Below are positions 1-64,000 of a stretch of 64,000 bases of DNA, in pieces. Position numbers and translations under genes: made by a program. The stretch covers positions 973,324 through 1,037,323 of the forward strand of contig CAVRHM010000002.1 in the NCBI GenBank assembly GCA_963721015.1, read 5' to 3'. The notes under the pieces are model-generated. The model did no database searches. It was not told the DNA's origin and saw nothing but the letters and a program-made list of their open reading frames with translations. The DNA is from an uncultured Chloroflexia bacterium. GTDB taxonomy: Bacteria > Chloroflexota > Limnocylindria > Limnocylindrales > CSP1-4. Within the stretch, counting starts at the first letter, position 1. The number at the start of each line of letters is the position of its first letter.

Positions 1-334
1 CGATGGTGGCCCGGAGGAGCTCGCCGCCGATCCCCTGGCGCTGGCGGTCCGGCGCGACGCTGATCGGTCCCAGCCCGAGGATGGGCCGGCGGACCCCGTC
101 CGCGGCCTCCAGCGACCCGACGCTGGTCACGACGTGGCCGACGATCCGGCCACCGAGCGCCTCGTCGACCGCGACGATCGACAGCTCGGGCCGCCAGGCG
201 ATCGGATCGTGCCGGAGCGCATCGACGATCCGGCCCTCGTCGGTCGACGGCGCGAAGGCGGCATCGGTCAGCGCGCGGATGGCCGCCTCGTCGCCGCCTG
301 CCTCCGGCCTGATCCGCAGCCCGGCCACGGGCAT
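1..334 (-). CDS. GNAT family N-acetyltransferase (5' part only; gene continues beyond window start)
   Basis: Minus-strand translation from ATG at 334: MPVAGLRIRPEAGGDEAAIRALTDAAF...LGLGPISVAPDRQRQGIGGELL, a GNAT-like motif. No stop in window. Start overlaps the aldolase stop as TGATG. Confidence 0.5.
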   Translation of the reverse strand, partial: MPVAGLRIRPEAGGDEAAIRALTDAAFAPSTDEGRIVDALRHDPIAWRPELSIVAVDEALGGRIVGHVVTSVGSLEAADGVRRPILGLGPISVAPDRQRQGIGGELLRATI

Positions 335-1785
335 CAGCCGGCGGTCACGGCCTCGCGCAGGGCATCCGGCAGCGGCCGGTGGACCTCGACCGGGCGGATG
401 TACGCGGCGATCATCTCGCGCGAGCCGTTGACCCCGAGCTCGGTGAACAGGAACGCGACCTTGCGTCGCTGCGCGGCCAGGATCTCGTCCTTGGTGTCGA
501 GGTCCCAGAGCTGGCGCTTGAACGGGCCGATGGCCTTCTTGCGCGTCGTGTACACGAACTGCTGGTCGGTCTGGTCGGCCTTGCGCTCGTCGGCGGCGTT
601 GGCGAAGACCCACTGCTCGATCTCGCGATGGAGCTCGTCCGGGAAGGCTGGATGCTCGTACAGGGCGTTCTGGAAGCCCGTCGCGAGATGGATCTCCGCC
701 GTCTCGACGGCCGGGAAGCGATGGAACAGCTCGTCGGGCAGGGTGGACGCGCCGTGCTGGACCGCGCCGGCCGCCCCATACGAGCGGGCGACTTCGCCGA
801 GCTCGCGGAGGACGTCGAAGTCGAGCTTGACCTCGGCCACGCCGCCGCCAGGGAGCGGCACGCCGCCGTGCGAGGTCCCGGTCTGGACGCTGACCTTGCT
901 AACACCCGTCGCGCCGGGTGCGAGTCGGTCGAGCTCGCGCCGATAGCCGTCCATGTAGGCGCGCAGCTCCTCGACGGTCGAGTTCTGATGCCCGACCTCG
1001 CCGATCTCGCCACCGACACTGATCGTCACCCCGTCCGACTCGAGCTCGCGGATGAGGGCGGTCAGCTCGGCCGCCCGGACGTAGTTCTCGCGTTGTTGCT
1101 CGTCGACCGTCGGCTTCGACAGGTCCACGAGGGTCGAGCTGTCGATGTCGATGTTCCGGTACCCCGCATCGACGGCCAGCCGGCAGGCGCGCCGGATCTC
1201 CTCGGTCATCGACTCCGGGTCGGCCGCGTACTTCTTGGCGTTGAACTGGTAGTGGTCGCCCTGGAGGAAGACTGGCCCCCGCCAGCCCGCGGCGATGGCG
1301 CCGGCCAGGGCGCTCGTCGCGAAGTCGATCGGACGCTGGAAGGTGTAGGTCTGCTCGCTGCGCGCGATCTCGAGGATGACCGCTCCGACGTCGGCGGCCA
1401 TCGCGGTCTCGAAGATCGTCCGGGCCATGTCGAAGGTCTGCGCGCGCAGGTTGATGGCGGGCACGGTGAATCCGCCGACCTCGCCCCGACCGCGAGCCGC
1501 GTAGAGCTCCTGGATGCTGGCACTCGACGCGCCGAGCGCCTGGCTCGCCTCCCAGACGAGCCACTGGGCCGCAGCCGTGGTCGCCTCGTCGTCACTGAAG
1601 GCCGCCGTCCAGGCCAGGTCGCGGATGGCCGTCGAGCGGAAGGCCGCCTCGTCGTCGATGACGAGGCGCTCACCGTCGAGATGGGCGGCCGGCCGGATGG
1701 TCTGGAGCAGGTCGGCGGGGGATGTGGCGACGTGCGGCATCGGTCGGATGGTCTCCTGCGGTCGGGTCGGATCCGTCATGCCCAT
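334..1785 (-). CDS. class II (metal-dependent) fructose/tagatose-bisphosphate aldolase family protein, long form
   Basis: 483 aa ORF. FBA class II-like motifs: VPAINLRAQTFDMARTIFETA, LQGDHYQF, VQHGASTLPDELF (LHGGSG-like), EIHLATGF. Protein-like composition. Confidence 0.55.
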   Translation of the reverse strand: MGMTDPTRPQETIRPMPHVATSPADLLQTIRPAAHLDGERLVIDDEAAFRSTAIRDLAWTAAFSDDEATTAAAQWLVWEASQALGASSASIQELYAARGRGEVGGFTVPAINLRAQTFDMARTIFETAMAADVGAVILEIARSEQTYTFQRPIDFATSALAGAIAAGWRGPVFLQGDHYQFNAKKYAADPESMTEEIRRACRLAVDAGYRNIDIDSSTLVDLSKPTVDEQQRENYVRAAELTALIRELESDGVTISVGGEIGEVGHQNSTVEELRAYMDGYRRELDRLAPGATGVSKVSVQTGTSHGGVPLPGGGVAEVKLDFDVLRELGEVARSYGAAGAVQHGASTLPDELFHRFPAVETAEIHLATGFQNALYEHPAFPDELHREIEQWVFANAADERKADQTDQQFVYTTRKKAIGPFKRQLWDLDTKDEILAAQRRKVAFLFTELGVNGSREMIAAYIRPVEVHRPLPDALREAVTAG

Positions 1786-1812
1786 GGTACGGCCCGCGAC
1801 GCCCCTGGCGGC

Positions 1813-3906
1813 CTAGCTCACCCGGCGGGAGCGCCGGCCGACGAAGTCGACGAGGACGTACTCGCCGAGTCGCTCCGGCGTGGCGTAGAACGCGCGACCG
1901 CGATTGAGCCGGGTCATGAGCGCCACGAACTCCGCCAGCGCCCGGGACCGCTCGAGCATGAACGTGTTGATCGTGATGCCGTCCTTGGTGCAGCGCCGGA
2001 CCTCGCGCAGCGTCTCCGTGATCGTCCGGCGCGTCGGCGGGTAGCTGAACTCGACCTGACCATCCTCGAAGTGGGCCGTCGGCTCGCCATCGGTGATGAC
2101 CACGATCTCCTTGTTGGCGGCGGCCTCGCGGGCGAGGATCCGGCGGGCGAGGAGCAGCCCGTGCTGGAGGTTGGTCCCGTACTCGTAGCCATGCCAGGTC
2201 AGCTCGGCCAGCGAACCCGGCCGGATCTCGCGCGCGTAGTAGGCGAACCCGATGACACTCAGGTGATCGCGCGGGTACTGCGTCCGGATGAGCGTGTCGA
2301 GGGCGACCGCGACGCGCTTGGCCGCCAGGAAGCACCCGCGCAGGAGCATCGAGCGGCTCATGTCGACGAGCAGGACGGTCGCCGTGCGCGTCGTCTGCTC
2401 CGTCCGATAGACCTCGAAGTCGGCGGCCTGCAGGTGGATGCCCCGCTCCCCGACCGCCACGCGCGCGGCCCGCATGGCCGGCGCGTTGTCGTCGCGGACG
2501 AGCGCATTGGATAGCGTCCCCCGGAGGTCGAGGTGGAAGGGGTCGCCGAACTCGTACGGCTTGGTCGTCTCGTCACGCTCGCCGCCGCGGCCGGCCCGGT
2601 CCAGGCGGTGGCCGCCGAACGCGTCCCGCTGGAGCCGGGCGAACAGGTCGTCGAGGACCTTCTGGCCGATCCGCCGGGTGCCGCGCGGGGTGAGCTCCAG
2701 GCGTTCGCCGTCCCGGGTCAGGTAGCCGGCCGCTTCCAGGCGCCGGGCCAGGTCGTCCAGGGCCTCGAGGTCGCGCACGGCCGGCTCGCCGAGCAGGTCG
2801 CGGACCTCGTCGCGGTCGATCTCGGCGAGGTCGTCCGGACCACCGACGTCGCCGAGGGCGTCCTCCAGGCGTTCCATGGACTGGAGGCGGGCGATCTGCG
2901 CGAGCGCGCCATCGAGCGACAGGGGCTCATCGCCGCTGAATCGGACTCGGTCGCCGAGCCCACCCGGGATGAGGAGGTCCAGGTTGGAGGCGAGCTCGGC
3001 GAGGTCCAGCAGGAGCCGGTCGTCGCGGAGCAGCGCGTCCATCATCGACTGGAGCTCGGCCCGCTGCTCCGGCGACAACGATCGGAGCAGCGACTGCATC
3101 GCGGCCATCCGTTCGGCGAGCTGCTGGATGATGTCGTCGAACGTCCGCGCACCCGGGAAGAACCGGCCGTGCTTGGCCAGGAACTCGCTGACGTCCGGGT
3201 CGCCTCCGCCGATCCGCTCGCGGATGAGCCCGTTGAGGTCACGGACCATGTCCCGGTTGGCGGCGAGGTCCTCCGGCGTCATCGAGCGGATGGCATCGCC
3301 CATGCCCTGGACGAACTGCTCGAGCACCTGCTGGCCCAGGCGCTCGACGAGCTCGTCGAAGCGTTCCCGCGCGTCCGGCTCCATGAAGTCGTAGTCGCGC
3401 AGCTCGCGGATCCGGTCGCCGACGTCATCGGGCAGCCCGTCCAGCCGTTCCAGGCGGCGCGCCGCGAGGTCCCTGGCCATCGCGCCGATATCTGCGTCGG
3501 GGGCATCCTCGGTCGAGCGCTCCAGCCGTCGCTCCACGCCCTCGCGTTCGGTGGCCACGATGTCGGCCAGCTCCTGACGGATGTCGCCGAGGACATCGCC
3601 GAGCGCAAACCGCTCGCGGAGCTCCTGGCGGCGGCGCATGAGACGGTCCATGAGGTCCTGGAGGCCGGGCATGTCCGGGCGGGTCGGGTCGTCGGTGCGC
3701 CAGCCGCGCTCCAGGAGTCGGCGCAAGGCCTCGCCCAGGTCACCCTCGGCCATGACGTCGTCGGCGAGGGCCTCGAGGATCTCGCCGGCCTCAAGGTCCG
3801 GGAGGCTCTGGCTGCCATCCCAGCGCGAGAACCGCGCCTGACGGGCGAGCGCGCCGAACGGGTCGGCCGCGGCGCCGTCGTCCGGTCGGAACGCGCCGTC
3901 GGTCAT
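1813..3906 (-). CDS. VWA domain-containing protein (CoxE/BchD-like), partner of ChlI-like ATPase
   Basis: 697 aa. C-terminal vWA with MIDAS-like TVLLVDMSRSM...ITDGEPT. Start overlaps upstream ATPase stop (ATGA), implying translational coupling. Confidence 0.75.
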   Translation of the reverse strand: MTDGAFRPDDGAAADPFGALARQARFSRWDGSQSLPDLEAGEILEALADDVMAEGDLGEALRRLLERGWRTDDPTRPDMPGLQDLMDRLMRRRQELRERFALGDVLGDIRQELADIVATEREGVERRLERSTEDAPDADIGAMARDLAARRLERLDGLPDDVGDRIRELRDYDFMEPDARERFDELVERLGQQVLEQFVQGMGDAIRSMTPEDLAANRDMVRDLNGLIRERIGGGDPDVSEFLAKHGRFFPGARTFDDIIQQLAERMAAMQSLLRSLSPEQRAELQSMMDALLRDDRLLLDLAELASNLDLLIPGGLGDRVRFSGDEPLSLDGALAQIARLQSMERLEDALGDVGGPDDLAEIDRDEVRDLLGEPAVRDLEALDDLARRLEAAGYLTRDGERLELTPRGTRRIGQKVLDDLFARLQRDAFGGHRLDRAGRGGERDETTKPYEFGDPFHLDLRGTLSNALVRDDNAPAMRAARVAVGERGIHLQAADFEVYRTEQTTRTATVLLVDMSRSMLLRGCFLAAKRVAVALDTLIRTQYPRDHLSVIGFAYYAREIRPGSLAELTWHGYEYGTNLQHGLLLARRILAREAAANKEIVVITDGEPTAHFEDGQVEFSYPPTRRTITETLREVRRCTKDGITINTFMLERSRALAEFVALMTRLNRGRAFYATPERLGEYVLVDFVGRRSRRVS

Positions 3907-5336
3907 CGGTGGTAGATGGTCGTCCCGGCCACCCGTTCCTTGTTGAGTCGCCGGATCAGGTGCAGTCCCTCCAGCAGGAACTCGACCGCCGAGGCGACGA
4001 CCGCCGGTTCGGCGGCCCCATCCGTGACGTCGAACGTGCCGAGCCGCCGGACCGCCTCGTCGAGGCCGGGCACCTCGCGAGCCCAGGCCACGTATTCGCG
4101 GGATGGCGTGCGGTCGCCGATCTCGACCACGAAGCCCTCGTCGAAGGCGTCGACGACCGGCTCGAGCGCCTCGACATCGACCCGCCGGGTGAAGGTCGCA
4201 TGGACGGCCTTGGTGATGAGTCGCTCGACGACCCGCTCCTCCGGCGTCTCGTCGCCGACGGACTCGAGCTCGACCTTGCCGACGGTCGAGGCCACGATGG
4301 CCGCGAGGTCGGTGATCCGCGGGGAGGCCAGCCCCTCCCCCAGCCGGACGGCCCGCTTGATGGCGGCCGCCTCGAGGACCTCGGTGTTGGCGACCGACAC
4401 CCGGACGGACACACCGGAGCGCTGGCTGATCTCCGGCGAGCGGCGAGCCAGGTGGGTGAGCTCGGCGACGATCTCCTCGATGAACGGCGGCACGACGACC
4501 GGCGGGATCTCGTCGACCGGGTCGAAGCGCTGCTTCTCCTGGCGGACGATAGCCGTCTCGTGCTCCAGGGAGCGCGGGTAATGGGTCCGGATCTGTGACC
4601 CCAGGCGGTCCTTGAGCGGCGTGATGATCCGCCCGCGCGAGGTGTAGTCCTCCGGGTTGGCGGACGCGACGACGAACACGTCCAGCGGGAGACGGACGGT
4701 GAACCCGCGGATCTGGACGTCGCGCTCTTCGAGGACGTTGAGCAGCCCGACCTGGATGCGCTCGGCGAGGTCGGGCAGCTCGTTGATGGCCACGATGCCG
4801 CGGTTCGCGCGCGGGATGAGCCCGTAATGGAGGGTCAGCTCGTCGGACAGGTAGCGGCCCTCGGCGACCTTGATCGGATCGACCTCGCCGATGAGGTCGG
4901 CGATCGTGATGTCCGGGGTGGCCAGCTTCTCGGCGTACCGGCGATCGCGCGGCAGCCAGTCGATGGCGGTCGTCTCCCCGTCCCGATCGACCGCGGCCCG
5001 GCCGGCGGCGCTGACCGGCGCGAACGGATCGTCGTTGAGTTCGCCGTCACGGACGACCGGTAGCCACGGGTCCAGGAGGCCGATGAGCAGGCGCGCCATC
5101 CGGGTCTTGGCCTGGCCGCGCTCACCGAGGAAGACGAGGTCGTGGCCGGCCAGGATGGCGTTCTCGATGGCCGGGATGACCGTCTCGTCGTAGCCCAGGA
5201 CGGTCGGCAGGATGTCGTCGCCGGCGGCCAGGCGGGCCAGCAGGTTGGACCGAAGCTCGGCCTTGACGGTCCGCGACTGCCAGCCGCTCGCGCGCAGGTC
5301 GGCGATGGTCGAGGCAGGCGGCGGCTGGGATGTCAT
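3903..5336 (-). CDS. ChlI/MoxR-like AAA+ ATPase (magnesium-chelatase subunit I family)
   Basis: Track ORF 3903..5720, but the first ~128 codons are low-complexity S/P/R-rich. Real start likely ATG at 5336 (MTSQPPP...). Motifs: VLGYDETVIPAIENAILAGHDLVFLGERGQAKTRMARLL, NELPDLAERIQVGLLNVLEERDVQIRGF. Confidence 0.75.
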   Translation of the reverse strand: MTSQPPPASTIADLRASGWQSRTVKAELRSNLLARLAAGDDILPTVLGYDETVIPAIENAILAGHDLVFLGERGQAKTRMARLLIGLLDPWLPVVRDGELNDDPFAPVSAAGRAAVDRDGETTAIDWLPRDRRYAEKLATPDITIADLIGEVDPIKVAEGRYLSDELTLHYGLIPRANRGIVAINELPDLAERIQVGLLNVLEERDVQIRGFTVRLPLDVFVVASANPEDYTSRGRIITPLKDRLGSQIRTHYPRSLEHETAIVRQEKQRFDPVDEIPPVVVPPFIEEIVAELTHLARRSPEISQRSGVSVRVSVANTEVLEAAAIKRAVRLGEGLASPRITDLAAIVASTVGKVELESVGDETPEERVVERLITKAVHATFTRRVDVEALEPVVDAFDEGFVVEIGDRTPSREYVAWAREVPGLDEAVRRLGTFDVTDGAAEPAVVASAVEFLLEGLHLIRRLNKERVAGTTIYHR

Positions 5337-6387
5337 GCGGGACCTCGTGCGACTGGCAGGATCGGAGGCGAGGGTCGGGTCGGCGCGGATGCGGGCGGAC
5401 GACCTCGGCGATGGCCGCCTCGTCCGGATCGCCGCTCCGGAGGGCGTCGAGGAGTCCGGCGCGCCGGTCGACCTCGAGCTCGAAGTCCCCGGCTCGCCGG
5501 CCGACCCGCCGGGCCAGCTCCGGGGTGACGCCCCAGCCGAACTGCTCGAAGCGATCCGTGCCGGCATCCCACGTCGCCAGGACGGCCGGGCCGAGACGCT
5601 GGACGTGGCCGTGTTCGTCGCGGGCGATGGGGCGAACGTAATGGGCGGCGACGACCCGGGGCGTGGCCAGGCCCTCGACATCGCGCAGGACGAGCACGAC
5701 CCCAAGGCGCGAGGCCTCATCGTCGGTCAGGCCGACCGGTGGGCCCTGGAGGGTCGCCAGGACGTCCTCGAGCCGCTCGCCGACGACCGTGGCGGCCAGG
5801 CCGTAGCCGATGGTCGCGGCCCGGACCGCCAGGCGGGCGACCGCCCCGAGGTCCGCGGCCCGATCGGGCGGCCCGTCGGTCAGGTCGGCGACGAGGACCG
5901 TGGTGTCGGGGCGCACCGGCCGTGACGCGGAGTCTCGGTCGGCGGCCGGCGCCTGCGGTGGTCGCTCCCAGCCCAGCTCGGTCGCCTGCGGGAGCCATCC
6001 GAACGTCTCGTCGGCACCGCGCAGCCGGATGCAGCTGGTCCCCGGCCGGAGGCAGGCAAGGAGCGCGTCACGGAGGCGGCGCGCATCAGCCGGGTCGGCC
6101 GCGTCGGGATGGGCGACGAGCAGCGGCACACCGCCATCGATGAGGAGCCACAGGAGCGCGCCGAGCTCGGCATCGAGCGTCCCGGCGCGCACGAGCGCGA
6201 CGAGATCGACGGCGGCCGGCGGCGCGTCGTGGACGACCGCCCGGCCGTCCGCCGGCAGGACGTCCGGCTTCGAGTCGGCCAAGACGGGACTCCAGCTGCG
6301 GCGAGCGTCGGGGATGCGGCCCGGGACGGCAGCGTACGGCCGGTCCCGGGGAGCGTCAAACGGCCGGTCGGCGCGCCGGCGCACCAA
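5122..6387 (-). CDS. hypothetical protein (first gene of ATPase-VWA-aldolase operon); 3' end uncertain
   Basis: 421 aa ORF. Protein-like for ~330 aa (LLWLLIDGGVPLLVAHPD, VLVLRDVEGLATPRVVAAHYVRPIARDEHGHVQRL). The last ~90 aa are Arg/Pro-rich and overlap the ATPase start by ~214 nt. Confidence 0.35.
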   Translation of the reverse strand: MVRRRADRPFDAPRDRPYAAVPGRIPDARRSWSPVLADSKPDVLPADGRAVVHDAPPAAVDLVALVRAGTLDAELGALLWLLIDGGVPLLVAHPDAADPADARRLRDALLACLRPGTSCIRLRGADETFGWLPQATELGWERPPQAPAADRDSASRPVRPDTTVLVADLTDGPPDRAADLGAVARLAVRAATIGYGLAATVVGERLEDVLATLQGPPVGLTDDEASRLGVVLVLRDVEGLATPRVVAAHYVRPIARDEHGHVQRLGPAVLATWDAGTDRFEQFGWGVTPELARRVGRRAGDFELEVDRRAGLLDALRSGDPDEAAIAEVVRPHPRRPDPRLRSCQSHEVPHDIPAAACLDHRRPARERLAVADRQGRASVQPAGPPGRRRRHPADRPGLRRDGHPGHRERHPGRPRPRLPR

Positions 6388-6526
6388 CCGCGCTGGACTT
6401 CCGGAGCGTCCCGCCGGTACGAGCGTCCGGGGTCGATATCCCCCGAGATACCCATAGCCTTGGGGTTCGGATCCCAGTCATCCGACCACACGGGGGACCA
6501 TCATCGACACGGCCGACCGCTCGACG

Positions 6527-7423
6527 ATGTACTGCGAGCGATGCGGCGCGCACCGCGACCGGTTCCGCGACACCGCGGGGACGGCGTTGCGCGCCTGTTC
6601 GATGTGCGCAAGCGCGACCTGCCCGGACTGCTGGAACCTGACCCTCCAGGCGTGCCTGGCGTGCGCCCCGTTCAGCCTGCCAGCCGGTGCCGCCCCGGCC
6701 GTCGCATCGGTCCAGCCAGCCGTGGCGGCCCCTCCCCAAGCCCCGCTGCCGCGATCCGCACCGGTCACTGATCGGGCGCGAGCGGCGGTCGCCGTGGCCC
6801 GCGCCGGCCGCGGGGCCTCGACCGGCGGGACGGGTCGCTCGCGCCGGGTGATGGCCGCGCTCGGGACAGCGACCGTGGCCACGGCGTTCGTCGCGGCGGC
6901 GGCCCTCGCGTTCAACGTCATCGGCGGGGTCGGCCGGGCGCCGGCCGAGGCCGCACCGGCCGGCGAGAGGAGCACACCGACGACGACCGTCCCGGGCGTC
7001 ACTGGCGGACCGGTCACGACTGACGGGGTGACGATCATCGATCCGACGGCACCGCGCGCCGACCCGACCGACCGCGACGGCGGAGATGGCGCCGGTGGCT
7101 CGAGGTCCGACGGCGATGACAGCGATACGGGCGGTGCCGGTGGGACGCCGGGTGGTGGCGGCAACCCGGGTGCCGGTGGGAACCCGGGTGGCGGCGATCC
7201 GACGAACACCCCGCACCCGACCTCGACCGTGCCGGGCTCGACACCGACGCCCAGCCCCGCGCCGACGCCCGATCCGACGCCAGACCCGACACCTGATCCG
7301 ACACCGGACCCGACGCCTGATCCGACGCCGGATCCCACGCCCGACCCGACACCTGACCCGACACCGGATCCCACGCCCGACCCGACACCGGATCCCACGC
7401 CCGACCCCACGCCGGATCCATAG
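6527..7423 (+). CDS. Cys-rich zinc-ribbon / single-TM protein with C-terminal Pro-Thr-Asp repeat tail
   Basis: N-terminus has CxxC...C...CxxC...CxxC (MYCERCGAH...CSMCASATCPDCWNLTLQACLAC). Then a hydrophobic helix (VMAALGTATVATAFVAAAALAF), then Gly/Asp-rich region and 13x PTPD repeats. Stop TAG at 7421-7423. Confidence 0.5.
   Translation: MYCERCGAHRDRFRDTAGTALRACSMCASATCPDCWNLTLQACLACAPFSLPAGAAPAVASVQPAVAAPPQAPLPRSAPVTDRARAAVAVARAGRGASTGGTGRSRRVMAALGTATVATAFVAAAALAFNVIGGVGRAPAEAAPAGERSTPTTTVPGVTGGPVTTDGVTIIDPTAPRADPTDRDGGDGAGGSRSDGDDSDTGGAGGTPGGGGNPGAGGNPGGGDPTNTPHPTSTVPGSTPTPSPAPTPDPTPDPTPDPTPDPTPDPTPDPTPDPTPDPTPDPTPDPTPDPTPDPTPDP
7262..7420 (+). repeat. 12-nt tandem repeat (ccgacgcccgat-like, ~13 copies) encoding (PTPD)n
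   Basis: Near-perfect 12-nt periodicity seen in sequence. The complementary strand reads (GSGV)n, explaining the spurious 429-aa antisense ORF. Confidence 0.8.
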
Positions 7424-7485
7424 CCGACCGCACCGTCCCGGGATCCTGCCAGCGGATGGCAGGGATGGCGCCGTAGCATGCGGCC

Positions 7486-8076
7486 ATGGACCTGACCATC
7501 GAACCCCTCACGCCCGACCGGCTGACCGACCTCGCGGCGCTGTTCGGCCAGGGCGGCGACCCCAAGCGTTGCTGGTGTTCGTTCTACCGCGTCCGGAACA
7601 AGGACATCGTCGACTGGTCGAAGCAGGACAACCGGGCGGTCCTGGAGCGCGCCCTCGACGCTGCCGCCACGGAGCACCGGGCTCCCGGCCTCGTCGCCTA
7701 TGCCGGCGGCGACGTCGTCGGCTGGACGAGCGTCGGGCCGCGCGAGGACTACCCACGGATCGTCCATTCGACCGTGCTCGCGCCGATCGACGACACGCCT
7801 GCCTGGTCGATCGTCTGCTTCGTCGTCGGCCGTCGCTCACGGGGCCAGGGCGTGGCCAAGGCCCTCCTGGATGCCGCCGTCGACTACGCCCGCGATCACG
7901 GGGCGACGACCCTTGAGGCCTACCCGGTGGATCTGGCGGACGGTGAGCGCATCGCCTCGGCGAGCGTCTATCGGGGCACGGTGGCGATGTTCGAGCGGGC
8001 CGGATTCGAGGTCGCCGAGCGGCGCCGCGCACCGGGTGCCAAGACGGAACGCCCGATCATGCGTCGCGTCCTCTGA
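7486..8076 (+). CDS. GNAT family N-acetyltransferase
   Basis: 196 aa. Motifs: KRCWCSFYRV, VVGRRSRGQGVAKALLDAAVDYARDHGATTLEAYP. Confidence 0.8.
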   Translation: MDLTIEPLTPDRLTDLAALFGQGGDPKRCWCSFYRVRNKDIVDWSKQDNRAVLERALDAAATEHRAPGLVAYAGGDVVGWTSVGPREDYPRIVHSTVLAPIDDTPAWSIVCFVVGRRSRGQGVAKALLDAAVDYARDHGATTLEAYPVDLADGERIASASVYRGTVAMFERAGFEVAERRRAPGAKTERPIMRRVL

Positions 8077-8124
8077 CGCCACCTACGTCATCCGTCGCAT
8101 GCCGGACATCGTCGTCCGTCCAGG

Positions 8125-8154
8125 TTGACATGGCCTTCGCCCTGGGCCTAGACT
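8125..8154 (+). promoter_or_regulatory. putative sigma-70-type promoter (TTGACA-18nt-TAGACT) upstream of ABC transporter leader
   Basis: TTGACA at 8125-8130 and TAGACT at 8149-8154. Lies in a locally lower-GC intergenic region. Confidence 0.3.
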
Positions 8155-8337
8155 CGCCGACGGCCGGCATGTCGCCCGCCCTCGTCTAGCTCATCTGGAG
8201 GCGTTCTCCGAATGACGATGCACACCCTGCTCCGACGCACTACGGCGCCCATCGGCGACGTGGATCGCGGGAGATCTGTGCCCATCTCGAGCTAGCCGCA
8301 GGCGGCAGGACCGCCTTCCGGACAGGACACGAGCCGT

Positions 8338-8364
8338 GGGCCAGATCGGGCCCCCGGCTTTTTT
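8338..8364 (+). terminator. hairpin + T-tract (GGGCC-AGATCG-GGCCC-CCGGC-TTTTTT): intrinsic terminator/attenuator in 5' leader
   Basis: 5-bp GC stem with 6-nt loop followed by T6. Sits ~180 nt before the ABC ATPase start and ~185 nt after the putative promoter. Confidence 0.4.
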
Positions 8365-8546
8365 GATGCCCTGCTCCGGCAGACCACCAGCATCACGAGC
8401 CGCGAGGCCCACCGACGAAGCGTCGACACGACGAGCGTCGGACGAGGCCCGCGGCTCGTTCCATGTCCCGGGCCATCCACCCCACCACCCCCGTCACCAC
8501 TCGACTACCGAAGCGACTCGACAAGCGACTCGACTGGAGCACCACC

Positions 8547-9431
8547 GTGACCACCCTCATCGATCAACTGAAGACGAGACCCGTGGTCGGCCCTGCTCAG
8601 GGAGCGATCGACCGGTCGATCCCGGCCCTGCTCATCGACGGCGTCAGCAAGTCCTTCGTCGTCGGCCGAGCCAAGAAGCCCGTCGCGGCCATCGTGGACG
8701 TCGACCTGCGCCTGGAGCGTGGCGACATCCACGGGGTCCTCGGGGCCAACGGCTCGGGCAAGTCGACCCTCATCCGGCTCATCAGCGGGCTGCTGACGCT
8801 GGACAAGGGTCGGGTCGAAGTCTTCGGCCATGACCTCGAGCGCGAGGAGATGGCGGTCAAGCGCCTGATCAACCGGGTCAGCGTCGACGCCGCCTTCTTC
8901 AAGAAGCTCAGCCCGATGGAGAACCTCGTGTTCGCCGCCCGGCTGTACGGGCTCGACGGCAATGCCGCCAAGCACGACGCCCTGGCCATCCTGGCCCGGC
9001 TCGGCATCAGCGAGAAGCGGGTCGGCCGACCCGTCGAGCAGATGAGTCGAGGGATGCAGCAGAAGGTCGCCATCGCGCGAGCCCTGCTGACCAGCCCGAC
9101 GCTCCTGTTGCTCGACGAGCCGACGACCGGCCTGGACCCCCGCAGCAAGTTGGACGTCCAGACATTCATCGAGGAGATCAACGAGACCCACGACGCGACG
9201 ATCGTGCTCACGACCCACGACCTGGCAGAGGCCGAGCGCCTGTGCTCCCGGATCACCGTCCTCAACGACGGCCGGATCGTGGCCGAAGGCACCTCGCCGG
9301 AGCTCAAGGCCCAGACCGCGACCCGGCTCGGCCGCGAGGCCAGCCTCGAAGACGTGTTCATGACCTACACCGGCCGCTCCCTCGACGACGACGTCGACGA
9401 GGACGAGTCGGACGACGACGACGAGTCGTAA
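8547..9431 (+). CDS. ABC transporter ATP-binding protein
   Basis: Walker A GANGSGKST, signature LSRGMQQKVAIARAL, Walker B LLLLDEPTTGLD, H-loop TTHD. Preferred start GTG 8547 with GGAG 8 nt upstream; the track ATG at 8463 adds an unlikely N-terminus. Confidence 0.85.
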   Translation: MTTLIDQLKTRPVVGPAQGAIDRSIPALLIDGVSKSFVVGRAKKPVAAIVDVDLRLERGDIHGVLGANGSGKSTLIRLISGLLTLDKGRVEVFGHDLEREEMAVKRLINRVSVDAAFFKKLSPMENLVFAARLYGLDGNAAKHDALAILARLGISEKRVGRPVEQMSRGMQQKVAIARALLTSPTLLLLDEPTTGLDPRSKLDVQTFIEEINETHDATIVLTTHDLAEAERLCSRITVLNDGRIVAEGTSPELKAQTATRLGREASLEDVFMTYTGRSLDDDVDEDESDDDDES

Positions 9432-9460
9432 GCGACTAGACGAGAAAGGAGGTGAGAACC

Positions 9461-9652
9461 ATGGAAGCGCAAGTCCGGATCGCGTTGGCCCACGCCCGCG
9501 ATTTCCAGGCCCGGGAAGCCCAGCGCGTCGCCGAAGACCGGCGATTCGCCCAGCCCGGCCTGTCCATCCGCCGGACCGTCGGCCGCCGCGTCATCGCGGT
9601 CGGTCAGCGGATCGCCGCGGACCCGACCTACGAGCTGGCTCGGTCCCGTTGA
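9461..9652 (+). CDS. small hypothetical protein (63 aa) between ABC ATPase and permease
   Basis: AGGAGG 7 nt upstream of ATG at 9461. Product MEAQVRIALAHARDFQAREAQRVAEDRRF... Confidence 0.45.
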   Translation: MEAQVRIALAHARDFQAREAQRVAEDRRFAQPGLSIRRTVGRRVIAVGQRIAADPTYELARSR

Positions 9653-9690
9653 GGGGCCGAGCCAGCTCCCGACCCTGAGGAGATCCTCTC

Positions 9691-10494
9691 GTGACCATCG
9701 TCGCCCATGAGCTGAAGGCGTCGTACGCCTTCATCGAGCGCAACTTCTTCCTGACTCGCCGCTACTGGGGCTGGGAGCTCGCCTTCCTGGTCTATTCCGT
9801 CGCGGGCGCGCTCTCCATCTCGCTCATCGGTGCCGACCAGAACAACGAGGCGTTGCTTCTGTCCCTGATGGTCGGGGCGATCTTCTGGAACTACCTGTCG
9901 GTCGTGTTCAGCTGGATCGCCGAGACGATCTCCGTCGAGCGCTGGGAGGGCACGCTGGAGTACACGTTCATGGCCCCGGTCCGACGCTGGTCACAGCTGT
10001 TCGGCTCGGTCGTGTACGCGATGCTCTATGGCCTCGTCCACACGACGGTCATCTTCATCGTGCTGGTCCTGTTCTTCCGCGAGCTCGACCTGTCCTTCGC
10101 GAACCCGAGCACGGCCGTCGTGTTCATGCTCCTCGGCTCGTTCAGCTTCGTCGGGATCGGGATGATCGCCGCGATCATGCCGCTGCTCTACGTCGAGCGT
10201 GGAGCGCAGATGACGTTCGTGCTCCAGTCCTGTCTGCTGCTGGTCAGTGGCGTGTACTACTCGGTGGACATCCTGCCGGAGTGGATGCAGGCCCTGTCCA
10301 AGCTGTCGCCGGCGACGTACGTCCTGGACGGCGTCCGAGCCGGGCTCATCGACGGCGTGCCGGTGACCGAGCTGTGGCACGACATCTGGCCGCTCATCGT
10401 CATGGGCTTCGTCTTCATCCCGTTCGGGCTGTGGGCGTTCGGCCGGGCCGAGCGCTACGCCAAGCGCACCGGCAAGCTCAAGCGGGTCGGCTGA
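9691..10494 (+). CDS. ABC-2 family transporter permease
   Basis: 267 aa with 6 hydrophobic segments; typical ABC-2 permease profile. GTG start. Confidence 0.8.
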   Translation: MTIVAHELKASYAFIERNFFLTRRYWGWELAFLVYSVAGALSISLIGADQNNEALLLSLMVGAIFWNYLSVVFSWIAETISVERWEGTLEYTFMAPVRRWSQLFGSVVYAMLYGLVHTTVIFIVLVLFFRELDLSFANPSTAVVFMLLGSFSFVGIGMIAAIMPLLYVERGAQMTFVLQSCLLLVSGVYYSVDILPEWMQALSKLSPATYVLDGVRAGLIDGVPVTELWHDIWPLIVMGFVFIPFGLWAFGRAERYAKRTGKLKRVG

Positions 10495-10498
10495 TCCG

Positions 10499-11617
10499 AT
10501 GACCGACCTGACGATCCTCGGTTGGGACGCGGCCTGGGCCACGGTGTCGCCCGCCCTCGTGGGCGAGCGTCGCCCGGCCCGGGTCATCGCCGTCCACAAG
10601 GAGACCGCCATCGTCCGCCCGGCCGATGGCCCGGACCGCTCGGCCATCGTGTCCGGTCGCTTCCGTTACGACGCTCTCGCCCCGTCGGACTTTCCGGCCG
10701 TCGGCGACTGGGTGGCGCTCGAACCCGCCCAGCCGACGGCCGGGGCCGACGATCCGGCGGTCATCGCCGCCGTCCTTCCCCGCCGTTCCGCCTTCCGGCG
10801 CAGTGCCGCCGATTCGAGCCGCCGCACGTCCGGTCTGCTCAGCGACGAGCAGGTGCTAGCGGCGAACGTCGACGTCGCGTTCATCGTCGCCGGCCTGGAT
10901 CGCGACTTCAATCTGCGCCGGCTCGAGCGCTACCTGGCGGTCGCCTGGTCGAGCGGCGTGGACCCGGTCATCGTCCTGAACAAGGCCGACATCGCAGAAG
11001 ACCTGGAAGGCCGCCTCGTGGCAGTGGAGGCCATCGCCCCGGGCGTGCCAGTCGCCGTCCTGTCCGCCCTGACCGGTGACCACCTGGCCGACCTCGGGGC
11101 ATGGCTCCGCCCGGGGCAGACCGCGGTCGTGCTCGGCTCATCGGGCGTCGGCAAGTCGACGCTGGTCAACGCGCTGCTCGGGGAACAGCGTCAGGCCACC
11201 GCGGCGGTCCGCGAGGACGACTCCCGCGGCCGGCACACGACCACGCACCGCGAGCTGTTCGTCCTGCCCGGCGGATCGCTGCTCATCGACACGCCCGGCA
11301 TCCGCTCGCTGGAGATGGCCGGGGCAGACGAGGGAGTCGAGGCGGCATTCGACGACATCCTCGCCCTCGCCGCGGCCTGTCGGTTCAGCGACTGCCGGCA
11401 CACGACGGAGCCCGGCTGCGCCGTCAGAAACGCCTTGTCTGACGGCACCCTGAACCCGGATCGGCTGGCCAGCCACCAGAAGCTGGAGCGCGAGCTCGCC
11501 CATGTCGAACGCAAGACCGACCCGCGGGCCCAGGCCGAGGAACGCAAGCGCTGGAAGTCCATCCACAAGTCGGTCGGCAAGCACATGGATCGCAAGTACG
11601 GGACGGAGTGGCGATGA
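10499..11617 (+). CDS. rsgA: ribosome small subunit-dependent GTPase A
   Basis: Circularly permuted GTPase: NKADI...G1 GSSGVGKSTLVNAL. C-terminal zinc finger CRFSDCRHTTEPGC. Confidence 0.85.
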   Translation: MTDLTILGWDAAWATVSPALVGERRPARVIAVHKETAIVRPADGPDRSAIVSGRFRYDALAPSDFPAVGDWVALEPAQPTAGADDPAVIAAVLPRRSAFRRSAADSSRRTSGLLSDEQVLAANVDVAFIVAGLDRDFNLRRLERYLAVAWSSGVDPVIVLNKADIAEDLEGRLVAVEAIAPGVPVAVLSALTGDHLADLGAWLRPGQTAVVLGSSGVGKSTLVNALLGEQRQATAAVREDDSRGRHTTTHRELFVLPGGSLLIDTPGIRSLEMAGADEGVEAAFDDILALAAACRFSDCRHTTEPGCAVRNALSDGTLNPDRLASHQKLERELAHVERKTDPRAQAEERKRWKSIHKSVGKHMDRKYGTEWR

Positions 11618-12666
11618 CGACCATCGATGACGCGATCCAGCTCGGCGTCCAGCCGGACATCCCGGGCCTGCGCCTCCGGCACGTCCGCCTGCCGGAGGAC
11701 TTCGTCGGGATGGCCCGGACCAATCAGGCCACGCGCGACGCGGCCGGCATGGAAGAGGTCGTGACCGCCGAGGCGATGGAGCGTGACTACGGCCACATCC
11801 AGCATTGGGATGCGTACGACGACACGGTCATCGTCGAGCTCGACGGCCGGATCGTCGCCTACGGCCGGGTCGACTGGCGGGACCAGGTCGACGGCGCCCG
11901 GGCGTTCATGGCCATCCTCGTCGTCGAGCCCGCCCTCGCGGCATCGGGCATCCCGGACGCGTTGCTCGGCTGGGCCGAAGCCCGGCTCGTGGCCAACGCC
12001 CGGGCCATCCCGCCGGACGAGCGCCGGCCGAGCACGATGCGGACCTTCTCGTTCGGCGCGGAGGCCGGGTTGACCGACGCGCTCGTGGCCCACGGCTGGA
12101 CCAAGGAGGGTCACGGCTACGAGATGGTCCGCCCGACCCTCGACGACATCCCGGACGTGCCGATGCCGGCCGGGCTGGTCGTGCGCCCGATCGGGCTGGA
12201 CGAGGCCTCCATGCGCCGGGTCTGGGAGGCCGGCGTCGAGGCCTTCGCCGACGAGCGTGGCGAGCAGGAGGCGACCGAGGCGGACTGGGCGGGATTTCGC
12301 GACGACCCGGACCAGGATCCGGCGCTATGGGTCATCGCCTTCGATGGCGATGAGATCGCCGGCGGGGTCCGCGGGATGATCCATCCCGAGGAGAACGCCC
12401 ATCACGGTCGCGAACGCGGACTCCTCGACGGCGTCTTCACCCGGCGACCGTGGCGACGTCGCGGCCTGGCGCGGGCGCTCATGGCCCGGTCGCTGGCCCG
12501 CTTCCGTGACCACGGCATGACGAGCGCGTATCTTGGTGTCGACGGGCTCAACCCGAACCAGGCGATGGACCTCTACACATCGCTGGGCTTCGAGGCCGTC
12601 AGCACGACCTACGATTGGGCCAAGGCCCTGCCGGCCGACGCCGGTCCGCTGGAGGATGGCGCGTGA
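11608..12666 (+). CDS. double-GNAT acetyltransferase (mycothiol synthase MshD-like)
   Basis: 352 aa with two GNAT halves (RGYATEA-like absent; instead RRRGLARALMARSLARFRDHGMTSAYLGVD). Start overlaps rsgA end. Confidence 0.65.
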   Translation: MAMTTIDDAIQLGVQPDIPGLRLRHVRLPEDFVGMARTNQATRDAAGMEEVVTAEAMERDYGHIQHWDAYDDTVIVELDGRIVAYGRVDWRDQVDGARAFMAILVVEPALAASGIPDALLGWAEARLVANARAIPPDERRPSTMRTFSFGAEAGLTDALVAHGWTKEGHGYEMVRPTLDDIPDVPMPAGLVVRPIGLDEASMRRVWEAGVEAFADERGEQEATEADWAGFRDDPDQDPALWVIAFDGDEIAGGVRGMIHPEENAHHGRERGLLDGVFTRRPWRRRGLARALMARSLARFRDHGMTSAYLGVDGLNPNQAMDLYTSLGFEAVSTTYDWAKALPADAGPLEDGA

Positions 12667-13685
12667 CCCTGACCGACTCCCCGACCGTCTGGCTCGACGT
12701 GGCCGATGCCCCGGCCATCCCCGGCCTGCGCTTCCGGCGCCCGCGGGCGGACGACGCCGATTTCGCGGCGACGTCGGCGCTCATCGCGGCGGCCAACGGC
12801 GAGGACGGCATCCCCTACGCGCCCACGGCATCGAACCTGCGCGAGGAGTTCGAGACCGACACCTCGTTCGATCCGGCGACCGACATCGTGATGGCCGAGA
12901 TCGACGGTCGACTGGTCGCCAACGCGGGGAGCGACCGAGCGGTCCGCGATGGCCTCACGGTCTTCCACCTGTGGGGCCATGTCGACCCGGCCTGGCGCCG
13001 GCGCGGCCTCGGTCGTGTGCTCCTGCGGGAGAACGTGCGGCGCGTCGAGGAGCGGAGCGAGGCGGAGACGGACGGCGTCCCGACGGCCGCTCAGTCGGTG
13101 GCGGCCCGGACCGAAGCGGGGCACGCGGCACTCCTCGGTGAGGCCGGCTTCCAGCCGATCCGCTGGTTCTTCGAGATGCGGCGGCCCCACCTCGATGCCA
13201 TCCCGGAGGCCCCGCTCCCTGATGGCCTGGAGCTCCGGCCCGTCACGCCCGACCTGCATCGGACGATCTGGGAGGCTGACACGGAGGCGTTCCAGGACCA
13301 CTGGCAGGCGCGCCAGCCGACCGACGACGACTTCACCGCGCTGTTCGCCAAGGAGGACCTGGACACCTCGCTGTGGGTCGTCGCCTGGGATGGCGACCAA
13401 GTCGCGGGCGTCGTCCAGACGTGGATCTGGCGTGGCGAGAACGACCAGCTCGGCGTGCAGCGCGGCTGGCTCGAGCACATCAGCGTCCGGCGCCCGTGGC
13501 GGCGACGCGGACTCGGCCGCGCGGTGACCGCCGAGGCGCTCCGCCGGCTGGCAGCCGCCGGCATGACCGAGGCGATGCTCGGCGTCGATGCCGAGAATCC
13601 GACCGGGGCGCTCGGCCTGTACGAGTCGCTCGACTTCGAGGTCCACCAGCGCGCGACCGCGTGGCAGCGGCCCTTGCGGGGCTGA
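12663..13685 (+). CDS. double-GNAT acetyltransferase paralog (MshD-like)
   Basis: Collinear similarity to the previous gene (PGLRFRRPR..., RRRGLGRAVTAEALRRLAAAGMTEAMLGVD). GTG start at 12663 overlaps upstream TGA (GTGA). Confidence 0.65.
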   Translation: MTLTDSPTVWLDVADAPAIPGLRFRRPRADDADFAATSALIAAANGEDGIPYAPTASNLREEFETDTSFDPATDIVMAEIDGRLVANAGSDRAVRDGLTVFHLWGHVDPAWRRRGLGRVLLRENVRRVEERSEAETDGVPTAAQSVAARTEAGHAALLGEAGFQPIRWFFEMRRPHLDAIPEAPLPDGLELRPVTPDLHRTIWEADTEAFQDHWQARQPTDDDFTALFAKEDLDTSLWVVAWDGDQVAGVVQTWIWRGENDQLGVQRGWLEHISVRRPWRRRGLGRAVTAEALRRLAAAGMTEAMLGVDAENPTGALGLYESLDFEVHQRATAWQRPLRG

Positions 13686-13739
13686 CCGACCTCCCTCGCC
13701 CGTGGTGGCATCATGGTCGACGCGAACGGAGGGCCGACC

Positions 13740-14273
13740 ATGCGCTCGTATCTCATCGTCGCCAACCAGACGCTGACGAGTCGATCCCTCGCCGAGGCGA
13801 TCACCGCCCGCCTGGCCGACGGTCCCATCCGGACCTACGTCGTCGTCCCCCTCGTCCCGGTCGGCGGCCGGCTGACCTGGGATGAGGTCGCGTCCAGGGA
13901 CGCTGCCACGGAACGGCTCGACGGCATCCTGGAGCGGCTGACCGCGCTGGGCGCCGAGGCCGCCGGCGAGGTCGGCGACCGCGATCCGGTGTCCGCGGTC
14001 CGGGACGCGATGCGCGGCCGTGAGGTCGACGAGATCATCATCTCGACCCTGCCCCGCGGCCTGTCCCGCTGGCTCGGCGAGGACGTTCCGAGCCGGCTGC
14101 AGCGAGAGCGTGACGGTCCCGGTGACCGTCGTGACCCAGCCGGACGAGGCCGCCGCCGGCTGAGGATGACCCGGCCGGGATCGGCTCAGGCGATGAGTCG
14201 ACCGGCGTCCCGGACCAGCTCCAGCCACGGCCGCTCGCGGCCGATCGTCGTCGCGGCCCCGTGGCCCGGGTAG
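13740..14273 (+). CDS. hypothetical protein (conserved N-terminal LIVANQT motif)
   Basis: Start chosen at MRSYLIVANQTL. C-terminal ~40 aa low-complexity and overlaps convergent MBL gene by ~88 nt. Confidence 0.4.
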   Translation: MRSYLIVANQTLTSRSLAEAITARLADGPIRTYVVVPLVPVGGRLTWDEVASRDAATERLDGILERLTALGAEAAGEVGDRDPVSAVRDAMRGREVDEIIISTLPRGLSRWLGEDVPSRLQRERDGPGDRRDPAGRGRRRLRMTRPGSAQAMSRPASRTSSSHGRSRPIVVAAPWPG

Positions 14274-14842
14274 ACGGCCACGCCGTCCTCGAGCTCGGAC
14301 AGGCGGGCCAGCGACGCGGCCATCGCGACCGGGTCGCCGCCGGGCAGGTCCACCCGGCCCCAGCCCGCCGCGAACAGCGTGTCGCCGCTGAACAGGCGAC
14401 CGCCGTCGACGTCATACAGGCAGACCGACCCCTCGGTATGGCCCGGCGTGTGCAGGACGCGCAGGCGGAACGACCCGAACCGGATCTCGCCGCCCTCGGC
14501 CAGGTCGACGGCCGGCACCGACGGCACGATCTCGAACGGCGCCCACAGCGGCTGGGGATCGACGAGTCGGGGGCGATCGTCCGGGTGGACCGCGATGTCG
14601 GCCCCGGTGTAGGCGGCCACGGCGGCGTTGTCGCCGATATGGTCCCAGTGGCCGTGACTCGACACGATGAGCTTCAGCGTCCAGTCACGAGCGGCGAGCT
14701 CATCGGCGATCCAGGCCAGGCAGGGTGTCGCCGTGTCGATGGCGATGGCCTCGCGGGTCCGCTCGTCGGCCAGGACGTGGACGTTCGTGGCGATCGGCCC
14801 GACGACGCGCTGCAGGTGCTCCACCGATCGATCGTCGCACAT
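14186..14842 (-). CDS. MBL-fold metallo-hydrolase (glyoxalase II-like)
   Basis: HxHxDH motif SSHGHWDHIGD, plus HTPGHTEGS, GDTLF and YPGHG. Start set at MCDDRSVEHL (ATG 14842); the track N-terminal extension to 15199 is Arg-rich junk. Confidence 0.75.
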   Translation of the reverse strand: MCDDRSVEHLQRVVGPIATNVHVLADERTREAIAIDTATPCLAWIADELAARDWTLKLIVSSHGHWDHIGDNAAVAAYTGADIAVHPDDRPRLVDPQPLWAPFEIVPSVPAVDLAEGGEIRFGSFRLRVLHTPGHTEGSVCLYDVDGGRLFSGDTLFAAGWGRVDLPGGDPVAMAASLARLSELEDGVAVYPGHGAATTIGRERPWLELVRDAGRLIA

Positions 14843-14942
14843 GGCTGGCCACTGGGCTGGACCCTGGTGCGACGATGCTCGACGCTTGCCTCGCCGGCGG
14901 ACCGGCGTAGGATTCGATCCGGAGGTGGCCGGATGACCGCGC

Positions 14943-15202
14943 AGCATTCCGTCAAGCTCATCCCATGGGACGATCGCGAGTTCGTCCAGGCCTATGAACG
15001 GGCCGCCGCCGATCTCGCGGCGGCGGGGATCAGCCTCCACCAGGCAGCCGCGCCGGTCGAGCTCCAGCGCCGGCTCCGGGCCGGCGGCTACCCGGAGGCG
15101 GTCTGCTGGTGCGAGCGGACACCGGAGACCATCCTGGCCGCCAAGGCCCGCTGCGTCGTCGCCCGGGACAGCGCAGCGGCGACGCCACTGACGCCGCACT
15201 AG
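14943..15202 (+). CDS. small hypothetical protein (86 aa)
   Basis: GGAGGTG 6 nt upstream of ATG 14943. Product MTAQHSVKLIPWDDREFVQAYERAAADLAAAGISL...CWCERTPETILAAKARCV. Embedded in a longer spurious track ORF. Confidence 0.45.
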
Positions 15203-15207
15203 CCGTC

Positions 15208-15609
15208 GTGTCCACCATCGGCGGTCCGGTCCCGGTCCCGGATCGAGCGGCCGCGGCCATCCTCATCGCGATCGGCCTGGGATTCGGCATCCCGACACCG
15301 TTCGTGCTGGCGTACCTGGCCCGGACCGGGGATCTGCCGATGACCCCATGGGGCTTCCGGGCGATGAGCGGGCCGTTCGAGCGGCTCGGTCCCGAGGCGT
15401 TCACCGCCCTCGGCGTCGCGTTCGCCGGGGTCTGCGCGGTCGACGTCGTCGCGGGGACGCTGTTGTGGCGAGGCGATGGACGCGGCAGGACGGTCGCCGC
15501 GGCCGTGACGCCGGCGGGGGTCGCCCTGGGGCTCGGGTTCGCCCTCCCGTTCTACCTCGCGTCGATCCCGCTCCGCTCGGTCCCGCTGCTGTTGGGCCGG
15601 CGCCGCTGA
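15208..15609 (+). CDS. small integral membrane protein (~4 TM)
   Basis: GTG 5 nt after the upstream stop. Hydrophobic segments AILIAIGLGFGIPTPFVLAYLA, ALGVAFAGVCAVDVVAGTLLW, AGVALGLGFALPFYLASIPL. Confidence 0.4.
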   Translation: MSTIGGPVPVPDRAAAAILIAIGLGFGIPTPFVLAYLARTGDLPMTPWGFRAMSGPFERLGPEAFTALGVAFAGVCAVDVVAGTLLWRGDGRGRTVAAAVTPAGVALGLGFALPFYLASIPLRSVPLLLGRRR

Positions 15610-15639
15610 CGGGCCGCGTCGGTCGGGTCGGCGATGACG

Positions 15640-16092
15640 TCAGCCGCCGGCGGGCGCCTCGAGCTTCTCCTTCATGCAGTCGAAGGTCTGGCCGATCATC
15701 TTGGTGGCCGTGCCCTCGATGAGCCGGGCGCCGACGCTGGCCAGCGTGCCCGAGATGTTGACGTCCGCCTTCCAGTCCATCGTCGTGCCGCCGTCCGGCC
15801 CGTCGGACAGATGCATCGAGGCGTCGGCGTCGACCGCACTGCCCGGGGCCTGCCCATGCGCCTTGATCCCCGCATGGTCCGGGGCGGCCAGCTCGGCGAA
15901 CTCCATGTTGACCACGAAGCGGGCGCTGATGAACCCGATGCCGACCTTGGCGGTGGCCTTGAAATGGGTGTCGTCGATGACCTCGATGGACTCGACGCCG
16001 GGGCCGCATTGACCGACCTGGTCGGGGTCGATGACGAAGGCCCAGACCTTGTCGCGGGGCGCGGCGATGTCGACGGAGCCCTCGAAGTGCAT
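15640..16092 (-). CDS. coxG: CoxG (SRPBCC) carbon monoxide dehydrogenase subunit G family protein
   Basis: 150 aa MHFEGSVDIAAPRDKVWAFVIDPDQV... typical CoxG/SRPBCC. Confidence 0.8.
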   Translation of the reverse strand: MHFEGSVDIAAPRDKVWAFVIDPDQVGQCGPGVESIEVIDDTHFKATAKVGIGFISARFVVNMEFAELAAPDHAGIKAHGQAPGSAVDADASMHLSDGPDGGTTMDWKADVNISGTLASVGARLIEGTATKMIGQTFDCMKEKLEAPAGG

Positions 16093-16120
16093 GCGATCTC
16101 CTCCTGACGATGGCCGGCCG

Positions 16121-17248
16121 TCAGCCGGGCATCGAGCGGGTCGATGGGTCGGCCGAGAGATACGTTACCGGCTCCTTGATGAACCGGGTCCGGCAGCCGA
16201 TCGAGCAGAAGGCGTAGACGACCCCGTCGTGCTCGGCGAGATGCCGGGCATGGGCTCGATCGACGGTCATCCCGCAGACCGGGTCGTCCAGGACGATGTC
16301 GTCGACGACCGGCTCGAGGGTCACGCTGGCCGGCAGGGTCGCATGGTCCGTCGCCGGCCCCGGCCGGGCGATGAAGTCGGCCCGGCCACGCCGGACCTGG
16401 ACGAGCTCGGCCAGGATGGACAGGGCGATCTCGTCGGCCGTCTCGGCGCCCAGGTCGAGCCCGGCCGGGGCACGCAACGCGCCGATGCGATCCTGGTCGA
16501 TCGTCGTCTCCTCGCGCAGCCAGTCGCGGACGACGGTGGCCCGGGTCGGTGAGGCGACGAGTCCGACATACGACGCGTCGCGGGTCAGCGCGAGTCCGAC
16601 GGCTTCCTCGTCCCAGATGCCCTGGCTGGCGACCACGACGTACGGCGAGGCATCCGGGTCCAGGCCACGGATGTCCGCGGAGGCATGGACCCGCTCGGCA
16701 CCCGGGAAGGCATCGGCTTCGGCGATGGGATCGATGACCGTCACCCGCCAGCCCGCCGCCCCGCCCAGCCGCGCCAGCGCCCCGGCGATCGGCGTCGTCC
16801 CGACGACCCACAGGAGCGGTGCTGGCAGATGCGGTTCCACGTAGATCTCCAGTGTCCCGCCGGAATGGCAGGTCATGACCAGCTCGATGACGCCATCCGC
16901 CCGGCGACCCTCGCCGGGCCCGTCCCTCGACAGGCGGAGCAGCCGGGGCTGCCCGTCGCCGAGGGCCCGGAGCGCCTCGCGGACGACGACGGGCTGGGCG
17001 CAACTGCCGCCGACCCAGCCCTCGATCGTGCCGTCCGGGTGGATGATCCCGCTCGCCCCGGGTCGGGCCGAGGTCGGTTTGCGGACCGCGACCACCGTGG
17101 CGACCGCGAACGACCGCCCCGTCGACTCGAGCTCGACGGCCCGCGCGAACGTCGAGAACGTGCTCAGTTGAGGCCTTGCTCTCGAAGGATGGCCCAGACC
17201 TTCTGGGGTGTGATCGGGATATCGATGTTGCGGACACCGAGGTGCCAC
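16121..17248 (-). CDS. XdhC/CoxI family accessory protein fused to C-terminal TRASH/YHS zinc-ribbon domain
   Basis: XdhC_CoxI N- and Rossmann-like C-domain (VVGTTPIAGALARLGGAAGWRVTVIDP). Tail DPVCGMTVDRAHARHLAEHDGVVYAFCSIGCRTRF is a TRASH/YHS motif. Track start overlaps coxL by 85 nt, so true start probably downstream. Confidence 0.7.
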   Translation of the reverse strand: MAPRCPQHRYPDHTPEGLGHPSRARPQLSTFSTFARAVELESTGRSFAVATVVAVRKPTSARPGASGIIHPDGTIEGWVGGSCAQPVVVREALRALGDGQPRLLRLSRDGPGEGRRADGVIELVMTCHSGGTLEIYVEPHLPAPLLWVVGTTPIAGALARLGGAAGWRVTVIDPIAEADAFPGAERVHASADIRGLDPDASPYVVVASQGIWDEEAVGLALTRDASYVGLVASPTRATVVRDWLREETTIDQDRIGALRAPAGLDLGAETADEIALSILAELVQVRRGRADFIARPGPATDHATLPASVTLEPVVDDIVLDDPVCGMTVDRAHARHLAEHDGVVYAFCSIGCRTRFIKEPVTYLSADPSTRSMPG

Positions 17249-19557
17249 AGGGCGTCGACGACCGCGTTGGCGATGGCCGGCGGGGCGCCGACCGTCGCCG
17301 ACTCCCCCACCCCCTTGGCGCCGATCGGGTGATGCGGCGACGGGGTGACCGTCTTCTCGAGCTCCCAGGCCGGCGTCTCCACCGCGGTCGGGAGGAGGTA
17401 GTCCATGAACGTGCCGGCCATGTTGTTGCCGAGCTCGTCGTAGGTGATCTGTTCGTACAGCGCGGGCGCGAGGCCCATCGTGAGGCCGCCGTGGATCTGG
17501 CCGTCGACGATCATCGGGTTGATGATGTTGCCGCAGTCATCGACCGCCACGAAGCGGCGGATGTGGACCTGGCCGGTGCCCTTGTCGATGTCGACGACGC
17601 AGATGTACGAGCCGAACGGGAAGGTCAGGTTCGGCGGGTCGTAGTAGTCCACGGCCTCGAGGCCGGCCTCCATCCCGGCCGGATGGTTGGTGTACGCCGC
17701 GAAGGCGATCTCCTGGATGGTCTTGAACCGGTCCGGTGAACCCTTGACGCTGAACTTGCCGGGCTCCCACTCGAGGTCCTCCTCGGAGGCCTCCAGGAGG
17801 TGTGCGGCGAGCTTGCGGGCCTTGTCCCGGATCTTGCGGGCCGCGACGGCCGTGGCCGCACCCGCGACCGGCGTCGAACGCGACGCGTACGTGCCCAGGC
17901 CGTACGGCGCGGTGTCCGTGTCGCCTTCCTCGATCTTGATGTCGGCGACCGGGAAACCGAGCTCCTCGGCGATGATCTGGGCGAACGTCGTCTCGTGGCC
18001 CTGGCCCTGGGACTGGACCCCGAGCCGGGCGATGACCTTGCCGGTCGGATGGACCCGGATCTCGCACGAGTCGAACATCTTGATGCCCAGGATGTCGAAG
18101 TCGTGCGACGGCCCGGCGCCGACGATCTCGGTGAACGAGCTGATGCCGATGCCCATGAGCTCGCCCCGCTCACGCTTCTCCACCTGCTCCTTGCGCAGGT
18201 CGTCGTAACCGATCAGGTCGAGCGCCTTCTGGAGGGCGGCCGGATAGTTCCCGGAGTCGTAGTCCCAGCCGGTCGGCGTGTGATACGGGAACTGCTCGGG
18301 CTGGATGAAGTTCTCCATCCGGAGCTGGGCCGGGTCCTTGCCGATCTCATGGGCCAGGACGTCCACGATCCGTTCGACGGCGTGGACCGCCTCGGTGACG
18401 CGGAACGAGCAGCGATAGGCGACGCCGCCCGGCGGCTTGTTGGTGTAGACGCCATCGACCTCCACGAACGCGTTCTGGAAGTCGTACGAGCCGGTGATGA
18501 CGTTGAACAGGCCGGCCGGGTACTTCGACGGATCGGCCGCGGCATCGGTGTAGCCGTGGTCGGCGATGGTCTTGACCTTCATCGCCTGGATCTTGCCGGC
18601 CTTGTCCGCGCCGACCTCGATATCGATGTGGTAGTCACGGGCGAACGAGTCCGCCTGCAAATTCTCCGAGCGGTCCTCGATCCACTTGACCGGCTTGCCG
18701 ATGAGGAACGAGGCGGCGACGGCCAGGACGTAGCCCGGATAGACCGGGACCTTGCCACCGAACCCGCCGCCGATGTCGTGGGTCTTGACCCGGATGTTCT
18801 GCTCGGAGATGGGAAGCCCAGCCCCGGCCGCCACGAGCGCGACGACCGTCCTGATGGCGTGCGGCGCCTGGGTCGTCATGTGCATCGTCAGCTGGCTGCG
18901 GATCGGATCCCAGTCGGCGACGATGCCGCACGTCTCGATCGAGGCGACGTGGATCCGCGGGATGTAGATGTGCTCCTTGACCCGGACCTCGGACGCGGCG
19001 AGCGCGGCGTCGGCCTTGGCGGCGTCGCCGGACTCCCAGTGCCAGATGTGGTTGTTCTGCTTGTCCTGGGCTCGGTCCGGGCGGAGGACGAAGGCGTCGT
19101 CCTCGAGGGCCTTGTACGGGTCGGTGATGACCGGCAGTGGCTCGTAGTCGACGAGCACGGCAGCGACCCCGTCCGCGGCGGCATACCGGGACGTGGCGAT
19201 GACCGCGGCCACCTCCTGGCTCTGGTACATGACGGTGTCGGTCGGCAAGACCATCTGCATGTCGCCGGCGAGGGTCGGCATCCAGTGGAGCTTGTACGTC
19301 TCCAGGGCCTTGCCGTCGATGACGGCGAGGACACCCGGGACCTTCATCGCCTCGCTCGTGTCGATGCCCTTGATCGTCGCGTGGGCATATGGGCTGCGGA
19401 CGATGTCCAGCCACAGCTGCCCGGGCAGGTTGACATCCTCGATGTATTCGCCCGCGCCGCGGATGAAGCGCGGGTCTTCCTTGCGCTTGACGGAGTGGCC
19501 CATGCCCCCGATCTCGGGACTGGTGCGGAGCTCGCGGGGCGCTTCTTCGGTCGTCAT
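17164..19557 (-). CDS. coxL: aerobic CO dehydrogenase large (molybdopterin) subunit, form I
   Basis: 797 aa xanthine dehydrogenase-family MoCo subunit with form I active-site loop GVAYRCSFR. Confidence 0.9.
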   Translation of the reverse strand: MTTEEAPRELRTSPEIGGMGHSVKRKEDPRFIRGAGEYIEDVNLPGQLWLDIVRSPYAHATIKGIDTSEAMKVPGVLAVIDGKALETYKLHWMPTLAGDMQMVLPTDTVMYQSQEVAAVIATSRYAAADGVAAVLVDYEPLPVITDPYKALEDDAFVLRPDRAQDKQNNHIWHWESGDAAKADAALAASEVRVKEHIYIPRIHVASIETCGIVADWDPIRSQLTMHMTTQAPHAIRTVVALVAAGAGLPISEQNIRVKTHDIGGGFGGKVPVYPGYVLAVAASFLIGKPVKWIEDRSENLQADSFARDYHIDIEVGADKAGKIQAMKVKTIADHGYTDAAADPSKYPAGLFNVITGSYDFQNAFVEVDGVYTNKPPGGVAYRCSFRVTEAVHAVERIVDVLAHEIGKDPAQLRMENFIQPEQFPYHTPTGWDYDSGNYPAALQKALDLIGYDDLRKEQVEKRERGELMGIGISSFTEIVGAGPSHDFDILGIKMFDSCEIRVHPTGKVIARLGVQSQGQGHETTFAQIIAEELGFPVADIKIEEGDTDTAPYGLGTYASRSTPVAGAATAVAARKIRDKARKLAAHLLEASEEDLEWEPGKFSVKGSPDRFKTIQEIAFAAYTNHPAGMEAGLEAVDYYDPPNLTFPFGSYICVVDIDKGTGQVHIRRFVAVDDCGNIINPMIVDGQIHGGLTMGLAPALYEQITYDELGNNMAGTFMDYLLPTAVETPAWELEKTVTPSPHHPIGAKGVGESATVGAPPAIANAVVDALWHLGVRNIDIPITPQKVWAILREQGLN

Positions 19558-19575
19558 GTCGCTCGCTTCTCCCGC

Positions 19576-20124
19576 TCAGCCGGCCGCGGCCGGTTCGGCC
19601 GAGACTTCCTGGCCTTCGACCGTCTCGGCAGCCACGACCGGGGCGGACTCGCCCTCGCGCAGCGTGCCGGCGGCCTGCTGGATCGCCTTGACGATGTTCA
19701 CGTAGCCGGTGCAGCGGCACAGATTGCCGCTGATGCCCTCGCGGATCTCGGCCTCGGACGGGTCCGGGTTCTCCCCGAGCAGCCACGACGCCTGCATGAT
19801 CATCCCCGGGGTGCAGAACCCGCATTGCAGGCCATGCTGGTCCCAGAACGCCTGCTGGAGCGGGTGGAGGGTCGCGCCGTCGGCCATGCCCTCGATGGTC
19901 TTGACCGTCCGACCATCGGCCTGGACGGCGAGCATCGTGCAGCTCTTGGCGCTCTCACCGTCGACATGGACGGTGCACGCGCCGCAGTTACTCGTATCGC
20001 AGCCGACGTGCGTGCCGGTCAGGCCGAGCGTGTCGCGCAGGAAGTGGACGAGGAGGAGTCTCGGCTCGACGTCTGCCTCGTGCGCCTGGCCGTTCACCGT
20101 GGTGCTGATGTGTAGCGTCGTCAT
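19576..20124 (-). CDS. coxS: CO dehydrogenase small [2Fe-2S] subunit
   Basis: [11 protein letters not shown] and CGFCTPGM...CRCTGY ferredoxin motifs. Confidence 0.9.
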
Positions 20125-20231
20125 CGCGGACTCCCTGGGGTGCCGATGAGGCCGCTCCGAGGTCCAAGGCGAAGCTCCGCGACGCCATGGGCCCGAGGAT
20201 CGTGCTGCGTCGTCATCTGGGTCGCGACCTC

Positions 20232-21107
20232 CTACGCGTAGGCGAGGGCGCGCGCCACGGCTGAGCGGAGCGACCGGACGGTCAGCTCGGCGGCCATCGC
20301 TCGCTTGTATTCGACGGGTCCGCGGATGTCACCGAAGGGTCTCGACTGCGCTCCGGCCGCCTCACCAGCCTGGCGGAACAACTCCTCCGACGGCCGCCGT
20401 CCGGCGAGGATCGCCTCGGCATCCGTGGCCGCGAACGGTGTCTCGGCGACGCCGGTCAGGCCGATCCCAGCGGAGGCGATCTGGCCCTCCACGCCGAGTC
20501 GCACGAAGACCGCCGACCCGCAGGTCGCGAAGTCGCCGACCTTGCGCTCCAGCTTGGTGTAGGCGCCGCCGGAGCCCCTGGGTCGACGGGTCATCCGGAT
20601 CTCGGTCAGGACTTCGGTCGGCTCGATGGCCGTCGTGAACGTATCGAGGAAGAAGTCGCGGGCCACGACCTCGCGCTTGCCGCCCTGGCTCCTGCACACG
20701 ATGGTCGCATCCACCGCGAGGAGGAACGCCGGCCAGTCGCTCGCCGGGTCGGCATGGGCGACGGACCCGCCGATCGTGCCCCAATTCCGGACCTGCGGGT
20801 CGCCGATGGTCGCCGCGACATCGACGATGCCCGGGTAGTGATCGACGATGATCGGGTGCTCGTGGATCTGGCGGTGGGTCGCCCGTGCGCCGATGCGCAG
20901 CTCGTCGTCCGTCTCGGTGATGCCGTCCAGGCCGGTGATGTCCTTGAGGTCCACCAGGAGGCCGGGTTGCGCAAGCCGGAGCTTGATCAACGGGATGAGG
21001 CTGTAGCCGCCGGACAGCAGCTTGGCCTCCCCCTCGCGGTCCTTGAGGATCCGCAACGCTTCGTCCAGGTCACCCGGACGGACATAGTCGAACTGACCGG
21101 GGATCAT
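20232..21107 (-). CDS. coxM: CO dehydrogenase medium FAD-binding subunit
   Basis: FAD_binding_5/CO_deh_flav_C-type: [11 protein letters not shown]...[11 protein letters not shown]...[12 protein letters not shown]. Confidence 0.9.
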
Positions 21108-21260
21108 CGCGCTGCCTACCTCCTCCCCGCCGGAGCGGGGACTGGGACGGCCCGTCCACGGGCACGGAGCTGGTGGCGACGACTCCTCGACCGACGCTCC
21201 GGGTGGTCCCGCATCGCTGTACCCGGACGGTCGGCCGCGTCTCGGGGAGTGTTGCGGGTG

Positions 21261-21289
21261 AGTATCGACCTCGGTGGTTGCGGCGTCAA
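21261..21289 (-). promoter_or_regulatory. putative promoter of coxMSL operon (minus strand TTGACG-17nt-GATACT)
   Basis: Hexamers on minus strand ~150 nt upstream of coxM ATG. Followed by GGAGGAGG RBS region. Confidence 0.25.
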
Positions 21290-21317
21290 CGCGCGGCAGC
21301 GGTCGGTGAGCCGCTGA

Positions 21318-21350
21318 CCGGCCGGCCCGGTCACACCCCGGGCCGGCCGG
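21318..21350 (-). terminator. perfect 13-bp GC inverted repeat (CCGGCCGGCCCGG-7nt-CCGGGCCGGCCGG) right after ArsR-SRPBCC stop
   Basis: Seen in sequence. No U-tract, so could equally be a protein-binding palindrome. Confidence 0.3.
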
Positions 21351-21357
21351 TCGAGCG

Positions 21358-22152
21358 TCAGGCGACGGCGATCGGTTCGCCCGTCTCGAGCATGGTCTTG
21401 AGCCCGGACACGATGTAGACGATGCCGCCGCTGAACTCGGTCTCGGTGCGCGAGCCGGGGATGAGCTTGGAGGTCACCGTCAGGCGGGTCGGGCCGCCGT
21501 CGTCGCCGGCCTCGATCGCCCAGGTCATCCGGACCGGCCCGTCCGCGGCCATGGCCGGATCCCAGCGCGGCGTGAAGTCCATGACCACCTTCCGGCCCGG
21601 CTCGACCTCGAGCACGACGCCATCGGCCGCCGGCGACCCGTCGGGATAGTCGTAGGCGATCGATGCGCCGACCTCCCAGGTCGAGCGCACGCGCGTCCCG
21701 TAGTAGTAGCGCGCGGTGTCCTCGCCGTCGGTGATGGCCTGCCAGACCCGGTCGGGCGTGGCCTTGATGTACACGGCATAGACGTGATCGATGGTGTCCA
21801 CCGGTGCCTCCAGCGTGCGTTTCATGAGGGACATCGCCCCGACGATGGGCTCGGCGAATTTCGAGATCCAACGGTCGTGGGCGAGGCGGATGGGCACCGG
21901 GTTGAGGTAGTGGCGCTTCTCGCGGCCGACCTTGCGGGTCGACACGAGATCGGCGGCCTCGAGCACCCCGAGGTGCTTCATGACCCCGAATCGGGTCATC
22001 GCGGGCAGCGCCTCGCACAGCTCTCCCAGCGTCTGGCCATCACGCTCGAAGAGCCGGTCGAGGAGGACTCGCCGACCGGGGTCGGCGAGCGCCCGGAAGA
22101 CCGGAGCCATGTCATCCGTCACGGGCCAGACTATATGTGACTCATTAGTCAC
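21358..22152 (-). CDS. ArsR/SmtB-family HTH regulator fused to SRPBCC (AHSA1/Aha1-like) domain
   Basis: N-terminal ArsR HTH (FRALADPGRRVLLDRL...LGELCEALPAMTRFGVMKHLGVLEAADLV). C-terminal START/AHSA1-like domain (VYAVYIKATPDRVWQAITD). Confidence 0.75.
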   Translation of the reverse strand: MTNESHIVWPVTDDMAPVFRALADPGRRVLLDRLFERDGQTLGELCEALPAMTRFGVMKHLGVLEAADLVSTRKVGREKRHYLNPVPIRLAHDRWISKFAEPIVGAMSLMKRTLEAPVDTIDHVYAVYIKATPDRVWQAITDGEDTARYYYGTRVRSTWEVGASIAYDYPDGSPAADGVVLEVEPGRKVVMDFTPRWDPAMAADGPVRMTWAIEAGDDGGPTRLTVTSKLIPGSRTETEFSGGIVYIVSGLKTMLETGEPIAVA

Positions 22153-22222
22153 ATGTCAAGCGCATGGCCGCGTGTCCGTCCGTGCTGCGGTCTATACCCT
22201 TCGAGGCGTGACCTGGCGACCG

Positions 22223-22758
22223 ATGGCGCTCGGCCTCGAGACCGAGCGGCTCATCCTCCGGCTCCGCGACGAGCGCGACGCAGCCTGGTACCGGGAGCTG
22301 CTCGTCGAACGTGGGGAGGACCTGCCGACGCTCGAGGAGGCGACGACGCGCCTCGCGCGATTCCGCGACCTGACGCTGGAGCTCGGGATCGGGGCTCTCG
22401 CGATCTGTCGTCGATCGGAAGGCGACGTCATCGGCTACGGCGCGCTCGTCGTCGGGCGCTGCAGCCTGGACGAACCGGAGATCGCCTTCGAGCTGCTGCG
22501 ACGGTTCCACGGACGCGGCTATGCCACGGAGGCGGCGCAGGCCCTCGTGGATGCCGCGGCGGCGACGGGTCGACACCGGCTCTGGTCGACCGTGCGGCCC
22601 TGGAACGCGGCGTCCCTCCGGGTGCTCGAGAAGATCGGGTTCCGCCGGGACCACATCACCACGGATGAGCACGGCGACGTGGTCTACCTCGTCCGCGACC
22701 TCGAGGGTCGCCGGCCTGGCCGGCACCACGACGCTAGCACGACCAACGGAGGACCTCT
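22223..22758 (+). CDS. GNAT (RimJ/RimL-like) N-acetyltransferase; no in-frame stop before next ORF
   Basis: ETERLILRLRDERDAAWYRELL...RRFHGRGYATEAAQALVDAA...NAASLRVLEKIGFRR. Reads through in frame into the DHFR-like start MRSVTF. Confidence 0.6.
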
Positions 22759-23323
22759 GATGCGCAGCGTGACCTTCTCCATGGGCGTCTCGCTCGACGG
22801 CTACATCGTGGGGCCGGACGGCGGCTTCGACTGGACAGGGCTCGACGACGAGGTCTTTCGCTCCGCATCGACGAGATCCGTGGCGTCGGCGTCTACCTGT
22901 TGGGACGACGGCTGTACGAGACGATGCTGTACTGGGAGACCGCCGGCCAGGATCCATCGCTGGACGACGCTCAACTCGAGTGGGCCGCGCTCTGGAAGCC
23001 GCTCCCGAAGGTGGTGTTCTCCACCACGCTGACGGCGGTGCAGGGCCATGCCCGCCTGGCCTCCGGCAGCCTGGCCGAGGAGATCGAGCGGTGGCGAGCC
23101 GAGCCGGGCGAGGGCGAGATCTGCGATCGGCGGTGCGACGCTCGCCGCCGAGGCGGCCGCGTCGCGGCTGATCGACGAGTACCGGCTCAGGGTCTACCCA
23201 GTGCTGGTCGGCGGTGGTGTCTCATACTTTCCGCAGCGTGATCGCCGGGTCGATCTCGAACTCGTCGAGACCCGTGGCTTCGGCTCGGGCGTCGTCTATC
23301 TCCGCTACCGCGTGGCGCGCTAG
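22759..23323 (+). pseudogene. dihydrofolate reductase-like (RibD C-terminal domain) gene disrupted by two frameshifts
   Basis: Coding sense moves across three frames: MRSVTFSMGVSLDGYIVGPDGGFDWTGLDDEVF | IDEIRGVGVYLLGRRLYETMLYWETAGQD...EEIERWRAEPGEGEI | AIGGATLAAEAAASRLIDEYRLRVYPVLVGGG...VYLRYRVAR. Second shift looks like an inserted T (atcTgcgatcgg). Confidence 0.6.
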
Positions 23324-23342
23324 CCGGCTCGTCCGCGCGTGG

Positions 23343-23558
23343 TCAGAATTGGTCCGTCGGCCGGATGCGATCGGAGGACTCGATGGCCCGGTCGCGCTGA
23401 CGGTCGTACTCGCGATCGATCCCCTGCTCCTCGAGGACCTCCTCGGCCGTGCGACGGCGCCGGGCAGGGCGCCACATGAGGAGGCCCACGATCAGGACCG
23501 CGGCGAGGATGATCAGCACGGGTTCCATCCGGCGATCGTGGTCGCCGCCGGTGTCCAC
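23343..23558 (-). CDS. small single-TM protein
   Basis: MEPVLIILAAVLIVGLLMWRPARRRR... followed by charged tail. Confidence 0.4.
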   Translation of the reverse strand: MDTGGDHDRRMEPVLIILAAVLIVGLLMWRPARRRRTAEEVLEEQGIDREYDRQRDRAIESSDRIRPTDQF

Positions 23559-23592
23559 GTCAAGGTCCGAGATCGACGCGCCGGCGAACGGA

Positions 23593-24213
23593 TCAGTCGG
23601 CGCGCGACCGACGACGCGGTCGATCGACGAAGGCCACGAGCCCGACAGCGACGAGGACCCCGACCAGCAGGACCGGCAGGATGTCGAGGATCGTCAGTGG
23701 CGTCGGCGCCGGTTCCGGTGCGCGTGGCGGCAGGACCCCGGGTCCGTATAGCGCGATCGCCTCGGCCAGATACGCCTGGCCCTCCGGGCTATCCGGAGGT
23801 GCCTGGAGGGTGTAGATGGCCGCGGCCGGTCGCCCTTGCTCGTTCACATCCGGCGCGATGATGAGTCGGGTGCCCTTGGCGACCGGGTAGCTGCAATCGC
23901 CGATCGGCTCGCCCTCCTTGAAGGCGATGACGATCGCTGCGACCGGCTCCCCGCCATTGAACCAGCGCTCGACATGGAACCAGCGGCCGCCAGGCGCCGG
24001 ATCACCCGTCGTCCCGACGACGACCAGCTGATCGTGCGGCATGTCGACCAGGGTCGGTGGGTCCTCGAGGGGCGAGCAGGCCGCGACGGGCGTCGCGGAC
24101 ACGAGGCCGGCGGCGACGGCAAAAGTGGTGACGAGCAACCCACGGACGACGGCGCGACGAGACGGTCGGATCGACACGGCCGCGAGCATCATCCGGCTCG
24201 GGACGGCCGTCAA
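23593..24213 (-). CDS. hypothetical secreted protein with C-terminal membrane anchor
   Basis: N-terminal signal/TM (LLVTTFAVAAGLVSATPVAAC), C-terminal TM (ILDILPVLLVGVLVAVGLVAF). Confidence 0.5.
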   Translation of the reverse strand: MTAVPSRMMLAAVSIRPSRRAVVRGLLVTTFAVAAGLVSATPVAACSPLEDPPTLVDMPHDQLVVVGTTGDPAPGGRWFHVERWFNGGEPVAAIVIAFKEGEPIGDCSYPVAKGTRLIIAPDVNEQGRPAAAIYTLQAPPDSPEGQAYLAEAIALYGPGVLPPRAPEPAPTPLTILDILPVLLVGVLVAVGLVAFVDRPRRRSRAD

Positions 24214-24269
24214 GCGCCTTGGAACGCGCCCTGTGGCACGGCCGTCGCCGATACGGCACCATCCCTCGG

Positions 24270-24731
24270 ATGGACCCGATGCCCCCCGAGGCGATCCTCG
24301 CGAATGCCCCGCCGACCATCGCCGCGATCGGCGAGCGCCTGCGCGAGATCGTCCGACGCTCGGTGCCAGACGCCGTCGAGCGCGTCCGGCCAGGCTGGGG
24401 CCTCATCGGCTATGACGCACCGAACGGCAGACGGACCGCGTACTTCGCCTGGATCTGGCCCGAGACCGAGCACTGCCACCTCGGGTTCCAGCAGGGCTGG
24501 GCGATGCGCGATCCGCACGGCCGGCTCAGCGGCGAAGGGATCACGAAGCAGGTCCGCTGGCTCACCTTCGACCCGGGCGACCCGATCGACGAGGGCATCT
24601 GCCACGAGCTTCTGGTCGAGGCGCTCGACGTCGCCCGGATGAGCCGAGGCGAGCGCGAGTTGCGCGCGGCCGATGGCGACGTCCTCGACCTGGACCGGCC
24701 GCCACCGGACTGGCCAGGCGCCGGCGACTGA
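24270..24731 (+). CDS. DUF1801 (YdhG-like) domain protein
   Basis: Start at MDPMPPEA. Motifs: IAAIGERLREIVRRSVPDAVERV, RRTAYFAWIWPE, HCHLGF. Confidence 0.55.
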   Translation: MDPMPPEAILANAPPTIAAIGERLREIVRRSVPDAVERVRPGWGLIGYDAPNGRRTAYFAWIWPETEHCHLGFQQGWAMRDPHGRLSGEGITKQVRWLTFDPGDPIDEGICHELLVEALDVARMSRGERELRAADGDVLDLDRPPPDWPGAGD

Positions 24732-24745
24732 TCAGCGCGCCGCCG

Positions 24746-25360
24746 CTAGCCGCGCCCCTCGGGCGGCACCCACTGGTTGGCCTTCTCGTTCCGAGCGGCC
24801 AGCGTCGCCGTCTCCTCGACCCGCTTGGCGCGAGTCTCGGGCCGCTTGGCCCCGCCGATCCAGGTGAGGATGGCCTTCCGTGCGCTCGGGCTGAACGCGT
24901 CCCAGTTGGGGCGAGCCGGCGGGTGCGCGTCCAGCGCCGCCACCAGGTCGTCCGGGACCACCAGCGCTTCGACGTCATCGAGCATCGTCCACGTCCCGAG
25001 GCGCTTGGCCTCCTCGACCGCCGCCAGCCCGGCCGGGAGCATGAGCCCGGCCGCGGTCAGGCGCTCGACGCGAGCCTTGTTCGTGCGTGCCCAGCCGCTC
25101 CGAGGACGGCGCGGGGCGAACCATTGGATCGTCCGGTCGTCATCCAGCCGGCGCTGGACGGCGTCGACCCAGCCGACGCACAGGGCCTCCTCGACCGCGT
25201 CCTCGTACGGAACGCTCGTCCGGCCGGTCGGCTTGCGCCAGGACGCGAGATAGACGCCGATCGATGTCGCATGGTTGGCGATGAGCCAGGCGCGCCAGCC
25301 GGCGCGGTCGAACGGGCCGACGAACGGCTTGCCATCCGGGGCCAGGCCATCGCCGGTCAT
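24746..25360 (-). CDS. YdeI/OmpD-associated family protein
   Basis: Motifs: FDRAGWRAWLIANHATSIGVYL, WFAPRRPRSGWARTNKARVERL, ARKAILTWIGGAKRPETRAKRVEE. Confidence 0.6.
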   Translation of the reverse strand: MTGDGLAPDGKPFVGPFDRAGWRAWLIANHATSIGVYLASWRKPTGRTSVPYEDAVEEALCVGWVDAVQRRLDDDRTIQWFAPRRPRSGWARTNKARVERLTAAGLMLPAGLAAVEEAKRLGTWTMLDDVEALVVPDDLVAALDAHPPARPNWDAFSPSARKAILTWIGGAKRPETRAKRVEETATLAARNEKANQWVPPEGRG

Positions 25361-26769
25361 CGGTCACCTTCCGGGCTCCAGGTCGCGATGCCGATGGTCA
25401 TCGGGTGCTGGCTGCGCAGCCCGGCCTGGCCCTGGGCATCGATGACGACGAGCGGCTCCAAGGCGGCGACGAAGCGGGCATCCGCCGCGCTGCCCGGGTC
25501 GACCCACAGCTGGCGGCGGAGGAAGTCCTCGAGCGCATCCCGCGAGTCGAACCGGCGCGGCTCACGCTCGACCCGCTCCACCACCGGGTCCCGTCCGCGG
25601 GCGCGCAGGAGCTCGATGAACTGCGGCAGGGCCGGCAGGCTGACCCGCGACTCGCCCCAGACCGGCGGCCAGCAGACGTCGGCGATCGACGACGGCTGGC
25701 GTTCCATGAGGACAGCCACGCACAGGCGCTCGCTCGCGGCCTCCATCGCGTCGACGAACGGACCGATGGCCGCGATGTCGTAGCTCACGTGGGCGATCAA
25801 CGAGACGTCCGCCGAGCCGGCCTCCGCGCCGACCACCGGCCACCGACCCTCCACCGTCGTGACGTTGTCGATGCCGTACTCGTCGGCGATCTCGCGGAGG
25901 CCGCCGAGCATCCCCGGCGATGGGTCGACGGCAACGACGCGCCCGCCGGACGGCGCCAACGCCCGGGCGATCGGCAGGGCGTAGCGACCGGCGCCTGCCC
26001 CGATGTCCAGCCACGTCTCGCCGGGCTGGACCAATGCCAGCAGGGCCTCGAGCGACGGATCGTCGGTCCGGGTCGGATCGGCCCGGAACAGCGAGGTGAC
26101 CGGGGCATAGAAGTCGGCAGCGTCGGGGACCTCCCGGAACCGGTCGACCTGGTCGTTGTTGGCATGGACCCGGTCCGCCCACGCGGACTCCAGGACGGCC
26201 ACGAGATCGGCCGGCGTGTCGACATCGGGGTTCCCGCCGTCGGCCGGCACGGCGATCTCCCGGACGAGCTCGGCGTGGGCGGCCACGAGCGGGCCGAGCC
26301 CGCGATCGCCGGTCGCCTCGGCCGCCAGCCCGAAGGCCGATCGATGGAGCAGGACCGGGTTCCGGCCCCCGTCGTGCGCGTAGACCGGCACGGAGACCGG
26401 GGTCTCCGGGCTGACCCCGGCGTCGTGCAGGGCCCGGAGCGCCGCGATCGGGACGCGCGGCTGGTCGCCGAGGACGAGGAGCGTGGCGTCCACGTCGGGA
26501 TCGAGCGCCTCGAGGCCGAGGCGGACGGAGCTCGATAGGCCCCGGTCCGGGTCGGGGTTGACGATGCGTCGCTCGTTGCGCCAGTCGATGGCGGTCTCCA
26601 CGGCCGACGCGTCCCCACCGAGGACGACGACGACATCGTCCGAACCGACCTCGGCCAGGCGATCGAGGACGTGCTGCAGGACCGGCCGCCCTTCGATGGT
26701 CGCCAGCAGCTTGCCGCCCCCGAACCGCGACCCGCGGCCGGCCGCGAGCACCACGGCCGCGACGCGCAT
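25357..26769 (-). CDS. MocA/MobA-like nucleotidyltransferase fused to class I SAM-dependent methyltransferase
   Basis: N-terminus MRVAAVVLAAGRGSRFGGGKLL...VVVVLG (MobA-like NTP transferase). C-terminus WLDIGAGAGRYALPIARALAPSGGRVVAVDPSPGML (MTase motif I). Stop overlaps YdeI start (ATGA). Confidence 0.7.
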   Translation of the reverse strand: MRVAAVVLAAGRGSRFGGGKLLATIEGRPVLQHVLDRLAEVGSDDVVVVLGGDASAVETAIDWRNERRIVNPDPDRGLSSSVRLGLEALDPDVDATLLVLGDQPRVPIAALRALHDAGVSPETPVSVPVYAHDGGRNPVLLHRSAFGLAAEATGDRGLGPLVAAHAELVREIAVPADGGNPDVDTPADLVAVLESAWADRVHANNDQVDRFREVPDAADFYAPVTSLFRADPTRTDDPSLEALLALVQPGETWLDIGAGAGRYALPIARALAPSGGRVVAVDPSPGMLGGLREIADEYGIDNVTTVEGRWPVVGAEAGSADVSLIAHVSYDIAAIGPFVDAMEAASERLCVAVLMERQPSSIADVCWPPVWGESRVSLPALPQFIELLRARGRDPVVERVEREPRRFDSRDALEDFLRRQLWVDPGSAADARFVAALEPLVVIDAQGQAGLRSQHPMTIGIATWSPEGDR

Positions 26770-26780
26770 GCCGCGAGCGC

Positions 26781-27125
26781 TCAGGACCCGCTCGCCGGGG
26801 GCGTCGCGGTCTCGTCGAAGAGCCCGGGCGTCGGTGGCGTGCGACCCCGCTCACTGCCGGACGAGCCGCGCGCCCCGATCCGCCGCCGGGTCTCGACGTC
26901 GACCGTCTCGCCCTCGCGGGCCGGATGCTCGACCAGCGCGATGAGACGGCTGGCCATGAATCGGCCGGTTCGGACCGGCGTCCCGCCTCGGGTCACCTCG
27001 GTGACCTCGACGACGCCGCGCGCGGTCGTCACCTCGATCCGTCGACCCGCCCGCGTGGCCACGATGTCGAACGTCTGGACGGCGCCGCCGGTGTCGACGA
27101 CGACCTCGACGCGATCGCCCTTCAT
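26781..27125 (-). CDS. small hypothetical protein (beta-rich)
   Basis: GGAGG RBS upstream of ATG 27125. Product MKGDRVEVVVDTGGAVQTFDIVATRAGRRIEVTTARGVVEVTEVTRGG... Ends 12 nt before the MocA-MTase start. Confidence 0.5.
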   Translation of the reverse strand: MKGDRVEVVVDTGGAVQTFDIVATRAGRRIEVTTARGVVEVTEVTRGGTPVRTGRFMASRLIALVEHPAREGETVDVETRRRIGARGSSGSERGRTPPTPGLFDETATPPASGS

Positions 27126-27258
27126 CGCTGCCTCCTCTGCGCGGATCCGATGCTCCCGCCGAGACCGATGCTAGCCGGTTGCGCGGCAGGAGTAGCGTGT
27201 GGACCGCGCGAGGCATCCGCCCAGTCAAGACGCCCGCGCGGTGGAGGAGCGTCGCCCC

Positions 27259-28191
27259 ATGTCCGAGCCCGTGGATCCGTCCCTACCCCCGGTCGATCCT
27301 GCCCCCGTCCCACCCGCGTCACCCGAGGTCCCGGACGACGCTTCGCCGGCCGCCGGCGCCCCCGCGGCTGCCGCGGCCGCCTTCACGCCGCCAGCGCTGT
27401 CCGCCTTCGACCTCGCCAGTCGGACCGTGCTCGGTGGCGCGGCGCTTGCCATCGTCGCCGCCCTCCTCGGCGTCATCCTCGAGGCCTGGGAGTTCCAGCC
27501 GTTCGCCCTGGCCATCATCGTCCTGGCCATCATCGCGGCCGGCGCCGCCTACAGCCTCCAGGCGCTGAGCGTCAGTGACGCCGTCAAGCCCTGGCAGCCG
27601 GTCGTGCTGGCCGCGGCCGGCGCCACGGCCACGGCCATCAGCGCATTGGCCGTCGTCGAGATGATCGGCGACCTCGACGACCTGGAGGCATACGGCGGCT
27701 TCGTCGGGTTCATCCTGGGCATCCTCGTCCTGGCTGGTTCGATCGCGATCCTGCAGGGCGGCATCCGCGGCACCTTGCCGAACCTTCGCGGAGCGGAGCG
27801 CGGGGCCCAGCTCGCCGGCATCGGGATCGCCCTCGTCCTGCTGGCCTGGGTCCTGCACCTGACCATCGGCTTCTGGGCTTTCGCGCCGGCCGTCTGGGGG
27901 ATCCTGGCCATCGTCCTGGCGGCCACCCTGGTCCTGTTCGGCAGTACGGAGGAGCACCTCCCGGACTGGGTCGGCTGGGTCGCCGTCGTCCTGGGCCTGT
28001 TCGCCGCGTGGACGGCGCTCGGGCAGTGGGGGTCGCTCATGGAGCTCGGCGCGACCGAAGTCGAGCTCGGGATCGACGACATCGTGCCGTTCCTCATCTA
28101 CGTCGCCGGGATCATCCTGGTCATCGCCGGTGGGGCGCTGCACGCGATGGGCGGAAAGCTCGCCATCCCATCCAGGACCACGACGCCCTAG
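27259..28191 (+). CDS. polytopic membrane protein (hypothetical)
   Basis: Start at MSEPVDPSL. At least 8 hydrophobic segments after a Pro/Ala-rich N-terminus. Confidence 0.55.
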   Translation: MSEPVDPSLPPVDPAPVPPASPEVPDDASPAAGAPAAAAAAFTPPALSAFDLASRTVLGGAALAIVAALLGVILEAWEFQPFALAIIVLAIIAAGAAYSLQALSVSDAVKPWQPVVLAAAGATATAISALAVVEMIGDLDDLEAYGGFVGFILGILVLAGSIAILQGGIRGTLPNLRGAERGAQLAGIGIALVLLAWVLHLTIGFWAFAPAVWGILAIVLAATLVLFGSTEEHLPDWVGWVAVVLGLFAAWTALGQWGSLMELGATEVELGIDDIVPFLIYVAGIILVIAGGALHAMGGKLAIPSRTTTP

Positions 28192-28194
28192 CCG

Positions 28195-29298
28195 CTAGGC
28201 GACCGCGCGCTCCTTCATCGGCACACCGGAGCCGCCGTAGCGTTCGGCGACGACCTCGGCGAGGATCGCCAGGGCGGTCTCCGGCGGCTGCCGGCCGCCC
28301 AGGTCCAGGCCGACCGGGCCGCGGAGCCGGGCCAGCTCGTCCGGCGTCACGCCGGCCTCGAGCAGGCGCTGCCGGCGGTCGCCCTGAGTCTTCTTCGAAC
28401 CCACGGCGCCGACATAGCGGCAACCGCGCCGCAGGGCCTCGACGATCGCGGGCTCGTCGAACTTCACGTCGTGGGTCAGGACGGCGACGGCGTCGTTCGG
28501 GCCCAGCCCGATCTCGTCCGCGACCTCGTCCGGCCAGCCGACGACGAGGCGATCGACGTCGGGGAACCGCTCCGGCGTCGCGAACGACGCCCGGCCATCG
28601 ATGACGACGGTCTCGAAGCCGAGCTCGCGCGCCAGGCGGACGAGGGACCGGGCGACTTCGACCGCGCCGACGACGACGAGCCGCGGCCGGACGGGAAAGG
28701 CCTCGATGAACAGCGACCGGCCACCCAGCTCGACCGTCCGCGACTGCCCGCGCTTGAGGGCCTCCCGGGCCTGCGTGACGAGCTGCGCGTCCAGCGTGCC
28801 GTCGCCGAGGGTGCCCTCCAGCGTCCCGTCGTCGCGGACGATCAGCTCGGGCTCCGGTGGCGCGCCGTCGCCCGGGGTGTGCTGGCCGAAGTCGGCCGGC
28901 GGCGAGTCAACGGGGAGTGGCGTCACGACGGCCACGCCCTGCCCGCCCGCCCCGACCGACGCCCGCGCGGCGTCGACGGCGACGACCGGCACGGCCGGCT
29001 CGACCAGCACGTCGATCGTGCCACCGCAGGCCAGGCCGACATCCCAGGCCTGCTCGTCGCTGATGCCGTAGCGGATGACCCGGGCGTGGCCGGTAGCCCG
29101 GGCGCGCTGGATCTCCTCGGCCGCCGCGCCCTCGACGCAGCCGCCGCTGACCGACCCGGCGATCCGGCCGTCGGCCGCATAGAGCAGGACCGCGCCCTCC
29201 GGCCGTGGGGCCGACCCGAACGTGCGGACCACGACGGCACGCCCGACCTCGGTCCCCTCCCCCTGCCAGGTGCTGAGCGTCTCGAGCAGCTCCTTCAT
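28195..29298 (-). CDS. XdhC/CoxI(CoxF) family molybdenum hydroxylase accessory protein
   Basis: Motifs: GSVSGGCVEGA and RLVVVGAVEVARSLVRLARELGFETVVIDGR. Confidence 0.8.
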   Translation of the reverse strand: MKELLETLSTWQGEGTEVGRAVVVRTFGSAPRPEGAVLLYAADGRIAGSVSGGCVEGAAAEEIQRARATGHARVIRYGISDEQAWDVGLACGGTIDVLVEPAVPVVAVDAARASVGAGGQGVAVVTPLPVDSPPADFGQHTPGDGAPPEPELIVRDDGTLEGTLGDGTLDAQLVTQAREALKRGQSRTVELGGRSLFIEAFPVRPRLVVVGAVEVARSLVRLARELGFETVVIDGRASFATPERFPDVDRLVVGWPDEVADEIGLGPNDAVAVLTHDVKFDEPAIVEALRRGCRYVGAVGSKKTQGDRRQRLLEAGVTPDELARLRGPVGLDLGGRQPPETALAILAEVVAERYGGSGVPMKERAVA

Positions 29299-29310
29299 CG
29301 CTCCGGTCCT

Positions 29311-30714
29311 TCAGCGCAGGGGCTGCGCGGCGTCGGGCGTGTCGGACGGGCCGGCCACGGCGGCTGGCAGCGGCACGTTGGCGAGGTCCACCGAAGGCGG
29401 TGCCGGGATCGCGGCATGGGCCGCGGCCTCCGAGCCGCGCCGGATGTCCGCCGAGCGGACGCCACCCAGGATCTCGCCGAGCCGCTCCAACGACGCGACG
29501 GTCCCGGCCGGCAGGAAATCGTCGATGTACGGGAACGCGGCGCGCATCCCACCGGCCAGCGGCTGGTAGCCGGGCGTGCCCGCCAGCGGATTGAGCCAGA
29601 CGAGCCGGTGGCAGTTCCGGCGCAGGCGTGCCGTCTCGGCCGCCACGAGCGCCGGGTCCCCGCGGTCCCAGCCATCGCTGACGACGATGACGACGCCACT
29701 CGTGCGCAGCGTCCGCCGGGCCCAGGTCTGGTTGAAGACGCGGAAGCTCTCGCCGATCCGCGTCCCGCCGGCCCAGTCGTTGACCGTGTCGGCCACGCGG
29801 GCCAGGGCCCGGTCGCGATCGCGGTCCTTGAGCAGTCGGGTCACCCGGGTCAGGCGCGTCCCGAACACGAACGACTCGACGCGGACCTCGCTGGCCGAGG
29901 TCAAGGCCTGGACGAACCGGAGCAGCAGCCGCGAGTGGCGCTCCATCGAGCCCGAGATATCGCAGATGACGACGAGCGAGCGCGGCTCCTTGATGGGGCG
30001 CCGCCAGACCCACGACATGAGCTGACCGCCGGTCCCGAGATTGCGCCGGAACATCGCCCGGGGCGCCAGGCGGCGGCCGTGCGAATGGAGCTCGTAGCGA
30101 CGCGTCCGGCGTTGCTCGAGGCGCGGGATGAGCTCGTCGACGAGGCGCTCGGCGTCGCGCAGCTCGGCCGGGGTCATCCGGTCGAACTCCCGGTGGCGGA
30201 GCAGCTCACCGCGCGAGTAGGCGTCGGGCGCGACGATGACGCCCTCGATCTCCTCGTCGTCGACCGCGTCATCGTCACCGGCGGACGGCATCGGCACGCC
30301 CTGCTGGTCCGAGTCCTGCTCGGCGCGCTGGTCGCCGGGCATCGGCTGGGTCTGGCCGGCGGCCTCCTCGCCCTCCATCCCTTGCTCGGCCGGGCGCTGG
30401 AGCGGCGGGGCCCCGAAGTCGCCCTGGCGGCGGGTCCGCTGCCGCCACCACCGGTCGAACACCGCGTCGTAGGTCGGCCGGTCGTCGCGGCGCCGGACGA
30501 AGATGGCCTCGCCGGCGGCCCGGACCTGCTCGCGCTCGCCCATGTCCACGAGGGGCAAGGCCCGGGCATAGTCGACCGCGGCGCCCAGGTCGACGTGGAG
30601 GCCGGCGGCCCGCAGCGCTCGCCCGAACCCGACCGCCTCGTGGAGCAGCCGCCGCCCGTCGACCTCGGGGCCCCACGGGGCCCGAACGACAGCGGGATCG
30701 TCAGCGAGCGGCAT
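29311..30714 (-). CDS. coxE: CoxE-type VWA domain protein
   Basis: VWA_CoxE: LVVICDISGSMERHSRLLL...GGTRIGESF...VVIVSDGWDRGD. Confidence 0.8.
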   Translation of the reverse strand: MPLADDPAVVRAPWGPEVDGRRLLHEAVGFGRALRAAGLHVDLGAAVDYARALPLVDMGEREQVRAAGEAIFVRRRDDRPTYDAVFDRWWRQRTRRQGDFGAPPLQRPAEQGMEGEEAAGQTQPMPGDQRAEQDSDQQGVPMPSAGDDDAVDDEEIEGVIVAPDAYSRGELLRHREFDRMTPAELRDAERLVDELIPRLEQRRTRRYELHSHGRRLAPRAMFRRNLGTGGQLMSWVWRRPIKEPRSLVVICDISGSMERHSRLLLRFVQALTSASEVRVESFVFGTRLTRVTRLLKDRDRDRALARVADTVNDWAGGTRIGESFRVFNQTWARRTLRTSGVVIVVSDGWDRGDPALVAAETARLRRNCHRLVWLNPLAGTPGYQPLAGGMRAAFPYIDDFLPAGTVASLERLGEILGGVRSADIRRGSEAAAHAAIPAPPSVDLANVPLPAAVAGPSDTPDAAQPLR

Positions 30715-30746
30715 ATACGGACTGTGCCACGACTCCCGGCCGAGCG

Positions 30747-32946
30747 TCAGCCGGGCGCCGTGGGCTTCGGGATCGGTGGCGTCGTCCCGTCCGGCCCGGC
30801 ACGACCCGCGACCCGCGGCGCCGGCCCGTGGACGACCTCGAAGCCGCTCGTGTTGTCGGACACGTCGATCTGCCCGTCGCGCAACGACAGGGACAGCGCC
30901 CCGCGCCCGACGCGCATGTCATGGATGGCCAGCTCGGGCAACCACGCCGGGAGCGCCGGATCCACGTACAGGCGGCCACCATCCGGCCCGGCGGCGGCAT
31001 GGATGCCGGCCATGACGGCCACGAACCGGAGGATGGCGCTCGCCGCCCACGCCTGGGGCACGTTCGCGCCGAGGTACTGGACCGGGAAGCTGGCCTCGTG
31101 GCGCGGCAGCCCCGAGAACAGCTCAGGCAGGCGGTTGACGACGAGCCGTTCGGCCGCGTCGAACATCCCACGAGCGACGGTCGCCGCCTCGGCGTCGAAG
31201 CCGTAGCGCCGGAAGCCGCCGGCGATGATCGCGTTGTCGTGCGGCCAGACCGTGCCGGTGTGGTAGCTGAACGGGTTGTACGCGAGGTGGTCCGATGAGA
31301 GCGTCCGCACGCCCCAGCCGGACCACATGTCCGGCGCCATCAGCCGCTGCACGACCCGCCCGGCACGCTCCGGCGGGACGATGCCGGACTGGAGGAGGTG
31401 CCCGGCGTTGGAGGCCACCGAGCGGATGGGCTGCTTGGCGCCGTCGAGCCCGAGGACGTAGGTGCCCTCCGACTCCCACCAGAACGCCTCGTTGAACCGA
31501 TCGAACAGCTCGACCGCCTCGCTGCGCAGCCGCTTGGCCTCCCGACGCCGGCCCAGCAGCGTGTACAGGTCGGCCATCCGCAGCTTGGCGTCGTAGACGT
31601 AGCCCTGCAGCTCGCACAGCGCCAGCGGCAACGGCGCGAGGGTCCCGTCCTCGGCCGGGATGGCGTCGCCCGCGTCCTTCCAGCCCTGGTTGTAGTAGCC
31701 GTGGGTCGAGCGGGTCGCGTACTCCTGGAATCCGTCGCGGTCGCGGTCCCCGTAGCGGTCGATCCAGCGCATCGCCGCTTCCGCCGCCGGGAGATAGCGC
31801 TCGACGACGGCCGGGTCGCCCAGCCAGTGATACAGGTACGAGAGCACGACGATGTACAGGGTCGTCGCGTCATGCGTGCCGTAGTACGGGGCGTACGGGA
31901 GGATCCCCAGCTGGGCCAGCTCGCCGTGCCGGATCTCGTGGGGGATCTTGCCCGGTTCCATGTCCCGCTCGGGGTCGGAGCTCGTCGCCTGGAGGGCGGC
32001 CAGACGGCGCAGCGCGCCAGCGGCGAACTCCGGATAGCCGCCGATGGCCTGCATCGACACGACGAGGGTGTCACGGCCGAACAGGGTCATGAACCACGGG
32101 ACCCCCGCCGCCGGGATGACGATCCCGCGCTCGAAGGTCGGATCCTCGAGCCGAAGGGCTTCGAGGTCGGCGACCGCCGTGTCCCAGGCGCGCCGCACGT
32201 TCTCGTTGCTGGTCTCGACGCGGACCGCGGGCAGCCGGGCGACACCGGCCGCCGCGGGCGGGACCTCCACCCGATTGCAATCGAGCGTCGCCGGCCGGCG
32301 CGGCCCCGCATGAGCGGTGATGGGCAGCCACTTCAGGCAGGTGTGCCAGGTGCCCTTGGGCTCCAGGTCGGCGACGAAGACCAGGCCGCCGTTGGCGTAC
32401 TGGGGCGGGCTGGTGGGGCGCTTGACCTCGACGATGAGCTCGCGCCGGAAGTCGCGGTTCACGTAGGTCGTGCGCAGCTCGGCCCGCGAGCGGTACCAGC
32501 GCGTGTTGAGCACGCCACGCCGGACGAGGGCGTCCTTCTTGACGTCGAAGATGTCCGCGAAGTCCGAGTCGATGACCACCTCGATCGTCAGCCGCACCGG
32601 TCGACGGGCGTAGTTGACGATGTCGATGTCCTCGTGGACGCCGCCCGCGACGGTCCGATCCAGGCGGATGCTCAGGCACTGGCGCTCGATCGGCCCGGCC
32701 TCGTCGAGGATCAGGTCGTTGGTGAACTCGTAGCGCGACGAGAAGAACCGGATCGGGGCCGAGTCGAGCAGGACCGGGCGTCGCCCATTGATGGTCAGGT
32801 CCCAGCCGGAGATGAGGCGTGTGTCCCGCGCGAAGAACCCGTCATCCGGGCCGCCGAGGATCCGCCCATCGGGCTGGCTGATGACGACCCGGTCGTCCCG
32901 ATTGATCGTGATGGTCGCCGGCCCGACCTGGACGGGGGCGGTCATG
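30747..32946 (-). CDS. glycogen-debranching-enzyme-like protein (GDE N-terminal + amylo-alpha-1,6-glucosidase six-hairpin domain)
   Basis: Motifs: VPWFMTLFGRDTLVVSMQ, GKIPHEIRHGELAQLG, YYGTHDATTLYIVVLSYLYHWLGD, GYYNQGWKD, WPHDNAIIAGGFRRYG. Start chosen at MTAPVQVGP (~32946); track ORF extends to 33050. Sits between coxD and coxE. Confidence 0.7.
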
Positions 32947-33000
32947 TCCAGACTGTGCCACGACGCCGGGCCCGCCGTGCGGCGCGGCGGGGTCGGGGCG

Positions 33001-33945
33001 TCAGCCTCGCGCCGCGACCTCGGTGAGGATCCGCTTGGTCTGCTCGCCACGGAGCTGGCGGATGTCCTCCTCGTACTTGAGCACGACGCCCAGGGTCTCG
33101 TCGACGAGCTCCGGCGTCAGCTCCCGCGCCCCGAGGGACATGAGCGCGGCGGCCCAGTCGAGCGTCTCGGCGATGCCGGGCACCTTGGTCAGGTCCGCCT
33201 CGCGCAGGCGATGGACGAAGCCGACGACCTCGCGGGCGAGCTGCTCTGGCGCCGCCGGGACGCGTGCGAGCACGATCTCGTATTCCTTCTGGGCCGTCGG
33301 GTAGTCGATCCAGTGGTACAGGCAGCGTCGCTTGAGCGCGTCGTGGACCTCACGCGTGCGGTTCGAGGTCAGGATGACTCGCGGCGGCAACTCGGCCTTG
33401 ATCGTGCCGATCTCGGGGACCGTGACCTGGAAGTCGGACAGGATCTCGAGGAGGTAGGCCTCGAACTCCTCGTCGGCGCGGTCGATCTCATCGATCAGCA
33501 GGACCGGCGCGACCCCGTCGTGGACCTCCAGGGCCTGGAGGAGCGGGCGGCGGATGAGGAAGTCACTGCCGAAGATGTCGTGAGCGCTCGCATGCTGGGC
33601 CTCGCCGCGCGCCTCGAGGAGCCGGATCTCGAGCATCTGGCGCGGGTAGTTCCATTCGTAGACGGCCGTGTTGACGTCCAGGCCCTCGTAGCACTGGAGG
33701 CGGATGAGCCGCGCGCCCAGACTCTCGGCGAGGACCTTGGCCAGCTCCGTCTTGCCGACGCCGGCCTCGCCCTCCAGGAGCAGCGGCCGGCCGAGCTCAA
33801 GGGCCAGGAAGACGGCCGTCGACAGCGAGCGATCCATGATGTAGTCGCGGCCGTGGAAGTCCTCGGTCAGGGCTTCGATGGAACGGGTGCCCGCCGGACG
33901 GTCGTCACGGGCCGGGGCGGTCGGGCGGTCTTGGCGAACGGTCAT
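33001..33945 (-). CDS. coxD: CoxD-type MoxR-family AAA+ ATPase
   Basis: Walker A GEAGVGKTELAKVLA, Walker B VLLIDEIDRADEE, sensor ILTSNRTRE. Start at MTVRQDR. Confidence 0.8.
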   Translation of the reverse strand: MTVRQDRPTAPARDDRPAGTRSIEALTEDFHGRDYIMDRSLSTAVFLALELGRPLLLEGEAGVGKTELAKVLAESLGARLIRLQCYEGLDVNTAVYEWNYPRQMLEIRLLEARGEAQHASAHDIFGSDFLIRRPLLQALEVHDGVAPVLLIDEIDRADEEFEAYLLEILSDFQVTVPEIGTIKAELPPRVILTSNRTREVHDALKRRCLYHWIDYPTAQKEYEIVLARVPAAPEQLAREVVGFVHRLREADLTKVPGIAETLDWAAALMSLGARELTPELVDETLGVVLKYEEDIRQLRGEQTKRILTEVAARG

Positions 33946-34098
33946 GGGCGGAGGGTACACGGACCGACGAACCGACGACGACCGACCCACCGGGCGCGTC
34001 GCGGGCGCGCGACACACGCGACACGCGACACCGCGCGCGTACCATCCGGGCCATCAGGCCGCCGGGACCGCCTCGCCATGCGCGATGGAGGCACGTCC

Positions 34099-34977
34099 AT
34101 GCGTTCGCGATCCGTTGGACCCGGAGCGATCCTGATGATCGTGGCGGTCGCTGCCTGCGCCGGGCCCGGCGGGGGCACCGCGGCCACACCCGCTCCACCG
34201 GCCCCGCAGGCGTCCGTCGTGCCGTCCGTCGCGGCCTCACCGTCCGTCGCCGGCTCGCCGGCCGCGGACCCGCTGGCCGCTCCGACCATCGACGGCTCGT
34301 TCGCCGTCGCGGACGGACGCACGCTGGCGCTCCGCTGCTGGGGCGAAGGCGATCCGACCATCGTCCTCGTCGGCGGACACCCATCCTCCGGGATCGCGGA
34401 CTTCGAGGTGTCCCCCGGCTTCCTCCGGCCCCTCGCCGAGCAGACGCGAACGTGCGCCTATGCACGCTCAGGCTACGCGGGCAGCGACCCGCCCCCGAAC
34501 GAGCCGCGCGACGCGGACGACGTCATCGGTGACCTGCATGACCTGCTCGGGTCGGCCGGCATCGATGGGCCGGTCGTCCTCGCCGGGGCTTCGTTCGGCG
34601 GCTTCATCGTCGCCTACTACGCGGCCCGCCACCCCGAAGACGTGAGCGCCGTCGTCATGCTCGATGCGCCGGTGCCCAGCGCGACCCTCAGCCTCGACGA
34701 GATCCCCGAGATCGCCTGGGACCATCCCGAGAATCCCGAGCGGACTGACACCATCGCCGAGTTCGAGCATCGCTTCGCGCGCGAACGCCTGCCGATCGAA
34801 GCGCCGCTGCGGATCGTGACGGCCACCCGCGGGTTCGACACCGAGGAGCAGGATCTCTGGCTGGACATCAGCCCATCAGCTGACCAGGTCCGGCTTCAGG
34901 GAGGACATGACATCCACGTCGATGACCCGGCCGGCTCGGCCGCCGAGATCCTCGAGATGGTCGACGCCGCGACCTGA
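34099..34977 (+). CDS. alpha/beta-hydrolase lipoprotein
   Basis: Signal/lipobox MRSRSVGPGAILMIVAVAAC. Nucleophile elbow GASFGG. Confidence 0.7.
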   Translation: MRSRSVGPGAILMIVAVAACAGPGGGTAATPAPPAPQASVVPSVAASPSVAGSPAADPLAAPTIDGSFAVADGRTLALRCWGEGDPTIVLVGGHPSSGIADFEVSPGFLRPLAEQTRTCAYARSGYAGSDPPPNEPRDADDVIGDLHDLLGSAGIDGPVVLAGASFGGFIVAYYAARHPEDVSAVVMLDAPVPSATLSLDEIPEIAWDHPENPERTDTIAEFEHRFARERLPIEAPLRIVTATRGFDTEEQDLWLDISPSADQVRLQGGHDIHVDDPAGSAAEILEMVDAAT

Positions 34978-34978
34978 C

Positions 34979-35494
34979 CTAGCCGACCTCGATCGCGACC
35001 TCGACCGGGACGGCCCGCTTGACCGCGTCGCAGACCGGGCAGTGGTCGATGCCCCACCGGATGATCTCGTGCACCTGGTCGGGCGGCGCCGTCGAGGCCG
35101 CGACGCGGACGGCGACGCGCATCGACAGCGGACCCGCCGGTACGGCCGCGTCGAGACCCAGCATCCCGGCGTCGTCGGACTCGCTGTCGACGGCGACCTC
35201 GAGGCCATCGAGCCGCACCCCGAGCTCCGCCGCCCGCATGGCGATGAGCGTGGCGATGCACGAGGCGTTCGCGGCGCGCATGAGCCAGCCCGGCGACGGG
35301 GCGGACGCGCCGCCGCCGATGCCGGTGACCATGTCCGTCGCGATGGTCGTGCCGTCGGGCGCCGCGACCCGCATCCGGAGCCCGTCCTCGATGACCGCGG
35401 TCGCGGCGCCGTCGCGGTAGCGCGCCTCCGCCCGGTTCGCCGCCACCCAGGCCCGCGCGCCCGTGACCGCCGCCGCGATGTCCGTGTCAGCCAT
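34979..35494 (-). CDS. OsmC/Ohr family protein
   Basis: Start MADTDIAAAV with GGAGG upstream. Motifs: ASCIATLIAMRAAELGV and GIDHCPVCDAVKRAVP. Confidence 0.7.
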   Translation of the reverse strand: MADTDIAAAVTGARAWVAANRAEARYRDGAATAVIEDGLRMRVAAPDGTTIATDMVTGIGGGASAPSPGWLMRAANASCIATLIAMRAAELGVRLDGLEVAVDSESDDAGMLGLDAAVPAGPLSMRVAVRVAASTAPPDQVHEIIRWGIDHCPVCDAVKRAVPVEVAIEVG

Positions 35495-35547
35495 CACCGT
35501 CCCTCCCTTCTCGTCCGAACCGATCCGCCGCTGGCGGCCCGGCGATC

Positions 35548-36591
35548 TCAACCATCCGGGGCGTCCAGGTCCCGGGCGTATGGCGGGAACCGAAAGCGCT
35601 GCGAGCGGGTGAGGATCCCGCCGTGGCCGAGCTTGGCGACGGTCTTCTCCGAGGCCGGCTCCCCGGAGAGGAGTCGCGGCAGGAGCAGGTCGGCCGCCGT
35701 TGCCTTGGAGTACGCGCCACAGGTCGGCAGGCCCAGGATGGCGGTATGGCCGACTCGGGCGAGCCAGAGCATCGACCCAGGGTGCGAGGGCACGCCGCGC
35801 CGCACGACGCGTCCGCCGAGTGACTCGATGGCGACGTAGAACGGATCCTGTGGATCGGTCGACGCGGAGCCGGCGGTCAGGACGAGATCGCACAGGTCGG
35901 CGCCGCGGACGAACCGGCCGACCGCGGCCTCCACGGCGTCGACGTCGTCGTCGACGTAGACGATGTCCAGGATCGTCGACCCGAGACCCTCGACCTTGGC
36001 CCGGACGCTCGTCTCGAACCGCTCACGGGCTGTCGCCCGGACGGTCTCCTTGACGACGACCCCCACCCGGCGCGCGGTGAACGGCGCGACCCACACGATG
36101 GGCTGCGAGCCGAATGCCGCGATCCGGGCGCCAGCCTCGACGATCCCGGCATCGACGATATGCGGCGCGACCTTGACCGAGGCCACGAGATCGCCCGCCT
36201 CCACGATCTGGCCATCGAACACGGTGAACAGCTCCAGCGGGTCGAGTCGGTTGAGCCGCTCCAGGTCGGCCACGTTGACGTTGACGACGCCGGCCGCCGC
36301 CGCGACCAGGTCCAACCGGCTCTGGTTGGGGCCGCGGACCTCCAGTCCCGACCCGGCCACGGCCTGGGCGAGCCGGACCGCGGCGTCATCCTCGTGGAGC
36401 TCGCCCGGTTCGGCGATGAGGACGGTGACGGCCGGGCCCGGATCGGCCGTGCCGAGCGCGGTCAGATCGTCGGCCGAGAGCCGCCGACCCTTGCTCCAGC
36501 GGTGCCCGCGGACGTTCAGGTCGCGAGCCAGGACCGCCCCGACGAGGCGCGCCGGTGCGCGCCGACCCGGGATCACCCGATCGACGCGCAC
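35548..36591 (-). CDS. molybdopterin-binding (MoCF-biosynthesis/CinA-like domain) protein
   Basis: VLTAGSASTDPQDPF...GLPTCGAYSKATAADLLLPRLLSGEP resembles MogA/MoeA-type MPT-binding fold. Confidence 0.5.
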   Translation of the reverse strand: MRVDRVIPGRRAPARLVGAVLARDLNVRGHRWSKGRRLSADDLTALGTADPGPAVTVLIAEPGELHEDDAAVRLAQAVAGSGLEVRGPNQSRLDLVAAAAGVVNVNVADLERLNRLDPLELFTVFDGQIVEAGDLVASVKVAPHIVDAGIVEAGARIAAFGSQPIVWVAPFTARRVGVVVKETVRATARERFETSVRAKVEGLGSTILDIVYVDDDVDAVEAAVGRFVRGADLCDLVLTAGSASTDPQDPFYVAIESLGGRVVRRGVPSHPGSMLWLARVGHTAILGLPTCGAYSKATAADLLLPRLLSGEPASEKTVAKLGHGGILTRSQRFRFPPYARDLDAPDG

Positions 36592-36623
36592 CTCAGGACG
36601 CGATCCGTGGTGCGCCGGTCGCG

Positions 36624-37466
36624 CTAGCGGCCGAGCGCCGCCTCGATGGCGCGGCGGGTATAGACGACGGCCATCCGCGCGCGGTAGTCGCGACTGGCAT
36701 GGATGTCGCCGTTGACGGTCTGGCCGTCGGCGGCATGCTCGGCCGCGGCAGCCACCGCCGACACCGAGCCGTCACTGCCCACGAGTGCGGACTCGACGGC
36801 CTTGGCCCGATACGGCGTTTCGCCGACACCGGTCAAGGCGACCCGGGCGTGCGACACCGAGCCGCCGGACATCGCGACCACGGCCGCGACCCCGACGATG
36901 GCGTAGCCCGACGCCGGATTGCCCAGCTTCTGGTAGGAGCCGCCGGCCCCGTCCGGGAGCGGGCCGCGGACCAGCTTGATGAGGAGCTCGTCCGGTTCGA
37001 TGGCCGTCTGGAACGGGCCCTGGAAGAAGCCGTCCAGGGGCACGGTCCGTTCGCCCCGCTTGGAGCGGAGGACGGCCTTGTAGTCGAGGGCCAGGCCCAG
37101 GGCCGGGATGTCCGAGGCCGGATCGGCGTGACTGACCGAACCGCCGACCGTCCCACGATTGCGCACCTGGATGTCGCCGATCTCATTGACGCACTCTCGG
37201 GAGATGGCAAGCCCGGTCGACGCCAGGACGTCGGCGTAGGTCGCCAGCGCGCCGGTCTCGAATCCGCCGTCCGCGGTGGGCCCGAGCGCCCGGAGATCGT
37301 CCAGCCCGCCGATATCGATGAGCGTGGTCGGGTTCGCGAGCCGGAGCTTCATGAGCGGCAGGAGGCTCATCCCGCCGGCCAGGACCTTGGCGTCGCCGCC
37401 GGCGATGGCCGTCAGCGCGTCGTCGACCGACGACGCCCGCTGGTACGTGAACGGTGCCGGGATCAC
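36624..37466 (-). CDS. form II CODH-like medium FAD-binding subunit
   Basis: [18 protein letters not shown]...LAGGMSLLPLMKLRL...GTVGGSVSHADP. GTG start overlaps upstream TGA (GTGA). Track ORF upstream extension is junk. Confidence 0.8.
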   Translation of the reverse strand: MIPAPFTYQRASSVDDALTAIAGGDAKVLAGGMSLLPLMKLRLANPTTLIDIGGLDDLRALGPTADGGFETGALATYADVLASTGLAISRECVNEIGDIQVRNRGTVGGSVSHADPASDIPALGLALDYKAVLRSKRGERTVPLDGFFQGPFQTAIEPDELLIKLVRGPLPDGAGGSYQKLGNPASGYAIVGVAAVVAMSGGSVSHARVALTGVGETPYRAKAVESALVGSDGSVSAVAAAAEHAADGQTVNGDIHASRDYRARMAVVYTRRAIEAALGR

Positions 37467-39886
37467 GCCTGGCCTCCCTTCGCCGCTTCGATCGCGGACC
37501 AGACCTTCTGGGATGTGTAGGGCATGTCGAGATGGCGGATGCCGAGCGGGCTGAGCGCGTCGATGACCGCGTTCGCGACCGCCGCCGTCGAGGCGATCGC
37601 CCCGGCCTCGCCGACGCCCTTGACCCCGATCGGGTTGACCGGCGAGGGGGTCACGGTCTCGTCCAGCTCGAACGTCGGCAGGCGCGATGCCTTGGGCAGC
37701 GCGTAATCCATCATCGAGCCCGACAGGAGCTGCCCGTCGTCGCTGTAGATGGCCTCCTCCCAAAGGGCCTGGCCGACACCCTGGGCGATGCCGCCGTGGA
37801 GCTGGCCGTCGACGATGAGGGGGTTGATCTTCTTGCCGACGTCGTCGACGGCGACATAGCGGACGAGGTCGACCTTGCCCGTCTCCTCGTCGATCTCGAC
37901 GACCGCGATGTGCGTCCCGAACGGCCACGTGCAGTTCGGGGTGTCGTAGTAGGCCGTCTCGTCGAGGTACGGCTCCATGCCTTCGGGCGTATCGAACGCC
38001 AGGTCGAGCGCGAAGGCGATCTCCTGGAGCGTCTTCTTGCGGTCCGGGCTGCCTTTCACCCGGTACTCGGCGCCCTCGATCTCGATATCGTCGGGCGACG
38101 CCTCGAGCATGTGCGCCGCGTAGCGCCGGGCCTTGGCCTTGACCTTGTCCGTCGCCTTGATGGCCGCGGTCATGCCCACCGAGCTGGTGCGCGACCCGTA
38201 CGAGCCGTAGCCGAACGGGGTGCCCTGCGTGTCCGAGTGCTGGATGATGACGTCCTCCATGGGGACGCCGAGCTCGGTCGCCACGACCTGGGCGTAGGTC
38301 GTCTCGTGGCCCTGGCCCTGGGGCTGGGTGCCCATCGTGACCACGACCTTGCCGGTCAGGTGGATCTTGATGTTGGACGACTCCCACATGGCCGCGCCCC
38401 AGCCCTCGCCGACCGCGCCGATCCACTTGGACGGCGCGACGCCGCAGACCTCGATGTAGGTCGACAGGCCGAGGCCCAGGAGCTTGCCGCGGCCTTTGGC
38501 CTCGGCCTTCTTGGCGGCCAGGTCGCCGTACCCGACGGCGGCCAGGGCCTTGTCCATGGCCGGCTCGTAGTCGCCGGAATCGATGTAGATCTTGGCGCCG
38601 CCGCTGGCCGTACCCAGGCCTGACGGGTTCTCGTAGGGGAACTGGTCCGGGGCGATGAAGTTCTTGCGGCGCAGCTCCGCCCGGTCCATCCCGATCTCGG
38701 CGGCGAACAGGTCCATGGCCCGCTCGATGACGTACGTCGCCTCGGGCCGGCCGGCGCCGCGGTACGCATCCACGAACGTCGTGTTCGTGTACACGCCGGT
38801 GACCTCGGCATAGACGTTCGGGATCTTGTAGCAACCGCTCAGGACGCGCGCGTACAGGGTCGTCGGGATACCTGGCCCGATCGTCGACAGGCGACCGCCC
38901 AGGTTGGCCAGGGTCTTGACCCGCAGGCCGGTGACCTCACCGTCACGCGTGCCCGCGATCTCCAGGTAGGTGATGTGATCGCGGCCGTGGATCGTGCTCT
39001 GGTAGCTCTCGCGCCGACCCTCGACCCACTTGACCGGCCGTCCGCCGAGCGCCTTGCTGGCGAACAGGACGAGGGCGTAGTCCGGGTAGCAGAAGATCTT
39101 CGTGCCGAAGGCGCCACCGACATCCGGGCTGATGCACCGGATCTTGTGCTCCGGGATGCCCATCACGAACGCGGCGAGCAGGAGCCGCTGGATGTGCGGC
39201 GTCTGGCTGGACATCCAGATCGTGTACTCGTCGGTGCCCGGGTTGTACCAGCCGATGTTCCCGCGGGCCTCCATCGGGTTGGGGATGAGCCGGTGGTTGA
39301 CGATCCGCTGGCGGACCACGACCTCGGCCCCGTCGACGGCGGCGTCCGTGCCGGCTTTGTCGCCGACGGTCCACTCGAAGACGACGTTGTTCGGTGCGTT
39401 CTCGTGGAGCTGCGGCGCGCCGTCGGCCATCGCCTTCTCGGCATCGACGACCGCGGGCAGTGGCTCCCAGTCGACCTGGATGGCGTCCAGCGCGTCATAG
39501 GCCTGCGCTTCGGTCTCGGCGACCACCGCCGCGACGCCCTCGCCGGTCCACTTGACGCTGTCCGTGGCCAGCGTCCGGGGCGTGCTCACGTTGTTCTGGA
39601 TGCCCGCGCTGCCGCCCGCCGGCCAGGCCATCGGCATCGGGTTGTACGGGATGTCCGCGCCGACGAACACGCCGACGACGCCGGGCATCGTCCTGGCCTT
39701 GCTGGTGTCGATGGACCGGATGTTGGCGTGGGCGTACGGGCTGCGCAGGATGGCCATATGAGCCATCGACTGGAGCTTGATGTCGTCGAGATAGCGGCCC
39801 TGGCCGGTGATGAAGCGCGGATCCTCGGTGCGCTTGAGGGCCTGGCCGAAGGGGGCGGACGCCGGGGCGTCGAGGACGTCAGTCAT
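37463..39886 (-). CDS. form II CODH-like large molybdopterin subunit (AYRGAGR type)
   Basis: Xanthine dehydrogenase-family MoCo subunit with loop [15 protein letters not shown]. Start MTDVLDAP (39886); track ATG at 39934 is the alternative. Confidence 0.85.
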
Positions 39887-39902
39887 GGTCGGGTCCCCTT
39901 CC

Positions 39903-40397
<495 letters not shown>

Positions 40398-40568
40398 CAG
40401 CCGGACCTCCTTCGAACACTGCTGAGGCACGGCCGGGACCCCGGTCGCGCGGATGACGGATCGCCACGTCCCTGGAGCTGCTCGGGGCCTCTCTCGACGG
40501 CCGGTCCGCGAGTCGGCGGGTCGGTCGGGTGGGAGGTCGAACGATGGTGGCACCGACGGGTAGCGGAA

Positions 40569-41866
40569 TCAAGTCGGCGAGGTTGCGAATGCGGTCCTCA
40601 GCCGGCGGCCGCGACGTCCTCGAACGCGGCGCCCAGGCCGTCGACCAGGACGTCGACCTCCTCGGGCGTGATGACGAATGACGGCGACAGGTGGATCGCG
40701 TGACCGCGCAGCACGCGCGTGGCGATGCCGTGCCTGATCGCCGCACCGACGACCCGGGCCGGGAGGGTCGGCATCGGCCGCGAGCCGAGCCGCGTCGATG
40801 GCCACGGCCGCCGTCAGGCCCACCGTCCGGATCTCGCCGACGAGCGGCGCGTCGGCCAGCCGGCGCACGGCCGCATCGAACGGGCCCTCCATCGACGCGA
40901 CCCGGCCGACCAGGTCCTCGCCCTCCAGGATGTCGAGGTTGGCCAGCGCGGCGGCGCAGGCCGCGGCATGGCCGCTGTAGGTATAGCCGTGGACGAACAT
41001 CGGTCCGGGCGCGCTGCCGTCCCAGAACGGGCCGGCCACCCGTGGCCCGACGAGCACGCCGCCCAGCGGCTGGTAGCCGGACGTCACGGCCTTGGCGAAG
41101 ATGATCAGGTCCGGCGCGATGTCATAGCGCAGCGATCCCCACATCGACCCCGTCCGACCGAACCCGGTGATGACCTCGTCGGCGATGAGCAGGACGTCGT
41201 GCTCCCGGCACAGCCGCTGGACCTCCGCCCAGTACGACGGTTGCGGCGGGTACACCCCGCCCGCCCCGACGACGGGCTCGCCGATGAACGCCGCGATCTC
41301 GTGCCCCTGCCGCTCGAACAGCGCGCCCAGCGATCTCGGTGTCGTCGAGCCCGACCGTGACGACCTCGTCGATGATCGCCCCGCCGTAGCCGGCCTTGTT
41401 GCCGGGGATGCCGGCCAGCGAGGTGCCCCAGGCGTGCATCCCGTGGTAGCCGTGCTCGCGCGACGACGATGATCCGCTTCTCCGGCTGGCCCTGGACATC
41501 CCAGTAGCGGCGGACGAGCTTGGCCGCCGTGTCGACCCCGTCCGAGCCGCCCGAGCCGAAGAAGACGACCGCATCGTCGATCGGCGCCAGCGCCGACAGG
41601 CGCTCGGCAAGCTGGACGGTGGGTTCGGTCGTGAAGGCGCCGAACGACGAGTACGCCGACAGCCGGGTCAGCTGCTCGGCGACCGCATCGGCGATGGCCT
41701 GCCGTCCATAGCCGACGGCGCAGTACCAGAGCCCCGCGGTCGAGTCGAGGAAGCGCCGGCCGTCGGTGGCCTCCAGCCAGACGCCGTCCCCGGACCGGAA
41801 GACGAGCTCCGCGTCCTTGACCGTGTGCATGTCGGCGAAGCCGTGCCAGAACGAGGTGGTGGTCAT
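40569..41866 (-). pseudogene. class III (omega) aminotransferase, interrupted by >=2 frameshifts
   Basis: Three minus frames carry consecutive pieces: MTTTSFWHGFADMH...YWDVQGQPEKRII | REHGYHGMHAWGTSLAGIPGNKAGYGG...VGLDDTEIAG | YPPQPSYWAEVQRLCREHDVLLIADEVITGFGRTG... Confidence 0.6.
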
Positions 41867-41901
41867 CGGCGGATGGTAGCCGCGAGTGGCAGGATGGTGC
41901 G

Positions 41902-42429
41902 ATGCGCCGCGACGACGTCGACCTGCTGCTCGACCACCTGTACTTCGTCCGCGACCGGGTCCTCGACCGCCGCCCGCGGGGCCCCGGACGGACTCGCCGA
42001 CCCCGATGCGCCCGACATCAGCGCGATCTGCACGCCACGCTCGTCCACGAGCTCGACGTCGAGTGGTCGTGGCGGGAGCGACTGGACAGCGACGACCCGA
42101 CCGACTTCGGCGAGGCCGACGGAAGAGCTGACCGTCGGGGACCTGCCGACGATCGAGCGCGATCGAGGCGCGCTGGCGCGAGGACGAGGCCGCGATGCGC
42201 GCCTGGATCGCCCGGCTCGGCGACAAGGGCCTCGAGCGGGCCGTGCCACGCCGAGGACCCGAGCCGCGCACCCGATGTGGTTCCACGTCATGCACCTGTA
42301 CACCACGCCATCCAGCAATTCGCGGATGCGGCCACGCTCCTGACCCGGGCCGGTCAGTCGCCCGGCGAGCTCGACTTCCTCGACTTCGTCGAGGTCCGCC
42401 TCGACGGTCGGCGCGACGGCGGGTCGTAG
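41902..42429 (+). pseudogene. DinB/DinB_2-family protein, frameshifted
   Basis: MRRDDVDLLLDHLYFVRDRVLD... with later fragments (MWFHVMHLY ; HHAIQQFADAATLLTRAGQSPGELDF) in other frames. Confidence 0.4.
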
Positions 42430-43247
42430 CGGCCGAGCGCAGCGCTGCGCTTGTCGACGGCCCGCGGGTCGATCGACCGACAGCCGCTCGTCCGTGGGCA
42501 TGGCGGCAAGCCGGCCCGACCTCGCCGAGCCGCTCGAGCTTGCGGACCGCGACCGTCCAGGGCAGGGCCGCCAGCGAGCCGGCCGTGGCCAGGCCGACCC
42601 GGTCGGGGCCGCGGCCACGCGGTCGATGCCGCGTAGCCGACCGCCCAGAGCAGCAGCTCGGGGCCGTCGTCGCTGGCGTCGGCCGTCGACAGCGCCCCGG
42701 CGATGACCCCGCGCTCGCCCGGCCAGCCGGTGACGAGCCGCCAGGTGTCCGGACCGTCGATGAGGTCGACGGCGAGACTCGCATAGACAGCCGCCAGGAT
42801 CGGCTCGACGCCGAGCGCGTCGGCCCCGCCGCCGGTGATGGCCAACGACAGGTGGACGCCGTCGAGATCCCGGGTCAGCGCGGCGTGGGCCTCGCCGAAG
42901 CGGGCGCGACCCGTGTCATCGGCGACGGACGTGGCGGCCGGTTCATGGATCTCGATCCAGGGACAGCCGGCCGCGGCGAGCTCGACGAGGATCGCCCGGA
43001 CGTCCTCGGCGGACCGGGCGCTCGTCAGCGGCCCGTCGACCACGGCCTTCACGAGCCGGCCGCCGGACAGCGCCGTGGCCACCCGCCAGGCCTCGACCGG
43101 ATCGTCCGTGGTCGGATGCCCGGCGATCGCGAGCGGATCGAGCCCGGCCCCGATCTGCGCCGCGAGCACCGCCTCGAGGACATCGGACGCGGCGGCGTCC
43201 TCGGGGAGTGGCGGCCGGGGCAGCGCGCCGAGCAGGGTGGCGAACAT
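42354..43247 (-). pseudogene. MetE-like (cobalamin-independent methionine synthase/URO-D-like) family protein, C-terminal part out of frame
   Basis: N-terminal ~220 aa protein-like (MFATLLGALPRPPLPED...AAAGCPWIEIHEPA...), then Arg/Pro junk. Confidence 0.35.
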
Positions 43248-43490
43248 CGGGCGGCGATGCTACCCCAGCGCCAGGTCCCATCCGACCGGCCGCGCACCGC
43301 GAACGGAGGATATGCAGCTCGCGACCCGGACTCCCGGTCGCACGGTTCGGCGCCTCGTCGACCGTTGGCTATGATTCCGCCCGAGCCGCTCGCCCCGCCG
43401 CTACCCGACCGGAGAGGCACGTGCCCGAGCCCGAGCTTGACCCCGAACGCGCCGCGCGCGACGCCCGTCGCGCCGAGGATGCGGCCCTGC

Positions 43491-44060
43491 ATGGCCCGCA
43501 TCGTCGACCGCGACGAGCGCGCGGTCGAGGCCCTCTATGCCCGCTATAGCGGTCCCGTCTACTCCCTCGCCTACCAGGTGACACGAGCCGACCGGTTCGC
43601 GCAGGAAGTCGTCCAGGAGGTCTTCGTCGCGATCTGGAAGGACGCGGACCGGTTCGACCCGGCCAAGGGTTCGGTCGGGCCATGGCTGTTCAGCCTGGCC
43701 CGCCACAAGGCCATCGACCTCGTCCGCCGCGAGGCCAACATCCGCAAGCGCGACCGCCGATGTCGACATGGAGCTCGAGGTCGCCCCGGACGATGTCGAC
43801 CACGAGGCCTGGCGCAACGTCCGACGCGATCGGGTCCGAGCCGCCATCGCGCAATTGACCGAGACCCAGCGGACGGCGCTCGAGCTCGCGTTCTTCGGCG
43901 GGCTGACCCATGTCGAGGTCGCGGAGCGCCTGGGCATCCCGCTGGGACGGCCAAGACCCGGATCCGCTCCGCGCTCCTCAAGCTGCGCGACGTCCTGGGG
44001 ACGTCGGTGTCGGAGGACGAGGACGTCGCCGATGCCGCGCGCCGGGCGGACCGACCGTGA
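43491..44060 (+). pseudogene. ECF sigma factor (SigK-like), two frameshifts
   Basis: Region 2 VYSLAYQVTRADRFAQEVVQEVFVAIWKDADRFDP...LFSLARHKAIDLVRR. Region 4 (TQRTALELAFFGGLTHVEVAERLGIPLG) in second frame, then back (TAKTRIRSALLKLRDVLG). Confidence 0.5.
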
Positions 44061-44876
44061 ACCACACCGAGCTCACAGGAGCTGGCGGCGGGTGCCGCCC
44101 TCGACGATCTCGACCTCGTCGAGCGCTTCGAGCTGGATGAGCACCTGGCGGGCTGTGCCGGCTGTCGGGCCCTGACGTCGGACCTGGCGGTCGTGCTCGG
44201 CGACCTGGCGCTGGTCGCACCGGAGCTGCATCCGCCGCAGGCCCTCCAGGCCAGCGTCATGGCCGCGATCCGGGCGATCGGGACGGGCGCGATCGCCGCT
44301 CGCCCTGGCGTCCGCCTCCGCTGGCATCACCGTCACGGCGCGGCCTGGCCGCCCGCTCCCACGACCGGGCTTGACCCCGGTGGCTGGCACATCGACGGCG
44401 GTCGCCGCCAGGTCCCCGCGCCTGGGCCTGCTGGGCGCCTTCGGCTTGGCCGCCGTGCTCGGCGTCGTCGCGGTCGGTCTCGGGATCAGGGGCGCCCAGC
44501 TCGACGACGCGATCGCCACCCGGGATGCGGCGATGGCCGTCATCGCCGACCCGGCCCACGTCGAACGTCGCCCTGCACGCCGAGCCGATGGCCCCCGACG
44601 CGCTCGCCCGGGTCGTCTTCCGGCCGGGCACGACGGACGCCTTCCTCATGGCCACGGAGCTGCCGGCCACACCCGCCGGCCACGTCTACCAGCTGTGGGT
44701 CGCCGACGCGGCCGGCGTCCACGCGCTCGGGACGTTCCGCCATGACGGTCGCGGCGCGTTCATCGCGCCGTTCGGCGTCGACCTGGCCGACGGGCACCGC
44801 GGCGATGGTCACCCTCGAGCCGGACGGCGGCGCGCACGGTGAACCCGGGCCGCAGGTGGTGTTCGGCGAGCTCTGA
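44057..44876 (+). pseudogene. anti-sigma-K factor RskA-like, multiple frameshifts
   Basis: GTG overlapping sigma TGA. Zinc motif LDEHLAGCAGCRALTSD, TM AAVLGVVAVGLGI, C-terminal YQLWVADAAG...MVTLEPDGG, spread over >=4 frames. Confidence 0.5.
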
Positions 44877-46084
44877 GGTGCGGGACGTCAGGCGCGCATC
44901 CCGGTGCCCACCAGGAGTCACCACGATGACCGCGATGGCGATGGGCGCCAACGCGACGAAGATGATCCCGCTCGGGACCCGGGCGACGTGGGCCGTGCCT
45001 GCCGTATCCGGTTGCTGCCAGAGCGTCGAGAGGGTCTGGACGCCGTGCGGCGGGACGAGGACACCGAGGACGAAGCCCGCGATGAGCCCGCCGATGTGGG
45101 CGGCGTTGTCGATGCCCGGGACGGCGAACCCGAACACGATGTTGATGAGGATGAGCATCCCGAGCTGGCCGACGAGCGCCCGACTCTGGCGGTCGACCGG
45201 ATGGTGCACGCCGCCCGGACGCCAGGAGCAGCCCGAACAGCCCGAAGATCGCCCCGGAGGCGCCGACCGACGGGACGTCCCCGCCGAACACGAAGCTCGC
45301 CACCGAGCCGGCCGCGGCGCAGGCCAGGTAGAAGAGCAGGAACCGCAGGCTGCCGTACCAGCGCTCGGCGATCGGTCCGACGAGGTAGAGCGCGTACATG
45401 TTGAAGGCCAGGTGGAGGAAGCTGCCGTGGAGCAGGGTCACCGTCCACAGCCGCCAGTACTCGCCGTCGGCGACGCCGGCCTTGTCCAGCTGGAACGCGT
45501 CGAAGACGGCTTGGCCGTCCTGGGAGAGGAGGGCCGGTCAGCGACACGATGACGGTGGCCGCGATGAGGATCGTCGTGACCGACACGAGCGGGCCGTCGC
45601 CGCGGCCCTTGGCGAAGTACCGGCTCGAGGCCCGCTTGTCGCCGGTCTCCTTGGTCAGCCAGCCGAGGCGGGTGGCGATCTCCTGCTTGTCCTCGGGTGG
45701 GGCGCGACGGTCGGCCTCGCGATAGGCGTCGATGGCGCCGGGCAGGTCGCCCCCGCGGACCTTCGCGGCGGCGACGTTGCGCCAAGCCAGGTAGCTCGAC
45801 GGCGTCTCGCCGAGCTTCGTCGCCGCCTCCCAGGACACGAGCGCCGCGTCATCGTCGTCGAGTCGATAGCGTGCCTCGCCGAGCCCGACGAGCGCCGCGG
45901 CCGTGACCTCCGGGTCGTCGAAGCCGACGACCCGGCCGTAGCGCATCGCGGCATCGCGGAACTCCCCCGCCGCCAGGGCCCCGTCGGCGGCGGCCAGCAG
46001 GGCGAGCGCATCGGGGCGTGTCAGGCGCCCGGCACGTGACGGGTCCGGTCCGCCCGAGGCGGCCGGGGGCGGCGCGTCGTCCAT
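44760..46084 (-). pseudogene. TPR-rhomboid family intramembrane serine protease, >=2 frameshifts
   Basis: N-terminal TPR-like region then TM. Rhomboid core HGSFLHLAFNMYALYLVGP...GASGAIFGLFG in second frame, AHIGGLIAGFVLG in third. Confidence 0.5.
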
Positions 46085-46185
46085 CGCCGCGACGATACCC
46101 GACTTCGACGACGGGCTTCACGGGCGGCGGGCACGCGCGCAGCCTCGGTCCGCCGTTGGCGACCGACGACACTAGACTTCGGCCC

Positions 46186-46908
46186 GTGTGCGGACGGTTC
46201 ACCCAGCAGCGGCCGGCCTCGGAGCTGGCCGAGATCTTCGCCGCCGATCCGCTCGCGGACGAGCTCGGCGCCCGCTACAACGTGGCGCCGACCGACGACG
46301 CGTTCGTGGTCGTCCAGCGCGAGGAGCGTCGCGCCGTCACGGCCTATCGCTGGGGCCTCGTCCCGCACTGGTCGACGGACCTGAAGGCCGGCTCCCGGAT
46401 GTTCAACGCGCGGGCCGAGACGATCACCACCAGCCCGGCGTTCCGCGGCGCCTTCGCCCGGCGCCGCTGCCTCGTCCCGGTCGACGGGTTCTACGAGTGG
46501 AAGCGCGAGGGCACCATCCGCCAGCCGTACGCCATCGTCCGCGACGACGGCCGACCGCTCGTCCTCGCCGGCCTGTGGGCGGGCTGGCGCGATCCCGCCA
46601 GTGACCCGGAAGCGCCGCTCATCCGACGGACGTTCACGATCGTCACGACGACGCCGAACGGGGCGATGGCCGACCTCCACGACCGGATGCCGGTCGTCCT
46701 CCCCGATGACGCCTGGGATCGCTGGCTGGACCCGGCGCCGGCCGATCCCGGCGAGCTCCAGGGCCTCCTCCAGCCGAATGACGATGTCGGGCTGCGGATC
46801 TACGCGGTGAACCGCTACGTCAACGATGTCCGACGCGATGGGCCGGACCTGCTCGAACCGCTCCTCGAGACCGCCCCGGAGGTCGCCGGCCCCAACCTCG
46901 GTCTGTAG
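46186..46908 (+). CDS. SOS response-associated peptidase (SRAP/YedK, abasic-site processing protein)
   Basis: GTG-TGC start giving (M)CGRFTQ with catalytic Cys2. Motifs: YNVAPTD, GLVPHW, NARAETI, VPVDGFYEW, HDRMPVVL. Intact. Confidence 0.8.
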   Translation: MCGRFTQQRPASELAEIFAADPLADELGARYNVAPTDDAFVVVQREERRAVTAYRWGLVPHWSTDLKAGSRMFNARAETITTSPAFRGAFARRRCLVPVDGFYEWKREGTIRQPYAIVRDDGRPLVLAGLWAGWRDPASDPEAPLIRRTFTIVTTTPNGAMADLHDRMPVVLPDDAWDRWLDPAPADPGELQGLLQPNDDVGLRIYAVNRYVNDVRRDGPDLLEPLLETAPEVAGPNLGL

Positions 46909-46948
46909 ATGGACCGCCGGCGCTAGGCGGTCGCTGCGGCGTCGGCGG

Positions 46949-47593
46949 TCAGCGCCGCGAACGCCTCGGCCGGGGCATCCCGGCATCGACCGCCGCGGCG
47001 TAGCGACCGAGCGTGGGGATGAGGCCGCGATCGCCGTCGTCGGCACCGGACGCCATCTCATCCGGATCCAGCGCGAGGACCACGGCATCGGATGGCAAGC
47101 TCTCCGCGTCGGCGGCGTCGGCCGCGCTCGACGCGATGACCAGGTGAGCGCCCGCCCAGGCGGCCGCGGCCGCCGCCTCGGTGACGATGCCCGGCGTGGC
47201 CGGCTCCAGCACGAGGATGACCCGGTAGTCGGTCAGGTAGCGGAGCGCGAGCGTGACGTCGGCGGCCTCGAGCGTCGGCGGATCGGGGTCGTCGGCCGTA
47301 GCATCGGGCCGGACCGTCTCGTCCGCGTCGACCGGGGCGGCATCCTCCAGGCCATCGCCGGCCTCGTCGCCGCTTCGCACGCGGGGCGTCGGATGGCTTG
47401 CATCCCGGAGCGTCGCGACGTGGCCCGCCCCCGCCCGCGCGAGGGCCAGCAGGACGGCATCGCCGGCCGGGCCCTCCCCCACCTTTCCGACCACCTCGAC
47501 CCGGGCGCCGGCGGCCGCGGCGGCCCGCGCCGCACGTCCAGCGAGGCCGGCGGCTTCCGGCTCGGGATTCCGTGCCGCCGAGGGCCAGTCCAC
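46949..47593 (-). CDS. hypothetical protein (weak PfkB/ribokinase-like N-terminal resemblance; probably truncated)
   Basis: VVGKVGEGPAGDAVLLALARAGAGHVATL resembles PfkB N-region. No DTxGAGD motif. Low confidence. Confidence 0.25.
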   Translation of the reverse strand: MDWPSAARNPEPEAAGLAGRAARAAAAAGARVEVVGKVGEGPAGDAVLLALARAGAGHVATLRDASHPTPRVRSGDEAGDGLEDAAPVDADETVRPDATADDPDPPTLEAADVTLALRYLTDYRVILVLEPATPGIVTEAAAAAAWAGAHLVIASSAADAADAESLPSDAVVLALDPDEMASGADDGDRGLIPTLGRYAAAVDAGMPRPRRSRR

Positions 47594-47658
47594 CGATGAC
47601 GACGATCACGTCGGACAGCGTACGGCGCTCGACGGCCGCTCCGCTCGCCGGAACGGAC

Positions 47659-49112
47659 TCAGTCGACCAGGCCGGCCGCCGTGATGACCGCATCGACGCC
47701 CTTGTTGCGCAGGACCTTGATCGTCCCGCCATCACCGTTGATGTCGTACGTGTCGGCGATGACCTGGTCAACGATGAGCGTGCCGCCGTTGCCGTTCAGC
47801 TTCACCTGGCCGCCCGGCACGTAGACGATACCCTCGACCGTCGTGCTCGAGTCGGAACCGTTCAAGGTGACCGGCGTGACCACGGTTCGGTCCTGGAAGA
47901 TGACGATGTCGTCGTAGATCTCATCGGCCGAGCCGGTCGGTGCGTCGAGCGGCTTGAGCTTCATGGTCGCCCCATTGGAGTTGAGGACGAACGGGCCGGC
48001 CGCCCCCCCGCGCCCGGCAGCTTCGAGTTGTAGATCATCACGCCGCCGCCCCACGTCGCCGTGGCCACCGTCGGCGTGGCGTCGGTCTCTGTCGCGATAG
48101 TGAGGATCGACCCATTCCCGCCGACGTCGAGCCCGCCGCCGCCGATCCAATAGATCCCGGGCATCAGGTACGCCGTCGCGCCGTTGTCGACCGTCAGGCC
48201 GCCGGGGTACAAGCCTGGATATAGGACCCACGCGAGGTTGCGCGTGGCGGAGGCGTTGCCTCCCAGGTCGCACATGCGCGGGGTCGACGCCGACGGTGCC
48301 TTCGGGGCGGGTACACCCGGGCAATAGTCCCCCGGCGCCTCGGTGTGCCCGATCGGGAGCACGCCGGGGGCCAGCCCCGGCATCGTCGGGGCCGCGAGGT
48401 TTCGAAGCGGGTCCGGCAGGGCGAAGGAGTTCTCGGCCTTCGTGCACGTCATCGAGCCCGCCGCGCCCTCATCCTTGACCTCTCCGACGGCTCGGCACGT
48501 CGCATCCGGCGCGATGACGTTGATCGTGCTGCCGCCCGTGCGGCTGAACCCGATGGGGTCGCCGTCGCAATCGGCCCCGCTCGAGTTCGATTGGATGTTG
48601 GCATGCGCTTCGACGACGCCACCGCCGGACACCGCGATCGCCTTGCACTCGGTCGGGTTCAGCGCGAGCATCGAGAACGGGAAGGTCATGTTCTGCGCGT
48701 TCGTCGCGACGGCCATCGCCCCCACCGGCCAGGTGGCCCGCCCGATGACCCCGCCGAAGATCGATGGGCGGTCGGCGGAGATCTGGACCTCGATGAAGCC
48801 GGAGAAACCCGCGTACCGGCCGTGGATGGCCGGGATGTGGACGTCGACGCTCACGTTCGCGTCGGCGTCGTCGAAGCCGTTGTCGCGTGCGAGGTCACGG
48901 GCGGCGGCCTCGGCATCGGCCTCCGAGGTCAGGACGTACCGCGCCCCGGCCAGGGCCGCGGCGTCGGCTGCATTCTGTTGATCCCGCCGCTCGACGAGCA
49001 TCATGCCGACGTCGAAGGCGAGCGCGGCGACGACGAGCAGCGCGACGAGGCCGCCGGCGAAGAGCACGAGGACCTGCCCGCGTTCTCGGGTGCGGTCAGT
49101 TGTTGATGACAA
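47659..49112 (-). pseudogene. TadG-like Flp-pilus assembly protein, single frameshift at a C7 homopolymer
   Basis: N-terminal Tad_N (LVLFAGGLVALLVVAALAFDVGMMLVERRDQQNAADAAALAGA). Reading frame changes at ccccccc (48003-48009); C-terminal 260 aa continue in adjacent frame ending 47659. Confidence 0.55.
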
Positions 49113-49566
49113 GGCTCGACTCCGCGGTCACGGTGATGGGCGGGAGTGGCACGAGCGGGACCAGGCTGCGGTACTCGTAGGTGGCCACGACGGTCACGGT
49201 CTGCCCACGTCCGTTGTTGCCGGGCTGCCCGCCTTGGTCTAGCCAAGTAGGGTCGACGTCGATGCCGGCGAGCACCCCGAAGGCCGCGTCGCGGACGCGG
49301 TCGACGACATCGGACCCATCGGTATCGCAGGGCACGGAGTTCGGTGCCGGCGGCCCGGTCGGACAGCCGATGGGATCGACGTTCGCGCCGTTGACGATCG
49401 CGTAGCGGGCGCCCTCGCGGGTCGCGTTGTGGAGGACCTCGTAGTAGAAGATGAATCGACCAGCCTCGATGATGCCGAGGAGCAGCAGGAAGAACATCGG
49501 CGCGACTAGCGCGAATTCCACCAGGGCCTGGCCGCCTCCACGACGGGAGCGTCGACGCGAGCTCAT
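49096..49566 (-). CDS. TadE-like pseudopilin
   Basis: GQALVEFALVAPMFFLLLLGIIEAGRF. ATG overlaps upstream TGA (ATGA). Confidence 0.6.
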   Translation of the reverse strand: MSSRRRSRRGGGQALVEFALVAPMFFLLLLGIIEAGRFIFYYEVLHNATREGARYAIVNGANVDPIGCPTGPPAPNSVPCDTDGSDVVDRVRDAAFGVLAGIDVDPTWLDQGGQPGNNGRGQTVTVVATYEYRSLVPLVPLPPITVTAESSLVINN

Positions 49567-50159
49567 GGCGCCGGCGCCGCAAGATCGATGTCGGTCATCG
49601 CGAAGGTGCTCGACCGTTCCAGCGCGATCGAGGTCGGCAGGCCGAGCTCGACGCCGAGGAATTCGATCCGAAGCGGTGCGAGCAGCTCGAAGTCGTACCC
49701 GAGGGTGACGGTCACCCGGCACGGCGTCACCCGAAGCGGATCGTCGCAGCCGGCGCCAGGATCGAACGGCAGGCACGACCCGCCGGTCGTCGTGGTCAGG
49801 CAGTACGCGAACGTCGGATTCGTGCAGCCCCCGTTGCTGGCGTCGTCGTCCGGGTCCGCGTAGCCGGTCAGGTCGCTGGCGGCGACGCAGGCCCGCACCT
49901 CCATCTCGGCGACGGTGCCGTCCTTCGGCGCGCCATCCTGCCAACGGCCGGCACCGAGGGTGGTCCCGAAGTCGGCGGCCTCGCGGGCGGCGGACTCCAC
50001 GCTCACGATGGTCGTGTAGATCCGCGCGAAGTCGACGATGGCGAACAACAGGATGACCATCAGCGGCACGATGAGCGCGAACTCGACGATCGATTGACCG
50101 GAGTCGCGATGCCGGGAGCGGCGGGCTGGAACAGCGGGGGTCGCGGGGTCGTTCGCCAT
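49563..50159 (-). CDS. TadE-like pseudopilin
   Basis: GQSIVEFALIVPLMVILLFAIVDFARIYTT TadE motif. Confidence 0.6.
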   Translation of the reverse strand: MANDPATPAVPARRSRHRDSGQSIVEFALIVPLMVILLFAIVDFARIYTTIVSVESAAREAADFGTTLGAGRWQDGAPKDGTVAEMEVRACVAASDLTGYADPDDDASNGGCTNPTFAYCLTTTTGGSCLPFDPGAGCDDPLRVTPCRVTVTLGYDFELLAPLRIEFLGVELGLPTSIALERSSTFAMTDIDLAAPAP

Positions 50160-50271
50160 GACTCGCTAGCTCGAAGGCCATTGGTCCCATCCGACCCCCG
50201 TACAGATGGGCTATCAGCGAGGCGCCAGCGTGCCGTGCTCGATTTCGTCCGTCTATACCTAAAACGACGTA

Positions 50272-50293
50272 TTCGGTGCCGCATGGCACCGAA
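50272..50293. repeat. perfect 9-bp inverted repeat TTCGGTGCC-GCAT-GGCACCGAA in AT-richer intergenic region between anti-sigma and tadE
   Basis: Seen in sequence. On minus strand followed by TACGTCGTTTTAGG; terminator and/or operator. Confidence 0.35.
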
Positions 50294-50349
50294 GCAAGTT
50301 CGGCTGCAAGGTGCGCGGTGCGCCTGCGCGCCCGTTTGACCGTGGCCGC

Positions 50350-51045
50350 CTACGGGTTCGGCGTGTCGTCCGGGTCGGGCGTGTCGTCCGGGCCGCCCGG
50401 GCCGCTGTTGTCGTCGGAACCCGAGCCGGAACCGGAGCCTGAGCCGCCGGAACCCGGCCCCGACGAGTCGTCCGTGCCCTCGGGCGTCTCGGACGGCTCC
50501 GGCGTCTCGCTGGGCTCGGCGGACGGACTCGGCGATGGCGAGGGCGACGGCGACGGCGACGGCGTGATGGTCGGGCTCGGCGGCGTGGACGGGCTCGGCG
50601 GCAGACTCGGGAGCGCGCTGGGCGGCGGTGAGACCGGCGGGACCTCCGGCTCCACGACCGGGTCGCGCTGGAGGAAGGCCATCGCGCCGACGGTCGCGAC
50701 CGTGCCGACGGCCCCGACCGCCACGGCCACGAGGAGGACGAAGGCCAGCGCCTGGGCCCGGACGGCGACCGGGCGGTCGCCGCTCCAGGCGATCCGCCAG
50801 GCGTTCCGGAACGCGACCAGGAACCCGAGCCGGCCACCGGCGGCGAACGGTCGGGGCGGCGGCTCGGTGGCGATGGCCGCCATCACGCGATCCTCGAAGC
50901 CGACCGTCGGGACGATCGACTCGCTGGCGGCGAACGCCTCGAGATCGCGTGCCGTGGACAGGAGGCCCGCGGCCTCGGCGTCGCTCATCGGGGCGGAATC
51001 GTCATGGAGCTCGCCGGGATCGAACCGACGCCCGAAGCCGGTCAT
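50350..51045 (-). CDS. anti-sigma factor-like single-TM protein with Pro/Ser/Gly/Asp-rich extracytoplasmic tail
   Basis: Cytoplasmic N-terminus, TM (ALAFVLLVAVAVGAVGTVATVGAMAF), then PSPSPSPSPSPS and GSGSGSGSGSDD low complexity. Start overlaps ECF sigma stop (ATGA). Confidence 0.55.
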   Translation of the reverse strand: MTGFGRRFDPGELHDDSAPMSDAEAAGLLSTARDLEAFAASESIVPTVGFEDRVMAAIATEPPPRPFAAGGRLGFLVAFRNAWRIAWSGDRPVAVRAQALAFVLLVAVAVGAVGTVATVGAMAFLQRDPVVEPEVPPVSPPPSALPSLPPSPSTPPSPTITPSPSPSPSPSPSPSAEPSETPEPSETPEGTDDSSGPGSGGSGSGSGSGSDDNSGPGGPDDTPDPDDTPNP

Positions 51046-51779
51046 CGCTCGCCTCCGTCCTGGAGCCCGGCGCGCAGGCGGGCCAGCCCGCGATGGAGGT
51101 GGGTCTTGACCGTGCCGAGCGGCCGGCCGGTCTGGCGGGCGATGTCATCGAGCGTGGCGTCGGCGAAGAAGCGCAGCGCGACGACCTCGCGATAGGGCTC
51201 GGGGAGGGCCGTCACGGCGGTCCGGATCTCCGTCGCCCGCTCGGCCCGCATCGAGAGGACGGCCGGGTCGGTCCATGGCGCGGCGTCGACGGCCGCCCGG
51301 TCCGCCGCCCGGTCCGCCGCGCTCGGCGTGCCCTCGGCCGCCCCGGGGTCGCGCCAGGCGACGGTCCGTCGACGACCGGCCATCCGTAGGGCGATCCGGA
51401 CGGCGATCCGGGTCAGCCACGCGCCGAACGGCCCATCGCCACGCCAGGTCGCGAGCGATCGGTAGGCGGTCACGAACGCCTCCTGGGCGGCGTCCTCGGC
51501 CTCACCCTGGTCGCCGAGGATCCGGTGGCAGGCCCGGACGACGGTGGCCGCCTCACGCTCGACGAGTCGACGGAACGCCTCGCGGTCGCCGGCCAGCACG
51601 GCCTCGACGATGGCGCGCTCATCCGGGGAGCCGGCCGTGCGGCCAGTCGTGCCCTGCTCGTCGTCGATCGGTCCGATCTCCCTGGCATCGGACCGCGGTG
51701 TGCCCGACGTGCCGGACCGGCCCGCCTCCATGATGCCGTGGATCGGGCCGGCCCATCCGCGGGCGGGTCGTTCCGCCAT
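51042..51779 (-). CDS. ECF (sigma-70 family) RNA polymerase sigma factor
   Basis: Region 2 AQEAFVTAYRSLATWRGDGPFGAWLTRIAVRIAL. Region 4 REVVALRFFADATLDDIARQTGRPLGTVKTHLHRGL. True start may be an internal Met. Confidence 0.75.
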   Translation of the reverse strand: MAERPARGWAGPIHGIMEAGRSGTSGTPRSDAREIGPIDDEQGTTGRTAGSPDERAIVEAVLAGDREAFRRLVEREAATVVRACHRILGDQGEAEDAAQEAFVTAYRSLATWRGDGPFGAWLTRIAVRIALRMAGRRRTVAWRDPGAAEGTPSAADRAADRAAVDAAPWTDPAVLSMRAERATEIRTAVTALPEPYREVVALRFFADATLDDIARQTGRPLGTVKTHLHRGLARLRAGLQDGGER

Positions 51780-51803
51780 GCGTGTCGCGTCGTCGTGACG
51801 GCG

Positions 51804-52327
51804 TCAGTCGTCGTCGCTGGACCCTGGACCGCTGTCGTCGTCGTGGCCACTGTCATCGTCGCCGTGCCCGGATCCCGGGCCGCTGTCGCTGCCGGAGTCG
51901 TCGTCGTCAGACCCGGGGCCCGAGCCGCTGCCGCCGTGGCCGCTGTCGTCGTCCCGTTCATCGGTCGCGTCGGGCGTCTCGTCCGGGGCCGCGGTCGCGT
52001 CGGGCGTCTCGTCCGAGTCGCGTCGCGTCGGGCGTCTCGTCCGGAGCCGCGGTCGCGCCGTCGGTCGGGTCGGCGGTCGGGCGTGTCGGTCGGGTCGGCG
52101 GTCGGCGTCCAGCTGTCGGGTCCGCGGTCGCCTCGTCGGTCGGCGCAGCTGTGGCGTCGTCGGTCGGGGCGGCCGTGCCGGTGGGCTGCCGCGGTCTCGA
52201 CCACGGTCGGCGTCGTCGAGTCCACGGTCGGCGCCAGGCCGTTCGCGGCGACCACCGCACCGCCGACCAGGAACAGGGTCACGACGCCGGTCCCCAGACC
52301 GCGCGCCAGCTTGGCATCCATCCGCAT
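51804..52327 (-). CDS. putative secreted acidic repeat protein (Asp/Ser/Gly/His-rich); frame unstable inside repeats
   Basis: Signal-like N-terminus MRMDAKLARGLGTGVVTLFLVGGAVVAANG. Downstream (APTD[DE]ATA)n and DDDSGHGGSGSG... readable only by switching frames. Imperfect ~26-nt DNA repeats 51940-52130. Confidence 0.3.
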
Positions 52328-52433
52328 GGTTGATGTCTCCGGGTCATCGCCGGGTCGTCCGGCCTCTGCCCTATCGAGACATCGAGCCCGCGGAAGGTTT
52401 CAGCGGCGCGCCGGCGCCAAGCGGGTCACCCGG

Positions 52434-54030
52434 TCAGCTCGTGCCGTCGACGCCCTCGCCGGACGACGTGTCGGCCGCGGCCGGATCGTCCGCGGTGCCG
52501 GGCAGCGACGGCTCCTCGGCCCCGGCCGTCGGCCCGGTATCCGACTCGTCGTCGGTCGGGCCGGGCGTCTCGGCCGCCTCGCCCTCGACCGGCGCGGCTC
52601 CGGCGGCGACGTGGGGGCCCTCGTCACGATCGATGACGATCGCGCCCAGACCGGCCGCCTCGAGCGCCGGGCCGAAGGCATCGACGTCGCCGACCAGCAC
52701 GATGGCCGCCTGATCGAGGTGGAGGTGGTCGCGCGCCGCCGCATGGATGGCGTCGACGGTCGACGGCCTCGATCCGGGCCCGGTAGTCGATGAGCTCGTC
52801 GAGCGGCAGGCCGTGGACGGCCAGGCCGGCCAGCGCGCCGACGACCGCCCCGGCCGTCTCGAACCGCAGCGGGAAGACGCCGACCAGGAAGTCGCGGGCC
52901 GCGGCCAGCTCCGCGTCGGTGACCGGCTCGGCGCGCATCCGCTCGAGCTCGGCCAGGGTGTCCTGCACGGCCGGGACCGTGACCTCGGTGTTGACCGCCG
53001 CGCGGGCGGTGAACGGGCCGGCCCCGCGTCGCAGGTCGAAGCCGGCGCCGGCGCCGTACGTGTAGCCCTTGGCCTCGCGGAGCTGCATGTTCAGCCGCGA
53101 GTTGAACAGGCCGCCCAGGATGGCGCTCATGACCGACACGGCGTGGAAGTCCGGGATCCGCCGGGGCAGGCCGACGTGGCCGATGCGGATCTCGGTCTGG
53201 ACACTGCCCGGTCGATGGACGACGCGGACGACGCGACCGCTGGCCGGCCGCCTCGTCGACCACGGCGCCACTCGGGGCGACCGCGCGCCGGGGCCGTCCA
53301 GCCGCCGAGCAACGCGTCGGCCATGGCGACGACGTCCTGCCCGCCGAGGTCGCCGGCGACGACGAGGGTGGCTCGTGACGGGTCCAGGGCCCGGTCGTAG
53401 GTCCGGCGCAGGACGTCCGCGGTCAGGCCGCTGACCGTCTCGCGGGTGCCGGCCGCGGGCCGGTGATACGGCGACTCCGGCGCGTAGATCGTCCCGATGT
53501 AGGTCTCGTCGGCCCGCCGGCGCGGGATCGGCCTGGGCCTGGAGCAGGTCGTTGAGGCGCTCGTCGCGCAGGCGCTCGACCTCGGATTGCCGGGAAGGTC
53601 GGGCGAAGGAGGACCTCGGCGAGCAGGTCGAGCGCTGGCTGCCAGGCGCGAGGCCGGGACGTCGACCCCGATCGCTCGAGGCGTCCCAGCCGGCCTCGGC
53701 ATGGAGCGAGGCGCCGAGCCGCTCGGCGGCCTCGGTCAGGGCGATGGCGTCGTAGCGTTCCGTGCCCTCGGTCAGGGCCCGCGCCGCGAGGACCGCGGCG
53801 CCGCCGACGGCAGCCGGCTCGTCGGCGGCGCCCGATCGGCAGGACGAGCCTGGCCGTGACGAGCGGCCGCCCGGGCAGGTCGGCGACGAGGACCGTCAGC
53901 CCGTTGCCGAGCGTCGCGCGATGGACGGCCGGGAAGTCGTACGGGCGCGGCGTCGCCGGGCGTCGGGCGGTCGGCGACGACGAGGCGTCGTCCGCGCCGG
54001 CGGACCGGTCGTCGCGGTCATGCGGCCACC
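52434..54030 (-). pseudogene. M16-family (pitrilysin-like, probably inactive partner) peptidase, multiple frameshifts
   Basis: Fragments in three frames: PYDFPAVHRATLGNGLTVLVADL ; ADETYIGTIYAPESPYHRPAAGTRETVSGLTADVLRRTYDRA ; SVMSAILGGLFNSRLNMQLREAKGYTYGAGAGF ; VLVGDVDAFGPALEAAGL. Boundaries approximate. Confidence 0.5.
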
Positions 54031-54039
54031 TCCTCGTCG

Positions 54040-55460
54040 CCGCTGTCGGCCTCGGCGGCCTCGGCGTCGACCTGCGTCGCTGTCGGCGGCCGGGGCGTCC
54101 GGCAGGTAGGTCAGGACGAGCCGGTTGTCCGGTCGGAACGTCGCCGCGGCGACCTCGAGGATGCGCCTCCGGCGTGACCGACAGGTAGCGCGGCAGCATC
54201 CGGTTGATGAGGCCCGGATCGTCGAACAGGGTCGCGTACATCGACAGCCGGTCGGCCCGCTCCTCGACCCGCTGCAGGGCGCCGAGCTCGTCGGCCTCGA
54301 TGAGCGCGAACGCGCGGGCCAGCTCGTCCGGGCTGACCGGCTCGACGGCCAGCCGCTCCAGCTCCTCGTGGAACGCCGCCTCGACCCGCTCGACCGGGAC
54401 GCCCGGGCCGGACGGTCGCCCAGCCGGCGCAGATCGACGCCCCGCCGACGAAGCCGAGCGTGAACAGGGCGACGTCCTGGGCGATCCGCTCGTCGCGGAC
54501 GAGCCGGCGATGCAGCCGGCTGCCCTTGCCGCCGGCCAGGATCTGGCCGGCGACGTCGAGGGCGTCGAGGCGCGGGTCGCCGTAGACCGGGGCGCGGAAG
54601 CCGACGTAGATCCGCGGCAGCGGGACCCGGTCGTGGACGGTCTCGCGGCGCTCGCCGCCGAGGGTCGGCGGCAGCGACAGGTCGCCCAGCGGCGGGATGT
54701 CGACGGGTTGGCCGGGATGCCGCCGAAGTAGCGCTCGGCGCTGGCCCGGACCGCGGCCGTGTCGACGTCGCCGACGACCGACAGGACCGCGTTGTTCGGC
54801 GCGTAGTACGTCCGGAAGAAGGCGCTCGACGTCCTCGAGCGAGGCCGCGTCGAGGTCCTCCATCGAGCCGATCGTCGAGTGGTGGTACGGGTGGCTCTCC
54901 GGGAACAGGTGGCCCTGGAGCTTCTCCTGCCACGAGCCGTACGGCCGGTTGTCGTACGACCAGCGCTTCTCGTTCTTGACGACCTCGCGCTGGTTGTCGA
55001 GGTTCTCCTGGCTGAGCGCGTCGAGGAGGGTCGCCATCCGGTCGGCCTCCAGCCACAGGCCGAGGTCGAGCTGGTGCGACGGCAGCGTCTCGAAGTAGTT
55101 GGTCCGGTCCAGCCAGGTCGTCCCGTTCATCGTCCCGCCGGCGGCCTGGACGAGCGCGATGTGCTCGGCCTTGGCGACGTGCCGGCTGCCCTGGAACATG
55201 ACGTGCTCGAACAGGTGGGCGAAGCCGGTCTTGCCCGGCTGCTCGTGCTTGGAGCCGACGTCGTACCAGAGGTTGATGGCCACGACCGGGGCGAGGTGGT
55301 CCTCGGCGACGATGAGCCGCAGGCCGTTGGCCAGGCGCTCGTCGCTGAACGCGACGGTGGGGACGATGGTCGGCACGCGGCCCTCCGGCGATGGTGGCGT
55401 GTCGGGCCGGATCGCGCAGACGTGCCGGGCCGATCGTAGCGCCTCGTCGCGATCCGGCAC
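54040..55460 (-). pseudogene. M16-family zinc peptidase (HxxEH), multiple frameshifts
   Basis: GFAHLFEHVMFQGS (HxxEH), NGTTWLDRTNYFE, then junk stretch, then PRIYVGFRAPVYGDPRLDALDVAGQILAGGKGSRLHRRLV, with C-terminus MYATLFDDPGLINRMLPRYLSVTPE in another frame. Boundaries approximate. Confidence 0.55.
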
Positions 55461-55486
55461 CGACCGGCGGAATGACCGCCGGGGCT

Positions 55487-55526
55487 TGACATGGCGCTCG
55501 CCTCGATGTTAGATATCCGTCTAACA
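55487..55526 (+). promoter_or_regulatory. putative promoter (TTGACA-17-TTAGAT) overlapped by 7-bp inverted-repeat operator TGTTAGATATCCGTCTAACA
   Basis: Seen in sequence immediately upstream of the ArsR-family gene. Same motif recurs at 56733-56750. Confidence 0.4.
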
Positions 55527-55557
55527 CGCGTTAGAAGCACAGGACACTCGACCGACG

Positions 55558-56737
55558 ATGGCCGCTCGACCGACCAGCCGACCCGCCACCGCGACCCCGA
55601 CCGCGACCGACAGCCGCCGGGCCCGACGGCCCCGCGCGTCCGCGACTTCTCGACCCCGGCGGCCGGGTTCACCGATCGAGTGGGACGTCCGGACGATCTA
55701 CGACTTCCTGTTCAGCCTGAACGACGACGCGGAGTTCCCGCACGACCTCCTGGACGATCGACCGCGCCTGGCTCGAGCCGGCCCGACGCGACGCTCGCCG
55801 ACGCGCATCCCGGACGAGGACGCGGTCGTTCGGCTCGGACATGGCCATCCTCGTCGCCGCCTTCGCCGTCGAGCATCCCGAGCTGACCACGGTCGACGCC
55901 TTCCTCGACGCGCTCGAGGCGACGCCGACCCAGTCGTTGCTGACGACGATGCTGTGCGACCTCGTCCGCGACCCGGAGATCGGCGACCTCGTCGACGGCG
56001 GCGTCGACCGGCGACGCGGCGGCCCTCGCCGCCCTGCGCGAGGCCATCCCCGAGCACAAGGTCGGCCTCCAGATGCTGCTCGAGGAGCCCGAGGCGGCGC
56101 ACGCGCCTGCTCTCGCGATCCTCCGGACGTGGGCGGTCAGCGTTCGCCGACGATCGAGCCGCGGATCCGTGGCCTACCTGGAGCGCGACCACGCGCTGCG
56201 CGCCGCCGACCGCGGGCGTATGCCGGCTCGGAGCTCATCGAGCGCGACGACCGGCGGCATCCGCTGGCTGCCCGGAGGTCGGCATCCGCCGGGTCATCCT
56301 CGCGCCCGACGTACTTCAGCCGGCCATACAACATCCTGCTGGCCGGCACCGGACTGGCGGTTCTTCGCCTACCCCGTCGCCGACGACGCCCTGGAGGCCG
56401 GCCGACCGGCTCGCTCCGCCCGCCAGCGGTCGTCCGCCTGCATCGCGCCCTCGGCGACGAGACGCGGCTGCGCATCCTCAAGCTGCTCGCCGGCCGGGAC
56501 CTGTACCTGACCGAGATCGCCCAGCAGCTCGAACTGTCCAAGCCGACCATCAAGCACCACCTGGCCCTGCTCCGGGCCGCCGGGCTCGTGACCGTCGTCG
56601 AGGCCGGGTCGGTCATCTACTACAGCCTGCGCCGCGACCGGATCGACGACGGCCTCCGGCGACCTCAGCCGCTTCCTCACCCCCTGATCCACGGTCGGCG
56701 GCATCGCCGTCGGCCACGTCGCTCGCCCACCGGTTAG
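55558..56737 (+). pseudogene. ArsR/SmtB-family regulator with extended N-terminal domain, several frameshifts
   Basis: HTH: RALGDETRLRILKLLAGRDLYLTEIAQQLELSKPTIKHHLALLRAAGLV. N-terminal pieces (IEWDVRTIYDFLFSLNDDAEFPHDLL ; MAILVAAFAVEHPELTTVDAFLDALEATPTQSLL ; ALAALREAIPEHKVGLQMLLEEPEAAHAPALAIL) lie in different frames. Confidence 0.5.
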
Positions 56738-56750
56738 ATAACCATCTAAC
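56733..56750 (+). promoter_or_regulatory. second copy of GTTAGATA-N4-ATCTAAC inverted-repeat operator
   Basis: Located between ArsR-family stop and the small ORF at 56795. Confidence 0.4.
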
Positions 56751-56794
56751 AGCCAGTAGCCGTCCACCTCACCACCCGGAAGGAGCCGCAACCA

Positions 56795-57045
56795 TGGACT
56801 CGATGATCGACTTCGTCCGCGACCGGACCGCGGACCTGCGGCGCGTCGCCGATGACGTCCGCCGCGAGCGTGACCTCCGCACGCCCGCGCCGAGCGTCCC
56901 GACCCGGACCGCGGCCGGTGCGAGCCCGTCGCCCGCGCCGTCGATCCCGTCGGTGGCCTCGGTGGCGGTCGCCACCAAGGTGGCCGTCGCCGCCGATCCG
57001 TGCGAGGCGCCGTGCGCCTCCACAGGAGCCCGCCAGGCCGCGTGA
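56795..57045 (+). CDS. small hypothetical protein (83 aa), Ala/Pro/Ser-rich C-terminus
   Basis: GGAAGGAG RBS 7 nt upstream of ATG. Product MDSMIDFVRDRTADLRRVADDVRRERDL... Confidence 0.35.
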
Positions 57046-57607
57046 CGTCCCGCCTCCCGCTCGTCTGCACGCCAGCTTCGGCTCGTGACCACGAGCTTCG
57101 GCTCGTGGCACGAGCCCCAGGCTCGTCGGCCGCTTCTCCCGGCGGCCGGTCAGACCGGCAGGAGGACGAAGGCCGCGGTCATGGCCGCGGCGATGGCCGA
57201 GATGTAGCCGACCATCACCAGCGCCGCCCGCCGGTCGGCGGCCCGGTCGGCGTCGTCGGTCACGGCGCTCTCCTGTCCCAGCGCGCCGAAGTTGCGCAAG
57301 CCCGGCCATGGCGAAGCCGACGCAGAACCGCCGGCGCGCCTGTTCCAAGCAGATGATCCCGCCGGCCAGCGGCACGAACACGATGACCCGCGTCCAGGCC
57401 GGTGCGCCGACCACGACGAGGATGACCGCCGAGCGCGACGGCGATCCCGATGCCCATGAGGCCGCTGCGACGGCGTCGGGCGATCTCCGCCGGGCCGATG
57501 TTGCAGGCCCCGGCGTCGTATCGACCACTGTCGGCCATCTGGAGTGCCATGAGCCCCATGGTGCCACGGACGGCATTACCCGGCGCCAGACCGTAGACTC
57601 TCGCTCG

Positions 57608-58260
57608 ATGTCCACACGAACCACCATCCGGCGTCTGGCCGCCGGCCTCCTCGTCCTGTCCGTCCTCCTGCTGACCCCGGCGCTCGCGATGGCCCACGCC
57701 GAGCTCCTGGAGACCACCCCGGCCGACGGGACGACCGTCGAGGGCAGCCCGACCGAGATCGTGGCGGTCTTCAGCGAAGACCTCCTGGCGGAGGGCTCCG
57801 GCCTGTCGTTGCGCGATGCCGCCGGGGACCGAGCTGGCCACGGGCGACGTCGACCCCGACGATCCCGAGCGGCTGGTCATCACGCGACGTCCCGGAGCTC
57901 GCCCCCGGCGAGTACGAGGCACGCTGGACCGCGGCGACCGACGACGGCCACCTGGAGCGCGGCACGTGGACGTTCACGGTCGCCGTCGCCGGCCACGCCG
58001 TCACCGACGCCGAGTCCGAGCCCCACCCCGGTCGCGACCGCTTCGGCCGCGGCGACCAGCTCGCCGACCGCCGCGCCGTCGCCGACGGTGGCGCCGTCCG
58101 CGAGCTCCGATGCCGGACCGTCCCCGTCGCCGGATCCCGACGCCGCGGGCAGCGACCAGGGCGGCGTCCTCCTGCCGATCCTCGCCGGCCTGGCCCTCGT
58201 CGCCGTGGCCGGTGGCGTCCTGCTCGGCCGGCGCGGGCGGACGCCCGCCGCGTGATCCCC
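57608..58260 (+). pseudogene. CopC-domain copper resistance protein, frameshifted
   Basis: Signal peptide then HAELLETTPADGTTVEGSPTEIVAVFSEDL (CopC His1 motif). Continuation TELATGDVDPDDPERLVIT... and later Pro/Ser/Ala tail in other frames. Confidence 0.5.
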
Positions 58261-59651
58261 GCCCGTGACCCGTCGACTCCGCGGCGTCGGCGTCGCCCCC
58301 GTCGGCCTGGCGGCGCTCGGACTGGCGGCGCCGGCCGCGGCCTTCGCCCACGCCCTCAACCCCACCTACACGAGCCGTCTGCCGCTGGCCGTCTACCTCG
58401 TCGGGGCCGCGGCGACCGTCGCGCTGTCGTTCGTCTTCGTCCTCGTCCGCGACGTCCGCGCCGAGCGCCCGGACCTGACCGACGCCGGCCATCTGCCGCC
58501 GGCCGCCATCCGGCTCGGCCTGCGCGCGGTCGGGCTCATCGGCTGGGCCTGGATCGTCGCCCAGGGCATCGTCGGCGGCGAGAGCGTCGGCGACGTGGCG
58601 ACGCTGTTCCTGTGGGTCTACGGCTGGGTCGGCATCGCCATGCTGTCGGCCTTCGTCGGGCCGGTCTGGCACTTCCTCGACCCGTTCTCGACGCTCCACG
58701 ACCTGGTGGCCTGGGTCGTCCGCCGCCTCGGGGTCCAGTCGTGGGACCTCGCCGACTACCCGGCCAGCGCTCGGGCGCTGGCCGGCGGCCATCGGGTTCC
58801 TCGTCGTCGTCTGGCTGGAGCTCGTCCTCGAGGCCGGCCCGCAAGTCCTGTTCATCGTCGTCGTCGGCTACACCGCGCTGAGCCTGGCGATGATGGCCCA
58901 GGTCGGGTCGCGACGAGTGGCGCTCGCAGGGCGACGTGTTCACGCGTCTGGTTCCGGCTGCTCGGTCGGCTGGCGCCGTATCGGCTCGTCGACGAGGACC
59001 GGGCGGGTCGCCCGCCGACCGTTCGCCAGCGGCCTGCTGGAGCCCGGCTTCACGCCGCGCCGACGTCGTCATCATCGCCCTCGGCGTCGGCTCGATCCTG
59101 TTCGACGGGCTGTCGCAGACGCAGATCTGGTTCGACCTGTTCGGCGTCCCCGCGCTGCTCACGCGACCGCCATGATGCTCGGCTTCCTGGGCATCGTCGT
59201 CGCTGGCCGCCGTGCTCGTGACCCGGACGGTCGGCATGGCCGCGACGGCCGCCGGCCTCCTGCCCATCGCCGCCGGCTACCTGTTCGCCCACTACCTGAC
59301 CTACGTGCTCATCGACGGGCAGCGCATCGTCATCGCCATCTCCGACCCGTTCCAGCGGGGCTGGGACCTGATCGGCTTCGCCTTCCACGAGCCGACCGGC
59401 GCGTGGCTGCCGCCGGGCCTCGTCTGGACGCTGCAGCTGGCTGCGGTCGTCGGCGGGCACATGCTCGGAGCGTGGGGCGGCCACGTCGTCGCCGCGCTGG
59501 AGGCGCCGGCCGGTCTGTCACGCCAGCCAGATCCGCAACCGCCAGATCCCGCTGGCCGTCGTCATGGTCGCGCTGACGACGCTGACCCTGTGGTCGCTGG
59601 GCCAGGCCATCGTGGTCGAGGAGGACGAGGGCACGGCGAGCGCGTCGGTGC

Positions 59652-63186
<3,535 letters not shown>

Positions 63187-63190
<4 letters not shown>

Positions 63191-64000
63191 CGGACGGTCG
63201 ATCCTGCGGTCGCGGCGACGAACCGGTCGAACACGGCGAGCGCGTCGAGCGGTCCGGGCGCGCCTTCCGGGTGGTACTGCACGGTCTCGATGGGCAGCTC
63301 GGCGTGGCGGAGGCCCTCGACCGACCGGTCGTTGAGGTTGAGCTGGCTGACCCGGAACCCGGATGCTGGTCGGCAGCGACTCGCCGACGACCTGGACCTC
63401 GTGGTTCTGGGCGGTCACCTGGACGAGCCCGAGGTCCACGTCCTGGACCGGGTGGTTGGCCCCGTGATGGCCGAACCGCAGCCGGCGGGTGTCGGCGCCG
63501 GCGGCCCGGCCGACGATCTGGTGTCCGAGGCAGATCCCCAGGAGCGGCCGCCCGTCGTCGATGATCGCGCGGGCCAGGGCGACCTGGGCCTCCAGCCGAG
63601 CCGGATCGCCGGGACCGGGCGACAGGATGATCCCGTCGACATCGGAGGACAGGACATCGGCCGCCGAGACCGTGTGCGGGAAGACCCGGACGCGGGCACC
63701 GCGGTGGCGCATCGCCTGGACGATGTTCGACTTCAGGCCGAGGTCGACGATGCCGACCAGCGGGCCGCCTTCGGCCGCTCGCCCGTACTCGGTGATGGCC
63801 GGCGGCGAGACCTGGGACACGAAGTCCTGGTCCTCCCAGCGCTGGACCGCGGCGGGCCGCCGCTCGGGCCGCCGTCCTCGTCGATCGCGCCCGGGGCGGT
63901 GACGATGCCGCGCAGGCAGCCGTTGGCGCGCAGGTGGCGGGCCAGGGCCCGCGTGTCGACGCCGGCGATGGCCGGGATGCCGTCGTCGCGCAGCAGCGCG
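63187..64000 (-). pseudogene. carA: carbamoyl-phosphate synthase small subunit (glutamine amidotransferase), frameshifted; 5' end beyond window
   Basis: GATase motifs LLGICLGHQ and [14 protein letters not shown] in frame ending 63041. Expected C-terminus not in same frame. Gene runs past position 64000. Confidence 0.55.

Follow-up and report, generated by a model that had tools for sequence, protein, structure and literature searches.

A conserved leader that probably acts as a ribosome-mediated transcription attenuator of an ABC-2 exporter operon in Candidatus Limnocylindria

An intergenic gap of 470 bases separates a GNAT gene from a DrrA-like ABC ATPase gene in the window (the whole stretch of 64,000 nucleotides that was analysed), and it holds a conserved leader which is probably a ribosome-mediated, that is leader-peptide, transcription attenuator gating an ABC-2 exporter operon. 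Comparison with relatives brings out, at the level of sequence, a putative promoter, a predicted terminator, an alternative pairing, the conserved frame and stop codon of a small ORF and the linkage to the operon. An earlier note on this DNA had offered riboswitch or leader-peptide attenuation as explanations: the leader-peptide part holds, given the exclusive structures, the frame and stop of the ORF and the linkage, and the riboswitch part was not borne out by any Rfam match. The same note suggested three checks, with the following outcome: the leader is conserved in 76 of 80 loci (retrieved via the ATPase from related Candidatus Limnocylindria genomes), its nucleotides being 70-82% identical; folding found both a terminator and an antiterminator, which are mutually exclusive; and the Rfam covariance models gave no match at the gathering threshold. 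The family is new and absent from Rfam, and the regulatory kind, leader-peptide attenuation, is already known.

The genes that flank the leader or follow it are these:

7486-8076: upstream GNAT gene
8547-9431, plus strand: DrrA-like ABC-2 ATPase, the first structural gene (Pfam and NCBIfam assignment)
9461-9652, plus strand: 63-aa protein, after the ATPase
9691-10494, plus strand: DrrB-like ABC-2 permease (Pfam/NCBIfam)
10499-11617, plus strand: RsgA (Pfam/NCBIfam)
11608-12666, plus strand: second GNAT, downstream (Pfam/NCBIfam)

The genes after the ATPase (63-aa ORF, permease, RsgA and GNAT) are closely packed or overlapping. One of the two GNATs is weakly AAC(6')-like. For the ATPase, GTG 8547 is the most likely start: it has a GGAG at 8535-8538, 8 nt upstream, and the protein matches in relatives also begin at it; an ATG at 8463 was rejected as the start because this codon and the next 84 nt are poorly conserved. 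As the start is GTG 8547, the terminator lies about 180 nt upstream of the ATPase, the distance that the earlier note had given. The gap had also been described as locally lower in GC, and here a marginal dip relative to the upstream sequence is real (0.665-0.67 against 0.70-0.72) but the value is no lower than that of the ATPase gene downstream. All relatives of the ATPase come from metagenome-assembled genomes (MAGs) of Chloroflexota, and most of these carry the label Candidatus Limnocylindria or Limnocylindrales. Candidatus Limnocylindria, a class of Chloroflexota that is abundant in soil and freshwater, is sampled here through metagenome-assembled genomes only.

Within the gap and running 5' to 3', the leader and the sequence that follows it contain these elements:

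8125-8154, plus strand: promoter, -35 TTGACA (8125-8130), 18-nt spacer, -10 TAGACT (8149-8154), from a sigma-70-like scan
8162-8180, plus strand: P1, the 5'-proximal stem-loop of the leader RNA, from per-sequence folds
8196-8210, plus strand: small hairpin P2, in folds, in which the Shine-Dalgarno sequence GGAGG (8197-8201) pairs with CUCC
8212-8295, plus strand: leader ORF of 27 codons, MTMHTLLRRTTAPIGDVDRGRSVPISS*, conserved and with GGAGG upstream
8236-8269, plus strand: P3, a hairpin of 10-13 bp within the ORF (codons 9-20), from per-sequence folds
8275-8289, plus strand: antiterminator 5' strand, UCUG.GCCCAUCUCG, from folds of truncated transcripts
8301-8315, plus strand: P5, hairpin GGCGG-CAGGA-CCGCC, 5 nt past the stop codon and inside the antiterminator helix
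8330-8364, plus strand: T1, predicted intrinsic terminator, from a terminator scan
8365-8394, plus strand: H1 (GAUGC...GCAUC), after T1, recurring in homologues
8395-8459, plus strand: H2, a long hairpin recurring in homologues

The promoter, already proposed from the window sequence, is the sole sigma-70-like match within 7000-10000, and in 76 loci both hexamers are near-invariant and the spacer between them is variable, which is the signature of a real promoter. It would place the transcription start at about 8160-8162. Of 72 loci scanned, 70 have a promoter-like match 5' of the terminator, and none has such a sigma-70-like site in the interval from T1 to the start of the ATPase, so that transcription of the operon appears to depend on read-through of T1.

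The small ORF at 8212-8295, which had been picked out before, is well conserved as a reading frame, and GGAGG or a similar sequence stands 8-13 nt before its ATG in nearly all loci. The distance from the ATG next to the Shine-Dalgarno sequence to a 15-nt core, GGGAGATCTGYGCCC at 8269-8283, is divisible by three in 157 of 159 distinct leaders, and these 157 make up nine length classes ranging from 24 to 75 nt. The stop codon lies exactly 24 nt past the start of the core in 149 of 156 ORFs, with its identity interchanging between TAG (122), TGA (29) and TAA (5). Such swapping would not be allowed by an RNA motif, but it would be by a termination signal. In codons 2-8 there is no excess of variation at third positions (entropies 1.21/1.51/1.13) and the residues vary radically, the peptide being unconstrained across two thirds of its length. 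The last eight to nine codons (codons 20-27), on the other hand, are frozen with their third positions included, and because of this the conserved C-terminus GRS(V/A)PISS can be attributed to RNA pairing; conservation of the peptide as such and a constraint on the RNA look alike here. Even here peptide position 25 differs radically (I/W/R/A/S/Y/H). Codons 21-22 are an invariant AGA followed by UCU, and in the neighbouring genes AGA makes up 1.6% of the Arg codons and TCT 1.3% of the Ser codons. A regulatory leader peptide would be expected to show this pattern, which suggests that the leader ORF is translated and that the act of translation counts more than the peptide product. The leader ORF contains no run of codons for any amino acid, R8-R9 being only partly conserved, and without such a run of regulatory codons no specific signal can be named. 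A macrolide stalling motif of the +x+ type (RGR) was considered and rejected as its first Arg is not conserved, and a RiPP or lasso-peptide precursor was discarded given that no biosynthetic enzymes lie nearby and that the peptide is unconstrained.

A second mini-ORF proposed for the leader, MSPALV* at 8169-8189, did not survive the comparison. Its ATG sits in the loop of P1 and has become AAG or AGA in most relatives, and we therefore do not count it as part of the element. P1 itself is the same hairpin built from differing stems (GGCG.GC/GC.CGCC, GGCUCGC/GCGGGC or GGUGCGG/CCGCGCC in per-sequence folds); it covaries and is about 20 nt longer in distant members. P2 appears in folds but is not universal, and it shows no covariation because its Shine-Dalgarno side is fixed.

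T1 corresponds to the GC hairpin with a T6 tract that had been noted earlier and that the terminator scan recovers. Its full stem covers 8331-8360 and is GC-rich, with 11-12 bp, and the T run extends to 8364, U8359-U8360 serving both as closing pairs of the stem and as the start of the U6 run (8359-8364). The hairpin consists of a 5' arm GAGCCGUGGGCC, a loop AGAUCG and a 3' arm GGCCCCCGGCUU; its mean energy is -21.7 kcal/mol and 91% of alignment cells are paired. The 5' arm is invariant whereas the 3' arm varies (GGGCCCCCGGC or GGGUCCACGG) with complementarity kept, which suggests that the 5' arm has a second partner. In fact, when leader transcripts were folded after truncation before the T1 3' arm, pairing of the 5' arm with G(U/C)GCCCAUCUC at 8278-8288 came out in most loci, and this antiterminator pairing is also found in the centroid structure of the window sequence. 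The 5' strand of the antiterminator coincides with codons 22-26 of the ORF, inside its last seven codons, and the stop codon begins 4 nt further; the 3' strand is 8330-8345 (CGAG..GUGGGCCAGA), that is, the T1 5' arm plus the first bases of the loop. The helix has 14 bp with a mean of -18.5 kcal/mol, of the same order as the T1 hairpin, compared to -9.9 for shuffled strands, and pairs in 94.9% of alignment cells, compared to 33-43% with slid partners. Its local rival, the hairpin P4 (GAGAU at 8271-8275 with AUCUC at 8284-8288), reaches only -4.1 kcal/mol.

On the main alignment the formal covariation of the antiterminator is weak, with one double-change pair that shuffles equal, because both strands are nearly frozen. 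The top four base pairs are more informative: of the 156 distinct leaders, 112 have UCUG:CAGA there and 149 are fully pairable, with the wobble variants UCUG:CGGA (22) and UUUG:CAGA (7) and with the compensatory versions UCCG:CGGA, ACCG:CGGU, UGUG:CACA and GGUG:CACC in one rare lineage each. These compensatory changes occur exactly where the antiterminator helix uses bases of the terminator loop. Furthermore, the pair 8284:8337 switches from A:U to U:A in three loci (L035, L024 and L046), and in a distant group AUCUC is replaced by UGGUC and the register of the antiterminator shifts, making use of two C bases which the main group leaves bulged. The compensatory evidence is thus limited to a handful (about five) of divergent lineages. 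The strand 8275-8289 has to pair either in P4 or with the T1 5' arm, and the arm with either this strand or its own 3' arm, and this three-way constraint accounts both for the invariant block and for the conserved loop of the terminator. A loop-loop kissing interaction of AGAUCU (8272-8277) with the T1 loop was also considered, and it was rejected because the covariation better fits the top of the antiterminator helix. From the sequence comparison, the terminator and the antiterminator are well supported as two conserved, mutually exclusive structures.

The energy of the whole-leader fold is unremarkable when the window sequence is taken alone (z = -1.4); it is the comparison with relatives that supports the leader structures. 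On a plain MAFFT alignment, RNAalifold recovered the invariant helices only, with zero covariation; the 5' half needs a structural alignment and we therefore used per-sequence folds instead. A long-range helix of 8176-8192 with 8289-8305, present in the minimum free energy fold of the window, was rejected because changes on its 5' side are uncompensated in several lineages. P3 has an inner stem GCGCC/GGCGC and a variable outer stem and occupies the same place in essentially every homologue; on a non-structural MAFFT alignment in which only 64% of cells are paired, it shows compensatory changes in 7 of 10 core pairs and a covariation score above all 500 shuffles. The stem GGCGG-CAGGA-CCGCC had been reported with an end at 8321; it is present and conserved, and its correct extent is 8301-8315. 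This is P5, in which 99.7% of cells are paired and the loop is variable, with rare compensatory variants (GGCGA/UCGCC in L071, GACGC/GCGUC in L024 and GGCGC/GCGCC in L067). The length from P3 to T1 is near-constant (about 133 nt, most loci within 2 nt), which would fit a kinetic device. Past the terminator, the H1/H2 region has a fold z-score of -3.8, and in homologues these two hairpins have variable tips, covarying middle sections and conserved stem bases. The base of H2, GAGCCGCG/CGCGGCUC, repeats that of T1.

The most conserved block in the conservation profile is 8268-8371. The leader family is easily found since the antiterminator 5' strand lies within the 15-nt core: an exact-pattern metagenome scan with the core motif gave at least 120 contigs, and the motif is single-copy in the window and in the 60 loci with an exact match. 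Among the matches listed that had enough downstream sequence, the ATPase follows on the same strand in 98 of 102 metagenome loci, at a median of 164 nt past the terminator arm, so the element is tied to a single gene context, and among the matches listed the upstream GNAT is present in just 24 of 72 loci. The family is restricted so far to Limnocylindria.

Three copies depart from this arrangement. In L113 and L152 the ORF is shortened to 16 codons, MSGSPVVCGRSAPTGS*, with frame and stop position unchanged, and 1.1 kb downstream there is only the C-terminal part of the permease (56% identity); as just this part remains, these are decayed loci. The L093 copy has a LacI gene on one side and a convergent sugar-importer operon on the other, with no co-oriented gene downstream. 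Its stop is changed from TAG to CAG and its T-tract is imperfect (TTTCTT). This copy does not fit a purely cis-acting leader, though the stop is mutated and the tract imperfect, and it could be a relic or else point to a function in trans.

The way in which such an attenuator could work is as follows. The strong, conserved promoter would start the leader RNA at about 8161. If this RNA folds as T1, a transcript of about 200 nt ending at 8364 would be produced; alternatively, 8275-8289 would pair with 8330-8345, enclosing P5, and form the antiterminator. A ribosome that keeps up with RNA polymerase and is at or near the end of the ORF would cover 8275-8289, so that T1 would form and transcription would stop. 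A ribosome footprint extends about ±15 nt around the P site. Masking is therefore expected for a ribosome at codon 19 or later, or waiting at the stop, since the strand comprises codons 22-26 and the stop is 4 nt beyond. With the first ribosome missing, delayed or halted within codons 1-18, the strand would stay free, the antiterminator would form and the polymerase would read through into the operon; as the competing local hairpin P4 is weak, the antiterminator should form once 8330-8345 emerges. Possible causes of a lagging ribosome include translation inhibitors, starvation and poor initiation. The ultra-rare AGA-UCU pair and then the stop codon may prolong the stay of the ribosome on the antiterminator strand, and P3 and P5 might, speculatively, act as pause or timing elements that slow polymerase or ribosome. 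In this scheme termination at T1 would be regulated, and we infer which way it switches, what the rare codons do and what the physiological signal would be. We know of no study of transcription-translation coupling in Chloroflexota.

A more ambitious version of the same idea seems unlikely to us. It would make the leader a dedicated sensor of coupling or of rare-tRNA supply, in which AGA-UCU and the stop park the ribosome, at the head of a translation-stress regulon of exporter, RsgA and GNAT, and would add a second function, in trans, for the abundant terminated RNA of 200 nt or for the peptide, at which the stand-alone L093 copy and the H1/H2 module, with its repeat of the terminator base, may hint. 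RsgA is a 30S-maturation GTPase, and the gene content (exporter, RsgA and GNATs) is, as a matter of speculation, compatible with translation stress.

We consider it quite improbable that the leader is instead a riboswitch-like RNA attenuator sensing a metabolite or a protein, with P1, P3, P4 and P5 as its binding domain and the small ORF as incidental. The covarying P1 and P3 are superfluous to a pure leader-peptide model, a binding core might consist of the invariant block CGGGAGAUCUG with the stem of P5, the spacing is near-constant, and the frozen third positions indicate that RNA-level selection dominates in codons 20-27. However, nearly all of the invariant bases are already accounted for by the network of P4, antiterminator and T1, and the conserved frame (157 of 159, across nine length classes) together with the switching among TAG, TGA and TAA would be inexplicable without translation. 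Moreover, the single gene context contrasts with the multiple contexts typical of riboswitches, and scans at the Rfam gathering threshold (Rfam 15) gave no family in the whole window nor in 8 homologous loci; an E-value scan of 8000-8650 returned only a sub-threshold, terminator-driven hit to Xoo2 (27 bits compared to a threshold of 45).

That the leader might be an independent small gene, with its own promoter and terminator, encoding a 200-nt sRNA and/or a 27-aa micropeptide that is merely syntenic with the operon, read-through being incidental, we judge very unlikely. A consensus-like promoter and a textbook terminator would suit such a gene, as would the stand-alone L093 copy without a co-oriented gene downstream and the retention of GRS(V/A)P even in the 16-aa L113 version. 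But a conserved antiterminator that competes with the gene's own terminator would serve no purpose there, the peptide is unconstrained over two thirds of its length with radical variation at position 25, and the operon lacks a promoter of its own in all 72 loci. The linkage to the ATPase is also far tighter than that to the upstream gene (98/102 against 24/72 among the matches listed), and L093 looks decayed in both its stop (TAG to CAG) and its tract (TTTCTT).

Operators at the DNA level (the palindromes AGATCT and CTCGAG or the inverted repeat GAGAT-N8-ATCTC) bound by a roadblock transcription factor are hardly credible. Short palindromes do occur within the highly conserved 8271-8292, but compensatory changes that couple 8275-8278 to 8342-8345, about 65 nt away on the same strand, are a property of RNA, the change of AUCUC to UGGUC in the distant group destroys the inverted repeat with RNA pairing kept, and operators do not typically lie as far as 110 nt past the transcription start. 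An SRP RNA (suggested by a GUCCGGAAGG-like string on the minus strand) or a 6S RNA was likewise rejected, there being no covariance-model support and a misfit with the ORF and the terminator.

If the leader is indeed a ribosome-mediated attenuator, functional transcription-translation coupling, or at least ribosome-sensed termination, would operate in Limnocylindria. It would be a clean and deeply conserved example of ribosome-dependent attenuation beyond the two groups in which this mechanism was established, Proteobacteria and Firmicutes, and it could enter Rfam as a new family. The DrrAB-like exporter/RsgA operon would also be marked as conditionally expressed, possibly under translation stress or in the presence of soil antibiotics. 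A literature search found nothing on gene regulation in Limnocylindria and, in the library searched, no paper naming both Limnocylindria and riboswitch.

Several known systems share part of this architecture. Riboswitches with terminator platforms likewise have, in the 5' leader, a terminator and an antiterminator that are conserved and exclude one another, but here no aptamer family matches and the sensing strand lies inside a putatively translated, frame-conserved ORF. Term-seq, in the work of Dar et al. 2016, reportedly found antibiotic-responsive attenuators with short uORFs, such as those of vmlR and lmo0919, which resemble the Limnocylindria leader in having a promoter-proximal uORF and a conditional terminator before a resistance-type ABC gene, with the ribosome as the sensor. 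Those uORFs, however, tend to be shorter, and the genes behind them are ABC-F or other resistance genes of Firmicutes; drug-specific stalling motifs are defined for those uORFs, whereas none is identifiable in the Limnocylindria leader.

The classical attenuators of amino-acid operons in E. coli (trpL, hisL, leuL and pheL) also have a leader ORF with a Shine-Dalgarno sequence and alternative pairings, 2:3 as antiterminator and 3:4 as terminator, and in them, as is proposed here, region 2 lies just 5' of the leader stop, so that a terminating ribosome masks it. They differ from the present leader in that it lacks consecutive codons for a cognate amino acid, in that an exporter and not a biosynthetic pathway lies downstream, and in that the 1:2 anti-antiterminator is here very weak (P4, about -4 kcal/mol). 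Because of this weakness, an untranslated leader is predicted to read through and not to super-attenuate.

The closest analogue, as far as architecture goes, is the bmrB leader of the bmrBCD operon of B. subtilis, which acts by ribosome-mediated transcriptional attenuation (Reilman et al. 2014, PMC4191407). There, efficient translation blocks the antiterminator and favours termination, slowed translation leads to read-through, the operon is induced by ribosome-targeting antibiotics and rare codons tune the response (PMC4191407). The two leaders have no sequence relationship. bmrB has 53 codons with the terminator inside the ORF, whereas the ORF described here has 27 and ends 35 nt before the terminator, with P5 in between; the bmrB operon encodes a type-I heterodimeric exporter, and the one described here an ABC-2 (DrrAB-like) half-system. 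Antibiotic induction was demonstrated for bmrB, and the Limnocylindria leader is analogous to it in architecture alone: in both leaders a single promoter is followed by a small ORF and then by an ABC exporter, a terminator is opposed by an antiterminator whose strand lies in the coding region, and rare codons are present.

Between the ATPase and the permease genes of the operon we found a small ORF that encodes a genuine, conserved protein.

Window 9461-9652, + strand: 63-aa ORF between ATPase and permease

The ORF is preceded by an AGGAGG of its own and a tblastn match to it was found in 53 of the 80 related loci retrieved through the ATPase, with indels that are in-frame. The predicted product is small and basic (consensus ...SIRRxVGRRVIAxGxRIAAEPSLELARSR*) and gave no match in Pfam or NCBIfam. 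One possibility is that it serves this ABC-2 system as an accessory subunit yet to be characterised.

Conservation was also found past the terminator of the leader, where two hairpins are located.

Window 8365-8459, + strand: H1 and H2, a conserved hairpin pair 3' of the terminator

H1 has a GAUGC..GCAUC stem, and H2 is a long hairpin of ∼25 bp whose base (GAGCCGCG/CGCGGCUC) nearly duplicates that of the terminator, the 5' arm of the terminator being able to pair perfectly with the 3' arm of H2. Directly 3' of H2 lies GUUCCAUGU, not a U-tract. They might act as a further, weak terminator, mark a site of processing or take part in a long-range switch. Just 5' of the ATPase ribosome-binding site, where the leader is least conserved, a 12-nt unit (AAGCGACTCGAC) occurs as two perfect tandem copies (window 8511-8534, + strand); this duplication appears to be specific to this genome.

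Two exceptional copies of the leader were found among homologous loci from related genomes or metagenome contigs, referred to here as L093, L113 and L152.

L093, 9075-9305: copy of the element lying between a gene of the LacI family and a sugar ABC importer operon that is convergent
L113, 40-1654: divergent leader, identical in sequence in L152

The L093 copy has no co-oriented gene downstream; it retains the promoter (CTGACA-18-TAGACT), the core, P5 and the terminator, with an imperfect T-tract, and the stop codon of its leader ORF is mutated to CAG. In L113/L152 the leader ORF has 16 codons and its ATG lies in a hairpin loop, while 3' of the leader there is ∼1.1 kb of GC-rich low-complexity sequence, after which the ABC-2 permease is represented by no more than its 85 C-terminal residues. 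This operon looks decayed or rearranged.

In the window, one GNAT acetyltransferase gene lies on either side of the operon.

Window 7486-8076, + strand: upstream GNAT acetyltransferase, weakly similar to AAC(6') aminoglycoside acetyltransferases
Window 11608-12666, + strand: downstream GNAT acetyltransferase, weakly similar to MshD/RimI-type enzymes

Together with RsgA, they hint at a neighbourhood related to the ribosome or to antibiotics, but every score is far under the family cut-offs.

Finally, the C-terminal tail of the ATPase, DDDVDEDESDDDDES (window 9380-9428, + strand), is strongly acidic. As the tblastn match to the ATPase ends at residue 279 in many relatives, this tail is variable, and it is unusual when compared to DrrA-like ATPases.

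Follow-up and report, generated by a model that had tools for sequence, protein, structure and literature searches.

The gene directly downstream of a form I coxL in the window, by which we mean the whole stretch of 64,000 nucleotides that was analysed, encodes a protein that we identify by its similarity as an orthologue of Oligotropha CoxF, and a YHS domain is attached to its C-terminus through a predicted disordered linker. We infer, with good support although short of a demonstration, that this tail is a plausible candidate for the delivery of Cu to the neighbouring CO dehydrogenase (CODH). The gene and the parts of its product are as follows.

16121..17248, minus strand: gene for a CoxF-type XdhC chaperone with a C-terminal YHS domain; longest ORF, 375 aa from a GTG
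16934..17122, minus strand: XdhC_CoxI N-terminal domain, aa 43-105 of the 375-aa ORF, PF02625
16403..16813, minus strand: XdhC_C Rossmann-like domain, aa 146-282, PF13478, pLDDT >90
16298..16363, minus strand: predicted disordered linker of about 22 residues, aa 296-317 of 375, or 268-289 of the 347-aa model
16151..16285, minus strand: YHS domain, aa 322-366, PF04945, putative ligands D322, C325, C348 and C352

The core of the window protein was recognised by two Pfam profiles, PF02625 (XdhC_CoxI, 64.1 bits against a gathering cutoff of 24.3) and PF13478 (XdhC_C, 98.3 bits against 29.7). Together they place the protein in the XdhC/CoxF/CoxI family of Moco chaperones, and membership in this family suggests that it may bind Moco or MCD and insert it into the apo-enzyme or protect it until then. 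Relatives of the core in the PDB are 2WE7 and 3ON5, and the cysteine of the GGSC motif in the XdhC_CoxI domain (C55 in the 347-aa numbering) was invariant in an alignment of 32 relatives. In the AF2 model of 347 aa the core was confident, the linker had a pLDDT <50 over residues 268-289, and the small beta/alpha tail was also confident (pLDDT of the tail model, 81.5). The linker between the core and the YHS domain is unconserved, and its length varies from about 20 to >100 residues among the aligned relatives.

The original prediction had described an XdhC protein fused to a TRASH/YHS tail with a CxxC...C...CxxC spacing. The quoted tail, DPVCGMTVDRAHARHLAEHDGVVYAFCSIGCRTRF, was found exactly in the translation of 16121..17248, the fusion is real, and the YHS part of the proposal was borne out by the profile search, in which PF04945 scored 33.7 bits (gathering cutoff 30.3, E=3.6e-8, profile positions 3-46 of 47). 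The TRASH part was not, since PF08394 (archaeal TRASH) had no match in the window protein at E<=0.01. The predicted spacing also has to be replaced: the putative ligands follow the pattern D322-x2-C325-x22-C348-x3-C352 (375-aa numbering), with one Asp and three Cys only, as in the YHS variant of the motif. The tail belongs to the same small treble-clef-like metal-binding fold family as TRASH, eL24 and the YHS of the PHN alpha subunit, but a canonical TRASH with four Cys (C-x2-C-x19-22-C-x3-C) was rejected, because Asp takes the place of the first ligand and PF08394 was without a match. The best PDB match of the tail profile was the YHS region of phenol hydroxylase PHN (E=4.7e-7), which binds a structural Zn. 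When the 63-residue tail model was compared with the PDB by Foldseek, the E-values were >=0.6 and thus not significant, which is expected with so short a query, and the top matches were the YHS regions of PHN, T4MO and ToMO together with eL24. The identity of these matches agrees with the Pfam assignment to YHS and gives no metal assignment. In the monooxygenases and the ribosome such domains are an integral structural element, whereas the YHS of the window protein appears to be tethered.

As the original prediction had suspected, the start of the gene is uncertain. The canonical in-frame starts are limited to GTG 17248 and the GTG at codon 52. The former results in an overlap of 85 nt with coxL, which hinges on this start, and in an unconserved N-terminal extension of 28 aa; the latter, which is the start in the public gene call, would cut off conserved N-terminal residues. 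The ATG of close homologues aligns to a CTG (17167) in the window gene.

The gene is surrounded by other cox genes, which can be listed as follows.

15640..16092, minus strand: coxG (SRPBCC/COXG family; PF06240, 136.6 bits), 28 nt downstream of the CoxF-YHS gene
17164..19557, minus strand: coxL, form I aerobic CODH large subunit, with a VAYRCSFR active-site loop, TIGR02416
19576..20124, minus strand: coxS, [2Fe-2S] small subunit
20232..21107, minus strand: coxM, FAD-binding medium subunit
25357..26769, minus strand: fusion of a MobA/MocA-like nucleotidyltransferase (about 165 aa at the N-terminus) with a methyltransferase domain, with a probable role in MCD-cofactor synthesis
28195..29298, minus strand: second XdhC paralogue, CoxI-like, of the long form (N-domain duplicated, YHS absent), adjoining coxE
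29311..30714, minus strand: coxE-like VWA protein (PF05762, 201 bits)
33001..34017, minus strand: coxD-like MoxR/AAA+ ATPase, 50-60% identical to the genes that occupy the CoxD position in related loci

The genes are ordered coxM-coxS-coxL, as in form I CODH, within an operon coxM-S-L-F-G. The predicted position directly downstream of a form I coxL was confirmed by TIGR02416 (1184.7 bits against a cutoff of 991.15) and by the VAYRCSFR loop, and on the profile, the loop and the gene order we assign the neighbouring coxL to the form I aerobic CODH, the [CuSMoO2] enzyme. The label of the chaperone as CoxI-type had to be given up. In BLASTP against pHCG3, the window protein showed 40.5% identity to the CoxF of O. 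carboxidovorans (158 bits, E=3.5e-50) and only 24.8% to its CoxI (59 bits), and CoxI-type proteins differ from the window protein as long forms in which the N-domain is duplicated and YHS is absent. The second XdhC (28195..29298) matched CoxF with only 85 bits. The tail-bearing gene lies directly behind coxE, which is the CoxF position, in 21 related loci. In a wider sense, the CoxI of O. carboxidovorans, the XdhC-like protein of M. smegmatis (2WE7/2WE8) and the XdhC of R. capsulatus belong to the same superfamily of XdhC_CoxI and XdhC_C proteins, whose members are Moco-binding chaperones (PMC2997495).

The CoxF of Oligotropha (Afipia) carboxidovorans OM5, encoded on pHCG3, resembles the window protein over the whole XdhC core, has the same two Pfam domains and is encoded among coxM, coxS, coxL, coxD, coxE and coxG in a form I cox cluster. 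However, it is 280 aa long and ends right behind the Rossmann domain, without a linker or YHS, so that the tail is absent from the characterised homologue in which the original prediction had proposed to look for it. The arrangement of the genes differs as well, because the window coxF is placed between coxL and coxG with coxD and coxE 12-17 kb away, whereas in Oligotropha coxD and coxE are directly upstream. A closer counterpart was found in Thermomicrobium roseum DSM 5159, in which WP_143714800.1, encoded on a megaplasmid directly behind a form I coxL, has 42% identity over the full length and the same succession of XdhC core, linker and YHS with DPVCGM...FCCPAC. This organism is placed in Thermomicrobiota by the taxonomy of the record, and, in a further difference from the window, no coxG is annotated downstream in that record. 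The protein is annotated there just as an 'XdhC family protein'.

PF02625, PF13478 and PF04945 occurred together in 120/120 best homologues, and a YHS match (best E=1.5e-17) was present in all of 32 diverse relatives at 31-90% identity, in which the tail residues P, C, F, C, C and F were invariant. PF08394 matched only 2 of these 32, and the related PF24273 (TRASH_HVO_1752_C) matched 14. The three Cys of the tail were invariant in both alignments, A1 and A2. The alignment ran through the tail in 108 of the 150 best cluster representatives at 50% identity, and the tail motif was found in 73/80 genomic loci from more than 10 phyla, with the exact x22 spacing in 72 of those 73. Among the plasmid records, Thermomicrobium, Natronorubrum and Paraburkholderia had the tail in their form I clusters, and Deinococcus had it in a degenerate form; the search thus added one haloarchaeon to the tail carriers, and in 121 of the 127 matching records, yqeB-annotated genes among them, no alignment ran through the tail. 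The orthologue in Deinococcus sp. AJ005 kept the YHS domain with only one of the three canonical Cys left, which indicates that the YHS fold can outlast the full set of ligands. The tail-less CoxFs among those sampled were all from Pseudomonadota, including the sole characterised CoxF, that of Oligotropha. By this comparison, the tail-bearing form appears to prevail among the sampled CoxF relatives outside the alpha-/beta-proteobacterial branch.

These results also dispose of the concern that the tail is a run-on past a missed stop or an unconserved stretch with a chance pattern of Cys. We give practically no credence to such an annotation or sequencing artefact, for which the sole argument was that the 5' end of the ORF is uncertain. 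The tail is in frame, its Pfam score exceeds the gathering cutoff, its invariant residues persist at 31-90% identity, and the motif recurs across phyla including an archaeon. A run-on was therefore rejected.

A same-strand form I coxL (AY[R/A]CSFR) was present within 7.5 kb in 51/51 tail-bearing loci with adequate flank, a count that describes a sample of loci picked by similarity to the window protein and is not exhaustive. Because all of these 51 loci sit in form I clusters, a role of the tail that is specific to the Cu enzyme fits the data. It might be supposed that tail-less cox clusters compensate with a stand-alone YHS gene; this was rejected, because neither seven tail-less cox loci nor pHCG3 had a separate YHS gene within 10 kb. 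The association with form I also bears on the suggestion that the tail Cys form a persulfide relay, which would carry sulfur for the Mo-S(-Cu) bridging sulfide without binding a metal. XdhC proteins and cysteine desulfurases do sulfurate Moco (PMC2997495), the bridging sulfide is required by form I CODH (PMC4240915), and three invariant Cys are available in the tail. However, sulfuration is needed by every sulfurated Mo hydroxylase, yet we saw the tail only in form I cox clusters, and the D/C-x2-C...C-x3-C geometry with its YHS/TRASH matches is that of a metal knuckle and not of a rhodanese- or TusA-like carrier. We consider a sulfur relay very improbable.

We lean slightly towards the view that the YHS tail of CoxF serves as a tethered Cu carrier and donor for the assembly of [CuSMoO2]. 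A Cu chaperone or the cytoplasmic pool would supply the tethered domain with a Cu ion, and the flexible linker would let the domain pass this ion to the conserved Cys in the core of CoxF. The motif around this Cys, MTCHSGG, is aligned with MCPSHGTM, the putative Cu site of Oligotropha CoxF. By an alternative route, the YHS may place Cu straight into the active-site funnel of CoxL. In either case, the transfer would complete the conversion of [MoO2-SH] to [CuSMoO2] together with CoxD (AAA+) and CoxE (VWA), which are encoded about 12-17 kb from the CoxF-YHS gene. Mutants of O. carboxidovorans in coxF produced CODH without Cu, and CoxF was proposed as a Cu escort (PMC4240915). The YHS of the adenylyl cyclase of M. 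phlei has the same D-x2-C-x22-C-x3-C pattern, with the ligands D178, C181, C204 and C208 at a spacing equal to that of the window YHS, and mediates a Cu-specific activation (PMC4626032). In T4MO the YHS was metal-free in crystals, so not every YHS is a Cu site (PMC4626032). Moreover, the CoxF of Oligotropha is needed for Cu insertion while lacking the tail (PMC4240915); the tail is thus not essential to CoxF function, because the sole genetically characterised CoxF has none. The broader proposition that the YHS tail is a dedicated Cu(I) donor which CoxF normally carries outside the alpha-/beta-proteobacterial branch, in at least one archaeon too, with Oligotropha as the exception, is one that we hold tentatively and with a little more doubt than belief.

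The tail might instead be a structural Zn ribbon that docks CoxF on a partner such as CoxL or CoxE and is not the carrier of the Cu that reaches the enzyme. In its best PDB matches the YHS is buried in the hydroxylase alpha subunits of phenol, toluene and methane monooxygenases, or belongs to eL24, and is structural there. The Deinococcus orthologue, which retains the domain with a partial set of Cys, is consistent with docking, as is the fact that Cu insertion in Oligotropha works with a tail-less CoxF (PMC4240915). Nevertheless, all four putative ligands, one Asp and three Cys, show strict conservation, and the x22 spacing is fixed in 72/73 loci. Such conservation argues for a metal site, although it does not tell which metal. 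The sampled tail-bearing genes sit in clusters of a Cu-containing enzyme, a long disordered linker would be more fitting for a carrier that swings than for an element docked in place, and the response of a YHS with the identical ligand pattern is specific for Cu (PMC4626032). A docking ribbon therefore seems rather unlikely to us.

The M. phlei cyclase also raises the question of a Cu sensor, in which the tail would gate the chaperone activity of CoxF (e.g., the protection or release of Moco or sulfur) without donating Cu. The sole biochemically studied YHS with such ligands sits at the C-terminal end of an enzyme, which it regulates in response to Cu (PMC4626032). The layout in the window protein is analogous, with a catalytic or chaperone core followed by a linker and a C-terminal YHS of PF04945. 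However, the YHS in this class IIIc cyclase is a regulator on a linker of 8-11 residues, whereas that of the window protein belongs to a cofactor chaperone and follows a disordered linker of at least 22 residues. The linkers of about 20 to >100 residues among the relatives are a poor fit to allosteric coupling because they are long and variable, and there is no evidence of metal regulation for XdhC proteins. On this account we regard a sensor as improbable, and Cu donation by the tethered tail remains the reading that we prefer.

The system is not of a new kind. The two domains are known, as is the operon, and the YHS-tailed XdhC architecture is already catalogued in automatic Pfam annotations. 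In the open-access literature we found no paper discussing YHS on XdhC or CoxF or in connection with CO dehydrogenase, or TRASH on XdhC, CoxF or CoxI. The sole model of Cu insertion comes from Oligotropha; it was built on sequence motifs of the tail-less CoxF and includes a speculative phytase activity and steps with Cu2+-phytate (PMC4240915). Because a conserved, tethered YHS with one Asp and three Cys is present in most of the sampled CoxF relatives, all in form I clusters, it provides a concrete candidate for Cu handling. Mo-S-Cu aerobic CO dehydrogenase underlies the uptake of atmospheric CO by soil and aquatic bacteria, and the YHS tail is a candidate that can be tested easily and could guide the heterologous production of active Mo-Cu CODH. 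If the Cu-donor reading is true, the copper-insertion step would be reduced to a domain of about 50 residues that is open to assay, mutation and transplantation.

The minus-strand ORF at 16121..17248 encodes 375 aa counted from GTG, in which Pfam recognized an XdhC_CoxI domain (aa 43-105, 64 bits), an XdhC_C domain (aa 146-282, 98 bits) and a C-terminal YHS domain (PF04945, aa 322-366, 33.7 bits with the gathering threshold at 30.3, E=3.6e-8). The tail quoted in the original prediction occurs verbatim in this ORF, but the CxxC...C...CxxC spacing claimed for it was not found: the tail has three cysteines, no CxxC knuckle pair and the ligand pattern D322-x2-C325-x22-C348-x3-C352. Of the two models proposed for it, TRASH or YHS, only PF04945 matched above its gathering score; the archaeal TRASH model PF08394 gave no match to the window protein in the Pfam search. 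Within the TRASH fold, the tail belongs to the YHS type, with Asp in place of the first Cys. An identical ligand spacing is present in the copper-activated adenylyl cyclase of M. phlei (D178/C181/C204/C208; PMC4626032).

The gene lies in a cox cluster with further maturation genes and a second molybdenum hydroxylase upstream:
15640..16092, minus strand, coxG, starting 28 nt downstream of the CoxF-YHS gene
16121..17248, minus strand, CoxF-YHS gene
17164..19557, minus strand, coxL, directly upstream of the CoxF-YHS gene
19576..20124, minus strand, coxS, upstream
20232..21107, minus strand, coxM, upstream
25357..26769, minus strand, MocA/MobA-like nucleotidyltransferase, maturation gene
28195..29298, minus strand, XdhC2, long form without YHS, maturation gene
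29311..30714, minus strand, CoxE-type VWA protein, maturation gene
33001..34017, minus strand, CoxD-like AAA+ ATPase, maturation gene
35548..36591, MoCF_biosynth-domain gene
37463..39934, minus strand, second Mo-hydroxylase large subunit, form II-type AYRGAGR loop
39903..40553, minus strand, small subunit of the second molybdenum hydroxylase

The predicted form I coxL directly upstream was borne out: it reaches 1184.7 bits against TIGR02416, whose cutoff is 991, and its active-site loop reads VAYRCSFR. The second hydroxylase (37463-40553) sits upstream of the MoCF_biosynth, coxD, coxE and XdhC2 genes; these accessory genes may work for either hydroxylase, form I or form II-like, or for the two together. 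Between the coxD-like and coxE-like genes lies a 767-aa glycogen-debranching/GH-like gene (GDE_N_bis, MGH1-like; 30747-33050, minus strand), which shares about 50 nt with the ATPase ORF. The single 470-aa ORF at 25357-26769 combines its MobA/MocA-like nucleotidyltransferase domain with a SAM-dependent methyltransferase domain, which is not a usual companion of MCD-synthesis enzymes. Directly upstream of coxM, a protein with ArsR-like HTH_20 and AHSA1/SRPBCC domains (21358-22152, minus strand) may regulate the cox operon. On the other side, a metallo-beta-lactamase-fold gene (14186-15199, minus strand; weak glyoxalase II/persulfide-dioxygenase-like matches) is syntenic 3' of coxG in most Limnocylindria relatives (loci L001, L003, L004, L006-L010, L030), and the true start of this long ORF is probably an internal ATG (MCDDRS...).

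By BLASTP, the window protein was set against O. carboxidovorans CoxF and CoxI, both taken from the pHCG3 record. It shared 40.5% identity with CoxF across the whole core (E=3.5e-50) and only about 25% with CoxI, and the CoxI-like long form in the window is the other XdhC (28195..29298). Given these relations, the fused protein is the CoxF orthologue and not a generic "XdhC/CoxI"; the original prediction was right about an XdhC fusion, but not about which XdhC. Oligotropha CoxF (280 aa) is tail-less, its sequence stopping directly behind the Rossmann domain, whereas the window protein adds the YHS domain. A second, tail-less CoxI-type XdhC also occurs in form I clusters of a haloarchaeon (L084:12431-13588), Paraburkholderia (L085:10411-11430) and Oligotropha (L081:12475-13482), as it does in the window; form I systems may as a rule have two XdhC paralogues.

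Only two canonical in-frame starts are available. GTG at 17248 gives the 85-nt overlap with coxL that had already cast doubt on the start, and adds 28 residues unconserved in relatives. The GTG at codon 52, where the publicly annotated protein P0001 (324 aa) begins, would drop the conserved helix FARAVELE..GRSFAVAT. Close relatives start at an ATG (MTSRSTF, MTGRSVF) just past the coxL stop, and the window codon aligned with it is a CTG (17167) that overlaps the coxL TGA. This comparison leaves either the upstream GTG 17248 or the non-canonical CTG 17167 as the likely start.

The tail is widely conserved. The same three Pfam domains were found in all 120 best database homologues (82-100% identity), whose named sources were Limnocylindria/Chloroflexota. 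In an exhaustive search of 50%-identity cluster representatives, the tail aligned in one stretch in 108 of the 150 best matches, and three read among the others (P0149, P0157, P0178) carry it behind longer linkers. All 32 members of an alignment (31-90% identity) matched PF04945 individually, and the tail residues P, C, F, C, C and F were invariant. Among 80 species-level genomic loci, 73 carry [D/N/C]-x2-C-x22-C-x3-C in frame, with a spacer of exactly 22 residues in 72; these loci come from Chloroflexota, Acidobacteriota, Bacteroidota, Actinomycetota and Myxococcota, as well as Gemmatimonadota, Methylomirabilota, Rokubacteria, Dormibacterota and Gammaproteobacteria. The seven loci lacking the motif, one of them cut by a contig end, are all labelled Pseudomonadota (Comamonadaceae, Nisaea, Labrenzia, an uncultured Enterobacterales MAG and an unclassified Pseudomonadota MAG). 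A run-on past a missed stop, which an absent or unconserved tail would have implied, is refuted by this conservation. The plasmid search added Thermomicrobium, Betaproteobacteria (Paraburkholderia) and the haloarchaeon Natronorubrum bangense, as well as a degenerate copy in Deinococcus sp. AJ005 (plasmid p380k, L083:7986-9047), a CoxF orthologue whose YHS-like tail (SPVDGE...YYFTCANC) has two of the three canonical Cys replaced. Metagenomic variants include MobA/MocA-like nucleotidyltransferase-XdhC-YHS triple fusions of 533-565 aa (P0136, P0153, P0171, P0183) and a 377-aa protein with two tandem YHS domains (P0148).

The CoxF-YHS architecture adjoins the copper-containing form I CODH in every locus that could be checked. 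Of the 73 tail-bearing loci, 51 also encode a coxL with a form I loop (AYRCSFR; in actinobacteria AYACSFR), in each case on the strand of the tail-bearing gene and no more than 7.5 kb away. Most of the remaining 22 are short or truncated contigs in which little sequence precedes the gene, and coxD, coxE or coxG is still visible in 16 of the 22; none of the loci with adequate flank has solely a non-form I enzyme. The tail-bearing gene directly follows coxL in 30 loci, as in the window, coxE in 21 (the classical CoxF position) and a MocA-like gene in eight. In the plasmid collection, the alignment covered at least 80% of the query, and hence the tail, in only six of the 127 records that matched; the four of these inspected lie in clusters whose large subunit carries the annotation aerobic CO dehydrogenase. 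Among the records whose alignment did not extend through the tail are alphaproteobacterial XdhC genes and yqeB-annotated genes. No separate YHS ORF was found within 10 kb of tail-less cox clusters.

AlphaFold2, run with the 32-sequence alignment, predicted the XdhC core with pLDDT mostly >90, a linker (residues 268-289) with pLDDT <50 and a small beta/alpha tail domain with pLDDT of about 83-91 (81.5 when modelled alone). Searched against the PDB, the tail profile matched the YHS region of a phenol hydroxylase subunit, PHN (E=4.7e-7), with eL24 as a weaker match; Foldseek returned this set again, not statistically significantly. The PDB comparison yielded no solved XdhC-YHS fusion, and the nearest XdhC structures were 2WE7/2WE8 and 3ON5.

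This CoxF-type chaperone carries, on a flexible tether, a conserved domain that has the D/Cys3 signature of a metal site. In Oligotropha, coxF (and coxE) mutants make CODH complete in Mo and sulfane sulfur but without Cu, and CoxF has been proposed as a Cu escort through its M107CPSHGTM motif (PMC4240915), which aligns with the invariant MTCHSGG Cys of the window protein and its relatives. An adenylyl cyclase is activated specifically by Cu through a YHS domain whose ligand pattern is that of the tail (PMC4626032). We infer that the tail would pick up Cu and the linker would let it hand the metal either to the core site of CoxF or to the funnel of CoxL, and the handover would complete [CuSMoO2]; we give this scheme roughly an even chance. 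The main rival, a structural Zn ribbon for docking, seems rather unlikely to us, though YHS regions are structural in monooxygenases, Oligotropha Cu insertion manages with a tail-less CoxF, and the Deinococcus orthologue (SPVDGE...FTCANC) has lost two of the three canonical Cys. A Cu-sensor or a persulfide-relay role is a minor alternative to Cu capture and transfer by the tail.

The two domains were already known, as were the operon and the family. Automatic Pfam annotation shows the three-domain architecture in thousands of database entries, and RefSeq names these proteins just "XdhC family protein". The characterised CoxF is the tail-less form, and we found no open-access paper pairing YHS or TRASH with XdhC, CoxF or aerobic CODH. 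The finding overturns nothing; with the CoxF YHS tail, the copper-insertion step of Mo-Cu CODH gains a specific, conserved and easily testable candidate.

Follow-up and report, generated by a model that had tools for sequence, protein, structure and literature searches.

Why does a gene resembling a glycogen debranching enzyme lie between coxD and coxE, within a block of genes for maturation of the Mo-Cu site of CO dehydrogenase (CODH)? The arrangement was found in the 64,000-nucleotide stretch of DNA analyzed here (the window), and the original prediction, made from its letters alone, left two answers: a scaffold or chaperone recruited to CODH maturation, or an unrelated insertion.

The cox genes of the window

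The predicted order of coxD, coxE, and an XdhC/CoxF gene on the minus strand was confirmed by AAA_5 and MadB-like, VWA_CoxE, and XdhC_CoxI plus XdhC_C matches, respectively. The coxD-like gene (33001-33945, minus strand) encodes a MoxR AAA+ ATPase (Pfam AAA_5 and AAA) that matched the NCBIfam MadB-like ATPase model (E = 6e-82) and is 91 to 96% identical to the CoxD proteins of relatives; its start is most likely the ATG at 33945, giving 314 residues, rather than the GTG at 34017. The product of coxE (29311-30714, minus strand; 467 residues) was accepted as CoxE on its PF05762 score, which is above the gathering score (201 bits, cut-off 26.4), and on the MoxR gene 2.3 kb upstream on the same strand; its homologues in Limnocylindria are 79 to 90% identical. 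The third gene (28195-29298, minus strand; 367 residues) encodes a CoxF/XdhC-type maturation factor with an N-terminal XdhC_CoxI motif (PF02625, 98.6 bits) and an XdhC Rossmann domain (XdhC_C; PF13478, 137.7 bits), and both motifs are present in CoxF of Oligotropha carboxidovorans (PMC4240915). It scored under the equivalog cut-offs of the AOR-specific and xanthine-specific XdhC models.

The structural genes coxM-coxS-coxL were assigned by Pfam at 17164-21107 (minus strand). CoxL carries the AYRCSFR loop at residue 388 and exceeds the TIGR02416 cut-off (1184.7 bits, cut-off 991.15), and it is therefore form I. The end of the XdhC gene (28195) and the start of coxM (21107) are 7.1 kb apart, in agreement with the predicted separation of about 7 kb from the form I genes. 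This interval is not foreign DNA, and it includes a gene for a MocA-like Moco cytidylyltransferase fused to a methyltransferase domain (25357-26769, minus strand; NTP_transf_3, 114 bits; TIGR03310, E = 7e-31), which comes next after the XdhC gene in every relative examined, lies at a like position in L001, L166, L167, and L169 to L171, and is part of the conserved maturation backbone. Directly upstream of coxD are form II-like (AYRGAGR) S-L-M genes with a MoCF_biosynth gene (35548-40553, minus strand), and this order before coxD is common to L167, L169, and the P0003 contig. In the window, an alpha/beta-hydrolase gene (34060-34977, plus strand; Abhydrolase_1) separates coxD from the MoCF gene. 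It is a second variable insertion in the cox backbone, is missing there in L167, L169, and L171, and adjoins coxD in L170.

The coxDEF(G) genes of O. carboxidovorans have the same order of AAA+ CoxD, VWA CoxE, and XdhC-motif CoxF on one strand near form I coxMSL, and the described system contains no glycosidase. The block of the window differs in its place, with coxMSL downstream of it and a form II set upstream, and in that coxD and coxE seem to form two transcription units, with variable cargo at their junction. In the mycobacterial CODH cluster, a MoxR gene (MSMEG_0748) and a VWA gene (MSMEG_0751) lie next to the CODH genes; their locus numbering suggests that they are not contiguous either, and no GH176 protein, the family discussed below, is reported there (PMC12657314).

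A GH176 protein between coxD and coxE

The intervening gene (30747-32945, minus strand) carries the database name glycogen debranching enzyme. The original prediction described a 730-residue protein at this place with the motifs GYYNQGWKD and WPHDNAIIAGG; motifs and place are as described, while the protein has 732 residues from the ATG at 32945. A search for GDE_N/GDE_C and GH133/GH63 profiles, proposed with it, was borne out in part: the 30747-33050 open reading frame matched Pfam GDE_N_bis (152 bits) and MGH1-like_GH (50 bits) and gave a weak GDE_C match (25.6 bits), and the family proved to be GH176. By sequence and by fold, the top match is the founding member of this family, TgAMY of Thermococcus gammatolerans (PDB 7VMA): phmmer placed residues 255 to 650 onto 208 to 581 of 7VMA (E = 8.3e-90), and 7VMA was the best Foldseek match of the AF2 model (E = 1.5e-45, target-normalized TM 0.91), with GH63 YgjK next. 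The model (pLDDT 90.9, pTM 0.91) has strands at 12 to 209 and helices at 248 to 646. Its beta-sandwich at the N terminus and the (alpha/alpha)6 barrel after it are arranged as in TgAMY and in the Arthrobacter humicola A8F5 enzyme, an alpha-1,2-glucosidase (bioRxiv 10.64898/2026.07.01.735942); unlike these two, the window protein carries an additional beta domain at its C terminus, along with a disordered tail. Identity to TgAMY is about 30% over the whole fold alignment, and to Arthrobacter homologues 36 to 38%. The stretch after the conserved His-Glu, called loop 3 in the preprint (bioRxiv 10.64898/2026.07.01.735942), aligns with TgAMY without gaps. Within the family, the window protein belongs to a separate uncharacterized cluster that is abundant in Limnocylindria.

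The proposed check of catalytic Asp and Glu residues gave a clear answer. The acid D424 (GWKD), the base E608 (LPELF), and the fixer D292 (GRD) are all kept, as are the -1/+1 subsite residues R291, H336, E337, W422, H562, W567, Q631, and W633 shared with TgAMY and A8F5. The roles of these residues are taken from the preprint (bioRxiv 10.64898/2026.07.01.735942), and equivalence to D427/E611/D287 (acid/base/fixer) of the A8F5 enzyme was established by motif and via the 7VMA alignment. The same catalytic and subsite residues are kept in all five cox-linked copies aligned, save the common H/Q variation at 562. The cox-linked copies deviate at only 3 of 129 highly conserved columns, each time conservatively, and no clade-specific changes were found in their catalytic or sugar-binding residues. 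Judged by sequence, predicted fold, and catalytic residues, the protein is a member of CAZy family GH176, and it is probably an ordinary, active enzyme, a predicted inverting alpha-glucosidase of the (alpha/alpha)6-barrel type.

A bona fide glycogen debranching enzyme (EC 2.4.1.25/3.2.1.33) was considered and rejected, as Pfam detected no GH13-type or alpha-amylase-family domain and only the weak GDE_C match. The eukaryotic-type enzyme, a GH13 transferase joined to a GH133 amylo-alpha-1,6-glucosidase, shares this weak match and the six-hairpin barrel class with the window protein, and these two features are the source of the database name; it has, however, a 4-alpha-glucanotransferase (GH13) domain that the window protein lacks, and the window barrel, unlike its counterpart there, finds its best profile match among MGH1-like/GH63-like proteins. 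The GH176 pocket has been argued to be exo-type with a blocked bottom, unlike that of debranching enzymes, and the best-characterized member is an exo alpha-1,2-glucosidase (bioRxiv 10.64898/2026.07.01.735942). The name is outdated, since the family is now CAZy GH176.

The reading frame in the window is intact (GC3 0.93), and purifying selection acts on the gene: in the comparison of the window with L166, dN/dS was 0.145 for GH176, 0.154 for coxE, and 0.121 for xdhC, and pairs of GH176 genes in native context gave 0.12 to 0.13.

Gene neighborhoods of GH176 and of coxE

At least 91 distinct close orthologues (at least 60% identity) of the GH176 protein occur in Limnocylindria, and each neighborhood survey covered the 80 best matches, many on short contigs. 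Among the matches listed, CoxD was upstream in 4 of 78 and CoxE downstream in 5 of 80 close orthologues, whereas permease and membrane-protein genes of an ABC operon were upstream in 37 of 78 and neither CoxD nor a transporter in the other 37. In three genomes with orthologues 73 to 76% identical, the gene's neighbors encode xylose isomerase, a sugar kinase, and a sugar ABC transporter. Neither CoxD nor CoxE adjoined any of the 74 listed homologues below 60% identity, which come from many phyla. Co-occurrence with coxD and coxE thus exists, but it is rare, seen in about 5% of close orthologues and in a single lineage. Because some close orthologues are cox-linked, it is not literally the case that homologues never co-occur with these genes; the linkage is nonetheless far from general, and GH176 lacks the conserved co-occurrence with coxD/E/F or coxMSL by which a CODH (cox) accessory gene was recognized.

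The cox-linked arrangement was observed in seven independent assemblies and so does not come from a chimeric contig. It is found in at least two diverged groups, one with the window, L166, and L168 and the other with L002, L113, and L004; an NJ tree, computed without bootstrap support, does not tell one insertion from two. In L002, the called GH176 gene abuts or overlaps both coxD and coxE. Among the top matches listed, no second GH176 locus came from the cox-linked assemblies, and the gene appears to be the only close copy in these genomes. It is retained without a transporter in the window, L166, the P0003 contig, L002, L113, and L004, and no transporter gene was found in the whole 64-kb window.

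The slot between coxD and coxE was also viewed from CoxE, in five relatives (L167 to L171) whose CoxE is 85 to 87% identical to that of the window. In L167 and L169, coxD directly adjoins coxE with nothing between. The slot of L168 holds genes for an SBP, two permeases, a membrane protein, and GH176, in this order from coxD; that of L170 holds a 321-residue gene and Ppx-GppA, both on the opposite strand; and that of L171 holds VanZ, a PhdYeFM antitoxin, and a PIN toxin. Since the contents vary among relatives, the coxD-coxE junction tolerates insertions, and the glycosidase is best seen as unrelated cargo.

A course of events can be proposed from these neighborhoods. The most frequent native place of GH176 in Limnocylindria is the last position of a sugar-uptake operon (SBP, two permeases, a small membrane protein, GH176); in a minority of lineages the gene has ended up in the intergenic slot between coxD and coxE. 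This slot appears to be the boundary of two transcription units, not the inside of a tight operon, and it takes insertions of unrelated cargo that differs among relatives. L168 seems to preserve the whole sugar operon in the slot, and the window has the hydrolase alone; the direction that we infer is insertion of the whole operon followed by loss of the transporter genes.

Junctions, promoter-like elements, and rival explanations

The original prediction called the glycosidase translationally linked to its neighbors, with a reading frame overlapping the coxD stop and ending 32 nt before coxE. The latter distance was correct: a 32-nt spacer separates the end of GH176 from the coxE ATG (30714). 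The overlap with the coxD stop (33001-33003) arises only for the maximal open reading frame from the GTG at 33050. The start at ATG 32945, whose N terminus MTAPVQVGP... is common to homologues, leaves a 55-nt spacer after the coxD stop, and no Shine-Dalgarno sequence was present in either spacer. With no overlap and with promoter-like elements of their own, the genes do not bear out translational linkage.

These elements lie just ahead of the start codons. A TACCCT hexamer (33952-33957, minus strand), with gTG before it, stands 6 nt ahead of the coxD ATG and is a candidate -10 element for a leaderless coxD mRNA; coxD of L167 and L169 has the like layout TAGAGT-N6-ATG, and TANNNT at -12 to -7 was found at 7% of called starts compared with 0.16% of random positions. 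The 14-mer GTCGTGGCACAGTC occurs 5 nt upstream of the GH176 ATG (32951-32964, minus strand) and again 5 nt upstream of the coxE ATG (30720-30733, minus strand), and it may be a promoter for leaderless mRNA. The coxE copy is kept in place in every relative with cargo between coxD and coxE, whereas the copy ahead of GH176 is found in the window only and not in L166, L002, L113, or L004. No match was obtained when the whole window was scanned against Rfam at gathering thresholds, and the 14-mer therefore does not belong to a described RNA; by eye it is not an inverted repeat, and hence not a palindromic operator. A consensus promoter and terminator scan of 27000-36800 found no site, a result that is uninformative for an organism of 72% GC with leaderless starts. 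From their sequences, coxD, GH176, and coxE would each be transcribed from their own leaderless-type promoter-like element.

We consider it probable that the GH176 gene encodes an ordinary sugar hydrolase, carried as cargo in an insertion-tolerant coxD-coxE slot, and not a factor in Mo-Cu site maturation. Of the two predicted alternatives, the insertion is thus favored, by the rare linkage, the other cargo in the slot, and the intact active site. That the six-hairpin protein is a scaffold, a chaperone, or a sugar-phosphate-processing helper working with CoxD and CoxE is very improbable. It does lie between their genes in seven assemblies, and a hydrolase could conceivably take part in Cu delivery, given the proposal that O. 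carboxidovorans CoxF frees Cu from phytate (PMC4240915). The linkage, however, is restricted to a small fraction of close orthologues and is absent from the distant ones listed; the slot is empty or filled by unrelated genes in relatives whose CoxD/E/F are just as similar and whose coxMSL is the same; and every catalytic and sugar-binding residue of a glycosidase is kept without clade-specific change. Long GH176 homologues carry HAMP-HD, cNMP-binding, or GGACT domains, and no fusion to MoxR or VWA was seen among the four fused architectures scanned with Pfam. We found no literature link between coxD/coxE or MoxR/VWA and debranching enzymes. Still less credible is a mis-joined MAG or a decaying pseudogene. 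The related genomes are all MAGs, a frameshift interrupts the L168 copy near residue 70, and the coxD match of L002 is truncated; yet seven assemblies, which come from different samples and sequencing projects, show the same junctions, and this largely refutes the reading. The frameshifts occur in long-read assemblies, where they could reflect sequencing errors, and the window gene has the intact frame, GC3, and dN/dS given above.

As a counterpoint to its reading as cargo, at least two diverged groups have retained the gene inside the cox block under purifying selection. An explanation that we regard as unlikely is that the protein is still a glycosidase but has come under cox-type control, by co-transcription or through a duplicated coxE 5' element, so that an alpha-glucoside inside the cell (a storage glucan or compatible solute) would be hydrolyzed when CODH maturation is switched on, for instance in starvation or persistence. 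Retention under purifying selection in the six transporter-less contexts is consistent with this, as are the exact coxE 14-mer at equal distance from the GH176 ATG in the window, the single strand, short spacers, and lack of a terminator-like site in the scanned region (uninformative at this GC content), and the abutting genes of L002. Against it, other relatives have a toxin-antitoxin pair or Ppx in the slot, which means that a function cannot be read from position alone, and the 14-mer precedes GH176 in the window only. The copied element would give co-regulation with coxE, and some physiological coupling is therefore possible. It is doubtful, though conceivable, that the 14-mer is a dedicated coxE cis-regulatory element in Limnocylindria (a leaderless promoter or operator), copied before GH176 here and wiring the hydrolysis of alpha-glucoside reserves or solutes into a CO-oxidation and persistence programme.

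Taken together with the favored reading of GH176 as cargo, these results caution that adjacency in an accessory-gene block does not amount to shared function where the junction differs between close relatives. The very abundant annotation glycogen debranching enzyme in Limnocylindria belongs to GH176, typically the last gene of a sugar-uptake operon, in a family whose specificities are largely uncharacterized and whose best-studied member cleaves alpha-1,2 links. In addition, although coxD and coxE are commonly depicted as a single operon, in Limnocylindria they have the look of two independent leaderless transcription units, and coxE has a conserved 5' element of its own. If true, the copying of the 14-mer would be a small natural instance of a regulon that grew through duplication of a promoter, here in an uncultured, trace-gas-oxidizing soil lineage.

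Gene order in the cox block

The GC content of the window is ~72%, and real genes were picked out by reading frames with high third-position GC. Within 28195-34017 on the minus strand, profile searches recognized a MoxR-type AAA+ ATPase (coxD; AAA_5, and an NCBIfam MadB-like match at E=6e-82), a GDE-like gene (GDE_N_bis, 152 bits; MGH1-like_GH, 50 bits; a weak GDE_C match, 25.6 bits), coxE (VWA_CoxE, 201 bits), and an XdhC/CoxF gene (XdhC_CoxI and XdhC_C). Because CoxF of Oligotropha carboxidovorans also has both XdhC motifs, and the subcluster described there is coxDEFG (PMC4240915), the canonical order coxD-coxE-xdhC/coxF read in the original prediction holds. The position of the GDE-like gene between coxD and coxE was confirmed as well, while the gene starts needed correction. 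ATG 32945 is the start of the GDE-like gene, which encodes 732 aa (30747-32945), with an N terminus, MTAPVQVGP, common to homologues; GTG 33050 is merely the upstream limit of its open frame and the source of the apparent overlap with the coxD stop. The true spacers are 55 nt from the coxD stop to the GDE-like ATG and, as originally read, 32 nt from the GDE-like stop to the coxE ATG, and with these spacers the proposed translational linkage is not supported. The most likely start of coxD is ATG 33945.

The coxM, coxS, and coxL genes lie at 21107-17164; CoxL carries AYRCSFR and scores 1184.7 with TIGR02416 (cut-off 991), and is therefore form I. A second large subunit at 37463-39934, with AYRGAGR, is form II; genes for its S and M subunits, along with MoCF_biosynth, lie next to it.

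Family and catalytic residues of the GDE-like protein

Among solved structures, the sole strong match to the GDE-like protein was 7VMA, the Thermococcus gammatolerans "amylo-alpha-1,6-glucosidase" TgAMY (E=8e-90), which is the founder of CAZy family GH176 (bioRxiv 10.64898/2026.07.01.735942, a 2026 preprint). As described in that preprint, a family enzyme from Arthrobacter works as an inverting exo alpha-1,2-glucosidase with catalytic acid D427, base E611, and "fixer" D287; all kojibiose-binding residues are conserved in TgAMY, evidence for debranching by TgAMY is indirect, and GH176 members are mostly named glycogen debranching enzymes merely via annotation transfer from TgAMY. AlphaFold2 modeled the window protein with confidence (pLDDT 90.9, pTM 0.91), and the best fold match to the model was again 7VMA (TM 0.91, target-normalized), followed by GH63 YgjK.

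We assigned active-site residues by motifs and the 7VMA alignment; the numbering of the Arthrobacter homologues is offset and so was not used. The acid D424 (GWKD), the base E608 (LPELF), and the fixer D292 (GRD) are all present, as are the subsite residues R291, H336, E337, W422, H562, W567, Q631, and W633. When 33 sequences were aligned, down to 33% identity, 8 of these residues were invariant, H336 and E337 were nearly invariant, and position 562 was H or Q. The five aligned cox-linked copies, like the window protein, keep the catalytic Asp and Glu residues, and they keep all the others bar the H/Q variation at 562.

The family comprises 10,206 representatives (50% clustering, E<=0.001). 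Some homologues are fused to HAMP-HD, cNMP-binding, or GGACT domains (P0130, P0252, P0211, and P0062 in our protein set, the last with a C-terminal GGACT domain and 73% identical to the window protein), and neither a MoxR nor a VWA domain occurred in the four fused architectures checked. These domain combinations suggest signal-regulated glycosidases.

Contents of the coxD-coxE junction

Close homologues of the window protein form more than 120 clusters (71-86% identity) from the Chloroflexota class Limnocylindria. To survey gene neighborhoods, we searched one genome per species with the family alignment as query; for JGI metagenomes, the query was the window protein. From each search we took the best 80 matches, and we examined all 165 loci by tblastn for the CoxD, CoxE, XdhC, and Cox subunits of the window. 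Among the matches listed, 91 distinct loci held a close orthologue (at least 60% identity), 78 with a usable upstream and 80 with a usable downstream flank; CoxD was encoded upstream of GH176 in 4/78 and CoxE downstream in 5/80. Neither CoxD nor CoxE was detected by tblastn beside any of the 74 more distant homologues listed, which come from Alphaproteobacteria, Cyanobacteria, Actinomycetota, Acidobacteriota, Firmicutes, and others. The cox-linked copies are those of L166 (86% identical to the window protein), L168 (85%), the P0003 contig (83%), L001/L002 (72%), L113 (71%), and L004 (67%), L numbers denoting survey loci. Since seven independent assemblies, the window included, have the arrangement, it is real, but it is rare.

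Five relatives found via CoxE, 85-87% identical to CoxE of the window, share a backbone of form II S-L-M, MoCF, coxD, coxE, xdhC, mocA-methyltransferase, and OmdA, followed by coxMSL. The junction between coxD and coxE is empty in L167 and L169 (spacers of 10-14 nt); it holds an entire sugar ABC operon plus GH176 in L168, two opposite-strand genes (one of 321 aa, the other Ppx-GppA) in L170, and VanZ, a PhdYeFM antitoxin, and a PIN toxin in L171. What lies at this junction thus varies from relative to relative; the site tolerates insertions, and the unrelated cargoes found there include GH176. Of the two readings offered originally, a recruited scaffold or chaperone is not supported, while an unrelated insertion is well supported by the varied cargo and the rarity of cox linkage.

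Outside the cox context, the gene has a different setting. Three long contigs bear orthologues of 73-76% identity, and there its neighbors encode a sugar kinase, a xylose isomerase, and an ABC transporter for sugar; when probed with the L168 proteins, 37/78 of the close orthologues among the matches listed had the operon directly upstream. This operon consists of a solute-binding protein, two permeases, and a small membrane protein of ~170-270 aa (judged to be membranous by eye, with no Pfam match), and GH176 is its last gene, the expected context for an oligosaccharide-processing hydrolase. L168 looks like an intermediate state: an entire sugar operon would have entered the junction, and the transporter genes, which are nowhere within the 64-kb window, would have been lost afterwards, a direction that we infer from L168.

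In L168, the interval from the coxD stop to the sugar-binding-protein gene (306-463) contains a near-palindrome (TTGCAAGCGAGTTGTCACGTTCGCAAG) that resembles an operator for a sugar-responsive repressor and is a candidate for one; it would be consistent with the inserted ABC operon bringing its own control region. The L168 GH176 gene shifts frame near residue 70 (within 4750-5200), and the called product has just 615 aa; the L002 coxD match is likewise shortened, and as L002 and L168 are long-read MAGs, these may be either sequencing errors or true pseudogenes. For the native GH176 genes of L083, L084, and L085 (~5970-6001), similarity to the window protein sets in 12 nt ahead of the called start (at 5989), and the deposited genes probably lack 4 codons at the start.

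When the window was compared with L166, dN/dS was 0.145 for GH176, close to the values for coxE (0.154), xdhC (0.121), and pairs of native-context GH176 (0.12-0.13). Of 129 highly conserved alignment columns, just 3 differ in one or more cox-linked copies, all by conservative changes. By these measures, the GH176 cargo is neither decaying nor changing function. Among the matches listed by a species-level scan, limited by MAG completeness, neither the L002 nor the L004 assembly had a second close GH176 copy, and the junction copy therefore seems, subject to the same limit, to be the orthologue itself, relocated, rather than a spare paralogue.

Identities of GH176, CoxE, and XdhC all give the same two groups, one of the window, L166, and L168 and the other of L002, L113, and L004; the empty loci L167 and L169 belong with the first group by CoxE, and an unbootstrapped NJ tree interleaves both groups with native-context sequences. 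Two separate gains of GH176 at the junction fit this pattern, and so does one gain followed by losses or by exchange through recombination across the highly conserved coxD/coxE flanks.

Elsewhere in the block, an alpha/beta-hydrolase gene with a signal-peptide-like or lipoprotein-like N terminus (34060-34977, plus strand) lies between MoCF_biosynth and coxD, opposite in strand to coxD. It is missing from this place in L167, L169, and L171, and L170 has an Abhydrolase gene adjoining coxD; insertions vary at this place in the backbone as well as at the coxD-coxE junction. The MocA-like Moco cytidylyltransferase (25357-26769, minus strand) is fused to a SAM-methyltransferase domain, as in most relatives examined (L166, L167, L169, L170, and the P0003 contig). 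The interval from the XdhC gene to mocA holds two genes that match no family: one of 330 aa (27199-28191, plus strand), with a weak homologue (31% identity) in L167 at the same position and relative orientation, and one of 114 aa (26781-27125, minus strand), with counterparts of 111-128 aa in L001, L166, L168, and L170. Beside the form II small subunit, two overlapping minus-strand ORFs (40569-42784) match separate parts (positions 205-351 and 10-122) of the class III aminotransferase profile, which suggests a frameshifted or split gene; L169 has a short Aminotran_3 gene (223 aa) at the same position.

A conserved 14-mer upstream of coxE

An exact 14-mer, GTCGTGGCACAGTC, lies at 30720-30733 (minus strand), 5 nt before the coxE ATG. 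It stands at the same place at each locus examined that has anything between coxD and coxE, whatever the cargo: exact in L166 (4678), L168 (6982), L170 (3982), L171 (3982), and L002 (12146), with one mismatch in L113 (3831) and two in L004 (11190). It is conserved while the flanking spacer diverges. In L170, the genes upstream of it are on the other strand. The 14-mer is missing in L167 and L169, where coxD abuts coxE, and from all native GH176 loci (2.1 Mb searched).

The element reads TGg-CACAGT with its T at -7, the -10 hexamer position for an mRNA starting at the start codon, and its arrangement matches that of an extended -10 element for a putative leaderless mRNA. Leaderless starts seem common in this class, since across these loci TANNNT occurred at -12 to -7 of 7% of called starts versus 0.16% of random positions (~45-fold enrichment); a Shine-Dalgarno-like sequence was present at ~56% of genes in these genomes. 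A canonical leaderless-type promoter layout, gTG-TA(CCC/GAG)T-N6-ATG, precedes coxD: the hexamer is TACCCT in the window (33952-33957, minus strand) and TAGAGT in L167 (~6028-6045) and L169 (~6042-6059). TATCAT-N6-GTG is found at native GH176 of L083-L085, 12 nt upstream of the called start. On the basis of these layouts and the TANNNT enrichment, we tentatively regard coxD and coxE as separate leaderless transcription units (confidence low to moderate), which would account for the tolerance of the junction to insertions.

Only the window has the exact 14-mer twice: a further copy (32951-32964, minus strand) stands before the GH176 ATG with the same spacing as at coxE; it was not seen before GH176 in L166, L002, L113, or L004. 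This copy could give GH176 a putative coxE-like promoter and is the only hint of regulatory coupling between GH176 and coxE. The window gene adds one member to the known family GH176, in a lineage-specific position, and the remaining interest lies in the 5' element of coxE and in which substrate this abundant GH176 cluster uses.
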